A DNA stretch of 39,856 nucleotides, taken from NCBI GenBank assembly GCA_964583985.1, contig CAZOYD010000028.1, positions 1 to 39,856 of the forward strand. Direction: 5' to 3'. Of this stretch, positions 1 to 39,856 are shown piece after piece. This stretch comes from an uncultured archaeon (GTDB lineage Archaea > Asgardarchaeota > Lokiarchaeia > Sigyniarchaeales > SOKP01). The notes below the pieces were generated by a model. It saw nothing but the letters and a program-made list of their open reading frames with translations, made no database searches and had not been told where the DNA came from. How positions within the stretch are numbered: the stretch's first letter is position 1; every line of letters starts with the position of its first letter. A program made the position numbers and the translations under genes.

Positions 1-1929
1 TCCTATAATTGGACCGGAGGATCTACTCTTAATTTTACTGAAGCTGCTCTTGGTATTTATGAGACAATCCTCGATACTACTGATTTATCTTCAAGAGGTT
101 TATACGAGATATTAATAAGTTCATCTAAATTAGGATTCCTTGAAAGTAACCTTTCGCTGAAAATAAACCTAGGGGAAGAAACCAACCTCCAACGACTTGA
201 ATCCGAATATAATATAGAATTACATGCGAATAGCTCTATTAAGTTTAAATTTACTGATTTTGGTGGTAATGGGATTGATGGAGCAATAATTAACATTAGT
301 ATAAGTAATCCCTCACATTATTTGATTGAAAATCTTGGAAATGGGATTTATGACATTGAATTTAGTACATTATACATTGATAATATCGGAATTTACCAGC
401 TAAACTTCAGTTTTTCAGCAACGGGATATGAACCGCAATATTATGGATACCAATTTCAGATTATTGAACAATCAGTGAATATTTCAGTTTTTCTTAATTC
501 TGTTAACATTCAAGAAAATACTTTGCATGAAATAACTTTTTTTGATGTAATTAATGTTTCTGCTAAAGTGATGTCAAAAATAGATAAGAACTATATTTCG
601 GACGGAATTTTTACATGGATTAGCGATTCTTATCAAAAAAATTTGACGGAATGTATGAATTATTGGTATAACTCATCGATTGAATGTCTACCAGAACATT
701 TCGCATCGGGAATCAATTTTATTTATTTAAAATTTGAACATCCAAATTATAGAACTCAAACATTTGGTTTTGAAGTATTAGTAGAACGGATTGAATTTAA
801 TGTCGATATAATTGGGTATGGAGATATAAATCCAACCATAAATGTAGAAAAAGGAGGATTATTAGAACTTCAATTAAGATTATTAGATCTTAAAACCAAT
901 CAGACTATCGAAAATGGGACTGTTTTATACGAATGGAAATATGGAGTCGGAGAATTGGAGGAAATAACTCTTGGTATATATCAGCTTACATTAAGATTGT
1001 CTGAAAACTTACAAGGTAATTTTATATTCAATCTCATTATATCAAAAGAGGGAACAGTATATAAAACAACGCAATCTTCATTTCTATTAGTCATAGGTGA
1101 ACCACAATTCCCAACCTTTCTGATATGGATTATTATTATAGTTTCAGCTCTTATCATAGGTATTTTAGGTATGTTGAGCTTGAGATCATATGTTATTCTC
1201 CCAAGAAAAAGAAGAAAAGAAGCAGACCTCCTGTCCCGAACTCAAAGATTCAAAGATATGAAAAATGTTCAAGCCATTGTTATAAGTCACAGACTTAGTG
1301 GGATACCACTCTATACAAAATCGTATTCACTTTTAGAAAAACAGAAAAAAGAACTATTTTCAGGATTTATTCAAGCTATTACAACTATAGGGGAAGAAAT
1401 TGCAGGTAAAAGAATTATTGATGATGATAATGTGAAAAAAACCGCAGGAGGAATAGAAAGGTTAATTGAATTAGATTTCAAATATTTCTATTGTCTTATT
1501 TGTGATCGTGAACAAATACGAATTGTGCTAGTTTTACAAGAAAGGGCATCAAATCGTTTAAAAGGGATTATATCGAATCTTGCAACCAGTATTATCTTAA
1601 ACTATTCTGATATACTTGAAGATTGGGATGGGTCAATTGAAACATTTGAAAAAGTAATCCCCTCTATTATTGATCAATATTTTAATCTATTCTATAAAGA
1701 AGGCTTTATCCTTAATAATCCGAAATACATTGCAAGTATGAGGAAGGAAACAGAATTTGACAAAATGGAAACACGGGTTTTAAATACCATTTATTCCATG
1801 GCGAAAAATAAAGCGGAATTCTTCTTGGAAGATATTATCATAACCGTTCATGAAGAGAATAAAGATTTAATCATCGATTCAATAGAAAGATTACTTGATA
1901 AGAAGATAATAATTCCTAATATAAATTAA
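1..1929 (+). CDS. Large single-pass membrane protein (5' partial): extracellular beta-rich Ig-like repeats, TM helix, cytoplasmic longin-like domain and probable winged helix
   Basis: Frame 1 is open from base 1 (SYNWTGGSTLNFTE...) into the listed 322..1929 ORF. Repeated 'GIY(E/D/Q)' beta motifs; TM FLIWIIIIVSALIIGILGMLSL followed by PRKRRK; cytoplasmic 'AIVISHRLSGIPLY...ELFSGFIQAITTIGEEI' is a longin-type pattern. Confidence 0.75.
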   Translation, partial: SYNWTGGSTLNFTEAALGIYETILDTTDLSSRGLYEILISSSKLGFLESNLSLKINLGEETNLQRLESEYNIELHANSSIKFKFTDFGGNGIDGAIINISISNPSHYLIENLGNGIYDIEFSTLYIDNIGIYQLNFSFSATGYEPQYYGYQFQIIEQSVNISVFLNSVNIQENTLHEITFFDVINVSAKVMSKIDKNYISDGIFTWISDSYQKNLTECMNYWYNSSIECLPEHFASGINFIYLKFEHPNYRTQTFGFEVLVERIEFNVDIIGYGDINPTINVEKGGLLELQLRLLDLKTNQTIENGTVLYEWKYGVGELEEITLGIYQLTLRLSENLQGNFIFNLIISKEGTVYKTTQSSFLLVIGEPQFPTFLIWIIIIVSALIIGILGMLSLRSYVILPRKRRKEADLLSRTQRFKDMKNVQAIVISHRLSGIPLYTKSYSLLEKQKKELFSGFIQAITTIGEEIAGKRIIDDDNVKKTAGGIERLIELDFKYFYCLICDREQIRIVLVLQERASNRLKGIISNLATSIILNYSDILEDWDGSIETFEKVIPSIIDQYFNLFYKEGFILNNPKYIASMRKETEFDKMETRVLNTIYSMAKNKAEFFLEDIIITVHEENKDLIIDSIERLLDKKIIIPNIN

Positions 1930-1967
1930 GTTCAATCTTTATTTTCATACTTTCTTTTATTATTCAT

Positions 1968-2579
1968 ATGAGCAATTTACCAACATTTAGATTTGAATGT
2001 ACCAGATGTGGAGTTTGCTGTACAGATAAGAATACAATAGTAAATTTGACTCATACCGACATATCACGTATCTCTAAAGGATTAAAATTAACTTTGGATG
2101 AATTGTTGGAAGTTATAGGGTTTTATATATTCGAAAAGAAAATCACCAAATCTGAAATATCTAAAATGGTTGTAACTCCAATCATGACTGAAAGAGGACT
2201 TTCTTTTCCAGGACTTAAAAAGAACTCCGATGGAGTGTGTTATTTCTATAATATCAATGAAAAAAAATGCCGGATTTATAAATTGAGACCGTATTTTTGC
2301 AGAACGTTTCCCTTTACATTTGCATACGGAGAGGAAATTGGAAATAACCAGCAAAATACTGTTAAGATGAGCTTATCTTATAAAGGAATTGAATATTGCC
2401 CGGGATTAGGTCATGAATATCCTGAAATTAACTATGAGAATTGGATTAAATTGGGAGTAAAGGTACTCGAAAATTTAAGAGAGAATGAAAAACTTGCTCA
2501 ATCATGGAATAAAAAGTTCAAAAGGACTAAAACAAATCCTAAAGTAAAAGATTATTTGATTGAAATCCTTAAATCATAA
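1968..2579 (+). CDS. YkgJ-family (CxxCxxCC) cysteine-cluster protein
   Basis: FECTRCGVCC, CYFY...CRIYKLRPYFCRTFPF, CPGLG motifs. Confidence 0.9.
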   Translation: MSNLPTFRFECTRCGVCCTDKNTIVNLTHTDISRISKGLKLTLDELLEVIGFYIFEKKITKSEISKMVVTPIMTERGLSFPGLKKNSDGVCYFYNINEKKCRIYKLRPYFCRTFPFTFAYGEEIGNNQQNTVKMSLSYKGIEYCPGLGHEYPEINYENWIKLGVKVLENLRENEKLAQSWNKKFKRTKTNPKVKDYLIEILKS

Positions 2580-4197
2580 AATCAAATACGTATTCAAACT
2601 GTAAAAGAGCAATTAATAACCAAAACGCCATTCTCAATTCAGCTTTTAAAGTCAATTTATCATTACTCCAATGAAAAGGGCTAGTTGCATCATTATTTTG
2701 AAATAAAAATGCTTTGGTAATGATCGAATTTAACATCACATTTACAGAAGGTTCTTCTTTATAATTTATATTTAACATCTTGAATATCAATAGAACCCGT
2801 GCCGTATCCGTCAAATTATCATTAATTAACCCCTCTTTAGTGATTAGTAGATTTAATTTTGCTAGATAAATTTTCTTAAACAATGTTAAATCGGTTTTAT
2901 TATCTAATAATTTTATTATACTTAAGTGACATAATAGATCTAAAGGAAGTGTACCCTCATCATTATTAATTTGCCTAAAATTAATTTGCTCAGATAACAA
3001 GTGTCTTTTTTCAGTAAGAACTACACCCCACTTCTCAAGAATTCTTAAGCTCAGTAATGAAAAATAATTCAGCATTAATTTCTCAGGCAAGTAAGATTTT
3101 AGTTCATTCTCGAGGAACATCTCAATATCCAATAAATCTATAATTTCAAGATCGTTTAATAAATTCAATTCAGATAAAATTGAAAGACCGAAGAAATTGC
3201 TTAGTGGGTTCGATATATGATACTTTCCGGTACTAAAGACCTTTCCGCTTATATAACCCTCTAAAATGGTGATGATTTCTTCCGTTTTGAAGGGTAATGA
3301 TAAACCATATATCTTATGGATACTAATGTAATAAAATAAACTTTCCAAATCCAAAAATTCGGGTTTTAATGCGAGAGAATCTAAATTTTTCAAGTTTATT
3401 TTCAATAAATTTTTGACCTTATTATTCAAGTCTGGAAGATTGCCGTAAAGATCAAAATAGTATTCTCCTTGTAATGATTCATATCTTTGTTCGGGTAACG
3501 ATAAGAAAACACTGTTTTGCTCTTTAGAATTTTGTATGTGAGGTAGAACTGGAGTTTTTAAAACTTCAATATTTCGTTCTTTAGCATCATGCAATTTTTT
3601 AAGAATATCCATGTCTTCATTTATTTTGTCAGAATTTTCGTCAGTTCTAATTTTTAATGTAATTGGATCAATTATTTTCTCAATGCTTGGAAAAAAAGCT
3701 TGAATCTTTATTAATTCTTTTTCTTGGAAAAAGAAATTTCTCTTCAATTCATCTAACTTTAATTTAAAATTATCTGGAAGTAGATCGAAGAGATCAAGAT
3801 TTTCTAATTTTTTGGTATCAATTTCAATAATGTATTCAATGATGATTTTTAAGAGGTTTGCATTAATGATATTTTGTCCGACAAACTTAAAAAGATCTTT
3901 ATAATCTTTCAAATCAGTTTTGCTTGCTAGTAAGAATTCTTTAGTAAGATTATCTTTAAAATCTATTGATTTAGAATTAATACCAATGGAATTTAACGCA
4001 GAGATAATAGTTTCAACCATCATATTTATTATTTTAATATGATTTTCTTCATTATTTCGAATTATGATTAAATCAATATCGATATTTTTATGTTCAAATA
4101 AATATAAACTATAGGAGTAAAATCGTTGATAATAGTCTAAAATCTCTGCTTGAAATGATTGAGATAATTGTGTTAACAAGTTTTTAATTTCTTCCAT
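2569..4197 (-). CDS. Hypothetical protein; C-terminal half resembles an (alpha/alpha) barrel of the prenyltransferase-beta/squalene-cyclase-repeat type
   Basis: 542-aa ORF with about six periodic helical motifs (e.g. SLFYYISIHKIYG, SNFFGLSILSELN, LNYFSLLSLRILE, DTARVLLIFKMLN). The fold is inferred. Confidence 0.45.
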   Translation of the reverse strand: MEEIKNLLTQLSQSFQAEILDYYQRFYSYSLYLFEHKNIDIDLIIIRNNEENHIKIINMMVETIISALNSIGINSKSIDFKDNLTKEFLLASKTDLKDYKDLFKFVGQNIINANLLKIIIEYIIEIDTKKLENLDLFDLLPDNFKLKLDELKRNFFFQEKELIKIQAFFPSIEKIIDPITLKIRTDENSDKINEDMDILKKLHDAKERNIEVLKTPVLPHIQNSKEQNSVFLSLPEQRYESLQGEYYFDLYGNLPDLNNKVKNLLKINLKNLDSLALKPEFLDLESLFYYISIHKIYGLSLPFKTEEIITILEGYISGKVFSTGKYHISNPLSNFFGLSILSELNLLNDLEIIDLLDIEMFLENELKSYLPEKLMLNYFSLLSLRILEKWGVVLTEKRHLLSEQINFRQINNDEGTLPLDLLCHLSIIKLLDNKTDLTLFKKIYLAKLNLLITKEGLINDNLTDTARVLLIFKMLNINYKEEPSVNVMLNSIITKAFLFQNNDATSPFHWSNDKLTLKAELRMAFWLLIALLQFEYVFDFMI

Positions 4198-4374
4198 TAT
4201 TTCTCATGCCAAATTATAGATAAAAATGAATTCTGCTATAACTCGAAGGTTATGTCAATAAATTAGAAGTATTATATTTAATTTTTTATCTTAGTAATAA
4301 TTAAAATAAAATGCTTAAAAACCATTTTAATCATCTAATAGATCATTATTAAATTGAGCACCTTTTAATTCAAT

Positions 4375-5094
4375 ATGACTAATTCTTGTTATAATAACTT
4401 TGCTAAGGATTATGATAATAAGAGAAAAAATCATTGGGTGCCATTGCATAATTTTTTACAGGATTTAGAATCATTAGATTATAGATTTGATGGAATTATT
4501 ATTGATTTAGGATGTGGAAATGGAAGAAATTTGCCATTATTAAAAGCTTCCAATAATAGCGTACTTGGAATAGATAAATCCCTTGAATTCTTAAATATAG
4601 CTAAAAATAGAAATGATTTACAGGATCATAACATCCATTTTTTGTTAAGCGATATGTTAACACTCCCAATTCGACCAAGTTCGATCAATTCAATATTTGC
4701 GATTGCTTCTATTCATCACGTGATGGATAAATCTGATAGAAGTCGTATAATGGCATTTTGTAATTCAATCCTTAAAAGAAATGGATATATAGTAATGTCT
4801 GTATGGAGAAGGTTTCAAAAGAAATATAGAACTTATTTCTTAATTGAATTCATAAAACAAAAGTTGTCATTAAAATATAAGAAAAAGCAAGAATTACTTG
4901 GTTTACATGAATTCGGAGACATTGTAATTCCTTGGACAGTTTCAAGCACACGAATTACACATAAGAGGCATTATCATTTATTCTCGAAAAATGAACTCAA
5001 ACGATTATTAAGTGAGTATAAAATTATTAGATTCCGAAAATTAGGAGGCCCCAATAGAAAGGATAATTACTTCATTTTAGCAAAAAAAAACTAA
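4375..5094 (+). CDS. Class I SAM-dependent methyltransferase, Trm9/ALKBH8-like (candidate tRNA wobble-uridine methyltransferase)
   Basis: Motif I IDLGCGNGR, plus IASIHH, MSVW, DIVIPW and RHYHLF motifs typical of the Trm9/ALKBH8 methyltransferase domain. Confidence 0.75.
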   Translation: MTNSCYNNFAKDYDNKRKNHWVPLHNFLQDLESLDYRFDGIIIDLGCGNGRNLPLLKASNNSVLGIDKSLEFLNIAKNRNDLQDHNIHFLLSDMLTLPIRPSSINSIFAIASIHHVMDKSDRSRIMAFCNSILKRNGYIVMSVWRRFQKKYRTYFLIEFIKQKLSLKYKKKQELLGLHEFGDIVIPWTVSSTRITHKRHYHLFSKNELKRLLSEYKIIRFRKLGGPNRKDNYFILAKKN

Positions 5095-5095
5095 T

Positions 5096-5602
5096 TTATT
5101 CTCCGTGGCAAATAATAGAAATAAAGCTCTTTTCCATGAAAGGTTTGAAATTCTCATAAAATTTATCAATAATTTCAGTATGAATATTGAATAGCCGCTC
5201 TGTCATGTCACAATAAAAAATTCCATGGATGCTCTTCGAAGGGTAAAATCTTTTATGCAACATTTTTGTACGTTTACCATACCAGTATGTGAATTCATGA
5301 GATAAATGCCATGTATTCTCTTTATTCAAAACTACCACACCTATACCATTATAAGTATCGATTGATCGTTGTATTTCTTTTGAGAAAAAAAAGGAACCTC
5401 GGGCTTTTTTTTCCCAAGATATATCAAGTTTAGCATTTGCTCCCCAGTACTCATCGTATTCATCATTAGAATGCATGACTACGGTTCCTTCATTCTCATT
5501 CCCTTCAAAACTAATTTCTTTAAACCACTTAGGCATGCTGTTAATTTTTACATTAGCTTCAGGTTTTTCATAGACATAATAATTGTATTCCATCTTTTTC
5601 AC
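5096..5602 (-). CDS. Hypothetical protein
   Basis: 168-aa ORF filling the space between neighbouring genes with natural composition; the start may be the ATG at 5593. Confidence 0.7.
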   Translation of the reverse strand: MKKMEYNYYVYEKPEANVKINSMPKWFKEISFEGNENEGTVVMHSNDEYDEYWGANAKLDISWEKKARGSFFFSKEIQRSIDTYNGIGVVVLNKENTWHLSHEFTYWYGKRTKMLHKRFYPSKSIHGIFYCDMTERLFNIHTEIIDKFYENFKPFMEKSFISIICHGE

Positions 5603-5686
5603 TCAAATTAGTAAACAAATCTCGCTGCAAAATATAAGAATATTTAGATAATATTACAAATTGCAAGGATTTGATTAAGAATAAAA

Positions 5687-6286
5687 TTAAACTTTCTTTA
5701 AGATAAGATTCTTTCCTTCTTCTATCCACTTGATAATTTTTTCCTCAGAACATCCCTTGATTAATGAAGCTAATTCTTGAGGATTTTCTTTCAGAAGATC
5801 CTCCACACAATTTACTCCAATCTCATTAAATTTTGCCGCTCTTGCCGGACCAAGTCCAGATAATTTAACAAGTGGAGTTGCATCTGTTTCAATAGGTTTT
5901 AATTTTGTTTCTTGTTTCTTAATTCCCTTCTGAGGTTTTTCTTCTTTAATCACTTTTGATTTAGTTTCAGATTTCTTTCGTGCTGAAGTTGGTTTTTTCT
6001 TAATTTTCTTAATTTCTGGCTTAAAGGGTGTTCTCTTTTTTTCTTTTTGTACAAATGGTTCACGTTTATCCTTGGAAGCGGGAACGTTTATAGATTTGAG
6101 CAAACTAATATTATCTTCATGTGAGGAGTTCCGAAAGTAGTCTATTTTAATTTTTAATTTTTTAATCACACTTATAGAATGTCCTGATGCTTCTATTTCG
6201 GATAATGAAAATCCTTTTCCTGCTTTTAAATGAGCATCCTTTGAAGGTGACTTTACCATTGGTTTTAACGCATTTTTAGTTTCCAT
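5687..6286 (-). CDS. rpl13e: Ribosomal protein eL13 (L13e) fused through a Lys-rich linker to a helix-hairpin-helix domain
   Basis: KAGKGFSLSEIEASG...KIKIDYFRNSSHEDNISLLK matches the L13e core. C-terminal LVKLSGLGPARAAKFNEIGVNCVEDLL is an HhH motif. ATG at 6286 preferred over TTG at 6292. Confidence 0.8.
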   Translation of the reverse strand: METKNALKPMVKSPSKDAHLKAGKGFSLSEIEASGHSISVIKKLKIKIDYFRNSSHEDNISLLKSINVPASKDKREPFVQKEKKRTPFKPEIKKIKKKPTSARKKSETKSKVIKEEKPQKGIKKQETKLKPIETDATPLVKLSGLGPARAAKFNEIGVNCVEDLLKENPQELASLIKGCSEEKIIKWIEEGKNLILKKV

Positions 6287-6407
6287 AATCAAAATACTAT
6301 TCGATATTATTTTAAGGTATTTACATTAAGCCTTTAAACCTTTTATTTTTTTCGATTTAAACCACAAAAAGTAAAGAGAATTCATTAAATATAAAAGAAA
6401 TAGACCT

Positions 6408-7088
6408 TCACATGGAAATTATTCCTAATTCATGTAATTTTTTTAATGAATCCAATATTTTTGTTTTAGATCTTTGCATTATCTTAGATATTTGTAAGGG
6501 TGAATTGTTGCCAGTACATATCAAAGCAACATGATATTCAAAATCGTCAATCATGCCCATTGATAAGATTTTTCCTAAGACTTCTTTTCCTTTCACGATC
6601 ATTAATTTTGGAAAAACCTCGGCTACATGGCCTCCATAACATAAATTTTCAATATCGGTTATGATTGTCTTAAATGGAGTCTTATCGGTAGTTGTTCGAA
6701 AATTTTGGATATCAGATTGATGTTTTTTCCAAAACCTATTAGCAATTTTATGAATTACTTCCACTAATTTTTCTGTATCATCATCAGCATCTGAAATACT
6801 GCAAAAAAGGATTCGTGAAGGAGAATGATAATATATTAAAATTACAGAATATTCTGACTCCAACAACCTTACAAATTCTTTTTCTTTTTCTCCTTTAGCC
6901 ATTGCGGCTTGAATGTTATCAATAATTGCGTTGATTTCATTAAAAAATCCTGGAATAAGATTGGCATCTACTTTATCTTTCTGAAACTCCTTAAAACTCG
7001 TATCAAGTATAGAAATGCCGTTATCTCCATCAATTAGATAAATTTTATAGATCAAAATATTAATGAGTAAAATTTCAAATCTTATCAA
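6408..7088 (-). CDS. Longin-like domain protein with C-terminal winged-helix/HTH
   Basis: N-terminal IYLIDGDNGISIL...LIPGFFNEI longin pattern; C-terminal SPLQISKIMQRSKTKILDSLKKLHELGII HTH pattern. Start codon uncertain. Confidence 0.65.
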   Translation of the reverse strand: MIRFEILLINILIYKIYLIDGDNGISILDTSFKEFQKDKVDANLIPGFFNEINAIIDNIQAAMAKGEKEKEFVRLLESEYSVILIYYHSPSRILFCSISDADDDTEKLVEVIHKIANRFWKKHQSDIQNFRTTTDKTPFKTIITDIENLCYGGHVAEVFPKLMIVKGKEVLGKILSMGMIDDFEYHVALICTGNNSPLQISKIMQRSKTKILDSLKKLHELGIISM

Positions 7089-7256
7089 AATAATAATACC
7101 ATCCCCTTAAGAATGTTTTCTAATCAGAAAAGTAGTCTGAAAAAATTAAAAGATGGGATCAAAATAAAAAATTCGAATCAAATTTAACTCAATTATAAAT
7201 AAAGATAAAAATATAAATTTTTATAAACTTAACAAAATAAAATATCACTCATCACG

Positions 7257-8510
7257 ATGAACAATTTTAAAAAAACTTTCCTTATACTAGCACTGTTATT
7301 GGTATCAATAGGATCACCATTTCTCTTTCAAAATAACAATGAAAGACAATTACAAGACGATAATATCAACTTATCTTCTTCAGATGGCGTATCGAACTAT
7401 GAAATTCTCCAAAGCGTGACTTATGAAGTTGAAGTTAATTTTACTTTAACGCATAATTCACCAGCGAGTGGTCAATATTGGTTTCAATTTTCTCGATTTG
7501 ATGATCGCCAGCCAGATTCAAGGTTAACTCATTTTGTTCCACCATATCAAGAGAGTGAATTATTATTTAGTAAAATTATTGGGTCTAGTAATACACCTTA
7601 TGTCTTACAAGATCGATTTAACAATACCTATGATGTTTTTAACAATACATTAACACCAACTGAAACGATTACATTAAGTCAAAAGTATCAACTAAAATTA
7701 AACGAAATATCATTTGCTCATGTGAATGCGAGTGAAATTGGTGTCTATGATACGTCAAATGAGATGTTTGATTTGTATTGCAATCATTCTGTGTTATATT
7801 ACGAAAGAAATAATACGAATCTCATTGCAACTTCATTCAGTATTGTTGATCCTGGAGACAATCCCATAACAAAAGCCACGAAAATTTGTAATTGGGTTTC
7901 AGATTACCTAACCTATGATGATACTCTCCCTGCTCAAGAAAAGGGAGCATTATGGGCATATGATAATAAACGAGGAGATTGTAGTGAATATTCTGATTTA
8001 ATGATTACACTTCTAAGATGTCAAGGAATTCCAGCAAGAAAAGTTACCGGATATGTAATCTCTAATAATCCATCATTGAGACCGTATGTAGGACAGCAAT
8101 GGGATTTTTATGTGAACGATCAAGAAGTAAGCACTTTCTTGGGGCATGCATGGGTGGAATATTATGTTCCTAACATCGGGTGGATTGCTAGTGATCCTAC
8201 GTGGAACTCAAATGGGGATTATGCCAATAAGGTTGATTATCTACGAATTAATTTAAATGTCGGAGCGTGGTTTCCCATTCCAATGTTACCTGATGAAAGC
8301 GAGTTTCCCAATCCATGTATAGTCTATCAAACACTTTCAGATAAAACTTATCAGTATTCCGTTAAAGTTACAGTAATTAATACTAATCTTCTTCCTGATT
8401 ATACATTGATTTGGATAATTATTATTAGTTCTGCTGCTGGAATTATTATAGTTGTAACTCTAATCGTAGCATCGAAGAGAAGAAAGAAGAGAGTTAAATG
8501 GACATATTAA
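7257..8510 (+). CDS. Secreted, C-terminally anchored transglutaminase-like (Cys-His-Asp) protein
   Basis: Signal peptide; GDCSEYS, LRCQGIPAR, HAWVEYY and DPT triad motifs; C-terminal TM followed by KRRKKR. Confidence 0.9.
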   Translation: MNNFKKTFLILALLLVSIGSPFLFQNNNERQLQDDNINLSSSDGVSNYEILQSVTYEVEVNFTLTHNSPASGQYWFQFSRFDDRQPDSRLTHFVPPYQESELLFSKIIGSSNTPYVLQDRFNNTYDVFNNTLTPTETITLSQKYQLKLNEISFAHVNASEIGVYDTSNEMFDLYCNHSVLYYERNNTNLIATSFSIVDPGDNPITKATKICNWVSDYLTYDDTLPAQEKGALWAYDNKRGDCSEYSDLMITLLRCQGIPARKVTGYVISNNPSLRPYVGQQWDFYVNDQEVSTFLGHAWVEYYVPNIGWIASDPTWNSNGDYANKVDYLRINLNVGAWFPIPMLPDESEFPNPCIVYQTLSDKTYQYSVKVTVINTNLLPDYTLIWIIIISSAAGIIIVVTLIVASKRRKKRVKWTY

Positions 8511-8549
8511 ATCAATATTTTTTATTTCTAATTCTTGATAAGAAAGAAA

Positions 8550-9962
8550 TTAAATATAAGTTTTTATCAAATCTTTTATATTTTTAACAAAATCAGATAA
8601 ATGCTTTTCAACATTTACTATACCTTGTTCTTTTTCCACGTATAAAAGAAGATAAAGATTATACTGATCGACGATTATTCTTTTAAAAATCACGTTTTTT
8701 GAATCATCAGTAATTCCAGATGATGTGAGATAGTCTTTTTTCAACAATTTAAATTCTTTAAATGTTTTAAATAATGTTTGATAATGTGGAGCAGAAATTT
8801 CAAATACTGTTTCGGAGATCTCAGATTTTGAATAACTGGATAATATAATACCATTATCATTTAGTAGCAAAATTGCCTCCGAATTTGTATTCAATGCAAA
8901 CTGCTTTAGCTGGTTTAAAAATAATTCGCGATTCGGACTTAATTGACTAAGACCAAAACTATATGCCGAAATCAAGGACCAGTGATCAAAGATAGATGTG
9001 TTGAACATTTTAAAGAAAAACCCTTCAGATTGTTTTTCTATATCAATAGTTACATTCTTAATTCGCTTTTTCATGTATTTTGTATCTTTCAAGTCAGGAT
9101 CATGTTTATTCAAGCAAATAACTATTGGTGGGAACTCATTTAGCTCTTTTAAATTATAAATTATTTCAGCATACATTTTTAGCGATTCTGCTATTCTTTC
9201 TTCATCTTGGATGTCAATAAAATAGAACAAAAGATCGATATTATATAGATAAAATTTACTTTCTTCGATAAATTTCTCACGATACGTTTTCTGACCTGCC
9301 AAATCCCAGATTGAAATTTGTGAATTTTGCTGTTCGAATAACTTTTCTTGCGATCGAGCAACTCCTTTAGTTGGTAAGACCTTTATAATTTCTGAATATC
9401 TCTTTTTAACTCCCAACAAGAAGCTAGTTTTTCCAGCACCATCAATCCCAGTAAATAAGATCTTAATTTGGCGTTTTATTGATAATGGATCTTCTAATTC
9501 TTCGGTAAATTCTATGAGTTCTGTTTTTAAACTTTGTATTGTTTTCTCAATTTCTGCAAAATCCTTAGTTACTTGGATTTTAGAGGCTGCTTTATCAATG
9601 ATGATTCTTAAGTATTTCATGTTTTCGTAGAAGAATACTCTATTAGACTGATCAATTAAGATTGTTATTGTAGACGCTTTCGCATTTCCACGAGCTTGAG
9701 CATCAGGAATCAAAAAAAAGTATGTTAATCCATTTAATTTCAAATCTGGAAAAGGAAGTATGCCAAAATAGCTAATTTCTTCTATAGATGAGCCGTCTTG
9801 ATAAATTGCATCCCCCATTAAAATTGATATCGTCTTCATGGCGATGAGTAACCGAGCTGATTCATCCATATCTCGTGGAAAATAAATTTTCGGCGTGGGA
9901 CCATCATCATCAAAAATACTGAATACAATAGCTTTTATAATTTCCGGTTTTTGGTCGCTCAT
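8550..9962 (-). CDS. uDENN/longin - Arf/Rag-like small GTPase - roadblock fusion protein
   Basis: N-terminal VFSIFDDDGPTP; G1 GIDGAGKT, G2 PT, G3 WDLAGQ, G4 NKHD, G5 TSIFD; C-terminal EAILLLNDNGIILS roadblock pattern. Confidence 0.85.
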   Translation of the reverse strand: MSDQKPEIIKAIVFSIFDDDGPTPKIYFPRDMDESARLLIAMKTISILMGDAIYQDGSSIEEISYFGILPFPDLKLNGLTYFFLIPDAQARGNAKASTITILIDQSNRVFFYENMKYLRIIIDKAASKIQVTKDFAEIEKTIQSLKTELIEFTEELEDPLSIKRQIKILFTGIDGAGKTSFLLGVKKRYSEIIKVLPTKGVARSQEKLFEQQNSQISIWDLAGQKTYREKFIEESKFYLYNIDLLFYFIDIQDEERIAESLKMYAEIIYNLKELNEFPPIVICLNKHDPDLKDTKYMKKRIKNVTIDIEKQSEGFFFKMFNTSIFDHWSLISAYSFGLSQLSPNRELFLNQLKQFALNTNSEAILLLNDNGIILSSYSKSEISETVFEISAPHYQTLFKTFKEFKLLKKDYLTSSGITDDSKNVIFKRIIVDQYNLYLLLYVEKEQGIVNVEKHLSDFVKNIKDLIKTYI

Positions 9963-10174
9963 ATTCTCTTAGCCTTATAATTATTCTCCGAGATGAATGC
10001 TATTAAATTACCGTAATTAAATGGTCTATTTAAAACCCATGTTACATCATCTAACGATTCTCTCATAAATCATATAAAAGTATGTATTATTCTAATATAT
10101 CAAGGCAGAACCTATTATTAAATATTTGTTAAGCTCAATATCTTAAATCTATTTTGTTCTTTGAACCGTTTAAT

Positions 10175-11965
10175 TCAAGGGACATATTTTAAACTCAAGA
10201 TTTCAGTATTTGTGCAACTATATTTTAAAATTCTCATTAAATCCTTTTGAGTTTGAAGATTTTCTTTATGATTTCCGATTGAAATTTCCACCCTCGCATC
10301 ATTTAAGATCCAAGGATGAAAAATACCTTGTTTTTTAATTATGTCGTCTAAATCAAGATTTTCCTTTGCTCTAAAATGTGAAGATGTTTGATAATTCTTT
10401 ATAGCTAATTTGGGAAAGTGTTTTAAATCCAATCCTAAGAATCGTCTAATTGCTCCTTTAGACGAAGCGTCAATTAATGAATAATGTTTCCCATCATCCT
10501 TAGAACGCTCTTCACAGGAAATGTGTATCGCTTTCATTATTTTTTTTCCGAAAGAAAATGCATCATCATTCTCGTGTAATTCAAAATTCGTTATGATTTT
10601 AACAGCTTCATTTAATCCAATAAAACCAACACATAATTCTTGGTTACTAAGATCAAATAATTGGCGTTCTTCGACATAACCACCACATAATGGAAGGTGA
10701 CCTGTTCTCAAACGTCGTTCTATAATTGCATGCTTTTTATCCAAAATTTTAAAACAAATATCTAAATTTGATTGAAGGTGCTCAATAAATTTCGTTTCGT
10801 CTTGATTAAGAAAAGCATATCGTGGTAAATTTAATGATATCTTTTGAAGAACTCCATGATTTAAATAAGACAAAGGATCAGTATGAATTAAATTATTGAG
10901 TATTTTGTGTCGATCTACATTAATAAATTGAGGAGTTTGATTTTTTAATACTTCCCTGCAGATTTCCTCATATTGTTGTTTGAATTCATTTAACCATTCT
11001 TTATTATAATAAATTAGGTGTTCAGGATAAGGGAAATAACAATTATTATCATCACCTTTAGTGAAAATTTGTGTGATAATATCAAATAATTTTGTGCATT
11101 CTTGTTTGTATGAACTATAATCCCCAGTTTTTATTCCACCAGGTCCAATTGCAGGTGCATCTAACATTGAAGATAAAATCCCTGTCGAGCAAGAAAGAGA
11201 TGTTTTTAAGTAATTTTTTCCTGAGGACGTTGATAAATAATTAATGCTATAAACAAATCTCTTCATTGCTTCTTGTATTTCTGCATCGTCCAATCCTTGA
11301 ATATATGGGGCTAAAAATAATGTAATTAATTCAAGTCCTTGATTACCGCTAAATTCTGTTTGGATCATTCCTAACCAATTGGCAAGATGATTTACTGCTT
11401 CTTTTAAATTTTTGGCTGGTTTTGATTTGCATGTATAGGTATAATTTTTAATGGGAGGTAATCCATTTTCTAAAATCAGACGAGGATCCCAATACTGATT
11501 ATAAGGACGCAAGTCGAAAAATTTGAGTTGATGAATATATATATCTCCAAATAAGTGAGCTCTTGATTCCTCATCATTGAGAATTCGGAGTAGTGTATAT
11601 TCTTCTGCTAATTGATTTGCAGCCCAATGATGGATTTTTTCTGGATTTATAATGTTTTTTGAATCGATTTGTTGGTTCATTTCAAGTACTTTTTCATAAT
11701 CCATTAAAGGCATCCCAATACGAGTATATAATTTTCTTTCTTGCCCGTATTGATTTTCTGAAAGGATTGAACAAACGATTTCTCTGATATGAGGGCCGGA
11801 TAAAAATTTCATATTAGAACTAATGATTCTTCTAACAACAAGCTCTGTGATCTTTCTAGCATTTTCTTCATCCATACCAGTTTCTTGAATAATACTTTCA
11901 TTTATTTTAGAGGGTTCAAATTCGTCAACATCCCCTTTCTTGAATACTTTTGGTAGAAGATTCAT
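10175..11965 (-). CDS. ATP-cone plus class III (anaerobic) ribonucleotide reductase NrdD-like protein, probably catalytically inactive
   Basis: N-terminal ATP cone (KVFKKGDVDEFEPSKI); AHLFGDIYIH, SGNQG, ISLNLPRYA and VGFIGLNE NrdD motifs. The C-terminal Zn ribbon and RxxGY glycyl-radical motif are missing. Confidence 0.8.
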   Translation of the reverse strand: MNLLPKVFKKGDVDEFEPSKINESIIQETGMDEENARKITELVVRRIISSNMKFLSGPHIREIVCSILSENQYGQERKLYTRIGMPLMDYEKVLEMNQQIDSKNIINPEKIHHWAANQLAEEYTLLRILNDEESRAHLFGDIYIHQLKFFDLRPYNQYWDPRLILENGLPPIKNYTYTCKSKPAKNLKEAVNHLANWLGMIQTEFSGNQGLELITLFLAPYIQGLDDAEIQEAMKRFVYSINYLSTSSGKNYLKTSLSCSTGILSSMLDAPAIGPGGIKTGDYSSYKQECTKLFDIITQIFTKGDDNNCYFPYPEHLIYYNKEWLNEFKQQYEEICREVLKNQTPQFINVDRHKILNNLIHTDPLSYLNHGVLQKISLNLPRYAFLNQDETKFIEHLQSNLDICFKILDKKHAIIERRLRTGHLPLCGGYVEERQLFDLSNQELCVGFIGLNEAVKIITNFELHENDDAFSFGKKIMKAIHISCEERSKDDGKHYSLIDASSKGAIRRFLGLDLKHFPKLAIKNYQTSSHFRAKENLDLDDIIKKQGIFHPWILNDARVEISIGNHKENLQTQKDLMRILKYSCTNTEILSLKYVP

Positions 11966-12180
11966 TTATGTATAATTCCCTTAAATTTATTTATTTCTGA
12001 AGTATTATATCTTTTTTATATAAAAAAGAAAATTATTAATGAACTAATTAGGTTTAAGATTATATTTGGTAATTAGAATACTATTTATTGAATTAGGGTT
12101 ATAAATGATAAAATTTTTCAATTTTTCATTTAATTCTTACCCTCCTTTTCTTATTTTAAGATTATAATAATATAAGTACT

Positions 12181-12996
12181 ATGAAACTATCGTTATCTGT
12201 AAAGACCGTAAAACACTTCTTTTCTGAAATCTACAAGATCTTGAAAGGATCGGATACAAGAGTATCGAAAGTATGGATTGAATTCTCGGATATAAATTTT
12301 TTTAAAGGTAATGATGAATGTGAGATTAGAAGTTATTTAAGCAATTTTGAATCAATCGAAATTCAAAAAGGAAATTATAAAAATTATATAGTAGTTGATA
12401 AAATTCTATTTATTGTTGAAAGTATTCAAATATTAGAAAAGGATATTGATAAATTATCGATATTGGTCGATTTTAATGGATTTGAAGCATTAGTCGAGGA
12501 AATTCTTAAGAGAAATAATTATAAAACAGTTAAAAATTATAGATTTTCTGATAGATCGAATTACAAAACAAAAACAGCTCAGAAAAGGTATGAAATTGAT
12601 GTTATTGGCATATCTAAAAATCTTATTTTACTTATCGATGCAAAACAATGGAAAAATAAAGATTCATTTGCTGCGATGAATAAAGCTGCCAATCACCAAT
12701 ATCAAAGAGCTATTGCATTACAGTCAAATCCCGAAGTTTTTTCTAGCATGGTTCAAGCCGTTTTGGGGATTTCAGATAATATTGAAGATAAACTCCCATT
12801 TATTCTCGTTCCTGTGATGGTGAGCCTTGAACATAACCATATTAAATTTAATGAAAATGATGTACCATTGGTCTCTATTTTTCAACTTAATTCGTTCTTA
12901 CAAGAATTAATAATTAATATGACTTATATTAAAACCATTAAAATAAACAAGTTATTCATTCAGAAACAATTATCTGATTTTTATTCAATCTGTTAA
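12181..12996 (+). CDS. PD-(D/E)xK nuclease-fold protein (Mrr-cat/NERD-like)
   Basis: FEALVEEIL...EIDVIG...LIDAKQWK motif. Confidence 0.75.
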   Translation: MKLSLSVKTVKHFFSEIYKILKGSDTRVSKVWIEFSDINFFKGNDECEIRSYLSNFESIEIQKGNYKNYIVVDKILFIVESIQILEKDIDKLSILVDFNGFEALVEEILKRNNYKTVKNYRFSDRSNYKTKTAQKRYEIDVIGISKNLILLIDAKQWKNKDSFAAMNKAANHQYQRAIALQSNPEVFSSMVQAVLGISDNIEDKLPFILVPVMVSLEHNHIKFNENDVPLVSIFQLNSFLQELIINMTYIKTIKINKLFIQKQLSDFYSIC

Positions 12997-14001
12997 TCCT
13001 AAATATTGTTTGACTTGTTTCTTTACAATATTCGCAGCAAAATAAATAATCCCACTCTTAATGCGAGGATTGGAAAATAAGATTAAAAGCATGTCTTGAG
13101 TAATTGGAGCTAAATCCAATACACCTTGACTCCCTCTAACTGAAATATTGAGTAATTTACCAGCATTTAATCCTTCTATGATATCATTTCCAATCATTGA
13201 TAGATTTTGACCGATTACCCCAAAAAGTGTATCAGATATGCGAGAAGAGATTGCCGATGCAAGAATAGTTCCTTCTGATTTAATAATTGCTGATGCTTCA
13301 ATATTCAAATCTATCTTTAAGAGATTACTTAATATTTCATTCATGCTTGTTGGGGGTATTGATTCTTTTTCTACTTGAATTTCTTCTTTTTTTTCTAGTT
13401 TATCACGCGATGTTCCTTTAATACTTATTTTTTCTGAAAGAAACTTTAAAACTTTCGACATGTCTTGCTCTAATTGTTTTTGACGGATAACTGAATCATC
13501 AATTGGGCTCTCTTCTTCTAATACAGTTGATTTGGCTGTAATTTTTGGTTTTTCTAAAGCAGATTTTGCTTTTCCTCGGGCAAAAGAACCATACACATCT
13601 TTTTGTGCTATAATTGAACCCTTATAAGGACCAGGAGTAATCTCTTTTAATATTTCTCTTTCATATTCTTCCTTTTCGATAAAATCATCAAAATTTTCTC
13701 CTGATTCCTTTTTTTTTATAATTTCCTCGCTCATCTCTTGATTACTCGGTAAAGCTCTCACTTTAGGTATCTCTTGAAGTTCAAATGATTTTGGTTGGGT
13801 CTTGGAGTTATCTGGAGGTTTTTCTTTTGATTTTTGTTGAGGTTTAAATGAAGCTTGTTTGTCTTTTTTTACTGGTTGTTTTTTAGTTTCTATTTTAACA
13901 CGAGGAGCTTTTGTTGCAACTGGTAATAATGCCCCACACTTACGGCAAATATGTCCTTTAGCTTCATTGTTTGTTGCTCCACAATTACTACATATTATCA
14001 A
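12985..14001 (-). CDS. Zinc-ribbon protein with disordered linker and C-terminal roadblock/LC7 domain
   Basis: CSNCG...CRKCG; long K/E/P/Q-rich linker; IEASAIIKSEGTILAS...GKLLNISVRGSQG roadblock pattern. Confidence 0.8.
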   Translation of the reverse strand: MIICSNCGATNNEAKGHICRKCGALLPVATKAPRVKIETKKQPVKKDKQASFKPQQKSKEKPPDNSKTQPKSFELQEIPKVRALPSNQEMSEEIIKKKESGENFDDFIEKEEYEREILKEITPGPYKGSIIAQKDVYGSFARGKAKSALEKPKITAKSTVLEEESPIDDSVIRQKQLEQDMSKVLKFLSEKISIKGTSRDKLEKKEEIQVEKESIPPTSMNEILSNLLKIDLNIEASAIIKSEGTILASAISSRISDTLFGVIGQNLSMIGNDIIEGLNAGKLLNISVRGSQGVLDLAPITQDMLLILFSNPRIKSGIIYFAANIVKKQVKQYLGLTD

Positions 14002-14149
14002 TGAGATCTCCTTAATTTTTTCTTCTCAAAAATGAATTTGTATTGAAATACATTTTATTTGACATAATAATAATAAAACTCTTGATTTATTAATTTTAAT
14101 TAATAAGAAAAATAAGAATTATCTTTGGTCCTTTAAAACTCAATCATAA

Positions 14150-15133
14150 CTAATTCTTTAAAATTTCTTTTAGGAGATTAGCAAATGAATCAAAATCTTC
14201 CTCATTGATGGTAGGATCTTGCTTGAGCATAAGTAAATAATAAGGTGGGCTATCTTCTTTTAACTTTAATTGCTTGAATACAAAATTCTTCCCAAATCGT
14301 TGAACAATCATCTTATTTTCTTCTTTTTCACGTCCGGGTAAAACTTGAGTGAACTGAAAGCTATCGTTTAACGTGAGAAAATAAGGGGTGGATGCGGATA
14401 ATAGATTTTTGACTTCCTCATTTTTATAAAAACTTCCTATGATTAAAGAATTATCATCAATCATAACCACTCCTTCAGAATCTACTTTTCGAGCAAACTC
14501 ATCAATAGTTTTCTCGATTAACTGAGATTTAGGATATAGATTTAATAAGATTTCAGACATCGCTTTAATTATACTAGAAAGGTTATAGATTGATGTATCA
14601 TAGAAGAATATTTGCTTGTAATTCGCAGCTTTCTTGATTTTCTCCCTTAAATCTACTTTCATTGTCTGCATTTCATTAATAGCATTCCTTAAGAGGGCAG
14701 GATCACATTTATGGAAAAATATGTAAATGGGGGGCTCGATTTCAAGTTTATTTAATTGCCCCACGACATCAGCTAAATAACTAATTGATTCAGGAATCCT
14801 AGATTGATTTTGAATGTCGATAACATAAATTAAAATTTCCGTTCCATCAAAATATTTTCCTGGATTTTTAAGATAAGAAATTCTATATGAAATTTGACCT
14901 CCTAAATCCCATTCTGCTATATCTTTTCCCAAAAATTCAAAAATTCTACGTTGAGCACCGCGAGTAGGTTTAAGCAATGCAATTTTTGAAAATTCTCTTT
15001 GAATTGCAAGTATGATTGTGCTTTTACCAGCCGTATCCAAACCAGTAAAAAGGATTTTGTGAGGCTCTTCTTTTTCTTGTTTTTTTGATAGCTTTTCTTT
15101 TGATAAGTATTGAATATCCAAAAATAATCTCAC
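14150..15133 (-). CDS. Rag/Gtr-like small GTPase with C-terminal roadblock domain
   Basis: G1 GLDTAGKS, G2 PT, G3 WDLGGQ, G4 HKCD (Rag-type His), G5 TSIY; C-terminal EGVVMIDDNSLIIG. Confidence 0.85.
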   Translation of the reverse strand: MRLFLDIQYLSKEKLSKKQEKEEPHKILFTGLDTAGKSTIILAIQREFSKIALLKPTRGAQRRIFEFLGKDIAEWDLGGQISYRISYLKNPGKYFDGTEILIYVIDIQNQSRIPESISYLADVVGQLNKLEIEPPIYIFFHKCDPALLRNAINEMQTMKVDLREKIKKAANYKQIFFYDTSIYNLSSIIKAMSEILLNLYPKSQLIEKTIDEFARKVDSEGVVMIDDNSLIIGSFYKNEEVKNLLSASTPYFLTLNDSFQFTQVLPGREKEENKMIVQRFGKNFVFKQLKLKEDSPPYYLLMLKQDPTINEEDFDSFANLLKEILKN

Positions 15134-15184
15134 CTAAATTAAATGAAAAAAATTCTTTAATATATTCTTTAGTAAATTTAAATA

Positions 15185-16546
15185 TCATTCGATTGTATAA
15201 AAATTCTTTTGTAGGTAAGTCTTAAAGTCATGATAATTGCTTAATTCTAAAGACTTTTTTGATTCCTTTTTTTTTTGAATGCATTCCAATGAATTGGGTA
15301 TCATTGGGCGTTCATGTGTTAATTTAGTGATTTGATTGGGAAATTTTGCGGGATCAGCGGTTTCAAAATTTATTGATTTAATATTTTTTTCCATTGGAAA
15401 TTCATTCTGATATCTCAATAATGCTGCCCATCCAACAGCGCCATGAGGATCGATAAGCAATTTAAATTCTTTATAGAAGTCAATGATCGTTTTTTTCGTG
15501 ATTTCATCTGTAATAGAATAAGATCGAATTTCCTCCCGAATTTTTTCCATGTTGGGCTCTTTTCTCAAATTTCCTTGCTCATCAATATGCCCGTTATAAA
15601 GATCAATTAATCGAGCCAAGTTTGAGGGGTGCCCTACATTCATTGCATTTGATATGCATATTTTTGACGGTTGCACTTTTTCATAATATCCGGTAGCTAA
15701 AAATTTGGGAAATTCATCATTTTCATTTACGGCAGAAATGAACTTCTTCACGGGTAATCCCATTCTCTTTGCGATTAGTCCTCCCGTGAGATTCCCAAAA
15801 TTACCGGATGGTACAGAAAAAATAACCTCCTCATTTTCATGTTCGATGATATCAGAATAACTTTTAAAATAATATACAGCTTGTGGCAACAATCGACCAA
15901 TATTAATTGAATTAGCAGAGGTCAGATTTAAATGTGATAGACCGGAATCTGAAAACGCGTTTTTTGCAAATCTTTGGCAATCATCAAATTTTCCATTAAT
16001 CGCAATCGCTGTGATATTTCCTCCTAAAGTTGTCATTTGCTTGCGTTGTAAGGTGCTAATCTCCTTTTTTGGATAGAGAATTACTACATCAACATTTTGT
16101 TTGTTAAAAAAGGCTTGAGCTACAGCACCACCAGTATCACCAGAAGTCGCCGTTATAATCACAATTTTTTTATTCTCTTCAATTAAAAATTGTTCCATAA
16201 AACTCGCTAACATTCTTGCTCCAACATCCTTAAAACTGCAAGTTGGACCCTTATCTAAATAGCAGAGATAATTATTTTCTATTATTAAATTTATGGGAAT
16301 TGGAAAATCAAGACTTTTATTAATAATGTTTTTTAGGTCTTTTTCTTGCATCTCTTCTTCTAAAAATGGATAGAGAATTTCAAATGCGTTTTCTTTAAAA
16401 TTTAATGACTTAAATTCAAAAATTTCATCTTGAGAAATAAGAGGGATCTTGTCAAACATGTAAAGACCATTATCGGGAGCTTGCCCTTTCAAAACCGCTT
16501 CCTTAAAACTCACGTTAGAAGAACGTTTATTTGTAGAATATAACAT
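15185..16546 (-). CDS. thrC: Threonine synthase
   Basis: GQAPDNGLY, GPTCSFKD (PLP Lys), ATSGDTG, SANSINIGRL, VPSGNFGNL, DPHGAV. Confidence 0.95.
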   Translation of the reverse strand: MLYSTNKRSSNVSFKEAVLKGQAPDNGLYMFDKIPLISQDEIFEFKSLNFKENAFEILYPFLEEEMQEKDLKNIINKSLDFPIPINLIIENNYLCYLDKGPTCSFKDVGARMLASFMEQFLIEENKKIVIITATSGDTGGAVAQAFFNKQNVDVVILYPKKEISTLQRKQMTTLGGNITAIAINGKFDDCQRFAKNAFSDSGLSHLNLTSANSINIGRLLPQAVYYFKSYSDIIEHENEEVIFSVPSGNFGNLTGGLIAKRMGLPVKKFISAVNENDEFPKFLATGYYEKVQPSKICISNAMNVGHPSNLARLIDLYNGHIDEQGNLRKEPNMEKIREEIRSYSITDEITKKTIIDFYKEFKLLIDPHGAVGWAALLRYQNEFPMEKNIKSINFETADPAKFPNQITKLTHERPMIPNSLECIQKKKESKKSLELSNYHDFKTYLQKNFYTIE

Positions 16547-16554
16547 CTTTATTA

Positions 16555-17103
16555 TTAAATATTTTTTATTGGATTAAATTTATTTTGTGCAAAGATTTCA
16601 TTCAATTTATCAATAACCGCTTGAGGAGTATCGGCACCATAAATTTTATCAGTTCTCCTATCATCCAGTTGTTGTCCCGCCATTTTTGATGACCATCCTT
16701 CAACACAAGTAAGACCAATTATTGGTTTTTCATAGATCCATGCAAAACAAATTTCTGATAATGTTCCTGCTTTACCTGCTATTGCCACACACGCGTCTCC
16801 ACTCAAAACAACTACCACATTACGCGCTTGAGAAAATGGGATCGGTATAACAATGTCCACGTATTTATTTGCCTTATTTTTGTCTATAAAAGGGATAAGT
16901 CCTATTGTTAGCCCTCCTTCTTCTTTTACTCCAAAACAAACCGCTTCCATTACACCTGAAAGTCCTCCACATGATACCGCATATTTATTTCGAGCAAGTA
17001 ATCGCCCTAATTCGACAGCAACTTGCCTTGTTTGTTCATCGATTTCGCTTGCTCCAATTACGGCTATTGTTCCCTTAAATTTATCTTTGAAATTAAAACT
17101 CAT
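16555..17103 (-). CDS. LOG/SLOG-family nucleotide-binding protein (TIGR00725-like)
   Basis: IAVIGAS, CGGLSGVMEAVC, ARN, GKAGTLSEI. Confidence 0.9.
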   Translation of the reverse strand: MSFNFKDKFKGTIAVIGASEIDEQTRQVAVELGRLLARNKYAVSCGGLSGVMEAVCFGVKEEGGLTIGLIPFIDKNKANKYVDIVIPIPFSQARNVVVVLSGDACVAIAGKAGTLSEICFAWIYEKPIIGLTCVEGWSSKMAGQQLDDRRTDKIYGADTPQAVIDKLNEIFAQNKFNPIKNI

Positions 17104-17259
17104 GGCTTTTTAAAATCCTTTTTTTTATAATTTGTAATATTCTGGGAGTCTTTTTATTTGTTTAGAATATTTTTATCCAAAAAAAGATGTATTTTTGTAT
17201 TGACATTATTGATCATTAGATTGTTGAATAATGTTGATCAAAATGATCGAAAACAAAAA

Positions 17260-17266
17260 TTTATAT
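17260..17266 (+). promoter_or_regulatory. Candidate archaeal TATA box for the small zinc-finger gene
   Basis: TTTATAT preceded by an A-rich BRE-like run, 23-29 nt upstream of the ATG at 17289 (leaderless geometry). AT-rich background limits confidence. Confidence 0.35.
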
Positions 17267-17288
17267 GGTAGGAATCTAATATTTATAT

Positions 17289-17486
17289 ATGGAAACAAAA
17301 CATCGATTAAAACCAAGTATTTTTATAGCACCCCCTCGGGACGACACTACTGTTTATTGCCCGGATTGTGGATATGCAATGGAGAAAATCCCTCATACAC
17401 CTAAAAATAAAAAACCAATTTATCAATGTCCTAGATGTAATATATTTATTCCGGAACAAGTTTATGGCCTCTTAGATTTTAAATAA
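17289..17486 (+). CDS. Small CPxCG-type zinc-finger protein
   Basis: CPDCG...CPRC in 65 aa. Confidence 0.75.
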   Translation: METKHRLKPSIFIAPPRDDTTVYCPDCGYAMEKIPHTPKNKKPIYQCPRCNIFIPEQVYGLLDFK

Positions 17487-17633
17487 AGACTAATAAAGAG
17501 AATTAAATTTCCTTATGGAGCATATTGGGGTTTTTTTAGCTTCCTTCTTATTAATTAAATCTAGCCCTAAAGATAAATGAAATTTTGCAATCCATAATAT
17601 ATAATTTATTTTAAAATAAGATTTCGTCTTGTT

Positions 17634-18686
17634 TCACATTACCAATTTGTTTGAGGAATATCTCATTCTTTCTTGAATAATAAATATTAAATCATTCATT
17701 ATTGCAGAAGCAGCTTCGGCACCTCCTGCACCCCTTCCAGATAATACAATTTTACCGGCATTCTTAGTTTCTAATTCAATAATATTTAAAGAATCATTGA
17801 CGTTAAAATAAGAACTTTTATTAACAGGGTGAGGTTTTACAAATAAATGTCCATTTTTCGCAAATGATAATTGTTTGATAACTTGATTATTTAATTTTGC
17901 TAATTCAATATCATATTTATTGATATTTTCAATTCCCTTGATATTTACATCCTTAATAGTTAAGCCATAATCTAACAGTTCATCTGCGAGAATAACTAAT
18001 TTACCAGCAGCGTCGTAACCACTAATATCTAGATTTGGATTAGATTCTGCATAACCCAGATCTTGTGCTTCTTTCAAAGCCTGTTCAAAACGACATCCAT
18101 GATTGAACATTTTGCTGAGGATATAGTTTGAAGTCCCATTTAATATCGCAGTTATTCCGATTATTTTACTACCTTGTAAATTTCTTTTTATCGATAATAT
18201 GGGAACGCAACTTGCTACTGTAGCCTCGTATCTGATTAGCTGCATTCGATCTTGTGCTATTTTTTTAATATTTTTATAATCAAGATAAAGTGGAGCTTTA
18301 TTAGACGTTATAACATCCATCTTATTATTAAGAGCTTTTATAATATGTGATCTTGCTGGTTCTCCATTATCTGGAATTGTGGGAGTAGTTTCAATCATTA
18401 TATTAAGATTTAGTTTATCAATATAATCTAGAGCGCGATATCCAGATTTCCAATTTACAAGAGTCCGAAATTCTTTCCCTAATTTTAATAACCTATCTAA
18501 ATTTATCCCATTTTCGTCTAAAATCGCACCATCATTTTCAAAAATTCCTAAAACTTTAATATCAATCTTAAATCTACTGATAATAATTGGGTTTATCTCA
18601 TTTAATAATTGGAGAAAAGCAGTTCCAACATTTCCTTTACCAATTAATCCGATATTAAAATTCATGTTAAAGAAATTATGGCTCAA
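17634..18686 (-). CDS. hom: Homoserine dehydrogenase
   Basis: GKGNVG Rossmann motif, TSNKAP, YEATV, ILNGTSNYIL, LGYAESNP, DAAGK, GRGAGG. The start may be a downstream ATG. Confidence 0.93.
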   Translation of the reverse strand: MSHNFFNMNFNIGLIGKGNVGTAFLQLLNEINPIIISRFKIDIKVLGIFENDGAILDENGINLDRLLKLGKEFRTLVNWKSGYRALDYIDKLNLNIMIETTPTIPDNGEPARSHIIKALNNKMDVITSNKAPLYLDYKNIKKIAQDRMQLIRYEATVASCVPILSIKRNLQGSKIIGITAILNGTSNYILSKMFNHGCRFEQALKEAQDLGYAESNPNLDISGYDAAGKLVILADELLDYGLTIKDVNIKGIENINKYDIELAKLNNQVIKQLSFAKNGHLFVKPHPVNKSSYFNVNDSLNIIELETKNAGKIVLSGRGAGGAEAASAIMNDLIFIIQERMRYSSNKLVM

Positions 18687-18797
18687 TTCGAGTTCTGGAT
18701 AAATATCAGAAGATACCTTATATTTTTTTCTTATGAATTTTTTGATATCTCCAAAAAGACGACAATCTAGTTAGGTGTTATGGATCAATATTAAAAT

Positions 18798-19502
18798 CTA
18801 TATCCCCGAGGGAGGATTATAACGTAAAAACTCGGGAATTCGCTCACCACATTCAGGACAAAAAGTTAACCCTTCATCGATGGTTTTACGGCATTTTGGA
18901 CAATTTATTTTTCCAGCAATTGTTGATACTACATGTTCATATCCATCTGGTTTAGTAGCTTCCTTTTTTATTCCTATTTTCACTCCTTTAGATTTTTTAA
19001 ATAAGATAACTAATGAAAGGATAATTATTATTGCAAGGAAGGAGAATAGTGGAATTACTCCTAAACCATATATAATTTCAAAATTTTCATTGTAAGAAAA
19101 TGCTCCTGTGATATTAAGAGAAAATTGATAAATTCCAGGTAATGTAGTTATCAATGGAATTAGTTGCAAATAAAAGATTTGAGATAAGTTATTTCCAGTT
19201 AATGATAATGAATGATTTTCAATACTAAAAAATTGAGGTCCTATAGATTCGCTAAAAAAGCATTGAATTTGTCCAGTTTGGTTCACACTAATATTTAATT
19301 GAAGTTGAGGATAAAGCCAAACCAAGGAAGGTAAGAATGTATCGATTGTAAAATTATGAAAACCTTGAGAAGAATGTATTATTGTTTGTTCTTCTTGTGA
19401 TGAAGAGTAATTTGAGCTTCTCATAAATTGAAAGGATGGTAATGAAATAAAAGAAATAATAAATAGAACACTGAGAAAGATATTTTGCGTGTACCGAGCC
19501 AT
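18798..19502 (-). CDS. Membrane protein with extracellular beta domain, TM helix and cytoplasmic zinc ribbon
   Basis: Signal peptide, TM VIPLFSFLAIIIILSLVILF, then CPKC...CPECG. Confidence 0.75.
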   Translation of the reverse strand: MARYTQNIFLSVLFIISFISLPSFQFMRSSNYSSSQEEQTIIHSSQGFHNFTIDTFLPSLVWLYPQLQLNISVNQTGQIQCFFSESIGPQFFSIENHSLSLTGNNLSQIFYLQLIPLITTLPGIYQFSLNITGAFSYNENFEIIYGLGVIPLFSFLAIIIILSLVILFKKSKGVKIGIKKEATKPDGYEHVVSTIAGKINCPKCRKTIDEGLTFCPECGERIPEFLRYNPPSGI

Positions 19503-19531
19503 GATGATTTCCCTATCTGATTTATAAGATA

Positions 19532-20491
19532 CTAAAATTTGATTACATCAAGTGATTTCTTTCCATCACTTATTTTCAATAAATGCTCATCCTTAATAAT
19601 TTTTCCAATGATGGTAGCGGTTAAATTATGTTTATCAAAGATCGTGAGGATCTCTTTGCTGTTATCTTCTGGAGCAGTTAATATATATGAGGTGGTTAGA
19701 TACATTTTAATAAATTTTTCCAGATCATAACCATTTTTAGTTAAAAATGGTGGGATTGTTATTTGATTTATGTTAATTATAGCTCCAAGATTAGAATATT
19801 TGATAAGTTGTAATATAGTTCCAAATATTCCCGCATTGGAGATATCTTTAGCAGAATTAGCTAAATGTTTTTGTGCAATTATGTTCATTGATTTTCTTCT
19901 GAATAAAACCTCTTCAGATTGTTTAAATGTAACGGTATCCCAATAATATTTACCCACGTCCGGGATTTTACCCTTAAAATCTACTGCTAATATGATATCA
20001 TCTTCGTATTTCGCGTTTTTCGCTGATAAATAATCACTTTTTTTTATTTCACCAATCATTGTGGAACTGAGTTCATTGTAACTACTATTTGGGTTAGTAT
20101 GCCCTCGCACGATAGGAACGCGAAATTTTTGAGAACCCACCAAGGCTCCTTTAAATATTTTTTCACCGATGTGCTTATTTGTAAAAGACACTATCAAACT
20201 TGCTGCCAAGGGAGTTCCCCCACAACAATAAATATCATCTATCCCTACCAATATTGAGCTAAATCCCGCTCCAAATGGATTTTTTAAAATATACTCCGTT
20301 TTTATCCTATCTGTAGTCATTAGGATTAAATTTTCATCATTTAGAATAGATGCTGAATCTTCTCCTATATCTGAAAGGATTCTTTTGCTCTTGTATGATT
20401 CAGATTGAATTAATTGAATAAATGGATTGATCTCTCTTTTTTCAATAATATTTTTATTTTCTATAATTGCTGTGGCAATTTTTTTTAGCAT
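19532..20491 (-). CDS. AIR-synthase (PurM/ThiL/SelD superfamily)-related protein, sll0787/methanogenesis-marker-2-like
   Basis: IGEDSA, DDIYCCGGTP, RGHT, AKDISNAGIFGT. Confidence 0.8.
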   Translation of the reverse strand: MLKKIATAIIENKNIIEKREINPFIQLIQSESYKSKRILSDIGEDSASILNDENLILMTTDRIKTEYILKNPFGAGFSSILVGIDDIYCCGGTPLAASLIVSFTNKHIGEKIFKGALVGSQKFRVPIVRGHTNPNSSYNELSSTMIGEIKKSDYLSAKNAKYEDDIILAVDFKGKIPDVGKYYWDTVTFKQSEEVLFRRKSMNIIAQKHLANSAKDISNAGIFGTILQLIKYSNLGAIININQITIPPFLTKNGYDLEKFIKMYLTTSYILTAPEDNSKEILTIFDKHNLTATIIGKIIKDEHLLKISDGKKSLDVIKF

Positions 20492-20577
20492 TATATAAAT
20501 CGAGTATAAAATTTAATATGTATTATTGAATCCTATTAATATATCTGATAACAAAACTTATAATTAAGCTTTAGGTA

Positions 20578-22071
20578 ATGGAAGAATTAATAAAGTCCTC
20601 AATTTTTAATGGATTAGTATTCGCAGTCTATGATAAATTTGGTCCACAACCCATTTACATGTTTCCTAATCCTATTAGGAGAACTTTTCAAGATGATGTA
20701 AATCATGAATCTCAAAAAGATTTACTTGAATTAACAATGAGAGATTATACTCAAATATCAATAAAAAATCTCTCTCTCTTGATAGGGGATGGTTCTATTT
20801 TTGAGAATCCTAAAATACAGGAATTTAAACATCATGCAATCATTCCATTTCCTGATTTTCACTCTACATCTTTAACATATTTCCATTTCGTTGAAATCGA
20901 ACAATCTGAAAAACCCATAGCTACAGCATTTTCCCTATTAATAGATGAAAATCGTAGAAGCTTTCTGTATAATAATATGGATCGTTTACAACATATAATT
21001 ATAGATTTTTTTTTGAAATTTGATAAAGAATTATTTGGTAATTTAAAAACTCAAGAAGAAGTAGAATCTTTCTTTGAATCCCTTTTAAACCAAATGATGG
21101 AAATACAACAATCACCCTCTACCTCATTTTCAGCTCAAAGAAAAATGAAGATTTTATTTTCTGGATTGGATGATTCTGGGAAATCTTCCTTTCTTCTTTC
21201 CGTTGATAGAAAATATTCGAAATTAATTGGGGTAAAACCTTCTTTAGGAGCAAAAGTTAGTTCAATTGAAGCATTGGGGGCAACAATTTTTTTATGGGAT
21301 CTCGGAGGGCAACTCAGTCTGAGACAAAAGTACTTGAATAAAGCTCATATATATCTTTACGAAGCAGACCTTTTATTTTATTTCATTGACGTCAGAAATC
21401 AGAAGAGGTTCAAAGAGAGTTTGGAATATTTAAAAAATATTAAAGATGTATTGGCTAAATTTGAACAAAAGACTCCGATTATCTATGTTTTCTCAAAATC
21501 AGATCCCGATATTTTAAATTCAAGGAAAATTCAAAATAATATCAGTACTCTTACAAAAGCTATTGTTTCGGAGGGAAAAGCAGAAATATTTTTGACTAGT
21601 ATATTTGATCCATTCTCAATTTTAAGAGCTTTTAGTTCTGGCATCGCGAAATTAAGCCCAAATCGTGATTTAATAGAACATAATCTCAACCTCTTTTTAA
21701 AAGATACTAAAATATATTTAGCTTTATTGATGAGTGGCGATGGGTTAATTATTGCAGAAGTTTATACACCTAAAGCATCTAAAATCACTAAAATAAATGA
21801 ACCTCAAGAACTTTTAAACGTATTTGAACTCACTGGACCACAATTTGCCATCCTCTTTAAAATTTTCTCAAAATATAGATCTATTCCTCAGAATGAAGCT
21901 ATTTTTAAAGTAGCAAACTCTGTAATTTTGGTTAGAAAGGTAAAAATTTCAAATTTTGAAATGTTCATTTTATTGTTAGTGGATGATGAATCCGAAAAAG
22001 AAAATATCAATCTTAAATTACCGAAATTCATCGAAATTACAGCAGATTTGTTATTAACTTATATTTCTTAG
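20578..22071 (+). CDS. uDENN/longin - Arf/Rag-like small GTPase - roadblock fusion protein (paralogue of 8550..9962)
   Basis: VFAVYDKFGPQP; IIPFPD; G1 GLDDSGKS, G2 PS, G3 WDLGGQ, G4 SKSD, G5 TSIFD; shares LSPNR(D/E)L and the roadblock tail with the paralogue. Confidence 0.85.
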   Translation: MEELIKSSIFNGLVFAVYDKFGPQPIYMFPNPIRRTFQDDVNHESQKDLLELTMRDYTQISIKNLSLLIGDGSIFENPKIQEFKHHAIIPFPDFHSTSLTYFHFVEIEQSEKPIATAFSLLIDENRRSFLYNNMDRLQHIIIDFFLKFDKELFGNLKTQEEVESFFESLLNQMMEIQQSPSTSFSAQRKMKILFSGLDDSGKSSFLLSVDRKYSKLIGVKPSLGAKVSSIEALGATIFLWDLGGQLSLRQKYLNKAHIYLYEADLLFYFIDVRNQKRFKESLEYLKNIKDVLAKFEQKTPIIYVFSKSDPDILNSRKIQNNISTLTKAIVSEGKAEIFLTSIFDPFSILRAFSSGIAKLSPNRDLIEHNLNLFLKDTKIYLALLMSGDGLIIAEVYTPKASKITKINEPQELLNVFELTGPQFAILFKIFSKYRSIPQNEAIFKVANSVILVRKVKISNFEMFILLLVDDESEKENINLKLPKFIEITADLLLTYIS

Positions 22072-22970
22072 AAAATTTTTGTTAAAGGTGTCTTTTCAGA
22101 GATTTTTTTCCTTAGAATTCTTTTTCTATAATATGAATTAATTCCGGCAATTAAGGAGATTGCAGGAACCACACATTTGGCGAATTTTATGGGGCCAAAT
22201 AGCACAAAATCACTTCCTGCATTAACACAATAACCCATCTGAGCTGCAATTGCACCACATCGAGAAATTTCCCCAAATTTTTTCCCAAAACGCCAACCAT
22301 AAATTGCGTTGGCTGGGGCGAATCCTACAGGATAACCTAATTCTTTTTTTACCATTCCAACAGTTTCAATATTAATTCCAATAGAAGGTAAATCTAATAC
22401 TGCGGTATCAATAATTATATTCTTAATATTTGCTTTTTGAGCTTTTGGAATTAAAACGTTTTTTAAAAAATCTAATTTTTGCTTAGGAAAAATGCTCGTT
22501 GAACCAAAAGTTAATAGAACTGCGTATTTTACTCCAATTTCTTTGAGTTTTTCTAACGTAGTGTCACTAGTGGAATCATCGATGCTATTGAGGATTGCCC
22601 TATCTAACAAACCTATTTCTTTTAATTGTTCCATAGCAGGAATGCGGGAGTTATCATTTAATCCATCTACCAAGAAAGGAAAATCGACTTTATCAGCAAT
22701 AAATTCACATTCCTTAACGAGAGCTTCTGTATATCCTCCCACAACATCAATGATTCCTTGCATGTTTGTTTCATCGATAATCTCGCAATATTCGTTCAAT
22801 TCTTTTTCAGCAAGATTTTTATCGATTTGGCCCGTTTTCTCATCTAATAACGCCGCGTGGTTAGCATAAAATACCGTGCCAATCATAACGGGAGGATTCT
22901 CTCCTGGCTGACCACCTAATTTAACGGCTCCAATTTCTACTACTACTTGTTCTTTTTCAAAGTTTAGCAT
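22068..22970 (-). CDS. MtrH-like (tetrahydromethanopterin/tetrahydrofolate-corrinoid) methyltransferase
   Basis: FEKEQVVVEIGAVKLGGQPGENPPVMIGTVFY, ILNSI, DTAVLD, GFAPAN, DFVLFGPI. No other mtr subunits are adjacent. Confidence 0.88.
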   Translation of the reverse strand: MLNFEKEQVVVEIGAVKLGGQPGENPPVMIGTVFYANHAALLDEKTGQIDKNLAEKELNEYCEIIDETNMQGIIDVVGGYTEALVKECEFIADKVDFPFLVDGLNDNSRIPAMEQLKEIGLLDRAILNSIDDSTSDTTLEKLKEIGVKYAVLLTFGSTSIFPKQKLDFLKNVLIPKAQKANIKNIIIDTAVLDLPSIGINIETVGMVKKELGYPVGFAPANAIYGWRFGKKFGEISRCGAIAAQMGYCVNAGSDFVLFGPIKFAKCVVPAISLIAGINSYYRKRILRKKISEKTPLTKIF

Positions 22971-23008
22971 GATTATGTATATTAAAAGAATACAATCTTT
23001 TTATTTTT

Positions 23009-24070
23009 TTAATTTTTATTCACAGATTCAATGTTCTTTTTCTTTAAGGATTTAAATTTCTTGTTAATTAGCGTTCCAGCATAAATAATACTAATAATGA
23101 ATTCAGGAATCCATTTATGAAGTAATAAAATTATAATAGCTGCTATAAACGAACTTGCAGCACTAATAGAAACGTGAATGCTATCCCATGGATATCCTAT
23201 ATAATAGAGATAAATCTGAATTATCATTCGTATGATATTAACAACATAAAATATTGCTGCAGACACAATAAGAGATTTAGTTTTACGCCACACTATGTCC
23301 TTTGTGGTCCGAGGATCCTTTGAATGTGGAATAAATATCAATAGCCCCGCAAATACACAAATTGCTTGAACTCCTGTACAAAAAGTTTCAAAATATATGT
23401 TAGATTGACCTGGAACACCAAAACTCCAATGAAAATTTCCAATTGGTAAATAATTGGCCGTTGCTCCCATGTTAAAAAATAAGTTTAAAAAAAATACGGT
23501 TTGCTTAATCACGAGTTCGTGAAGCCAGTAATTCGCTTCATTATCAAAAAATAGATATATCAGATAGGCTGATAGTGGTGTTCCAATTGCAAATAATATT
23601 AATGAAAAATTCGAAAATACATATTTCTTATTCTCAAATTCGATTACAGGACGGGTATAAATTGGTTCAACAATTATTTCATCACCTTTGCGACTATCTT
23701 TATCAAATTTATCGACAATAATAACATTTAAAAGAACCAGTAAAGGGATCATAACAACTCCAAAATTATTTCTACTTAAGGATTCCATCAGTGGAATTGT
23801 GAATCCGATGGAATAAGCAAATGAGAGGTTTAACCCGCTGATAAATATCATATTGAATCCCTTGCGAGATAAAGCTTTAATATTTGTAAATTTAAACAAG
23901 ATTATTTCTTGGATCAATAAAAAGCTTATTGAAAGCATAGAAAAAAGCAATATCATACTTATATCATTGAAAGGGGTCAATCGCCCGAAGAAAAATACGC
24001 ATACTAATAAGACTGACAAAACCAAACTGATGAAATACTTATTTCTTAGCATAGATTTGATGTTAATCAC
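23009..24070 (-). CDS. Archaeosortase/exosortase-family transpeptidase with extra N-terminal TM helices
   Basis: Polytopic membrane protein with Cys-Arg-His triad motifs FETFCTG, VVNIIR and SIHVSI. Confidence 0.82.
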   Translation of the reverse strand: MINIKSMLRNKYFISLVLSVLLVCVFFFGRLTPFNDISMILLFSMLSISFLLIQEIILFKFTNIKALSRKGFNMIFISGLNLSFAYSIGFTIPLMESLSRNNFGVVMIPLLVLLNVIIVDKFDKDSRKGDEIIVEPIYTRPVIEFENKKYVFSNFSLILFAIGTPLSAYLIYLFFDNEANYWLHELVIKQTVFFLNLFFNMGATANYLPIGNFHWSFGVPGQSNIYFETFCTGVQAICVFAGLLIFIPHSKDPRTTKDIVWRKTKSLIVSAAIFYVVNIIRMIIQIYLYYIGYPWDSIHVSISAASSFIAAIIILLLHKWIPEFIISIIYAGTLINKKFKSLKKKNIESVNKN

Positions 24071-24122
24071 CGTGATTATTTTGTAAAATTTGAAATGGTT
24101 AAAATATATTAAGGTTTTCTAC

Positions 24123-25358
24123 TTAGTCAAGAGATTGTTCTATTGCATTTAACAGAAACTCGCCCTTTTCTTGTATTTCTTCTCTTGTGCTGGTAACATG
24201 TATTCCATAAGCAGAACCAAGTCCCGCATCAGAAACGCCAACACTTATATTTATCGCTCTATTGAGTAATTCATCAGTTTGAGGTAGCATTCCTTTCTTA
24301 TATTCAATTTCGGAATTATAATACGGGCATGTGAAGGGACATCCCTCGTCAGTGACCGTCATTTTTTGTAGAAAATGCTCCATATTATTATAAACATGCC
24401 AACCCGATTTTGAAATTGTCGTGGTTTCAAGTTTGTTAGCTAATTTTTCAGCAGATTCTGCGGTAGGCATGAAAAATGTCAATAGAGTTCCAACATCTCC
24501 ATATTTATCTAAAATATGGCGAAATTCGATTTCTTTGTTTGTTGAGATTATAGATTTCAAAATATGTTTATTTTCTTTCAATTTATTTCTAATATAATCT
24601 AATTTCTTTAATTGAGCTTGAGCAACTGCAGCAGTCAATTCGTTCATCCTAAAATTCAAACCAAGAACAGATCGTTTTCCCTGTTCAACACCTTGACGTA
24701 AAGGTAAATGTCCTTGATCGTGAATTGCAAATGCTCGCTTATAGAGATCCTCATCATCGGTTACAACCATCCCCCCATCTCCTGCAGAAATAGTTTTATA
24801 CACATTCAAGCTAAAAGCGCCCATTTGACCAAACGTACCTACAGATTTATTCTCATATTTAGCGCCCATACTCTGAGCACAATCTTCAAGTAATAACAGA
24901 TTATTGTTCTCTGCAATCTTAACCATCTCATTTAAATGACCGGGATTTCCAAGCATGTGAACTAACATTATTGCTTTTGTTTTGGGTGTTATTTTTTTTA
25001 TAACGTCTTGAGGATCCAAAGTTAAAGTCTTATCCACCTCTGCAAGAATTGGAATAGCTCTTGAAAAAATAATAGAGGTGATACTTGCAATAAAAGTATA
25101 TCCCGGGACGATGACTTCATTTCCCGGACCTATTCCTAAAGACCACAAGGCAGTTAATAATGCTGTAGTTCCAGAAGTAACTGCTAAGCCGTATTTTGAA
25201 CCTATCTTATTCGCAAACTCTCTTTCTAAATTCCACACCTTAGCTTTAAATCGTGGATTAGAAAGATCGCCATATCTAAATAAATAACCTGCTTCAATAA
25301 CTTCCATGAGAGCTTTTTTCTCTTCTTCACCAATTAAATCCATACCAGGACCGGGCAA
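24123..25358 (-). CDS. DegT/DnrJ/EryC1/StrS-family PLP-dependent sugar aminotransferase
   Basis: TSGTTAL, GPGNEVIVPGYTF, EDCAQ, FSLNVYKTISAGDGG, NFRMNE. Confidence 0.93.
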   Translation of the reverse strand: MPGPGMDLIGEEEKKALMEVIEAGYLFRYGDLSNPRFKAKVWNLEREFANKIGSKYGLAVTSGTTALLTALWSLGIGPGNEVIVPGYTFIASITSIIFSRAIPILAEVDKTLTLDPQDVIKKITPKTKAIMLVHMLGNPGHLNEMVKIAENNNLLLLEDCAQSMGAKYENKSVGTFGQMGAFSLNVYKTISAGDGGMVVTDDEDLYKRAFAIHDQGHLPLRQGVEQGKRSVLGLNFRMNELTAAVAQAQLKKLDYIRNKLKENKHILKSIISTNKEIEFRHILDKYGDVGTLLTFFMPTAESAEKLANKLETTTISKSGWHVYNNMEHFLQKMTVTDEGCPFTCPYYNSEIEYKKGMLPQTDELLNRAINISVGVSDAGLGSAYGIHVTSTREEIQEKGEFLLNAIEQSLD

Positions 25359-25682
25359 AAAATCACAACCTTATAATATTTTTTATGTGAGATCAATAAT
25401 TAAAAGAAATTTTAATAGTTTTCAAATCAAAAAAAATTCTATCCTCTAAAACAGATTATTTAATATTATTAGAATAAAACAATGTTAAGGTTTTAGAATT
25501 GAGGGGAATTTCAGTTTTTTATATTATTTATAATTGAATCTAATCCTTTGAAATTTTTGTTAGGACGGATATCATCTCATCAAGAAAGCTATTGTAGTCA
25601 ATGATCCTTTATAATTCTACTTGGATCGTCAAATCCAGCTTTGGATTCGCTCACTTCAGAGGTCAATTAATACTTTAATTGT

Positions 25683-26831
25683 TTATTGCTCAAGTATCCA
25701 GCTTACGTCATATCTAGGCAATTGGGAGTGGTGTTTCTCATCATTCTCTCGTTTCTCTTCTGCTGTCAGTACAGAAAAGTGTCCTTTTATGCCCAGTGCT
25801 TCACAACCTATTTCCCAATTCGCACACCAAATACCCAGCGCTACAGGTGCGTAAAAGTGTGATTCTATATTCTGATAAAAATCAAATCTCACCAGACGAG
25901 ATTCGTCTTCATTGCTATTTTCTTGCTTTTCACCATTTCGATCGAGTACGCCTATACAACGTGTTGTTTGTGAATTGAACGAAGATGGTGCCCATTGACA
26001 TATTTCATAACATCGTCCAAAGCGTTTGAACGGCTTTATGCTTACATTCAAAGGTTCCTTAAATTGGGAATCACTAAAAAAAAGCGAACTCAATGGTATG
26101 CGACGATGAAAGAGGAAATTTATGAAACGGACTAACAAGGGGATATAATTGGATTTATACCCCACAGCACAAACACAAATGATATGATCCTCCGTTGGAT
26201 TGTAATGATCACCTAAGTGTGAGATAATACTCTTATGATCTGCACCCGGTCCGATCCAACAAGTAGCCAAGCCCATAAGTGTTGCATGCATAACGATTTT
26301 CTGTAGGCATCGACCCACATCGATAACAGCAAGACGAGAATACTCACTCGGAGCTATTGCTACGAGGAACTCTTGAGCTCCTACTACTGGCCAAACCGTA
26401 AGAGATGCATCGACATATTCAATACGAATGGGATGTTTGCCTATCAAGGCACAATTGGGTAATCCACTTGATGATTGTACATATTCTATTAGCTCACTAT
26501 GATGTTCGAGTGTTATTTTTCGATTTTGGAATGATCGACAAGAGCGTCTTAATCGCATCAAATCAAATATATTCATTTCATCATTGCGTTTATGAGGAAG
26601 GGATTCCTTTGGATGTAATTTTAGTTTCACAGTACAAATATCAAATACAGATATCGCTAATAAAAGTAATCCTATAAAAAAAGGAAAATATGCCACTACT
26701 TTGGGTCCTAATAACCAAAATAATGTAGCGATAATCAGAAATATTGATGCTAATATTAGTGTTGGTATGTATTGAAGCCAACCGGTGAATTGAAGACGAA
26801 CCTTAACACGTTTCAAAAAAGAAAATGCCAT
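25683..26831 (-). CDS. Membrane-anchored nitroreductase-family flavoprotein
   Basis: Two N-terminal TMs; RRSCRSF, ATLMGLATCWIG, WAPSSFNSQ. Confidence 0.85.
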   Translation of the reverse strand: MAFSFLKRVKVRLQFTGWLQYIPTLILASIFLIIATLFWLLGPKVVAYFPFFIGLLLLAISVFDICTVKLKLHPKESLPHKRNDEMNIFDLMRLRRSCRSFQNRKITLEHHSELIEYVQSSSGLPNCALIGKHPIRIEYVDASLTVWPVVGAQEFLVAIAPSEYSRLAVIDVGRCLQKIVMHATLMGLATCWIGPGADHKSIISHLGDHYNPTEDHIICVCAVGYKSNYIPLLVRFINFLFHRRIPLSSLFFSDSQFKEPLNVSIKPFKRFGRCYEICQWAPSSFNSQTTRCIGVLDRNGEKQENSNEDESRLVRFDFYQNIESHFYAPVALGIWCANWEIGCEALGIKGHFSVLTAEEKRENDEKHHSQLPRYDVSWILEQ

Positions 26832-27032
26832 TATATCAATTAATTAACTTACAGATTAAAAACTTTTTCAGTCTCAATCATATATATTATAGCTTGCTTT
26901 TCGTCCTCACCTGTTAAATCTATTATGGATCTTGGTATAAATTTTCACTTAAAACATAATTCATTAATATTTCTAAACTCCCATATTACGAATTGTTAAA
27001 AGATTTTTATTATTTAGAAGATATTCATCATT

Positions 27033-27959
27033 ATGAATAGCGATGAAAACGGAATTTCATTAGAGGGAAAAATGGATGATTGGGGTCCTTTCGGTAACTC
27101 AGAAGGAAAATGGCTTCTATTTTCTATGGGAAATCCAGAAGAGGGGCATAGCTATGCTCTACCGCGTAACATGGATGATTTAGGTGCTCAACGAATAACA
27201 CATCTTATTTCATGTAAGACTGGAGGAAGATATGTTGCTCATATTCCATGGTCCACAGATACTGCAGGTTTAATTGCTAAAGATTGGTCTCCTAAAACTA
27301 TTCCGCCAAGAGAACTTATTAATCGACTAGTTAAATTTCTTCAATATCATATTCAACTCTATGAAGAAATGGGTTTTGACACTTCAAGGGTTTTCATTTA
27401 TTCTTTCCATGGAGGTAATAATCCAATCGCAGGTTTTATTCAAGAAATAAAAGAAAAACTCAATCTTAATAAATTGATAATAACCAGAACTGATAATGTT
27501 GCTGGTGATATTGCTGATATTGTGCTCGAAAAGTTACATTTTCTATCAATAGAACTCTCTAAAGATAATATAGACGCTAAAAAACTTATGAGAAAGCTTA
27601 TAAAAATTGTAACCACTTTAGATCATGCCGGACACTGTGAACATTCAATTGGAGCCGCTATTGGAGTATTAGATGAAGAAAAATTAGTGTTAATGAATAG
27701 AGAATTAGAAGATGACTTTGAAAAAGCTCTTAAGAAATGGCCAACATTAGCGGGTTTAGGTGGTCTTATCATGTATGGAAAAAAATATGCTGAAGTACTT
27801 GGAACTAAAGATAATGATATTCATGGACACTGGAAATGCCTCAATACTCTTCGCAGATTAGATAATGGAAAAATTGTGACAATTAAAGAGGTTGGCGTAA
27901 TTCTTATAGAAACCATCGTAAATTATTATTCTCAAATTATTAAGGAAAACACGCTATAA
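27033..27959 (+). CDS. Creatininase-family amidohydrolase (ArfB/deformylase-like)
   Basis: Metal-binding motifs GNPEEGHSYALPRNMD, HGGN and DHAGHCE. Confidence 0.7.
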   Translation: MNSDENGISLEGKMDDWGPFGNSEGKWLLFSMGNPEEGHSYALPRNMDDLGAQRITHLISCKTGGRYVAHIPWSTDTAGLIAKDWSPKTIPPRELINRLVKFLQYHIQLYEEMGFDTSRVFIYSFHGGNNPIAGFIQEIKEKLNLNKLIITRTDNVAGDIADIVLEKLHFLSIELSKDNIDAKKLMRKLIKIVTTLDHAGHCEHSIGAAIGVLDEEKLVLMNRELEDDFEKALKKWPTLAGLGGLIMYGKKYAEVLGTKDNDIHGHWKCLNTLRRLDNGKIVTIKEVGVILIETIVNYYSQIIKENTL

Positions 27960-28133
27960 GAAATAAAATGAATGAATTTATTGAAATGATAATCAATGTT
28001 ACTGCAGATTTTTTTTTAGAGATCTTATTATATACATAAAAAATAGCATTTTTTTTGAATTGAGATTCAATTTATTTACAAACACGTTAACATTTATATA
28101 CTCTTATCTCACAATTTATTCTATTTAAAAAAA

Positions 28134-29534
28134 ATGGAGATATTTATGGAAGAAATAACACATAGCAAGTTAAACATGAGTTCATATGGATTCGGGAAAT
28201 TTGTCAATGAATTTTTTGTCATGGCATTTGGCTCTTTAGTCTTTTTCTTTTACGAGACTGAAATTGGGCTACCTTCAATATACGCAATGACCGGATACAT
28301 AATTTTCGCTATTTGGAACGCTATTAATGACCCATTTATAGGATATCTGACAGATCGTCCATTCAAATTCACGAAAAAATGGGGAAGACGATTTCCATGG
28401 GTTTTTATTGGAGGAGTACCTTGGATTTTAAGTTATATTTTAATTTTCATGCCTCCAGCTGTTAATCCAAACGAAGGAGCATGGATCATTTTTGCGTGGT
28501 TAGTATTCACCACGTGTTTATATGATACATTTGCCTCACTTTTCAATGTTAGTTTTTATGCTATATTTCCCGATAAATTTCGTTCTGGGAACGAACGGCG
28601 TAAAGCTTCAACCATTAGCACCATGATTGCGGCATGTGGAACTGCTTTAGGCGCTATAGTACCCCCAATTTTTTACAATTTTAACGATCCACAATCTTAC
28701 ATAGTACAGGCAATCGCTGTAATAATCATATGTATGGTTGCCTTATTACTAGCAATTCCTGGAAGCCGAGAAGACCAAGCTAGCATAGATTGTTATTTGA
28801 GCAACTGTGAAAAAGGAATGGAAAAAGAACCATTTTTTAAAGAATTTATATCCCTTTTAAAGCACAAAAATTTCTTAGCTTATATTATTACTTTTACTCT
28901 TTACCAATCACTAGTATCATTAATGACTGGTTCCATCCCTTATGTTGCCCAATTTGTATTAGAAGTGGAGGAGAAGGATATCACATTGATGATGGCAGCA
29001 TTAATATTAGGAATGCTTATATCGATGCCAATTTGGTCCCATTTTGCGAATAAGACTAATAATGATCGAAAAACAATGTTAATTGCCACAATTTATCTCA
29101 CCATTGTAACAGGCATTCTATTCTTTATTAACGATTATTGGGTATTAATGATTGGAATTTTCATCTGGGGCACGGGAGAAGGAGGATTTTGGGTCATGAT
29201 GGGGCCTATTTTGGCAAATACCATAGATGAATCAATCGTGGATACAAAACAGCGAAAAGAAGGTATTTATAATGGTGTTCAGACTTTTGTTAGTCGTGCT
29301 GCATTAGTTATCCAAGCCGTGAGTTTTTCTGTGGTCCATATTTTGACAGGGTTTAATCAAAATCCAGATGCGACCTCACAAACACCGCTTGCGAACCTTG
29401 GCATTCAAATACATTTTGCGTTGATTCCAGCGATATTAATCTTTATTGGAGTAATTGTATTCTGGAAATTTTATAAATTGACGCCAGATATAGTTGATAG
29501 GAATCGAGAGATTATAATCGAAGAAAAACTATAG
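28134..29534 (+). CDS. MFS transporter, glycoside-pentoside-hexuronide (GPH/MelB) family
   Basis: WNAINDPFIGYLTDR, WGRRFPW, RKEGIYNG; about 12 TMs. Confidence 0.92.
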   Translation: MEIFMEEITHSKLNMSSYGFGKFVNEFFVMAFGSLVFFFYETEIGLPSIYAMTGYIIFAIWNAINDPFIGYLTDRPFKFTKKWGRRFPWVFIGGVPWILSYILIFMPPAVNPNEGAWIIFAWLVFTTCLYDTFASLFNVSFYAIFPDKFRSGNERRKASTISTMIAACGTALGAIVPPIFYNFNDPQSYIVQAIAVIIICMVALLLAIPGSREDQASIDCYLSNCEKGMEKEPFFKEFISLLKHKNFLAYIITFTLYQSLVSLMTGSIPYVAQFVLEVEEKDITLMMAALILGMLISMPIWSHFANKTNNDRKTMLIATIYLTIVTGILFFINDYWVLMIGIFIWGTGEGGFWVMMGPILANTIDESIVDTKQRKEGIYNGVQTFVSRAALVIQAVSFSVVHILTGFNQNPDATSQTPLANLGIQIHFALIPAILIFIGVIVFWKFYKLTPDIVDRNREIIIEEKL

Positions 29535-29650
29535 GTAATTAATTTCAAAATTCTTTTTTTTGTTATTTTTTTTAAAGAAAGATAAATTTTTTTTTAATAT
29601 TAAATTTTAAAGATCAGAATACCAAATTTAAATTAAGTGAGAGAATACAA

Positions 29651-30418
29651 ATGTCTGAGGAAAATCTAAACAATAATAAGGACGAGCAAAAAGAAGAAAA
29701 AGTAAAACTTGAAGAAGAAAAAAAAGGAGTAACTGAAGAGGAAAAAGAAATTCATGAAGAAAAGAAAGTAGTAGGAGAAGAGGAAAAAGCAAAATTTACA
29801 TTCAAATGCACGAGATGTGAACGATGCTGCTTAGAAAGGGGACCAATTCCGATTACTTTTTGGGATTTAGAAATGTGGGCTCGTAATGGGGTCGTCGCGA
29901 ATTTCATGCCCTATCTTGATATCTACAATAAACCTGATGGTGGTTTAGACTTAGTTTTAAAACCATTGCCTCCTCCTCCTAAAGAAGGAGAGGAAGCACC
30001 TAAAAGAGATCCTTTTGAAAGTGTTCCAATTGAAGATCTTTTAACAGTAAAATGTCCTTTATACAATGAAGAAAATAAGAAATGTTTGATATACGATAAT
30101 AGGCCTCTTTCTTGCCGTGTTTATCCATTAGAGTTTGATGGGAAAAATTATACTATTGTGGATGTTGATTGTCCCGGTATAGGTGAAGAAGGCATGACAA
30201 AGGAAGAATTAAAAGAAATGCGTGACACCGCTAAAACGATGTTTTATGAATTAACCCGCATGAGAATTGCTTTACCCGTTTTAAGTCAGATGATATCTCA
30301 AAAAGTCATGATGGATTTGATGCGACAAAATATGGAAGCAATGAGTAAAATGACTGATGAAGATCGAGCCAAGTTAGATGAAATTTTCCAAAAGAACAAA
30401 GAAACTTCTGAACCCTAA
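29651..30418 (+). CDS. YkgJ-family cysteine-cluster protein with acidic/charged N-terminus
   Basis: FKCTRCERCC, CPLY...CLIYDNRPLSCRVYP, CPGIG. Confidence 0.9.
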   Translation: MSEENLNNNKDEQKEEKVKLEEEKKGVTEEEKEIHEEKKVVGEEEKAKFTFKCTRCERCCLERGPIPITFWDLEMWARNGVVANFMPYLDIYNKPDGGLDLVLKPLPPPPKEGEEAPKRDPFESVPIEDLLTVKCPLYNEENKKCLIYDNRPLSCRVYPLEFDGKNYTIVDVDCPGIGEEGMTKEELKEMRDTAKTMFYELTRMRIALPVLSQMISQKVMMDLMRQNMEAMSKMTDEDRAKLDEIFQKNKETSEP

Positions 30419-30522
30419 ATTTTTTTTATCATTCTATTTTAAAATCCCACAATCATTTTAAACCATAGTAATAATGGATTACAATAAAGATTATTAGTTA
30501 ATATTGTAATATTTAAAATGAG

Positions 30523-31041
30523 ATGGATCAAATAACAATTAAAAATTCAATTATTACGTTGAAACAAGGAGATATTACGGATTTAGAGGTTGATGTGATC
30601 GTTAATGCGGCTAATGCTCAGCTCATTCTTGGAGGAGGAGTAGCAGGGGCGATTAGAAAAAAAGGAGGTCCAAAAATCCAAGAAGAATGTAACAAAATCG
30701 GAAGTATTTTTGTAGGTGGAGCGGTTATAACCACAGGAGGAAATTTAAAGGCAAAACATGTCATTCACGCCGTGGGACCACGAATGGGAGAAGGAGATGA
30801 AGATCAAAAGCTTAAAAATGCCACTTTAAATAGTCTAAAATTAATGGATGAAAATAAATTATTTTCCATTGCTTTTCCCGCAATTTCCACGGGAATTTTT
30901 GGCTATCCAATTGAAAAATGTGCTAAAATAATGATTTCAACGACAAAAGAATATTTGGAAAGCAATACGTGTATAAGAGAAGTAATCTTCTGCTTATATT
31001 CCTCATCCGATTTCGAAGTGTTTGAAAAAGCTTTATATTAA
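30523..31041 (+). CDS. Macrodomain protein (MacroD/YmdB-type ADP-ribose hydrolase)
   Basis: GDIT, IVNAAN, GGGVAGAI, VIHAVGP, FPAISTGIFGYP. Confidence 0.95.
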   Translation: MDQITIKNSIITLKQGDITDLEVDVIVNAANAQLILGGGVAGAIRKKGGPKIQEECNKIGSIFVGGAVITTGGNLKAKHVIHAVGPRMGEGDEDQKLKNATLNSLKLMDENKLFSIAFPAISTGIFGYPIEKCAKIMISTTKEYLESNTCIREVIFCLYSSSDFEVFEKALY

Positions 31042-31271
31042 TGCGTAATAAAAGGGGAAAATATGGTATGATTTTTGAAATCTCGATAATTTTCCATTAT
31101 TATAATCTGTAGATTTCAGAGTTCGTTATTTGACTTTTTATTTTTTTGAATAAATCAGACCTAATTATCTACATTTATAAGTCAATTTGCTTACCTTTTT
31201 TTTCAGTGCAAAATTAATTAATTAGAAAGAGATTTCGATAGGATTATAATTATCAAACTTGCGAAAACACA

Positions 31272-34184
31272 ATGAAAAATCAAGAATATCAGTATGTTAA
31301 ATTTTTTGATGACTTAAGAGTCAATGATGTATCGTTAGTGGGTGGAAAAAATGCATCACTTGGCGAATTACTGAGCTTTGGAATCCCTGTACCCCTTGGA
31401 TTTGCTGTTACTGCCAAAGCATATGATTACATTTTAGAAACAAATTATTTTAGAATTAAGGAGGAAGAGATCACCTTAAAAGAATACATTAATCGAGAAA
31501 TCAAGAAAATTGCTATAGAATTGAAAAACGAAGATATTAAGTCAATAAGCAAGGTTGATAAAATTTGTGCCGATATAAGATACGTAATCGAATCAGCCTC
31601 CATACCTGACAGCGTGAAAGACGAGATTTTAGAAGCTTATGCTAAATTATTGGAAAGAATTGGAAATGAAACAACATTTGCTATAAGAAGTTCTGCTACC
31701 GCTGAAGATTTACCAGACGCTTCTTTTGCCGGGCAACAAGATACTCATTTAAATATTTCGGGAGAAAAGCAAATTTTAGAATATATTCTTAAAGACATGG
31801 CTTCAGTATTTACTACAAGGGCAACAATGTATCGAGAAAGGGCGGGATTTGATCATTTTGCTGTAAAATTGAGCGTAGGAGTTCAAGAAATTGCTGGAGG
31901 TTTAGAAGGAGTTAAAGCTTCTGGAGTCATGTTTACTGAAGATCCTGATTCAGGTAATCCCAATGTCATCGTAATAAGAGCAACATGGGGTCTTGGTGAG
32001 TTAATTGTTCAAGGAATCGAAAAGGGTGATGAATTTATCGTTTTTAAACATGCTTCTAAATTAAGAATTATCAATCGCAGTCTGGTTAAGAAAGAAAAGA
32101 AAATGATATTTGATAAGAATAAGGGAGGGACAATCACAATATTCGTGGATGAAAATGAACAGAGAAAATTCTGTTTGGATGATAATCAAGTCATAATCCT
32201 AGCTGAATATGCAACAAAAATCCGTGAACATTATGCTCGTAACATGGATGTTGAATGGGCCTTGGGATATGATGGTAAAATTTATATCGTCCAAGCAAGA
32301 CCAGAAACGGTACATTCTCAAAAAGGAGATATTGAAGAAATTTTTTATCTATTAGAAGATCCTAAAGTTTTAATCAATAATGGATATTTAATAGAAAATA
32401 CTGGAACGGCAATAGGACGAAGGATTGGATATGGAAAAATTAAAGTTATTGAATCAATTAACGACGCATATCTATTAGAGGAGGGGGATATACTCATAAC
32501 TGAAGAAACTAATCCGGATTGGACGTCCTACATGGAAAATTTAGGAGGTGTAGTAACTGAAAGAGGAGGTCCAACATGCCATGCCGCAATAGTATCAAGA
32601 GAATTAAATATTGCTTCAATAGTAGGAGCTGATAATATTATTGAAAAAATTAAAGAAAAGAAACGCCAACAAGATTTAGATTATATTACTATCGATTGCA
32701 GTACGGGGGAACCAAGATTGTGGATAAAAGAAGTGGAGTATGATTTTGATACTATTGAATTTGCCCAATTACCTAAAACTAGAACACAAGTATTAGTTAA
32801 TTTAGGAATCCCTAAGGGAGCATTAAGTTCTGGCAAATATCCTGACGGCACTGGATTAGCACGATTAGAATTTATTATTAATGATGAAATTCAAATTCAC
32901 CCCAATGCTTTAATTGACTACGAAGCACTGTTAATGCGTTATGATATCTTGTTAGAACATCGTAAGCGAATTGAATCAATAAAAAAAAGTGATTTGTATC
33001 ATAAAGATCCATTTAGTGTTGAAATCAAACGTTTAAAAGATACAATTGATAAAATAGATGAATTAACAATCGGATATGAAGATAAAGAAGAATTTTATGT
33101 TGAACAACTCGCTGAAGGTATAGCAACTATTGCCGCTGGAGTTTGGAAAATACTCCCTAATGGTGAAATCGCCCCATGTGTCGTACGTTTATCAGATTTT
33201 AAGACTAATGAATATCAAAATTTATTAGGTGGGTGGATCTATGAAACTGTTGAAAATAATCCGATGCTAGGCTTTAGAGGATGCTCTCGTTATACTCATA
33301 ATGATTTTCAGAATGCCTTCTTGCTAGAATTGCGAGCAATTGCAAAAGCTCGTGAATGGGGACTCAATAATATAATACCAATGCTTCCATTTTGTCGATC
33401 CCCCGAAGAATGTAAGAAGATTATCGATCTCATGGAAAATGAAGGATTAATTAGAGGACAAGATTCCTTAAAAGTATTTGTCATGGCAGAAATTCCTTCT
33501 AATATTATCTGTGCAGATCTTTTCTGTGAATATGTCGATGGCTTTTCAATAGGGAGTAATGATTTGACAATGTTAACTTATGGTGTTGATCGGGATGAAG
33601 CAAAGTTAATTCCAATTGCAAAAAAAAATTCTTATAATACCAATAGTGTAGCTATACGACGATCAATTAGTCATTTAATAAAAATAGCACATGATTTTGG
33701 TAAAAAAGTGGGGATTTGTGGGCAAGCACCGAGTGATGATCCCGAATTTTTAAGGTTTTTGGTACAAGAAGGAATAGATTCTATTTCTCTCAATTTTGAC
33801 ACTTTTGCTCAAGGTAGAATTAATACCTGGCGTACTGAAATCATCGAAACAAAATTAACTGCCGAGAATAAATTGAAAATTTACGAATTTATTGATCAAT
33901 GCGATAAGCTAATTGAAAAGATTCGGGTACCCAGAGGAACGCTTAGAAACATGTTGAGAAAGCTAAAAGATAAGAGTCCTCCTAATTTAAAAAATATAAC
34001 AGGACAATTTGACACAATTTTTGAAAATGTGAATACCATGTCGCGTAACTTCATAATGGAGCTTAATAAAGAAAACCCAATGGATTTCAATACACTCTTC
34101 CAAATTAATCATTCAAAAATAAAAGAGTATGAAGAATTACTTCCAAAATTGATGAAAGCTATTAGAGAGTTCGGAATTTTCTAA
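31272..34184 (+). CDS. ppsA: Phosphoenolpyruvate synthase (pyruvate, water dikinase)
   Basis: VGGKNASLGE, RSSATAEDLPDASFAGQQDT, VQARPET, GGPTCHAAIVSRE (phospho-His), ENNPMLGFRG, FSIGSNDLT, GICGQAPS. Confidence 0.96.
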   Translation: MKNQEYQYVKFFDDLRVNDVSLVGGKNASLGELLSFGIPVPLGFAVTAKAYDYILETNYFRIKEEEITLKEYINREIKKIAIELKNEDIKSISKVDKICADIRYVIESASIPDSVKDEILEAYAKLLERIGNETTFAIRSSATAEDLPDASFAGQQDTHLNISGEKQILEYILKDMASVFTTRATMYRERAGFDHFAVKLSVGVQEIAGGLEGVKASGVMFTEDPDSGNPNVIVIRATWGLGELIVQGIEKGDEFIVFKHASKLRIINRSLVKKEKKMIFDKNKGGTITIFVDENEQRKFCLDDNQVIILAEYATKIREHYARNMDVEWALGYDGKIYIVQARPETVHSQKGDIEEIFYLLEDPKVLINNGYLIENTGTAIGRRIGYGKIKVIESINDAYLLEEGDILITEETNPDWTSYMENLGGVVTERGGPTCHAAIVSRELNIASIVGADNIIEKIKEKKRQQDLDYITIDCSTGEPRLWIKEVEYDFDTIEFAQLPKTRTQVLVNLGIPKGALSSGKYPDGTGLARLEFIINDEIQIHPNALIDYEALLMRYDILLEHRKRIESIKKSDLYHKDPFSVEIKRLKDTIDKIDELTIGYEDKEEFYVEQLAEGIATIAAGVWKILPNGEIAPCVVRLSDFKTNEYQNLLGGWIYETVENNPMLGFRGCSRYTHNDFQNAFLLELRAIAKAREWGLNNIIPMLPFCRSPEECKKIIDLMENEGLIRGQDSLKVFVMAEIPSNIICADLFCEYVDGFSIGSNDLTMLTYGVDRDEAKLIPIAKKNSYNTNSVAIRRSISHLIKIAHDFGKKVGICGQAPSDDPEFLRFLVQEGIDSISLNFDTFAQGRINTWRTEIIETKLTAENKLKIYEFIDQCDKLIEKIRVPRGTLRNMLRKLKDKSPPNLKNITGQFDTIFENVNTMSRNFIMELNKENPMDFNTLFQINHSKIKEYEELLPKLMKAIREFGIF

Positions 34185-34249
34185 ATACTATCAGAGATTA
34201 TTCATATTCACGAAACCTACAAAAGAAAGAATGAAAAAATCGTAATAAT

Positions 34250-34525
34250 CTAATCCTTGATCTTTTCCAATATTGACATGATTCGATAAATGGTCGTTCT
34301 CGAATGAAAAGGAATGTTAGCATCCATGGTAAGGTCATCCACTAAATAAATAACATTTGCTGCGAGGATTGCATCAGTCGCATCCTCATCCTCACGCGAA
34401 AGTTCATCAATACCTTTTTGGGCAACGCGTTTGATATTTCTTGGTACCGCACGATCTTGAATCATTGCCTCTAACAAAATCTTAACTTGATCAAATGCTT
34501 CCTTGGTTTCCTCGGGAGAAGGCAC
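34250..34525 (-). CDS. UPF0147-family archaeal protein
   Basis: DRAVPRNIKRVA...DANIPFHSRTTIY; GTG start with GGTG SD-like sequence upstream. Confidence 0.88.
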   Translation of the reverse strand: MPSPEETKEAFDQVKILLEAMIQDRAVPRNIKRVAQKGIDELSREDEDATDAILAANVIYLVDDLTMDANIPFHSRTTIYRIMSILEKIKD

Positions 34526-34709
34526 TTCTAAAACACCTTTTAATTGTATAAGGAGATATTATTTCACAGTAGTAAATTATTCTTCAATTTTATATTTTGT
34601 GAAGAGTTAAGTATTTTTAATATTGTTTAATTATATTACTTGCGAGAGTTAATTGTTTTAGCTATAACTTATTTTTATTAATTGCGTTTTTAACTTGCGT
34701 CAATTCAGC

Positions 34710-34783
34710 GGGAAAGTGGTCTAGATTGGTGTGATTCTAGGTTCGGAACCTAGAGGTCGGGGGTTCAAATCCCCTCTTTCCCA
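34710..34783 (+). tRNA. tRNA-Pro (anticodon CGG), intronless, CCA not encoded
   Basis: Acceptor GGGAAAG/CTTTCCC plus discriminator A; anticodon arm CTAGG-TTCGGAA-CCTAG; T arm GGGGG-TTCAAAT-CCCCT. Confidence 0.93.
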
Positions 34784-35104
34784 TCCTCATATTATTAAAT
34801 AGCCAAAAAGATTTTTTTGATGAGTTCTTGGGATTGGAATGACTTATTGGCAATTTTATTCGAAGATTAATATAAAAGGGGCATAAAAGGATAAAAAATC
34901 ATTGGAGATCCTGTTAAAACTTATAAGAAAAAATATATGAGAGCTGCTGATTTGCTCTATACCATCCCACTTCTGGTTGTTTCTCTTTTTTATTTGTAAA
35001 AACCGCTTTTTTACTATTTATAATGAATATTCTTAAATAATAATAAAAAAAATTAATCTATATATTGTTATAATAAAACAATATTAATTTTAACATGATA
35101 AAGT

Positions 35105-35422
35105 GTGATTAATAATATGGCAAAATTTGACCAAATAATGAAAGTTTTAGCGATTTTAGGCGGTCTAATAGCTCTGATAGTAGGACTTTTAGATCTTGTC
35201 GGTTTGAATTACGGTTTAGGAGCATCTTGGGCCGTTCCTTATCTTTTTCCTATAGTCGCAATAATTCTTGGTATCGTGGTACTTCTAAGTGCTTTTAAAG
35301 GAAGCCCAGTCCCTTTTACTGCAGTATGGTTATTAGTTTTAGGTATTTTAATTCTAATCTTCGGAAGCTGGTTAGCAGCAGTTTTAGTGATTATTGCTGG
35401 AATTTTAGGTTTTCTTAATTAA
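35105..35422 (+). CDS. Small hydrophobic membrane protein (3-4 TM)
   Basis: Almost entirely hydrophobic, Gly-rich helices; likely start is the ATG at 35117. Confidence 0.75.
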   Translation: MINNMAKFDQIMKVLAILGGLIALIVGLLDLVGLNYGLGASWAVPYLFPIVAIILGIVVLLSAFKGSPVPFTAVWLLVLGILILIFGSWLAAVLVIIAGILGFLN

Positions 35423-35647
35423 AACATAATAATTCAAACATTATTTTTTTTTACTTTATTTCTCCAATAACTATAGAACAACATTTAAATTATTCTTTTA
35501 TTCTTTGCCCAACTTAACCAGATAAGAGAACGCTTTAGGAATTTCTATTATTAGCAAGAAAACTGATAACATTTAACTTAAATTTAAAAATTTTAAAAAT
35601 TTATTTTATACCATAGATTAAAAAAAAATATACGGAAGAAGCAGCAA

Positions 35648-36229
35648 ATGATTGAAGATTTTATTGATTGTATCTGGATATTAGAAATTGAATCTGGAAT
35701 CGTTATTTATGAAGAAATTTATAAAGATGTAACAAAACAAGGAATATCAACAGATCTAATTTTAAATTTTCTTTCAGCCTTAGTTAGTTTTGCCGATGAA
35801 GTGTTTGCAGATGAGCTAAAATATATAAAGCTATCAAATCATAAGATCTTTTTTAATTTTTTAAAGCATATCATGTTGGTAATATCGATAACTGACAAGA
35901 TTTCTATTGAGGAAACGGAATTAAGCGTTTTAATTGATAGAATCGGTAAAAAATTTGAATCAAAGTTTGAGTACTTATATCACAATGAATTTTGGTATGT
36001 AAATATCGAGGTGTTTAATTCTTTTTCCAAAGATTTAAGAGAGTTCATTAATAGAGAACCAGAACCAATCAAAATAGTACATAGTATTAATTTTTCTGAA
36101 AAAATAAAAAAATTGAATGAATTAATTGATAATGAAACAAATAAATATTTAAACAGAAAGCAAAAACTCGAGAAAGTTTATGAAGAGAGGGTAGAGAAAT
36201 TAGAATCTAAAAAGAAAAACACCTCTTAA
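35648..36229 (+). CDS. Longin-like domain protein with C-terminal charged helix
   Basis: IWILEIESGIVIYE...DLILNFLSALVSFADEV...IGKKFESKF longin pattern. Confidence 0.7.
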   Translation: MIEDFIDCIWILEIESGIVIYEEIYKDVTKQGISTDLILNFLSALVSFADEVFADELKYIKLSNHKIFFNFLKHIMLVISITDKISIEETELSVLIDRIGKKFESKFEYLYHNEFWYVNIEVFNSFSKDLREFINREPEPIKIVHSINFSEKIKKLNELIDNETNKYLNRKQKLEKVYEERVEKLESKKKNTS

Positions 36230-36304
36230 ATGAATAACCAAATAACTTATTATTAGCTAGTTTTATATTTTTGGAAGTCAAGTATAATAAGACAGATTCA
36301 ATTA

Positions 36305-36484
36305 ATGCTTAATAGCGAACAAATTGAACTTATTCAGAAGGTTTTGGAAATTATTATTGATGATCTAAATATTAAAAATATAACTCCTCTCAATGGAGAT
36401 TCAAAAACGCTCATTATTGTCCAACAAAAAAGAATATTTGTCCCAGAATTGATTGAAAGGCTACAAGAAATAAGGGTTTGGTAA
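36305..36484 (+). CDS. Possible 59-aa small protein or gene remnant
   Basis: ATG..TAA ORF (MLNSEQIELIQKVLEIIIDD...QEIRVW) read by hand, just under the ORF-track cutoff. Confidence 0.35.
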   Translation: MLNSEQIELIQKVLEIIIDDLNIKNITPLNGDSKTLIIVQQKRIFVPELIERLQEIRVW

Positions 36485-36650
36485 AAAATGTGGAATTAAT
36501 GATATTTTCCCTTTAAACTCAACCATCCCAGAATTGACTTAAAAAATTTGACGAAAGATAAGATCGAGTTCCCAATAGAATTGCACTATCAGAGAAAATC
36601 AAATTAAGCAAAAATATATAAAAAAAAAAAATTAAATGTTTATATTGTGA

Positions 36651-36887
36651 TTATAATATCACGAACCATAAAACTAAAGCAATAATTCCCAGAACCAAAC
36701 CGCCCAAACCATAGCTTTTTGAACTATCGTATGCTATTCCAATGATACCGGCAATTATAGCAAGGGCGACTAGTATGTAAAAGAGGATATCTGCATAAGG
36801 AAAAGAGAATGCAAACTTCATCCACAATTCCAATATTATTGCTAGAATTCCCATAAGTAAAGCAAAAGTTCCTGCTGATCTTGACAC
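36651..36887 (-). CDS. Small 3-TM membrane protein
   Basis: Hydrophobic helices, GLGGLVLGIIAL. Confidence 0.7.
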   Translation of the reverse strand: MSRSAGTFALLMGILAIILELWMKFAFSFPYADILFYILVALAIIAGIIGIAYDSSKSYGLGGLVLGIIALVLWFVIL

Positions 36888-37062
36888 TTTTAACGCCTTT
36901 TTTTTATTTTAGAATTTTTAATTGACACTAAATATGTGTAAATTACTTTATGATTTACCTTTATTTAAAACTATACCTAATAAATAATTAAAAAGTTATA
37001 ATAATTGGAATTTAGCCCTCCTTTCCCATTTAAATTACCAAAATTACGACACCCTATAATTT

Positions 37063-37542
37063 TTAATCATATTTTGCATTTTTTAATTCCTCAACAACGC
37101 TTTCGACTTTTGTTCCACAGAAATGGCAAATTTCTTCATACCAGGTAAACATGTTACCACATTTTTTACAGGTAAAACGAACCTTATGATGCGCTAACCA
37201 CTCCGTTACCTTGTTCTCTTTTAATAAATTTCGATCTTGCAAAGCAAGTGTAAAGTGGGGATGATGGTCAGAAGGATCTCTTTCAGGAATTTTCTGACAT
37301 AAATAATCTTCACACGTAAAACAATAATTTACTTGTTTTTCTTTGGCACATGAGCGAATTTCACATTTCGCACAATTCGGATAAACATGATCAGATTTAC
37401 AACCGTGACATTCCAAGTCCATTCCCTTACTCATTGTTTTCCATGGTTCTGGAATAGATTCTGGACGATTTTGCACGTGTGCTAATCGAATTATGCAACT
37501 GCCATAATATATTCCGCAATAAGCATTAAAAATATCTTTCAT
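37063..37542 (-). CDS. DUF3795-like cysteine-rich protein with C-terminal zinc ribbon
   Basis: AYCGIYYGSC, CHGCKS, CAKCEIRSCA, CFTCEDYLC, CKKCG...CHFCG. Confidence 0.8.
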   Translation of the reverse strand: MKDIFNAYCGIYYGSCIIRLAHVQNRPESIPEPWKTMSKGMDLECHGCKSDHVYPNCAKCEIRSCAKEKQVNYCFTCEDYLCQKIPERDPSDHHPHFTLALQDRNLLKENKVTEWLAHHKVRFTCKKCGNMFTWYEEICHFCGTKVESVVEELKNAKYD

Positions 37543-37801
37543 TGGGTTGATCCCTTTTTAATATCTAGTATTCGACATAGAATAGTATCTAATTAAGAGG
37601 ATTTTACTTATTTACATTTTTAATCTGCATTTTCCTCGATATTTGACTAAAATTTTTAGATCATTCAATATCAAATACAGAAAGAAAAGAACTGGGAAAA
37701 TTTGAGAAAGCAAATCATGAAATCTTTTATCCAATAACAGAATTATGGATGATTTGTATTGATCGTGGAGATGAAAGAATTGATGAAAAAGATATTAAAA
37801 A

Positions 37802-38080
37802 TTAATGAATTTGATTAACTTCTGCTCTTATCTCTGGAAATTTATTCCCTTTTATAAAAATACGAATACCAAGAATGATTAAAATTAATCCGACCACAGC
37901 TATGGCTACAGTTATAAATCCATATTGATACCACCAATTTGTCCAATATTCTTCTGGACTTAATGGAATATAAAATCCAATTGGTCCTACATAATTAAAT
38001 AAAATTGAGAAGATGGTATTTCCTATTAACAGATACCCTCCAAAGATTATTAAAATGACCCCATTAATTTTTTTATTCAA
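37802..38080 (-). CDS. Small 2-TM membrane protein
   Basis: Two hydrophobic helices; TTG start with GAGTGAG upstream. Confidence 0.65.
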   Translation of the reverse strand: MNKKINGVILIIFGGYLLIGNTIFSILFNYVGPIGFYIPLSPEEYWTNWWYQYGFITVAIAVVGLILIILGIRIFIKGNKFPEIRAEVNQIH

Positions 38081-38358
38081 GACTCACTCTTTTTTTACAT
38101 TTTTATCAATTAATTGAAGTGATTATTTATCAATTTATAAATTTATTCTAAATGGGTAAATCAAAGAAAAAAAGTATAACCCATTTAATTTTCGTGAAAG
38201 CAGAGTTTCACGATCTTGTGATTTACCTTTTCAAAGTCCTCCTTTTTGAAATGCAGACATATAAAAACCCATAATATATCAATAATATAACTTAATTATT
38301 ATCCCAATTAATAATTAACCCGATTATCTAATAACATAATATATTTATATAACCAGCA

Positions 38359-39414
38359 ATGAGCGGCGAATTAATTCATTCAATTATTTATACTGAGTTT
38401 GATGATGAGATAGGTCCTAATCCATTGTTTTATCTTCCAAAAGAATTACCTGAGCACATACGGATGCTTGTTGGAATAAAAACAATAACAATTCTCTCAG
38501 GAGATCATGGATTTATCCCTGAATCGCTCATGATCATTCCTTTCCCCTCATTAAAATTAAAAGGAATCATAAAATATATAGAGAGACGGGATCCAGAGAG
38601 GAGAGGTAATGTCGCTCAATCTGCAATTACTTTTTTATTCAAGGAAATAGATGACATAATTTTTTATCGCTATATCGATTATTTAGACGCTCCATTTAAT
38701 GAGACGGCTCGAATTATCGGTGATCTCATATCTCAAAACGCTCCGCATGATGCGATTATTCAAGAATTAAACCATTTACGAGATAATATCCATTCCATAC
38801 TCATCCAACTTAAAGTTAAAGAAAATATTCAAGTTTCTTCCAAACCATTTCCCGAAATATTAAACAAAGGGGAAAATATCATCGAGTTCAAAATCAAGTT
38901 ATCAATTTGTGGAGATCCAGGTGTTGGAAAAACAAGCACTATTGTAAGATTTACTGATAATGCTTATAGTAGGCGTTATCTTCCCACGATGGGCGTATCA
39001 ATTAGCGACAAATCATTTAGACTTAAGAATAACGTGGTTGAATTAGTTTTATGGGATATTGCAGGGCAAGCTAAATTTCAAACGATGCGCAGGCATTTTT
39101 ACCAAGGAAGTGAAGCAGTCGTCTTGGTTTTTGATCTTACAAATCCCAAAAGCTTCTCAAGCATTAGTGATTGGTATACTGATATCCAAAGGAATATTTC
39201 TAATGAGGTGAAACCTTTAGGTTACCTTTTCGGAAATAAATGTGACATGATAGAGGAGCGGAAAATCAATAAAGAAGATGCCATAAAACTCGCAAGTAAT
39301 TTAAATTTAAATTATATCGAGACTTCGGCACTAACTGGGGAAAACATTGAATATGCATTTTTTCAGATTGCTGAAAAAGTTGTAAATTCCATAAGAGAAC
39401 CAATGTACAATTAA
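38359..39414 (+). CDS. uDENN/longin - Rab-like small GTPase fusion protein
   Basis: IYTEFDDEIGPNP; IIPFP; G1 GDPGVGKT, YLPTMGV, WDIAGQ, FQTMRRHFYQGS, GNKCD, ETSALTG. No C-terminal Cys. Confidence 0.9.
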   Translation: MSGELIHSIIYTEFDDEIGPNPLFYLPKELPEHIRMLVGIKTITILSGDHGFIPESLMIIPFPSLKLKGIIKYIERRDPERRGNVAQSAITFLFKEIDDIIFYRYIDYLDAPFNETARIIGDLISQNAPHDAIIQELNHLRDNIHSILIQLKVKENIQVSSKPFPEILNKGENIIEFKIKLSICGDPGVGKTSTIVRFTDNAYSRRYLPTMGVSISDKSFRLKNNVVELVLWDIAGQAKFQTMRRHFYQGSEAVVLVFDLTNPKSFSSISDWYTDIQRNISNEVKPLGYLFGNKCDMIEERKINKEDAIKLASNLNLNYIETSALTGENIEYAFFQIAEKVVNSIREPMYN

Positions 39415-39482
39415 CTTAACTTTAAATTTACCACACTTTTCTTAATAAATTACATTAAAGATTGAAAAAGGAGAATTAAATA

Positions 39483-39856
39483 ATGGATATCGAGCAAGCA
39501 ATATATGAGAGGAGAACAATCAGGAGATTTAAGCAAATGCCCATTCCTATAGAAATTTTAAAAAAGTTAATAGATTTAGCACGAGTAGCTCCAATGGCAA
39601 AAAATGTTCAAGCCTTGGAATTTGTTATTGTTCAAAATGCCGAACATGTAAAAAAAATATTTTCCTTTATTAGGTTTGCGGGATCTTTACCTGAAAATGA
39701 ACGAAAACCAGAACCTGGAAGAGAACCAACAGCATACATTATTGTAATGATCAATACCGATATAAAACAAGAATACTTCGATTTTGATGTGGGAGCCGCA
39801 GTAGAAAACATGTTGCTTGGTGCGGTTAAATATAATATAGGATGTTGTTGGATGGG
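39483..39856 (+). CDS. Nitroreductase-family protein (3' partial)
   Basis: Read by hand: MDIEQAIYERRTIRRF...ARVAPMAKNVQ...DVGAAVENMLLGAVKYNIGCCWM; GGAG SD upstream; runs off the window end. Confidence 0.9.
   Translation, partial: MDIEQAIYERRTIRRFKQMPIPIEILKKLIDLARVAPMAKNVQALEFVIVQNAEHVKKIFSFIRFAGSLPENERKPEPGREPTAYIIVMINTDIKQEYFDFDVGAAVENMLLGAVKYNIGCCWM

Follow-up and report, generated by a model that had tools for sequence, protein, structure and literature searches.

In eukaryotes, mTORC1 nutrient signalling is under the control of Rag GTPases and of longin-containing GTPase-activating proteins (GAPs), FLCN and GATOR1. FLCN-FNIP2 is the GAP for RagC/D, the NPRL2-NPRL3 pair of GATOR1 is the GAP for RagA/B, with R78 of NPRL2 as its catalytic arginine, and C9orf72-SMCR8 is a GAP for Arf GTPases. 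All three are built on longin domains with a Gly-Pro (GP) motif at the β1/β2 turn and an arginine in the β4-β5 region. Each pair combines an Arg-bearing with an Arg-less subunit, and each acts on a separate protein, a GTPase of the Rag or Arf family. SMCR8 R147 and FLCN R164 have been observed as arginine fingers in active complexes (PMC8213707, PMC9473554).

Two published accounts bring parts of this machinery into Asgard archaea. Tran et al. (2024; PMC10933270) surveyed strain MK-D1 with AF2 and described Rag-like GTPases of longin-GTPase-roadblock (L-G-R) architecture; their paper does not class the longin of these proteins as FLCN-type, and makes no mention of an arginine finger, a GP motif, a pair of Arg-bearing and Arg-less proteins or the gene neighbourhood. 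A 2025 study in Traffic (section 2.6, Fig. 5D; PMC12290439) reported "FLCN/SMCR8-type" Asgard longins that carry both GP and an arginine finger, a combination it describes as specific to GAP longins and missing from GEF-type longins. That study highlights Heimdallarchaeia, does not use the word "fused", and leaves undecided whether the partner GTPases are Arf-related or Rag/Gtr. Our literature search found no paper joining the L-G-R architecture with the GP/arginine-finger longins.

Here we describe a gene that holds both, in a 39,856-nucleotide contig of an uncultured Lokiarchaeial archaeon (the window). The open reading frame at 8550-9962 on the minus strand encodes a 470-residue protein (hereafter R+) made up, in this order, of a longin domain, a Rag-like GTPase and a roadblock; its full-length AF2 model has a pLDDT of 78.7 and a pTM of 0.74. 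R+ shares with the published L-G-R proteins its domain order, a Rag-like/Arf-like G domain and a Lokiarchaeia lineage. A reading of the sequence alone had assigned it the motif DAQARG with the arginine codon at 9690-9692. Direct codon reading bears this out: from 9710 on, the minus-strand codons are att cct gat gct caa gct cgt gga (IPDAQARG), which places R91 at cgt, 9690-9692. Residues 13-24 are VFSIFDDDGPTP and residues 82-102 are FFLIPDAQARGNAKASTITIL. Orthologues occur in three genomes of this order, each a single contig, of 4.3, 4.4 and 6.0 Mb. Relatives of the protein are labelled Promethearchaeota or Promethearchaeia.

The modelled fold of the N-terminal domain places it among the "GAP longins" of the FLCN/NPRL2/SMCR8 type. 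The AF2 model of residues 1-160 (9483-9962, minus strand; pLDDT 87.5, pTM 0.84) follows the longin order β-β-α-β-β-β-α-α, with β1 at 9-18, β2 at 21-28, α1 at 34-49, β3 at 65-71, β4 at 76-86, β5 at 94-104, helices at 105-131 and a linker helix at 135-155. We searched this model against 48,161 PDB representative chains with VIA-align, independently of Foldseek. The first hit was 8yqg (Z 18.2), the longin of a Lokiarchaeota roadblock-longin protein and the closest solved fold (142 residues, rmsd 2.3 Å). Ranks 2-8 (Z 10.4-13.1) were filled entirely by Lst4, FLCN-FNIP2, C9orf72, SMCR8 and GATOR1/SEA chains: Lst4 (13.1), 6nzd_H (12.9), C9orf72 (12.7), the GATOR1 chain 8fw5_B (11.4), 6ulg_N (11.1), SMCR8 6lt0_B (10.8) and SEA 8adl_S (10.4). 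Below them came DENND1A (Z 10.1), with generic longins and roadblocks at 9.5 or less. Foldseek matched the same eukaryotic GAP-longin entries at E 4.6e-5 to 1.6e-3. The FLCN/SMCR8/NPRL2-type assignment that the sequence-only reading had made is supported.

The Pfam Folliculin model (PF11704) scores R+ at 21.0-22.3 bits, just under its 23.3-bit cut-off, in a match that spans residues 79-134 and includes R91. Three homologues pass the cut-off (P0175, 28.7 bits; P0145, 27.1; P0229, 24.5), and of the 93 members of the family, 23 match the model with an E of at most 0.01. A phmmer search of residues 1-118 against the PDB returned chance uL22 matches only and no FLCN or NPRL2. A profile built from 20 longins found 8yqg (E 1.2e-15) and then helical designs, without reaching FLCN or NPRL2 in the PDB; it aligned SMCR8 residues 58-94, the stretch with G68-P69, without significance (E 0.62). 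Searched against the PDB by sequence, the top Folliculin scorer P0175 matched 8yqg alone. In the ESM Atlas we saw Promethearchaeota clusters only, at scores below 0.9, one of them with Pfam NPR2 on 19% of its members, which we note as a lead.

The C-terminal two thirds of R+ form a Rag/Gtr-type GTPase, with an Arf-like P-loop G domain, a switch II glutamine and a roadblock. FLCN, FNIP2, SMCR8 and C9orf72 carry a DENN-type domain after the longin; none is present at that place in R+, where the GTPase and roadblock stand instead. Pfam matches Gtr1_RagA at 79.3 bits (cut-off 22; residues 167-383) and Arf at 62.5 bits. The G domain (residues 164-343; 8934-9473, minus strand) has G1 GIDGAGKT, G2 PTKG, G3 WDLAGQ, G4 NKHD and G5 TSIF, and the roadblock (residues 345-469; 8556-8930, minus strand) has the pattern α-β-β-α-β-β-β-α in the full-length model. 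Motifs, secondary structure and Rag alignment therefore uphold the earlier description of an intact G1-G5 set with a roadblock-like tail. Residues 165-469 align with full-length RagC, RagA and Gtr2 at Z 20-22 (about 280 residues, rmsd about 4 Å), with G-domain-only Arf/Arl chains at Z about 17, and with LokiRagO (8yl2) at Z 23.7 (E 7e-34, residues 128-401). Unlike R+, LokiRagO and LokiRagM (8zla/9m28) have no N-terminal longin; our literature search found no paper on either. Judged by its motifs, the combination of a GxDxxGKT P-loop with Gln224 in switch II is of the type predicted to need an external arginine.

A candidate for such an arginine lies in the longin. The GP motif, G21-P22 (9897-9902, minus strand), opens strand β2 at the β1/β2 turn, in agreement with the position given for GAP longins in PMC12290439. 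A90-R91-G92 (9687-9695, minus strand) sits in the β4-β5 loop, with R91 as the candidate arginine finger. GP and arginine occupy the same places as in the longins of PMC12290439, and kinship with eukaryotic GAP longins has been proposed there as it is here. Both A-R-G and G-P are invariant in 120 of 120 orthologue clusters, and the form [DE]xxARG recurs in all 80 species-representative genome loci, where 48 different octamers surround it. Such invariance amid varying octamers means that the DAQARG motif is no chance feature; the position of the arginine, in the β4-β5 loop near GP, is supported along with its conservation. Among distant relatives, GP is found in 98 of 105 aligned sequences and arginine in 85 of the 112 with a residue at the R91 column. 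The alignment with chain 9o5d_D (residues 7..157 against 5..144), known by its ends only, would take R91 to position 78 by an end-anchored offset, and other NPRL2 alignments end differently. The closest solved fold, 8yqg, has GP like the R+ longin and no arginine at the R91 column, so the longin fold itself needs no arginine; its longin also lies behind the roadblock, whereas that of R+ lies before the GTPase.

R+ has an Arg-less counterpart in the same window. The gene at 20578-22071 (plus strand) encodes a 497-residue paralogue (R-) of the same architecture that keeps GP and has EQSE-KP in place of the ARG loop. R- proteins form a single clade (94/100), and clear orthologues (E <1e-90) are present in 57 of 61 family genomes, G000 among them. 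They mostly retain WDLGGQ. Comparison of the sequences indicates that loss of the arginine was a single event, in the R- clade, and that the position varied afterwards.

Between the R+ and R- genes lies a third GTPase gene, at 14150-15133 on the minus strand, whose product consists of a Rag-like G domain and roadblock without a longin (Gtr1_RagA, 95.7 bits) and is a candidate partner or substrate. This protein is orthologous to LokiRagO, whose structure has been solved (PDB 8yl2; phmmer E 2e-86). Its gene sits between the other two in 42 genomes from two families while the intervening genes vary; linkage among related genomes can also be passive inheritance. Directly downstream of it, at 12985-14001 (minus strand), is a gene for a protein with a Zn-ribbon, a low-complexity linker and a roadblock, orthologous to P0251 of genome G164 (E 1e-31). 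In G164 the order is LokiRagO-type GTPase, Zn-ribbon-roadblock protein and R+, the genes being separated by 120 and 54 bp, an array that looks like an operon.

Considering these features together, we propose that R+ is the Arg-bearing half of a longin-GTPase-roadblock pair conserved in the host's Lokiarchaeial order, and that Arg91 and GP form a putative GAP site for a Rag-like G domain, most likely acting in trans. We put this reading as a whole at roughly 55%. The invariant Arg91 in the β4-β5 loop, beside the invariant Gly21-Pro22, would form the GAP active site; with the arginine inserted in the nucleotide pocket of its target, a Rag-like G domain, the site would speed GTP hydrolysis. Action would be in trans, within an oligomer joined through roadblock and longin domains, and not on its own chain alone. 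Candidate targets are the Arg-less paralogue (20578-22071), the LokiRagO-type GTPase (14150-15133) or a second copy of R+ itself. One finger per two G domains would yield an asymmetric dimer, comparable to RagA:RagC with FLCN:FNIP2 or NPRL2:NPRL3.

The covalent joining of a GAP module to a GTPase makes it natural to ask whether the site is instead built in, as the sequence-only reading had it, with the longin folding onto its own G domain so that R91 completes the site in cis and the protein is a switch that times itself without any partner. The 21-residue helix (135-155) and an 8-residue linker could bridge the distance, the pTM of 0.74 for the full-length model suggests defined domain packing, and the G domain is intact in every close orthologue of R+. 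We nevertheless consider action in cis unlikely. In known longin GAPs the working form is a dimer of longins cupped around the GTPase (PMC8213707), and a conserved paralogue that lacks the arginine, its G domain mostly intact, stands alongside R+. One sublineage (P0249, P0250, G164) also bears on the choice: it has lost DxxGQ and the G2 threonine and has retained GP and ARG, and the upkeep of both motifs despite a degenerate switch II of its own favours trans action over a purely built-in GAP. A search with P0249 across 160 genomes of the class gave no match at E 1e-90 or better.

It is also possible, though we doubt it, that the longin has no catalytic part and serves as a dimerisation domain or scaffold, or in a GEF-like capacity as in DENN, TRAPP and Mon1-Ccz1, with R91 a structural or interface residue or one that binds an anionic ligand. 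GEF or scaffold roles are usual for longin/roadblock platforms (PMC10933270), 8yqg, the solved structure nearest in fold, forms a dimer and lacks the arginine, and DENND1 GEF domains reach Z of about 10 in our fold search. Against this, the pairing of GP with arginine is the one reported as specific to GAP longins (PMC12290439), and A-R-G stays constant in an exposed loop, among freely varying neighbours. A single loss of the arginine in a paralogue clade, followed by variability, is moreover the pattern of pairs of one catalytic and one non-catalytic subunit, such as FLCN/FNIP and NPRL2/NPRL3. A generic longin whose DAQARG resembles the FLCN motif by chance or convergence is very improbable: identity to eukaryotic longins is 7-14%, with no significant direct FLCN or NPRL2 sequence match in the PDB, but GAP longins outrank other longins in an unbiased fold search, three homologues score above the Folliculin cut-off, and GP and ARG stand at the expected structural places.

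A more far-reaching history can also be drawn, which we regard as rather unlikely. R+, R-, the LokiRagO-type GTPase and the Zn-ribbon-roadblock protein would be a forerunner of the Rag-Ragulator-GATOR1/FLCN system, in which longin GAP and Rag-type GTPase started out as a single polypeptide that worked in trans inside a dimer. The sublineage protein with a dead G domain would then already be a dedicated GAP subunit, and such a state could be the source of the separate longin GAPs of eukaryotes.

The sequence-only reading had suggested that the arginine finger was undescribed in Asgard longin-GTPase fusions. That claim is outdated, as PMC12290439 reports Asgard longins with both motifs; architecture and motifs have each been published (PMC10933270; PMC12290439), and the novelty is lower than had been claimed. 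What is added here is the Arg-less clade, the LokiRagO orthologue encoded between R+ and R- in 42 genomes and the sublineage with a degenerate switch II. The fusion of longin and Rag-like GTPase offers a direct, testable answer to the target question raised in PMC12290439, and the Arg-less twin and the nearby orthologue of the crystallised LokiRagO are further testable targets. Should the arginine prove catalytic in trans, the asymmetry between catalytic and non-catalytic subunits in eukaryotic Rag regulators would be older than eukaryotes. Material for biochemistry appears to exist: in genome G306 (4.3 Mb), the product of the neighbouring gene matches PDB 8yl2 over the compared stretch.

Unlike the longins as presented in PMC12290439, those described here are covalently joined to a GTPase, Rag-like in R+ and Rab-like in paralogues. 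The window itself contains one of the latter, at 38359-39414 on the plus strand, in which a GP- and Arg-bearing longin (GPNP, DPERRG) precedes a Ras/Rab-like GTPase without a roadblock. This architecture comprises 28 clusters with both GP and RG.

The gene at 8550-9962 (minus strand) encodes a 470-residue protein that carries both motifs of interest in its N-terminal domain, within residues 13-24 (VFSIFDDDGPTP) and 82-102 (FFLIPDAQARGNAKASTITIL). Reading the minus strand from position 9710 (att cct gat gct caa gct cgt gga) sets the Arg91 codon at 9690-9692, where the sequence-only reading had placed it. The GTPase was likewise described correctly as intact, its five G motifs being unbroken (GIDGAGKT, PTKG, WDLAGQ, NKHD, TSIF); Pfam matches it to Gtr1_RagA (79.3 bits, residues 167-383) and Arf (62.5 bits). 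Residues 1-160, modelled by AF2 from 93 aligned relatives (pLDDT 87.5, pTM 0.84), have their elements in the order beta 9-18, beta 21-28, alpha 34-49, beta 65-71, beta 76-86, beta 94-104 and subsequent helices. This predicted fold is a longin, with Gly21-Pro22 at the beta1/beta2 turn and Arg91 within the beta4-beta5 loop. Beyond it, the full-length model (pLDDT 78.7, pTM 0.74) continues into a G domain and then a roadblock domain with the order alpha-beta-beta-alpha-beta-beta-beta-alpha. Residues 165-469 align over ~280 residues with whole Rag chains (Z 23.7 for LokiRagO 8yl2, 22.1 for RagC, 21.2 for Gtr2, ~21 for RagA) and at Z ~17 with G-domain-only Arf/Arl chains; the alignment and the model bear out the proposed roadblock-like tail. 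We consider this domain assignment secure, with little room for doubt.

Fold comparison agrees with the earlier description of a uDENN/longin domain. Foldseek placed the Lokiarchaeal longin 8yqg first, followed directly by GATOR1, FLCN-FNIP2 and SEA complex chains and the Lst4 longin, then by DENND1B and C9orf72. A second search, not reliant on Foldseek and covering 48,161 representative chains, ranked 8yqg (Z 18.2), Lst4 (13.1), 6nzd_H (12.9), C9orf72 (12.7), GATOR1 chain 8fw5_B (11.4), 6ulg_N (11.1), SMCR8 6lt0_B (10.8) and a SEA complex chain (10.4), with DENND1A next at 10.1 and the remaining longins and roadblocks at 9.5 or below. The Pfam Folliculin model matches residues 79-134, including R91, at a sub-threshold 21-22.3 bits (cut-off 23.3). 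Three longin homologues exceed this cut-off (P0175, 28.7 bits; P0145, 27.1; P0229, 24.5), and 23 of 93 longin family members match at E <=0.01. Because of these fold ranks and Folliculin matches in homologues, we assign the longin to the FLCN/NPRL2/SMCR8 group of GAP longins, an assignment for which the fold evidence is strong and the sequence evidence weak. Unlike those proteins, it has no DENN domain behind it and so is not a full member by architecture.

In active-state structures, SMCR8 R147 and FLCN R164 point at BeF3 (PMC8213707, PMC9473554). Sequence searches of the PDB with longins of the present family did not reach FLCN or NPRL2, and the longin profile paired the residues around GP with SMCR8 58-94, home of G68-P69, without significance (E 0.62). 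A match of R91 to NPRL2 residue 78 is consistent with the ends of one structural alignment (7..157 against 5..144); other NPRL2 rows end differently.

Among close orthologues, the DxxxRG arginine is strictly conserved. Neither GP nor Arg varies in 120 of 120 close orthologue clusters (66-90% identity), and all 80 species-representative genome loci carry [DE]xxARG amid 48 different octamers: the residues around A-R-G change and the triplet itself does not. Residues 1-160 were also compared with 1.84 billion proteins at the level of 50%-identity representatives, yielding 128 distant matches at E <=0.001; 112 have a residue in the R91 column, and in 85 it is Arg.

The longin module extends across several architectures. 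Longin-Rag-roadblock proteins comprise 8-9 clusters with GP and Arg and ~13 without Arg; a further 28 clusters join a longin bearing both to a Rab/Ras-like GTPase (one at 38359-39414), and 38 consist of longins with both that stand alone or are otherwise extended. The window's own Arg-less paralogue (20578-22071, plus strand, 497 aa) keeps GPQP, but EQSE-KP stands where the ARG loop would be. A maximum-likelihood tree that included longin-less Rag-like proteins as a third group places the Arg-less proteins in one clade (94/100) and the Arg-bearing ones in an unresolved grade, which agrees with the arginine having been lost once, after an old duplication. The former Arg column in this clade holds P, Q, K, L, S or a gap. 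Most Arg-less paralogues retain WDLGGQ; a finger for them would have to come from another source. Among family relatives (alignment A2), one has a TIR_2 domain (E 7e-19) and another a TrmB HTH (E 1e-12); the longin module is thus also joined to non-GTPase partners. In P0198 (2545 aa), P0244 (3920 aa) and P0225 (666 aa) the longin query matched 13, 4 and 9 separate stretches; these may be multi-longin repeat proteins or compositional matches.

The main new argument on whether R91 acts in cis or in trans comes from an Arg-bearing sublineage with a degenerate G domain. Its members, P0249, P0250 and a gene of genome G164 (L117:9797-11158), have WNIKENE, WNFRDPP and WDYKPKE in place of DxxGQ. The G2 threonine is lost too, as is the P-loop Ser/Thr in P0249. 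All three proteins keep GP and FFLIPDExxRGK nearly unchanged, and the longin-less GTPase gene neighbouring the G164 copy retains all G motifs. Because GP and Arg persist on such a domain, the function of the arginine appears, from this one sublineage, to be independent of hydrolysis by its own G domain, which in turn points to either a target on another chain or a role outside catalysis. The "built-in GAP" first proposed, in which R91 purely serves its own G domain, fits less well with a sublineage that keeps both motifs without DxxGQ, and we regard it as unlikely. A non-catalytic platform role of the longin and R91 is a tentative alternative. We favour R91 as a putative GAP finger that would act mostly in trans, with a probability of roughly 0.55. 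G164 also encodes a 514-aa longin-GTPase-roadblock-like protein (L120:1348-2892, on G164:C27) whose P-loop lacks GK[ST] (GLKHSEINR) and whose G3 is degenerate, so both long paralogues in this genus may be pseudo-GTPases.

A 2024 AF2 survey of GTPases in strain MK-D1 (PMC10933270) already reports proteins built as longin-GTPase-roadblock; it names FLCN in its introduction only and mentions no arginine finger. A study of Asgard longins asks whether their partners are Arf-related or Rag/Gtr GTPases and does not use the word "fused" (PMC12290439); since it reports the finger together with the GP motif, the claim that this feature was undescribed in Asgard longins is outdated. Our literature search found no paper connecting the finger with a GTPase fusion. 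The fusion varies known themes instead of founding a new one; its worth lies in pointing to concrete candidate substrates and partners for a question already raised in the literature.

Among the 75 genomes examined from families f1 and f2, which belong to the same order (G000 counted), 68 have a clear orthologue of residues 1-160 (E <1e-30); the other seven are 71-92% complete, and the remaining families of the phylum give weak longin matches only. The Arg-less paralogue has clear orthologues (E <1e-90) in 57 of 61 f1 genomes, G000 counted, and likely ones in f2, f31 and f32. A contig labelled "Candidatus Nanopelagicaceae bacterium" (DATKTW010000091.1) carries a full-length Arg-bearing orthologue, 68% identical, and is probably a mis-binned Lokiarchaeial contig.

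Between the two longin fusions lies a longin-less Rag-like GTPase-roadblock gene (14150-15133), orthologous to the solved LokiRagO (8yl2, E 2e-86). It occupies this position on a single contig in 42 genomes, among them the single-contig genome G306, whose protein agrees in sequence with the 8yl2 chain over the part compared. The window's three GTPase genes are separated by genes for threonine synthase, a SLOG/LOG protein, homoserine dehydrogenase and an AIR-synthase-like protein (15185-18686, 19532-20491), and G306 has other genes there. Because intervening genes differ between families, the linkage looks selected more than merely inherited, with the related genomes not being independent. The pairing of amino-acid synthesis genes with Rag-like genes is thus not a conserved one.

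In G164 the longin-less GTPase gene, a Zn-ribbon-roadblock gene orthologous to window 12985-14001 (E 1e-31) and the Arg-bearing gene follow one another on the same strand, 120 and 54 bp apart. This run is split in the window by 10175-11965 and a NERD-domain gene (12181-12996). Elsewhere, a tandem pair of LokiRagO-type genes lies between the two fusions (G206:C3:111912-113923). A transglutaminase-like membrane protein gene (7257-8510) adjoins the Arg-bearing gene convergently, as in G306 (L124:112-1053), and is thus conserved across two families. The 226-aa protein at 6408-7088, whose N-terminal part received no domain assignment, has a weak C-terminal match to a TrmB/ArsR-type HTH (E 0.0015-0.013).

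Follow-up and report, generated by a model that had tools for sequence, protein, structure and literature searches.

Gene A, which lies in an archaeal window (the whole stretch of DNA that was analysed, 39,856 nucleotides), is a member of the arginine-less lineage of an old paralogue pair, the arginine-bearing lineage of which is represented in the same window by gene B (Table 1). In eukaryotic nutrient signalling, Rag GTPase heterodimers are switched by longin-domain GAP pairs of which one longin carries an arginine finger. By analogy with these pairs, A may be the non-finger half of a candidate longin pair, with A and B belonging to one GTPase module to which B would contribute the finger, a reading that is put forward tentatively as it falls somewhat short of an even chance. 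Before, A had been taken from the sequence alone for a candidate non-catalytic heterodimer partner of B, an interpretation which is partly supported by the results given here.

Table 1. Coordinates of gene A, its parts and the neighbouring genes within the window
Feature	Position	Strand	Remarks
Gene A	20578..22071	+	intact ORF; 497 aa; Arg-less longin–GTPase–roadblock (L-G-R) Rag-like paralogue
Longin domain of A, residues 1 to ~180	20578..21117	+	structure match 8yqg_B; topology ββαβββαα (model)
GP motif of A, Gly22-Pro23, preceded by Tyr18-Asp19	20641..20646	+	β1-β2 turn
Variable 22-residue insert in A longin, residues 31-52	20668-20733	+	pLDDT <50; 21% mean identity among orthologues
β4-β5 loop EIEQSEKP of A, residues 106-113	20893..20916	+	aligns with DAQARGNA of B
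Ser110 of A	20905-20907	+	column of invariant Arg91 in B
Arf/Rag-like G domain of A	21142..21657	+	Pfam Gtr1_RagA E 8e-20, Arf E 1e-16
G1 GLDDSGKS of A	21163-21186	+	
G2 KPSLG of A, Ser222	21235-21249	+	
G3 DLGGQ of A	21298-21312	+	
G4 SKSD of A	21493-21504	+	
G5 TSIF of A	21595-21606	+	
Roadblock domain of A, C-terminal	21658..22068	+	
11-residue insert in A roadblock, residues 397-407	21766-21798	+	missing from B (A/B alignment)
Gene B	8550..9962	-	Arg-bearing L-G-R paralogue; Arg91 in DAQARG loop; candidate partner of A
NERD-domain gene beside B	12181..12996	+	Pfam NERD E 3.6e-05; kept in f1 and f2 loci
Putative Zn-ribbon/roadblock-type gene beside C	12985..14001	-	family f1; kept in L013, L014, L018, L019, L022, L040-L044
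Gene C	14150..15133	-	Rag-like GTPase–roadblock, HKCD, no longin; located between the two paralogues in each locus examined
SLOG / TIGR00725-family gene	16555..17103	-	Pfam LDcluster4 E 2.5e-40; TIGR00725 above cut-off; f1 and f2 loci
AIR-synthase-related gene	19532..20491	-	Pfam AIRS and AIRS_C; divergent from A, 86-bp spacer
Third longin-module carrier	38359..39414	+	longin–Rab-like fusion, DPERRG (Arg kept); Pfam Ras E 2e-45

Architecture and lineages of the two paralogues

The three-domain layout ascribed to both proteins by the sequence-only reading was confirmed, as the Pfam Gtr1_RagA match and the AF2 model (pLDDT 78.4 for A) agree and the A protein aligns end to end with the 470-residue B protein (31% identity, E 7e-76). 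The order of longin, Arf/Rag-like G domain and roadblock within one chain (Pfam, AF2, VIA-align) places A in the Asgard L-G-R class. The collinear motifs were likewise found at their places in A, namely GP, PFPD, LTYF, LID, RRSFLYNNM, KILFSG, YLY, TSIF (residues 340-343) and LSPNR (residues 359-363). Orthologues of A are about 500 residues long, share 55-85% identity and have the N-terminus in common. In the tree of longin–GTPase–roadblock proteins two superclades were identified (SH-aLRT 86-99), of which the B superclade possesses ARG in every member whereas the A superclade is without a conserved Arg. When the whole genome was searched with a longin HMM, only A, B and the third carrier listed in Table 1 were matched. 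Among the 132 longin-family cluster representatives that cover the loop, 91 have Arg at the finger column, including 38 of the 41 longin–Rab fusions, hence the finger probably existed in the ancestor, with A having lost it. Compared within the same genomes, A reaches identities of 32-57% as against 42-67% for B, meaning that A is the faster-evolving of the two.

The longin domain, its GP motif and the finger loop

Residues 7-181 of the A model superimpose on the Lokiarchaeal longin 8yqg_B with a Z of 17.2 and an rmsd of 2.5 Å (145 of 157 residues aligned), and the N-domain of the B model was found to do so with a Z of 17.7 and an rmsd of 2.1 Å. Gly and Pro of the GP motif are invariant in 120 of 120 A and 120 of 120 B orthologues, a motif which was reported to be specific to GAP-type longins, C9orf72 included (PMC12290439).

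The earlier observation that the DAQARG loop of B is replaced by EIEQSEKP in A holds, with Ser110 standing at the Arg91 column. It had also been stated that orthologues usually retaining the Arg would speak against the proposed role of A; what was found at the finger column is Arg in 0 of 120 A orthologues (S, T, D, A or E instead) as compared to 120 of 120 B orthologues, and its absence from A is therefore a fixed family trait and not an accident of one gene. A consequently lacks the conserved arginine finger by which the catalytic subunit of a GAP-type longin pair is recognized. In B the ARG motif is invariant (120/120 orthologues) and four of the seven loop columns are conserved to at least 95%, whereas none is in A, and the f2-type A orthologues possess a variable basic loop with no invariant Arg. 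Conservation of the longin amounts to 55% in A versus 78% in B, that of the G domain to 71% versus 74%. Judged by these alignments, the loop and the whole longin of A are under weaker constraint than their B counterparts. A orthologues do possess a loop signature of their own, [ED]-x-P, together with residues, His103 among them, that are invariant in A only.

Arg91 of B is a candidate equivalent of the FLCN/NPRL2/SMCR8 finger, which is suggested by its motif position and by sub-threshold Pfam matches. B scored 22.3 bits with Pfam Folliculin, just under the cut-off of 23.3, and when 51 longin sequences were scanned, 25 gave sub-threshold Folliculin matches (best E 5e-05); as 25 of these 51 are B-type, the matching sequences are presumably the B-type ones. 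Neither Folliculin (PF11704) nor NPR2 (PF06218) of Pfam matched A. Sequence searches of the PDB with the B longin and with the longin profile returned no FLCN, NPRL2 or SMCR8 chain, their output consisting of chance coiled-coil matches and a weak match to 8yqg (E 1.5). When the whole models of A and B were submitted to VIA-align, the lists were filled by GTPase chains and Lokiarchaeal 8yqg was the sole longin to surface. For the A longin, leads in the ESM Atlas stayed below 0.9, the weak one being an archaeal cluster (score 0.82) with NPR2 in 19% of its members.

The G domain and the roadblock domain

Pfam Gtr1_RagA (PF04670) matched residues 191-399 of A with 71.6 bits at a cut-off of 22, as expected of a Rag/Gtr-type G domain. 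The nucleotide-binding motifs are kept throughout the family: among 120 A orthologues GxxxxGK[TS] and the Gln of WDLGGQ are present in all 120, TS[ILV]F is kept, and 42% of the G domain columns are near-invariant. That A is a pseudo-GTPase was ruled out, the P-loop Lys/Ser, the G3 Asp/Gly/Gln and the G4 Lys/Asp all being kept in A and the f1 orthologues. In several f2-type A orthologues the G3 Gln is replaced (DIPGK/A/M/T). From its motifs, the A G domain is predicted to keep everything needed for GTP binding and hydrolysis, and with these motifs intact family-wide A looks like a working switch and not like a dead GTPase. As a consequence, the term non-catalytic, applied to A as a whole in the sequence-only reading, can refer to nothing but the longin finger, since no motif for nucleotide binding or catalysis has been lost from the G domain.

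Altered G2 and G4 motifs had furthermore been pointed out. The Ser of KPSLG is indeed present in A, yet it is private to A and one close relative with Thr in 118 of 120 orthologues, so that an altered G2 was rejected as family trait. SKSD is present at G4 as described, but SKxD turned out to be the family norm (Ser in 115 of 120 orthologues, Lys and Asp in 120 of 120); it deviates from the HKxD form of Rag/Gtr proteins, which the neighbouring C possesses as HKCD.

Residues 189-492 of A, comprising G domain and roadblock, matched LokiRagO, RagC and Gtr chains with Z scores of 22-26 and hence possess the Rag fold. The best structural match was LokiRagO 8yl2 (Z 26.4, 26% identity), next to RagC 6nzd_G (Z 24.1, rmsd 3.4 Å, 275 aligned), 8fw5_E (Z 22.7) and 6jwp_A (Gtr1, Z 22.1). 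Roadblock domains are known to dimerise (PMC10933270).

Genomic context and distribution

The conserved gene order is B–NERD–(Zn-ribbon-roadblock)–Rag-like C–SLOG–AIRS–A. Gene C is an orthologue of the solved LokiRagO 8YL2 (E 2e-86), which is a homotetramer, and homo-oligomers hence occur in the Rag-like family of C; a further Loki Rag-like protein is monomeric. The product of the putative Zn-ribbon/roadblock-type gene had no match in Pfam or NCBIfam. The AIR-synthase-related gene adjoins A in every locus examined, f2 included, and its scores with the NCBIfam 'methanogenesis marker 2' and sll0787-type models were below the cut-offs. In Ca. Lokiarchaeum ossiferum-type genomes, B–NERD–C–SLOG–AIRS–A is kept despite an A identity of 32% and the insertion of unrelated genes; the A-type gene of Ca. 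Lokiarchaeum ossiferum is NEF87_004665, with the B-type gene at a distance of 17 kb. A and B are located on opposite strands about 10 kb apart in the window and are not one operon; in 66 other f1 and 4 f2 genomes a single contig carries both, in divergent orientation throughout and at distances of 5.6-22 kb, while one closed f2 genome has them 80 kb apart. Conserved linkage inside a single archaeal order can stem from an inherited gene order or from common regulation and not from contact.

P0001 has matches at E<=1e-40 in 142 of the 153 genomes of the order, in most of them two and no more; a single copy of B was counted in 131 of the 153, and more than 110 genomes possess an intact A ORF. Independent distributions of the two genes had been named as evidence that would count against their partnership; mostly one of each per genome was found, along with a cluster that is conserved across the order. 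Genomes with seemingly A or B only were considered as cases of independent distribution and rejected as such, as six of the seven checked are artefacts of contig ends or N gaps. The sole real loss was identified in a genome of 99% completeness (G137), which keeps B and the whole cluster, has 720 bp at the A site and contains no A-type match anywhere, revealing that B does not depend on A.

Comparison with known systems

As A, a protein without the Arg, is kept by the side of its conserved twin B, the two resemble the catalytic/non-catalytic pairs of eukaryotes. FLCN–FNIP, NPRL2–NPRL3 and SMCR8–C9orf72 had been listed side by side in the sequence-only reading, of which C9orf72–SMCR8 is by analogy the closer one, since A keeps the GP motif that is present in C9orf72 and absent from FNIP2 and NPRL3 (PMC12290439). 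In both A and C9orf72 the GP follows an aromatic-acidic pair, the finger is missing and the paralogue, B or SMCR8, carries it. The GAP activity of C9orf72–SMCR8 depends on the longin that has no Arg, and the GTPase is cupped by the two longins together (PMC8213707). In contrast to A, C9orf72 consists of longin and DENN and has neither a G domain nor a roadblock, and the spacing from the aromatic-Asp pair to GP is one residue shorter in A. FNIP2 (with FLCN) and NPRL3 (with NPRL2) are likewise the non-finger halves of longin GAP pairs directed at Rags, but next to lacking GP they have no GTPase fusion, and for them the analogy is less close.

Among archaeal proteins, A falls into the catalogued class of Asgard L-G-R Rag-like GTPases (Tran et al. 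2024, PMC10933270), with which it has the architecture, the G domain and the order in common, whereas a split into Arg-bearing and Arg-less lineages, a one-to-one co-occurrence or a conserved cluster is not described in the part of that report which is available. Rag/Gtr heterodimers (RagA/B–RagC/D, Gtr1–Gtr2) correspond to A in the fold of G and roadblock domains (Z 22-24) and in the presence of two diverged paralogues per genome; they differ in that A has an Arf-like P-loop (GLDxxGK), SKxD in place of HKxD and the additional N-terminal longin, and in that neither A nor B corresponds clearly, one to one, to RagA or RagC. LokiRagO, structurally closest to the G and roadblock part of A and represented in its cluster by C, differs by the missing longin, the HKxD form of G4 and its homo-oligomeric state.

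Proposed mechanism and its implications

According to the favoured reading, A and B would work in one GTPase module, in which A would contribute the half without a finger to a longin pair and, probably, to a dimer formed through the roadblocks as well. The A longin may assist in cupping and positioning a G domain, the part that C9orf72 plays for SMCR8, and Arg91 of B would supply the finger, so that two G domains could be regulated unequally in the manner of RagA/RagC. The target of the B finger may be the G domain of A, of B or of C.

A narrower version, which is rather unlikely, assumes a self-contained complex of two chains, A and B, in which a Rag heterodimer is merged with its own longin GAP pair. 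The roadblocks would then dimerise at one end and the Arg-bearing and Arg-less longins at the other, the longins being placed between both G domains as FLCN–FNIP2 are in the lysosomal folliculin complex, and Arg91 of B would act in trans on the A G domain to yield unequal nucleotide states. If true, such a complex would embody the Rag–folliculin/GATOR1/C9orf72 logic in a fused form older than the eukaryotes, for which the cultured Ca. Lokiarchaeum ossiferum could serve as protein source.

The L-G-R architecture and Asgard folliculin-type longins with GP and Arg have been published already, while the A/B lineage split, the conservation statistics, the conserved cluster and the exceptions are added here. 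Fused Asgard proteins may have split already into co-inherited finger-bearing and finger-less lineages. In case this holds true, the asymmetric logic of Rag/longin-GAP complexes would predate eukaryotes and could be studied in a two-protein system from cultivable archaea.

Alternative explanations

Doubtful, though to be weighed first, is the idea that A acts alone as a homodimeric or homo-oligomeric Rag-like switch with its longin repurposed as platform, effector-binding or GEF-like module, the co-location with B then reflecting ancestry and shared regulation. The homotetrameric crystal structure of the LokiRagO orthologue of C is consistent with this, as are the solved Lokiarchaeal longin 8yqg, itself a dimer according to its PDB title, and the AF2 modelling of such proteins as homodimers by Tran et al. 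(PMC10933270). The [ED]-x-P signature, His103 and further A-specific invariants, the genome with B alone, and the report that GEF or platform modules make up the majority of longin domains (PMC12290439) point in the same direction. The near one-to-one co-occurrence of A and B and the order-wide conserved cluster argue against a solitary A, as does the kept GP, tied by the literature to GAP-type longins (PMC12290439), and the weaker conservation of the A longin fits the loss of a catalytic role better than the gain of a new, equally constrained one.

It is quite improbable that the partner of A is a cluster roadblock protein other than B, i.e., the LokiRagO-type C or the Zn-ribbon/roadblock protein, in a contact like that of Rag and Ragulator. 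All f1 and f2 loci examined have C between the two paralogues, those of f1 the Zn-ribbon gene as well, and each of these proteins has a known or presumed roadblock, a domain that dimerises. Yet the interfaces of the C orthologue are already satisfied in the 8YL2 homotetramer, and it is A and B that have both dimerising domains, longin and roadblock, in common, with C possessing no longin. That A is a decaying duplicate without own function, as its faster evolution and its loss in G137 might suggest, has next to no chance and is effectively refuted by the conservation data, i.e., by the ORF that is intact in so many genomes, the 71% conserved G domain with its near-invariant columns and full set of G motifs, and the persistence of the lineage across the order.

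While the pairing of A with B in one module remains the favoured reading, an obligate A-B pair is argued against by the loss of A in G137, by the homotetrameric 8YL2 and by the f28 and f29 genomes, in which the A and B queries found the B type alone. In favour of the pairing, the B-type gene of the f29 genomes has a stand-alone longin as neighbour at 1.4-2 kb, which is devoid of the ARG motif and obtains a slightly higher score from the A-type longin profile than from the B-type one.

Domain architecture of A and B

The ORF encoding A (P0001), the longin-GTPase-roadblock paralogue without an arginine finger, was found to be intact (497 aa) and to form a transcription unit of its own. Upstream of it, across an 86-bp gap and on the opposite strand, lies an AIR-synthase-related gene; at its 3' end, A overlaps by 4 bp with a convergently transcribed MtrH-like gene. 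Full-length alignment of A with B (P0002), its Arg91-bearing paralogue, yielded 31% identity (E 7e-76), and the collinear motifs which the sequence-only reading had ascribed to both proteins were all recovered in place. Pfam identified Gtr1_RagA (71.6 bits, cut-off 22) and Arf, both in the middle of A. The AF2 model of A, calculated from 119 aligned sequences (pLDDT 78.4, pTM 0.56), revealed an N-domain of ββαβββαα topology, followed by the G domain and an αββαββ-type C-domain. For the G and C-terminal part, Foldseek returned LokiRagO (8YL2, Asgard RagA-like), RagA/RagC and Gtr1/Gtr2 as neighbours (TM 0.69-0.75 on target). VIA-align against 48,161 chains matched A to 8yl2 (Z 26.4), to RagC 6nzd_G (Z 24.1, rmsd 3.4 Å over 275 residues) and to Gtr1 6jwp_A (Z 22.1), and residues 7-181 to the solved Lokiarchaeal longin 8yqg_B (Z 17.2, rmsd 2.5 Å over 145 residues); the N-domain of the B model (pLDDT 77.5, pTM 0.77) matched the same chain with Z 17.7. 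Taken together, these matches indicate that the three-domain layout, as had been claimed, is real in both modelled proteins. As GTPases took up the whole-model VIA-align lists of A and B, superpositions with the longins of FLCN, NPRL2 and SMCR8 are not among the matches listed, an absence that speaks neither for nor against likeness to them.

Of 51 longin sequences compared with the Pfam Folliculin model, exactly 25 reached it, all below threshold (B: 22.3 bits, cut-off 23.3), which equals the number of B-type sequences in the set (25); as the members behind these matches were not itemised, they are presumed from the count to be the B-type longins.

Finger loop and G motifs

Orthologues of both proteins form large, well-conserved families in Asgard metagenomes, those of A being about 500 aa in length with 55-85% identity, those of B 470 aa with 66-90%. 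When 120 A-type and 120 B-type sequences were aligned jointly, the B loop was identified as essentially invariant (Ala90 118/120, Arg91 and Gly92 120/120 each), whereas the A column aligned to Arg91 (Ser110) holds S, T, D, A or E. Hence the missing finger claimed for A was borne out and, rather than usually retaining the Arg, its orthologues in this alignment lack it throughout (0/120). The GP motif is invariant in both families. In the A family, G1 (GxxxxGK[TS]) is intact, the G3 Gln (WDLGGQ) as well as Lys and Asp of G4 (SKxD) occur in 120/120, and G5 (TS[ILV]F) is kept. The altered G2 and G4 motifs described earlier are thus present in A, but as 118/120 A orthologues carry the G2 Thr, its Ser is a private, conservative change, and SKSD conforms to the normal G4 of the lineage. 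Judged from these motifs, A resembles a functional GTP switch in which only the longin arginine is missing.

Evolution of the longin lineages

Run against 1.84 billion representatives, a longin-domain profile matched just 191 clusters (E<=1e-3). Of the listed representatives covering the loop, 91/132 possess Arg at the finger column; among those listed, the Arg-bearing ones include 38 of 41 longin-Rab-like fusions and all B-type proteins. Fusions of this kind, about 340-360 aa in length, are the most numerous longin-family carriers among the representatives listed. A quick maximum-likelihood tree of the longin-GTPase-roadblock proteins, rooted with the longin-less Rag-like protein C, separated a B superclade (ARG in every member) from an A superclade without conserved Arg; the long-branch sequence P0328 grouped with the outgroup, which, together with the quick nature of the tree, renders its deep nodes provisional.

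The A orthologues of the sister family f2, among them NEF87_004665 of Ca. Lokiarchaeum ossiferum, lie at the corresponding place in the gene order. They vary in the loop, which is often basic (KRKRF, KSDQY, NSQRY and others); some have Arg at or near the finger column, though never a conserved one, and in several the catalytic G3 Gln is replaced (DIPGK/A/M/T). The tree split and these loop and G3 changes suggest that, taken as a whole, the A lineage is the less catalytic one and that its finger loss is old and stable. The G3 replacement was seen in P0400, P0402, P0408, P0412 and P0272 (DIPGA/K/M, DVPGT), G4 being TKxD in four of them and SKID in P0272; the glycine of G2 'PTxG' is lost in the f2-type lineage. 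By these motifs, the A-type G domain of those genomes may be hydrolysis-impaired.

Across the sampled families, mean pairwise identity of the G domain is about equal (A 71%, B 74%), that of the longin 55% in A vs 78% in B, with 20% vs 50% near-invariant longin columns; loop columns at least 95% conserved number none in A and four of seven in B. Weaker constraint on longin and loop of A is expected if the B longin is catalytic and that of A is not.

Linkage of A and B and the conserved gene cluster

In this genome the longin module occurs in three ORFs only, all inside the window: A, B and a longin-Rab-like fusion. Among 153 genomes of the same order, A was matched (E<=1e-40) in 142, mostly exactly twice, and B is single-copy in 131. 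Both share a contig in 66 further genomes of family f1 and in four f2 genomes, with transcription always divergent and a distance of 5.6-22 kb; in one closed 4.36-Mb f2 genome, the distance is 80 kb. The cluster (8550-22071) reads B(-), NERD(+), Zn-ribbon/roadblock-type(-), C(-), SLOG/TIGR00725(-), AIR-synthase-like(-), A(+). Its conservation across the order was seen at loci L013-L019, L022 and L039-L044, the Zn-ribbon/roadblock-type member being confined to f1, and it is kept in f2 genomes despite insertions of large unrelated genes and an A of only 32% identity. Examples of unrelated genes inserted into the cluster are those for Thr synthase, for homoserine dehydrogenase and for proteins some 880 aa long. 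The AIR-synthase-like and SLOG genes are both conserved next to A. The NrdD-like gene is represented only by short ORFs in several relatives, its long form being kept in L040, L043 and L044. LokiRagO, the solved orthologue of C, is a GTP-bound homotetramer; another Loki Rag-like protein of solved structure (8ZLA/9M28) is a monomer, and a paper on these entries was not found in the literature searched.

Coordinates of the features discussed (in the window, unless a locus of the comparison set is given)
Feature	Location	Strand	Remarks
B	8550-9962	-	470 aa; Arg91 in DAQARG loop
NrdD-like gene adjoining B	10175-11965	-	596 aa
Rag-like protein C	14150-15133	-	LokiRagO (PDB 8YL2) orthologue, E 2e-86, nearly full length
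SLOG protein	16555-17103	-	TIGR00725 cut-off passed
AIR-synthase-like protein	19532-20491	-	NCBIfam top scores 'methanogenesis marker 2', sll0787-type, far below cut-offs
A	20578-22071	+	
Longin-Rab-like fusion	38359-39414	+	same longin module, RRG kept, Rab-like G domain
NrdD-like short ORFs	L013 6869-7294; L018 6393-6818; L014 8480-8917		about 130-145 aa
G137 slot	L041 13617-14335		AT-rich, small hydrophobic ORF
Stand-alone f29 longin	L035 1459-1983 (G272)	+	only L-G-R (longin-GTPase-roadblock) gene nearby is B-type, Arg-bearing
Stand-alone f29 longin	L036 1393-1902 (G274)	+	only L-G-R gene nearby is B-type, Arg-bearing
Stand-alone f29 longin	L037 1393-1902 (G273)	+	only L-G-R gene nearby is B-type, Arg-bearing

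A as candidate partner of B

Co-occurrence within the order thus showed mostly one copy of each, but with exceptions. Six of the seven seemingly one-partner genomes are assembly artefacts (contig ends, N gaps or a piece of A left at the edge of a contig). In the seventh, G137 (99% complete), B is present without A, the AIR-synthase-like gene being followed by 720 bp and then the MtrH-like gene, and a genome-wide A-profile search found no A-type match elsewhere. Genomes of families f28 and f29 (63-88% complete) showed the B-type protein only with the queries used. A pairing obligate for B is excluded.

The features described in the sequence-only reading are thus confirmed and their interpretation is partly supported. 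A is a conserved twin of B, lacking the finger yet GTP-competent by its motifs, and is genetically linked to it in a Rag-like signalling cluster. For the suggested role as non-catalytic partner this linkage stands in favour, whereas the G domain looks GTP-competent and pairing is not obligate for B. As the best reading we infer A to be a candidate physical, non-catalytic partner of B, a proposal that is about as plausible as not, with doubt slightly prevailing. If true, an A-B heterodimer with a trans-acting finger would add to the interest of the finding.

The longin-GTPase-roadblock architecture has been catalogued for MK-D1 (PMC10933270), and Asgard folliculin/SMCR8-type longins with GP motif and arginine finger have been described (PMC12290439); the split into Arg-bearing and Arg-less forms, or the cluster, was not found described in the literature searched. 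C9orf72 possesses GP, but FNIP2 and NPRL3 do not (PMC12290439). As A keeps GP and lacks the Arg, its closest likeness, by motif, is C9orf72, whose finger-less longin is needed in C9orf72-SMCR8 for holding the GTPase (PMC8213707).

Three f29 genomes encode a stand-alone longin of 169-174 aa without ARG motif, 1.4-2 kb from the sole longin-GTPase-roadblock gene, which is B-type. The score of this longin with A-type profiles slightly exceeds that with B-type ones, and it may represent a separately encoded finger-less partner. In two of these three longins, GP is changed to GA.

Follow-up and report, generated by a model that had tools for sequence, protein, structure and literature searches.

Longin GAPs are dimers, and the client GTPases of the eukaryotic complexes are RagC/D for FLCN-FNIP, RagA/B for NPRL2-NPRL3 of GATOR1 and Arf, reportedly also Rab8a and Rab11a, for C9orf72-SMCR8. 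The arginine fingers published for longin GAPs are FLCN R164, NPRL2 R78 and SMCR8 R147. Eukaryotic Rabs are served by the TBC GAPs, which are unrelated to these complexes. A survey of longin GAPs from 2025 described a GP motif that is specific to GAP-type longins, the occurrence of GP together with a conserved arginine in Asgard longins, and the placement of both elements in FLCN, NPRL2, SMCR8 and some Asgard longins (PMC12290439). Longin-GTPase fusions have been known from Lokiarchaeota since 2016, five of them on Arf-like GTPases (Klinger 2016, via PMC4917890). Furthermore, Rag GTPases with fused longins as well as NPRL2-like longins fused to two-component domains were reported by Liu et al. 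(bioRxiv 10.1101/2020.10.19.343400). Tran et al. (2024, PMC10933270) catalogued L-G and L-G-R architectures in MK-D1 and stated that Rab paralogues of this organism, which lack the intrinsic switch I arginine, "may require GAPs". The combination of a longin and a Rab-like domain is therefore a known architecture (the MK-D1 'LG' of Tran 2024), and the survey from 2025 had already reported the GP/Arg motifs. Compared with the preliminary description, the gene neighbourhood is new, with a tandem pair of two L-Rab groups, A and B, and a nitroreductase-family gene downstream of it.

The protein described here, P0003, is encoded on the plus strand of the window, by which the whole analysed stretch of 39,856 nucleotides is meant (Table 1). 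Its ATG start codon sits two codons past an in-frame stop. As judged from sequence and models, the gene encodes a one-chain regulator-plus-switch, in which a longin of the GAP-type class and a Rab-like GTPase with predicted catalytic competence are joined through a flexible linker, about 16 residues long. All sequence strings quoted in the preliminary description were found in this open reading frame, namely EFDDEIGPNP (13-22), IKTITILSGD (40-49), IIPFPSLKL (59-67) and DPERRG (78-83) in the N-terminal part and WDIAGQ (232-237), RRHFYQG (244-250), NKCD and ETSA in the C-terminal part, and the codon of R82 lies where it had been placed. The statement that the protein possesses neither a roadblock domain nor a prenylatable cysteine also proved correct: a roadblock domain is absent because the chain stops straight after the G domain, and its C-terminus reads EPMYN. 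The window has a G+C content of about 30% and stems from a genome of 3.8 Mb in 138 contigs.

Table 1. Positions of the longin-Rab-like gene, its parts and related genes in the window; residue numbers refer to P0003.
Feature	Position	Strand	Basis
Whole gene, longin-linker-Rab-like GTPase, 351 aa plus stop	38359..39414	+	928 homologues
Longin domain, residues 1-160	38359..38838	+	AF2 pLDDT 90.8, pTM 0.85; VIA Z; Foldseek
GP motif, G19-P20, opening strand β2	38413..38418	+	near-invariant, 146 module sequences
R82 codon, D-x-x-x-R-G motif, β4-β5 hairpin, candidate arginine finger	38602..38604	+	conservation; AF2 hairpin position
Linker, residues 161-176, predicted disordered	38839..38886	+	pLDDT <50 at 160-172, full-length model
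Rab-like G domain, residues 177-351	38887..39411	+	Pfam Ras E 2e-45; PDB Rab8A/Rab1/Ypt1 E ~1e-36 to 1e-33; G-domain tree
P-loop GDPGVGKT (185-192), Pro at Ras Gly12 position	38911..38934	+	sequence
Switch II DIAGQ (233-237), catalytic Gln237 kept	39055..39069	+	Q in 94/94 family members
G4 motif NKCD (293-296)	39235..39246	+	sequence, family alignment
G5 motif ETSA (321-324)	39319..39330	+	sequence, family alignment
Nitroreductase-family gene, conserved downstream neighbour, cut by window (and contig) end	39483..39856	+	homologues at related loci
Paralogous module with DAQARG on Rag-like GTPase plus roadblock domain	8550..9962	-	sequence comparison
Paralogous module without the Arg, on second Rag-like GTPase plus roadblock domain	20578..22071	+	sequence comparison

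The AF2 model of residues 1-166, which was built on an alignment of 146 sequences, is confident (pLDDT 90.8, pTM 0.85) and has the topology ββ-α-βββ-αα. DSSP assigned strands to residues 8-15, 19-26, 58-62, 67-77 and 85-95 and helices to residues 32-48, 96-125 and 130-160, and the resulting order β1-β2-α1-β3-β4-β5-α2-α3 with a five-stranded antiparallel sheet is that of a longin. Structure prediction, which the preliminary description had named as a way to overturn its own assignment, thus returned a longin fold. The top structural matches of the domain are longins throughout, and VIA and Foldseek retrieved the same set of neighbours. The best match is the longin of a roadblock-longin protein from Lokiarchaeota (8yqg_B; Z 18.8, rmsd 2.1 over 144 residues), followed by the Lst4 longin (Z 13.8), chains of the FLCN complex (Z 13.2 and 12.6), GATOR1 chains (Z 10.9-12.2) and chains of the C9orf72-SMCR8 complex (Z about 11-12, the best given being 11.9). 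NPRL2 chains align almost collinearly with the longin model (residues 2-166 of the model to 3-172 of the chain). GEF, SNARE and adaptor longins trail behind (TRAPP, DENND1, Mon1-Ccz1, Ykt6 and sedlin; Z 8.5-9.4), which means that the domain is structurally closer to the GAP-type longins of FLCN/FNIP, NPRL2/NPRL3 and SMCR8/C9orf72 than to those of GEFs, SNAREs or adaptors. The modelled fold and the motifs described below place it in the folliculin/NPRL2/SMCR8 class.

The same ranking bears on the idea that the longin is a built-in GEF, or a sensor of the nucleotide state, for the Rab-like domain, comparable to the longins of DENN proteins, TRAPP and Mon1-Ccz1. In eukaryotes, most of the longin and DENN domains with Rabs as substrates are GEFs, which speaks for this idea and counts against a function as GAP, and the longins of DENND1, TRAPP and Mon1-Ccz1 are detectable structural neighbours of the domain (Z 8.7-9.4). 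These neighbours, however, reach clearly lower scores than the GAP-type longins (Z 11-14), and P0003 has no DENN core: its longin is followed neither by a DENN domain nor by an NPRL2-specific domain but by the Rab-like G domain, with which the chain ends at residue 351. As the GP motif and the conserved arginine are moreover reported to be absent from non-GAP longins (PMC12290439), a GEF or sensor function appears unlikely.

Pfam returned no match in residues 1-175 of P0003 (E <= 1; repeated at <= 0.1), and this blank is the one point that was found in favour of an annotation artefact or chance arrangement, in which a stand-alone Rab-like gene would carry a spurious N-terminal extension. This explanation has a negligible probability and was ruled out by the coverage of the homologues, the confident N-terminal fold and the 219 representatives that a profile of the module detects. 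A search with the full-length protein gave 928 homologues at E <= 1e-3; the 120 that were listed are about 313-358 amino acids long, mostly about 350, and all of them cover 87-100% of the query, with identities down to about 53%. The closest relatives among the matches listed come from metagenome-assembled genomes labelled Promethearchaeota or Lokiarchaeota, i.e., from Asgard archaea. Complete copies were found in genomes labelled Promethearchaeota/Promethearchaeia, Promethearchaeum sp. and Hel-, Thor-, Hermod- and Hodarchaeota, and the full-length homologues of the Promethearchaeum genomes share 38-48% identity with P0003. The number of homologues, the nearly constant length of those listed and their presence in several Asgard groups indicate, at the level of sequence, that the fusion is under purifying selection.

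The N-terminal 175 amino acids of P0003 resemble the N-terminus of the Rag-like protein encoded by 8550-9962(-) (32% identity, E 5e-20), and the module can be aligned with those of 8550-9962(-) and 20578-22071(+) over the GP, K-T-I-x-L-x-G-D, PFP and R-G blocks. The preliminary description had seen one and the same arginine-finger module in both Rag-like genes of the window; the homology holds for both, whereas the arginine is present in 8550-9962 and missing from 20578-22071. The sequence link of the module to eukaryotic proteins is thin. P0003 does not belong to the Pfam families Folliculin (PF11704), NPR2 (PF06218) or C9orf72-like (PF15019). Pfam Folliculin weakly matches 7 of 32 related modules (best E 1.3e-4), among which P0241 alone passes the gathering score, and it matches residues 79-136 of P0001, the corresponding segment, with an E of 3e-4. 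Profiles of 31-32 module sequences retrieved a single entry from all PDB sequences, 8yqg (E 1.7e-6), and no FLCN, NPRL2 or SMCR8 chain even at an E of 10. The ESM Atlas yielded sub-threshold leads only (0.86-0.88), including one cluster with 19% NPR2 members. Since sequence searches reach none of the eukaryotic GAP longins directly, the link to them consists of the fold, the motifs and the weak Folliculin matches of related modules.

The residues G19-P20 are near-invariant in modules of all architectures. R82 and G83 are located in the hairpin between β4 and β5, which, according to the topology of the model, lies at the same end of the sheet as the β1-β2 turn and beside the GP motif. Across the 146 modules, an arginine occupies position 82 in 63 of 70 Rab-fused, 12 of 30 Rag-fused and 37 of 46 other members; both R82 and GP are more strongly kept in the Rab-fused than in the Rag-fused class. 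Within the orthologue groups, R82 is found in 41/48 members of group A, six of which have a lysine at this position instead, and in 31/31 members of group B. The neighbouring R81 is variable, and the conserved arginine of the motif is R82. Its position, its conservation and the fold neighbours of the domain make R82 a predicted arginine finger.

The C-terminal half of P0003 had been described as a Rab-type G domain, and the searches agree. Pfam Ras matches residues 180-342 with an E of 2e-45, compared to 6e-5 for Gtr1_RagA, and the best 60 PDB sequences are all Rab, Ypt or Sec4 proteins (E 4e-36 for Rab8A to 8e-29), with Rab8, Rab1/Ypt1 and Sec4 as the best solved relatives of residues 176-345. 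It is not a Rag/Gtr domain: it lacks a roadblock domain, matches Gtr1_RagA only weakly and falls on the Rab/Ras-like side of the split in the G-domain tree described below. The motifs G1 to G5 are intact (GDPGVGKT, Thr210, DIAGQ with Gln237, NKCD and ETSA), and Gln237 is kept in all 94 family members; the domain therefore fits a GTPase that needs only an arginine in trans. None of the 94 family members has a cysteine among its last five residues. Owing to the missing C-terminal prenylatable cysteine, we refer to the domain as Rab-like and not as a bona fide Rab. The proline at the position of Ras Gly12 was considered as a co-adaptation specific to the fusion, and this was ruled out: further Rab-like GTPases encoded in the genome have the same proline, among them the nearest of the stand-alone ones.

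A profile of three module sequences detected 219 representatives among 1.8 billion proteins. Among the best 150 of these 219, 50 are attached to Rab-like and 30 to Rag-like G domains (22 of the 30 with a detected roadblock domain), and the remaining 70 comprise fragments, modules that stand alone and fusions to parts of another kind, e.g., a TrmB winged helix. The genome that contains P0003 encodes about 76 small GTPases, 57 of which were included in a G-domain tree. A 100* branch of this tree separates 10 Rag-like from 47 Rab/Ras-like domains, and on the Rab-like side P0003 has its contig 49 paralogue as sister, both adjoining stand-alone GTPases. In a tree of 145 modules, the Rab-fused and the Rag-fused modules are parted by a single label change, which marks both fusions as ancient and stably inherited rather than repeatedly shuffled. 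A third combination is found in a protein of 1123 amino acids encoded on contig 107, in which an Arf-like G domain is followed by the module (with IRGG), two PAS domains and a histidine-kinase ATPase, so one type of module occurs on three GTPase subfamilies. The inference that the module is portable is thus partly supported by the sequences and right in substance, as the module resides on Rab-like, Rag-like and Arf-like G domains of a single genome; 'shuffling', however, overstates the case. The separate longin and G-domain phylogenies that had been proposed as a check confirm that the GTPase clades are deeply separated, but frequent domain shuffling between the Rab and the Rag fusions is ruled out by the one change that the module tree needs. 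The parallel that had been drawn to the eukaryotic spread of DENN/longin regulators over Rag, Arf and Rab substrates is a loose one, as P0003 contains no DENN domain.

The variety of architectures also allows for the explanation that the longin is a platform for docking, dimerisation or localisation, or that it acts as a GAP on another GTPase (Rag-like, Arf-like or a different Rab-like one), with the fused G domain as the regulating part. The module is found without a GTPase, next to TrmB winged helices, other C-terminal regions and parts of PAS-histidine kinases, and could accordingly work with unlinked partners; the small GTPases of the genome would offer about 76 possible targets. Longin and roadblock domains have been regarded as general GTPase platforms (Levine 2013, as quoted in a citing paper). 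In addition, a family in which no member (0/94) carries a lipid-anchor cysteine needs another targeting device, and recruitment to a partner or a membrane by the longin could stand in for prenylation. An ancient and stable fusion with a short linker, however, is most simply understood as a functional link between the fused domains, and the better retention of R82 and GP in the Rab-fused class also argues against a mere platform or an external client. This explanation is possible but doubtful.

To compare the gene neighbourhood, 63 loci were examined (62 related loci and this window). In about 33 of them, two co-oriented L-Rab genes lie close together, the group B gene upstream and the group A gene downstream. 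P0003 is a member of group A. A division of labour between a catalytic and a non-catalytic partner, as in FLCN/FNIP, was ruled out for the two groups, because both keep GP, R82 and Gln237. Neither blastp nor tblastn detected a group B orthologue in the present genome. It contains a second copy (C49:16608-17639, minus strand), which is A-like and divergent; here, GP is replaced by EP and the R-G motif is lost. In 47 of the 63 loci, a homologue of the nitroreductase family follows in the same orientation. The median gap is 33 bp, and in most of these loci the distance to the group A gene amounts to 12-30 bp. Such a gene, cut by the contig end, is also present downstream of P0003. The assignment to this family is based on a match of the orthologue at locus L004 to Pfam Nitroreductase (E 5.5e-23).

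Taken together, we propose that the longin acts as a built-in arginine-finger GAP for a Rab-like G domain that keeps its catalytic glutamine, probably within a longin-mediated dimer, and give this reading a probability of roughly 55%. The longin would dock on the nucleotide face of the G domain, and R82, protruding from the β4-β5 hairpin beside the GP motif, would be inserted next to the γ-phosphate, where it would complement Gln237 and speed up GTP hydrolysis. In a longin-longin dimer, each arginine could serve either the G domain of the partner or that of its own chain. The outcome would be a dimerisation-gated, self-limiting switch, and the fusion may take the place of both the prenyl/GDI cycle and the separate GAP that eukaryotic Rabs use. 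The full-length AF2 model (pTM 0.52, with a disordered linker) provides no trustworthy orientation of the domains and does not separate action in cis from action in trans. A dimer, at which the tandem L-Rab pairs and the deposition of 8yqg as a dimer hint, is the more likely geometry, since longin GAPs and 8yqg are dimeric and L-Rab genes are often arranged in tandem. Two further points speak against a built-in GAP. A permanent tether would keep the switch in the GDP-bound state unless it were gated, and no gate is known. The lysine at position 82 in six of the 48 group A members and the copy on contig 49 without GP and R-G likewise count against it.

A more far-reaching version of the proposal is speculative and, as a whole, improbable. 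According to it, the L-Rab family would be a dimerisation-activated GTPase, in which paired longins form a pseudo-symmetric, FLCN-FNIP-like platform and each R82 fires the Rab-like G domain across the dimer. The dimer would be formed by the tandem A/B pair in most genomes and, in the present one, by P0003 with itself or with the copy on contig 49. The nitroreductase-family protein might be an input or an output of the switch, and the heterodimeric longin GAP complexes could have this family as their one-chain, pre-eukaryotic ancestor. If this were true, Rab-like switches would have been among the first clients of longin GAP complexes, along with Rag-like ones.

The survey of 2025 asks on which GTPases the GP-motif longins of Asgard archaea act (PMC12290439). 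Following Rosetta-stone logic, the fusions to Rab-like, Rag-like and Arf-like G domains in one genome name likely clients, and the gene described here, by its fusion, connects the GAP-type longins of Asgard archaea with Rab-like clients. P0003 thus offers a compact candidate: a GTPase from an archaeon that would carry its off-switch in the same chain. With 351 amino acids, no lipid-anchor cysteine, no predicted membrane part and wide conservation, it would be a convenient protein for direct tests, and the L-Rab family allows one to ask whether the arginine-finger mechanism of longin GAPs predates eukaryotes and served Rab-type switches. The current picture of GTPase signalling in Asgard archaea is unchanged by these results; they add a defined test object and a conserved gene trio of paralogue, L-Rab and nitroreductase. 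A search of the literature retrieved no paper on a GAP-type longin on a Rab-like G domain, on its paralogue pair or on its neighbours, and none on the LokiRag and 8yqg structures or on an assay of an L-Rab protein.

Among the described systems, the nearest is the 'LG' architecture of Asgard archaea, to which P0003 conforms: in an Asgard genome, it combines an N-terminal longin with a small GTPase domain that comes directly after it. The MK-D1 protein WP_147663426.1, an 'LG' in the Rab clade (Tran 2024, PMC10933270, Supplementary Fig. 5), has the same order of longin and G domain, and its G motifs are near-identical to those of P0003 (GDPPVGKTS, WDLAGQSKF, VLVFDLT and GNKCDL). Tran 2024 only catalogues this protein and does not take up the longin subtype, the GP/Arg motifs, the paralogue pair or the adjacent genes; the text of that study puts longin fusions under the Rag/Arf-like class. 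The FLCN/SMCR8-type or NPRL2-like longins of Asgard archaea (PMC12290439; Liu et al. 10.1101/2020.10.19.343400) belong to the same subtype as the longin of P0003 and show the same two motifs at the same structural places. Neither study settles on the target GTPases, for which ArfR or Rag are suggested, while in P0003 the module is covalently attached to a Rab-like domain. The protein in 8yqg, which is both the best structural match and the only PDB match of the module by sequence profile, shares the GP motif; in contrast to P0003, it lacks an arginine at the corresponding place of the alignment, and its fusion partner is a roadblock domain instead of a GTPase. The two Rag-like proteins of the window have an N-terminal module homologous to that of P0003, but here it precedes a Rag-clade G domain and a roadblock domain, and in the module tree the single split sets these modules apart from the Rab-fused ones.

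The eukaryotic longin GAP complexes are the closest eukaryotic folds (Z 11-14), and they share with P0003 the GP motif and a conserved arginine in a loop of the longin. Their sequence similarity to the family, however, is at or below the Pfam thresholds, and they are separate from their GTPases and carry DENN or NPRL C-terminal domains, whereas in P0003 the GTPase is fused and a DENN domain is absent. Furthermore, they are heterodimers of an arginine-bearing and an arginine-less subunit, while groups A and B of the L-Rab family both keep the arginine. Eukaryotic Rabs such as Rab8, Rab1/Ypt1 and Sec4 are the best relatives of the G domain and have the motifs G1 to G5 and the switch II glutamine in common with it; P0003 differs from them by the lack of a prenylation cysteine, the proline at the Gly12-equivalent position and the N-terminal longin.

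The gene for P0003, the longin and Rab-like GTPase fusion (L-Rab) of the window, is followed on the same strand by a nitroreductase-family gene, and the same arrangement downstream of group A L-Rab genes is found at locus L004 and at about 45 other loci. In most related loci, the gap between the two genes measures 12-30 bp, and the order is seen in metagenome-assembled genomes labelled Promethearchaeota as well as Thor-, Hermod- and Hodarchaeota. The nitroreductase-family gene is likely an operon partner of L-Rab.

In about half of the related loci there is a pair of L-Rab paralogues in the same orientation, the group B gene lying 5' of the group A gene; the GP motif, R82 and the switch II Gln are retained in both groups. 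Group B is absent from the genome of the window, which does encode a second L-Rab protein on contig 49, an A-like copy on a long branch. In its longin domain, GP is replaced by EP and the R-G motif is missing (ESSGQEIPRRS); this copy could be a non-catalytic partner for P0003.

In the relatives, a 970-aa gene and a UPF0147 gene precede the L-Rab genes by no more than about 2-2.5 kb; in the window (31272-38358), the spacing between the homologues of these genes and P0003 is about 3.8 kb. This stretch encodes small membrane proteins, a DUF3795 protein and a 193-aa ORF; the last, which the profile of the longin module did not detect, may represent a further divergent longin-like protein. In 31 related loci, the neighbourhood of L-Rab includes a homologue of a 405-aa protein whose C-terminal domain is of the TIR type; this protein is absent from the window.

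Table. Coordinates of L-Rab genes, their neighbours and related proteins (C, contigs of the window's genome; L, related loci).
Feature	Location	Strand	Remarks
Nitroreductase-family gene	window 39483-39856	+	3' of P0003; truncated by contig end
Nitroreductase-family orthologue	L004:3514-4092		Pfam E 5.5e-23
Tandem L-Rab pair	L005:2838-3875 with 4098-5147
Other tandem pairs	L006, L007, L020-L026, L028, L030 and others
Second L-Rab gene (L088)	C49:16608-17639	-	344 aa
Homologue of 970-aa gene	window 31272-34184
UPF0147 gene	window 34250-34525
Small membrane proteins	window 35105-35422, 36651-36887, 37802-38080
193-aa ORF	window 35648-36229	+	Fuz_longin_1 E 0.036 (very weak); coiled-coil tail
DUF3795 protein	window 37063-37542		Cys-rich
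405-aa TIR-domain protein	L005:5318-6532		also about 30 other loci
P187 codon of P0003	window 38917-38919
N-terminally extended Rab-like GTPases	C63:12279-13253	-
	C114:2376-4010	+
	C16:48944-52183, C1:169187-170197, C3:2105-3196
GTPase-longin-PAS-kinase protein (L087)	C107:2070-5438	-	1123 aa

Within the P-loop of P0003 (GDPGVGKT), P187 occupies the position of Ras Gly12. L-Rab proteins typically have this proline (about 50 of 60 representatives), which is rare in the other Rab-like GTPases of the genome (7/55, including the nearest stand-alone one). Several further Rab-like GTPases encoded in this genome have about 160 additional residues at the N-terminus; since two of these extensions give weak roadblock-type matches (MAPKK1_Int, Robl_LC7), the Rab-like switches may bear either a longin or a roadblock-type head.

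The longin module also occurs on other proteins. P0189 (518 aa), a representative found with the module profile, has a P0003-type module fused to a TrmB-type winged-helix DNA-binding domain. In L087, an N-terminal region is followed by an Arf-like G domain (146-307), a longin module (321-466) of the same GAP-type as that of P0003 but with the motif IRGG, and then by a pair of PAS domains and the ATPase domain of a histidine kinase; GTPase, longin and two-component parts are united in a single chain.
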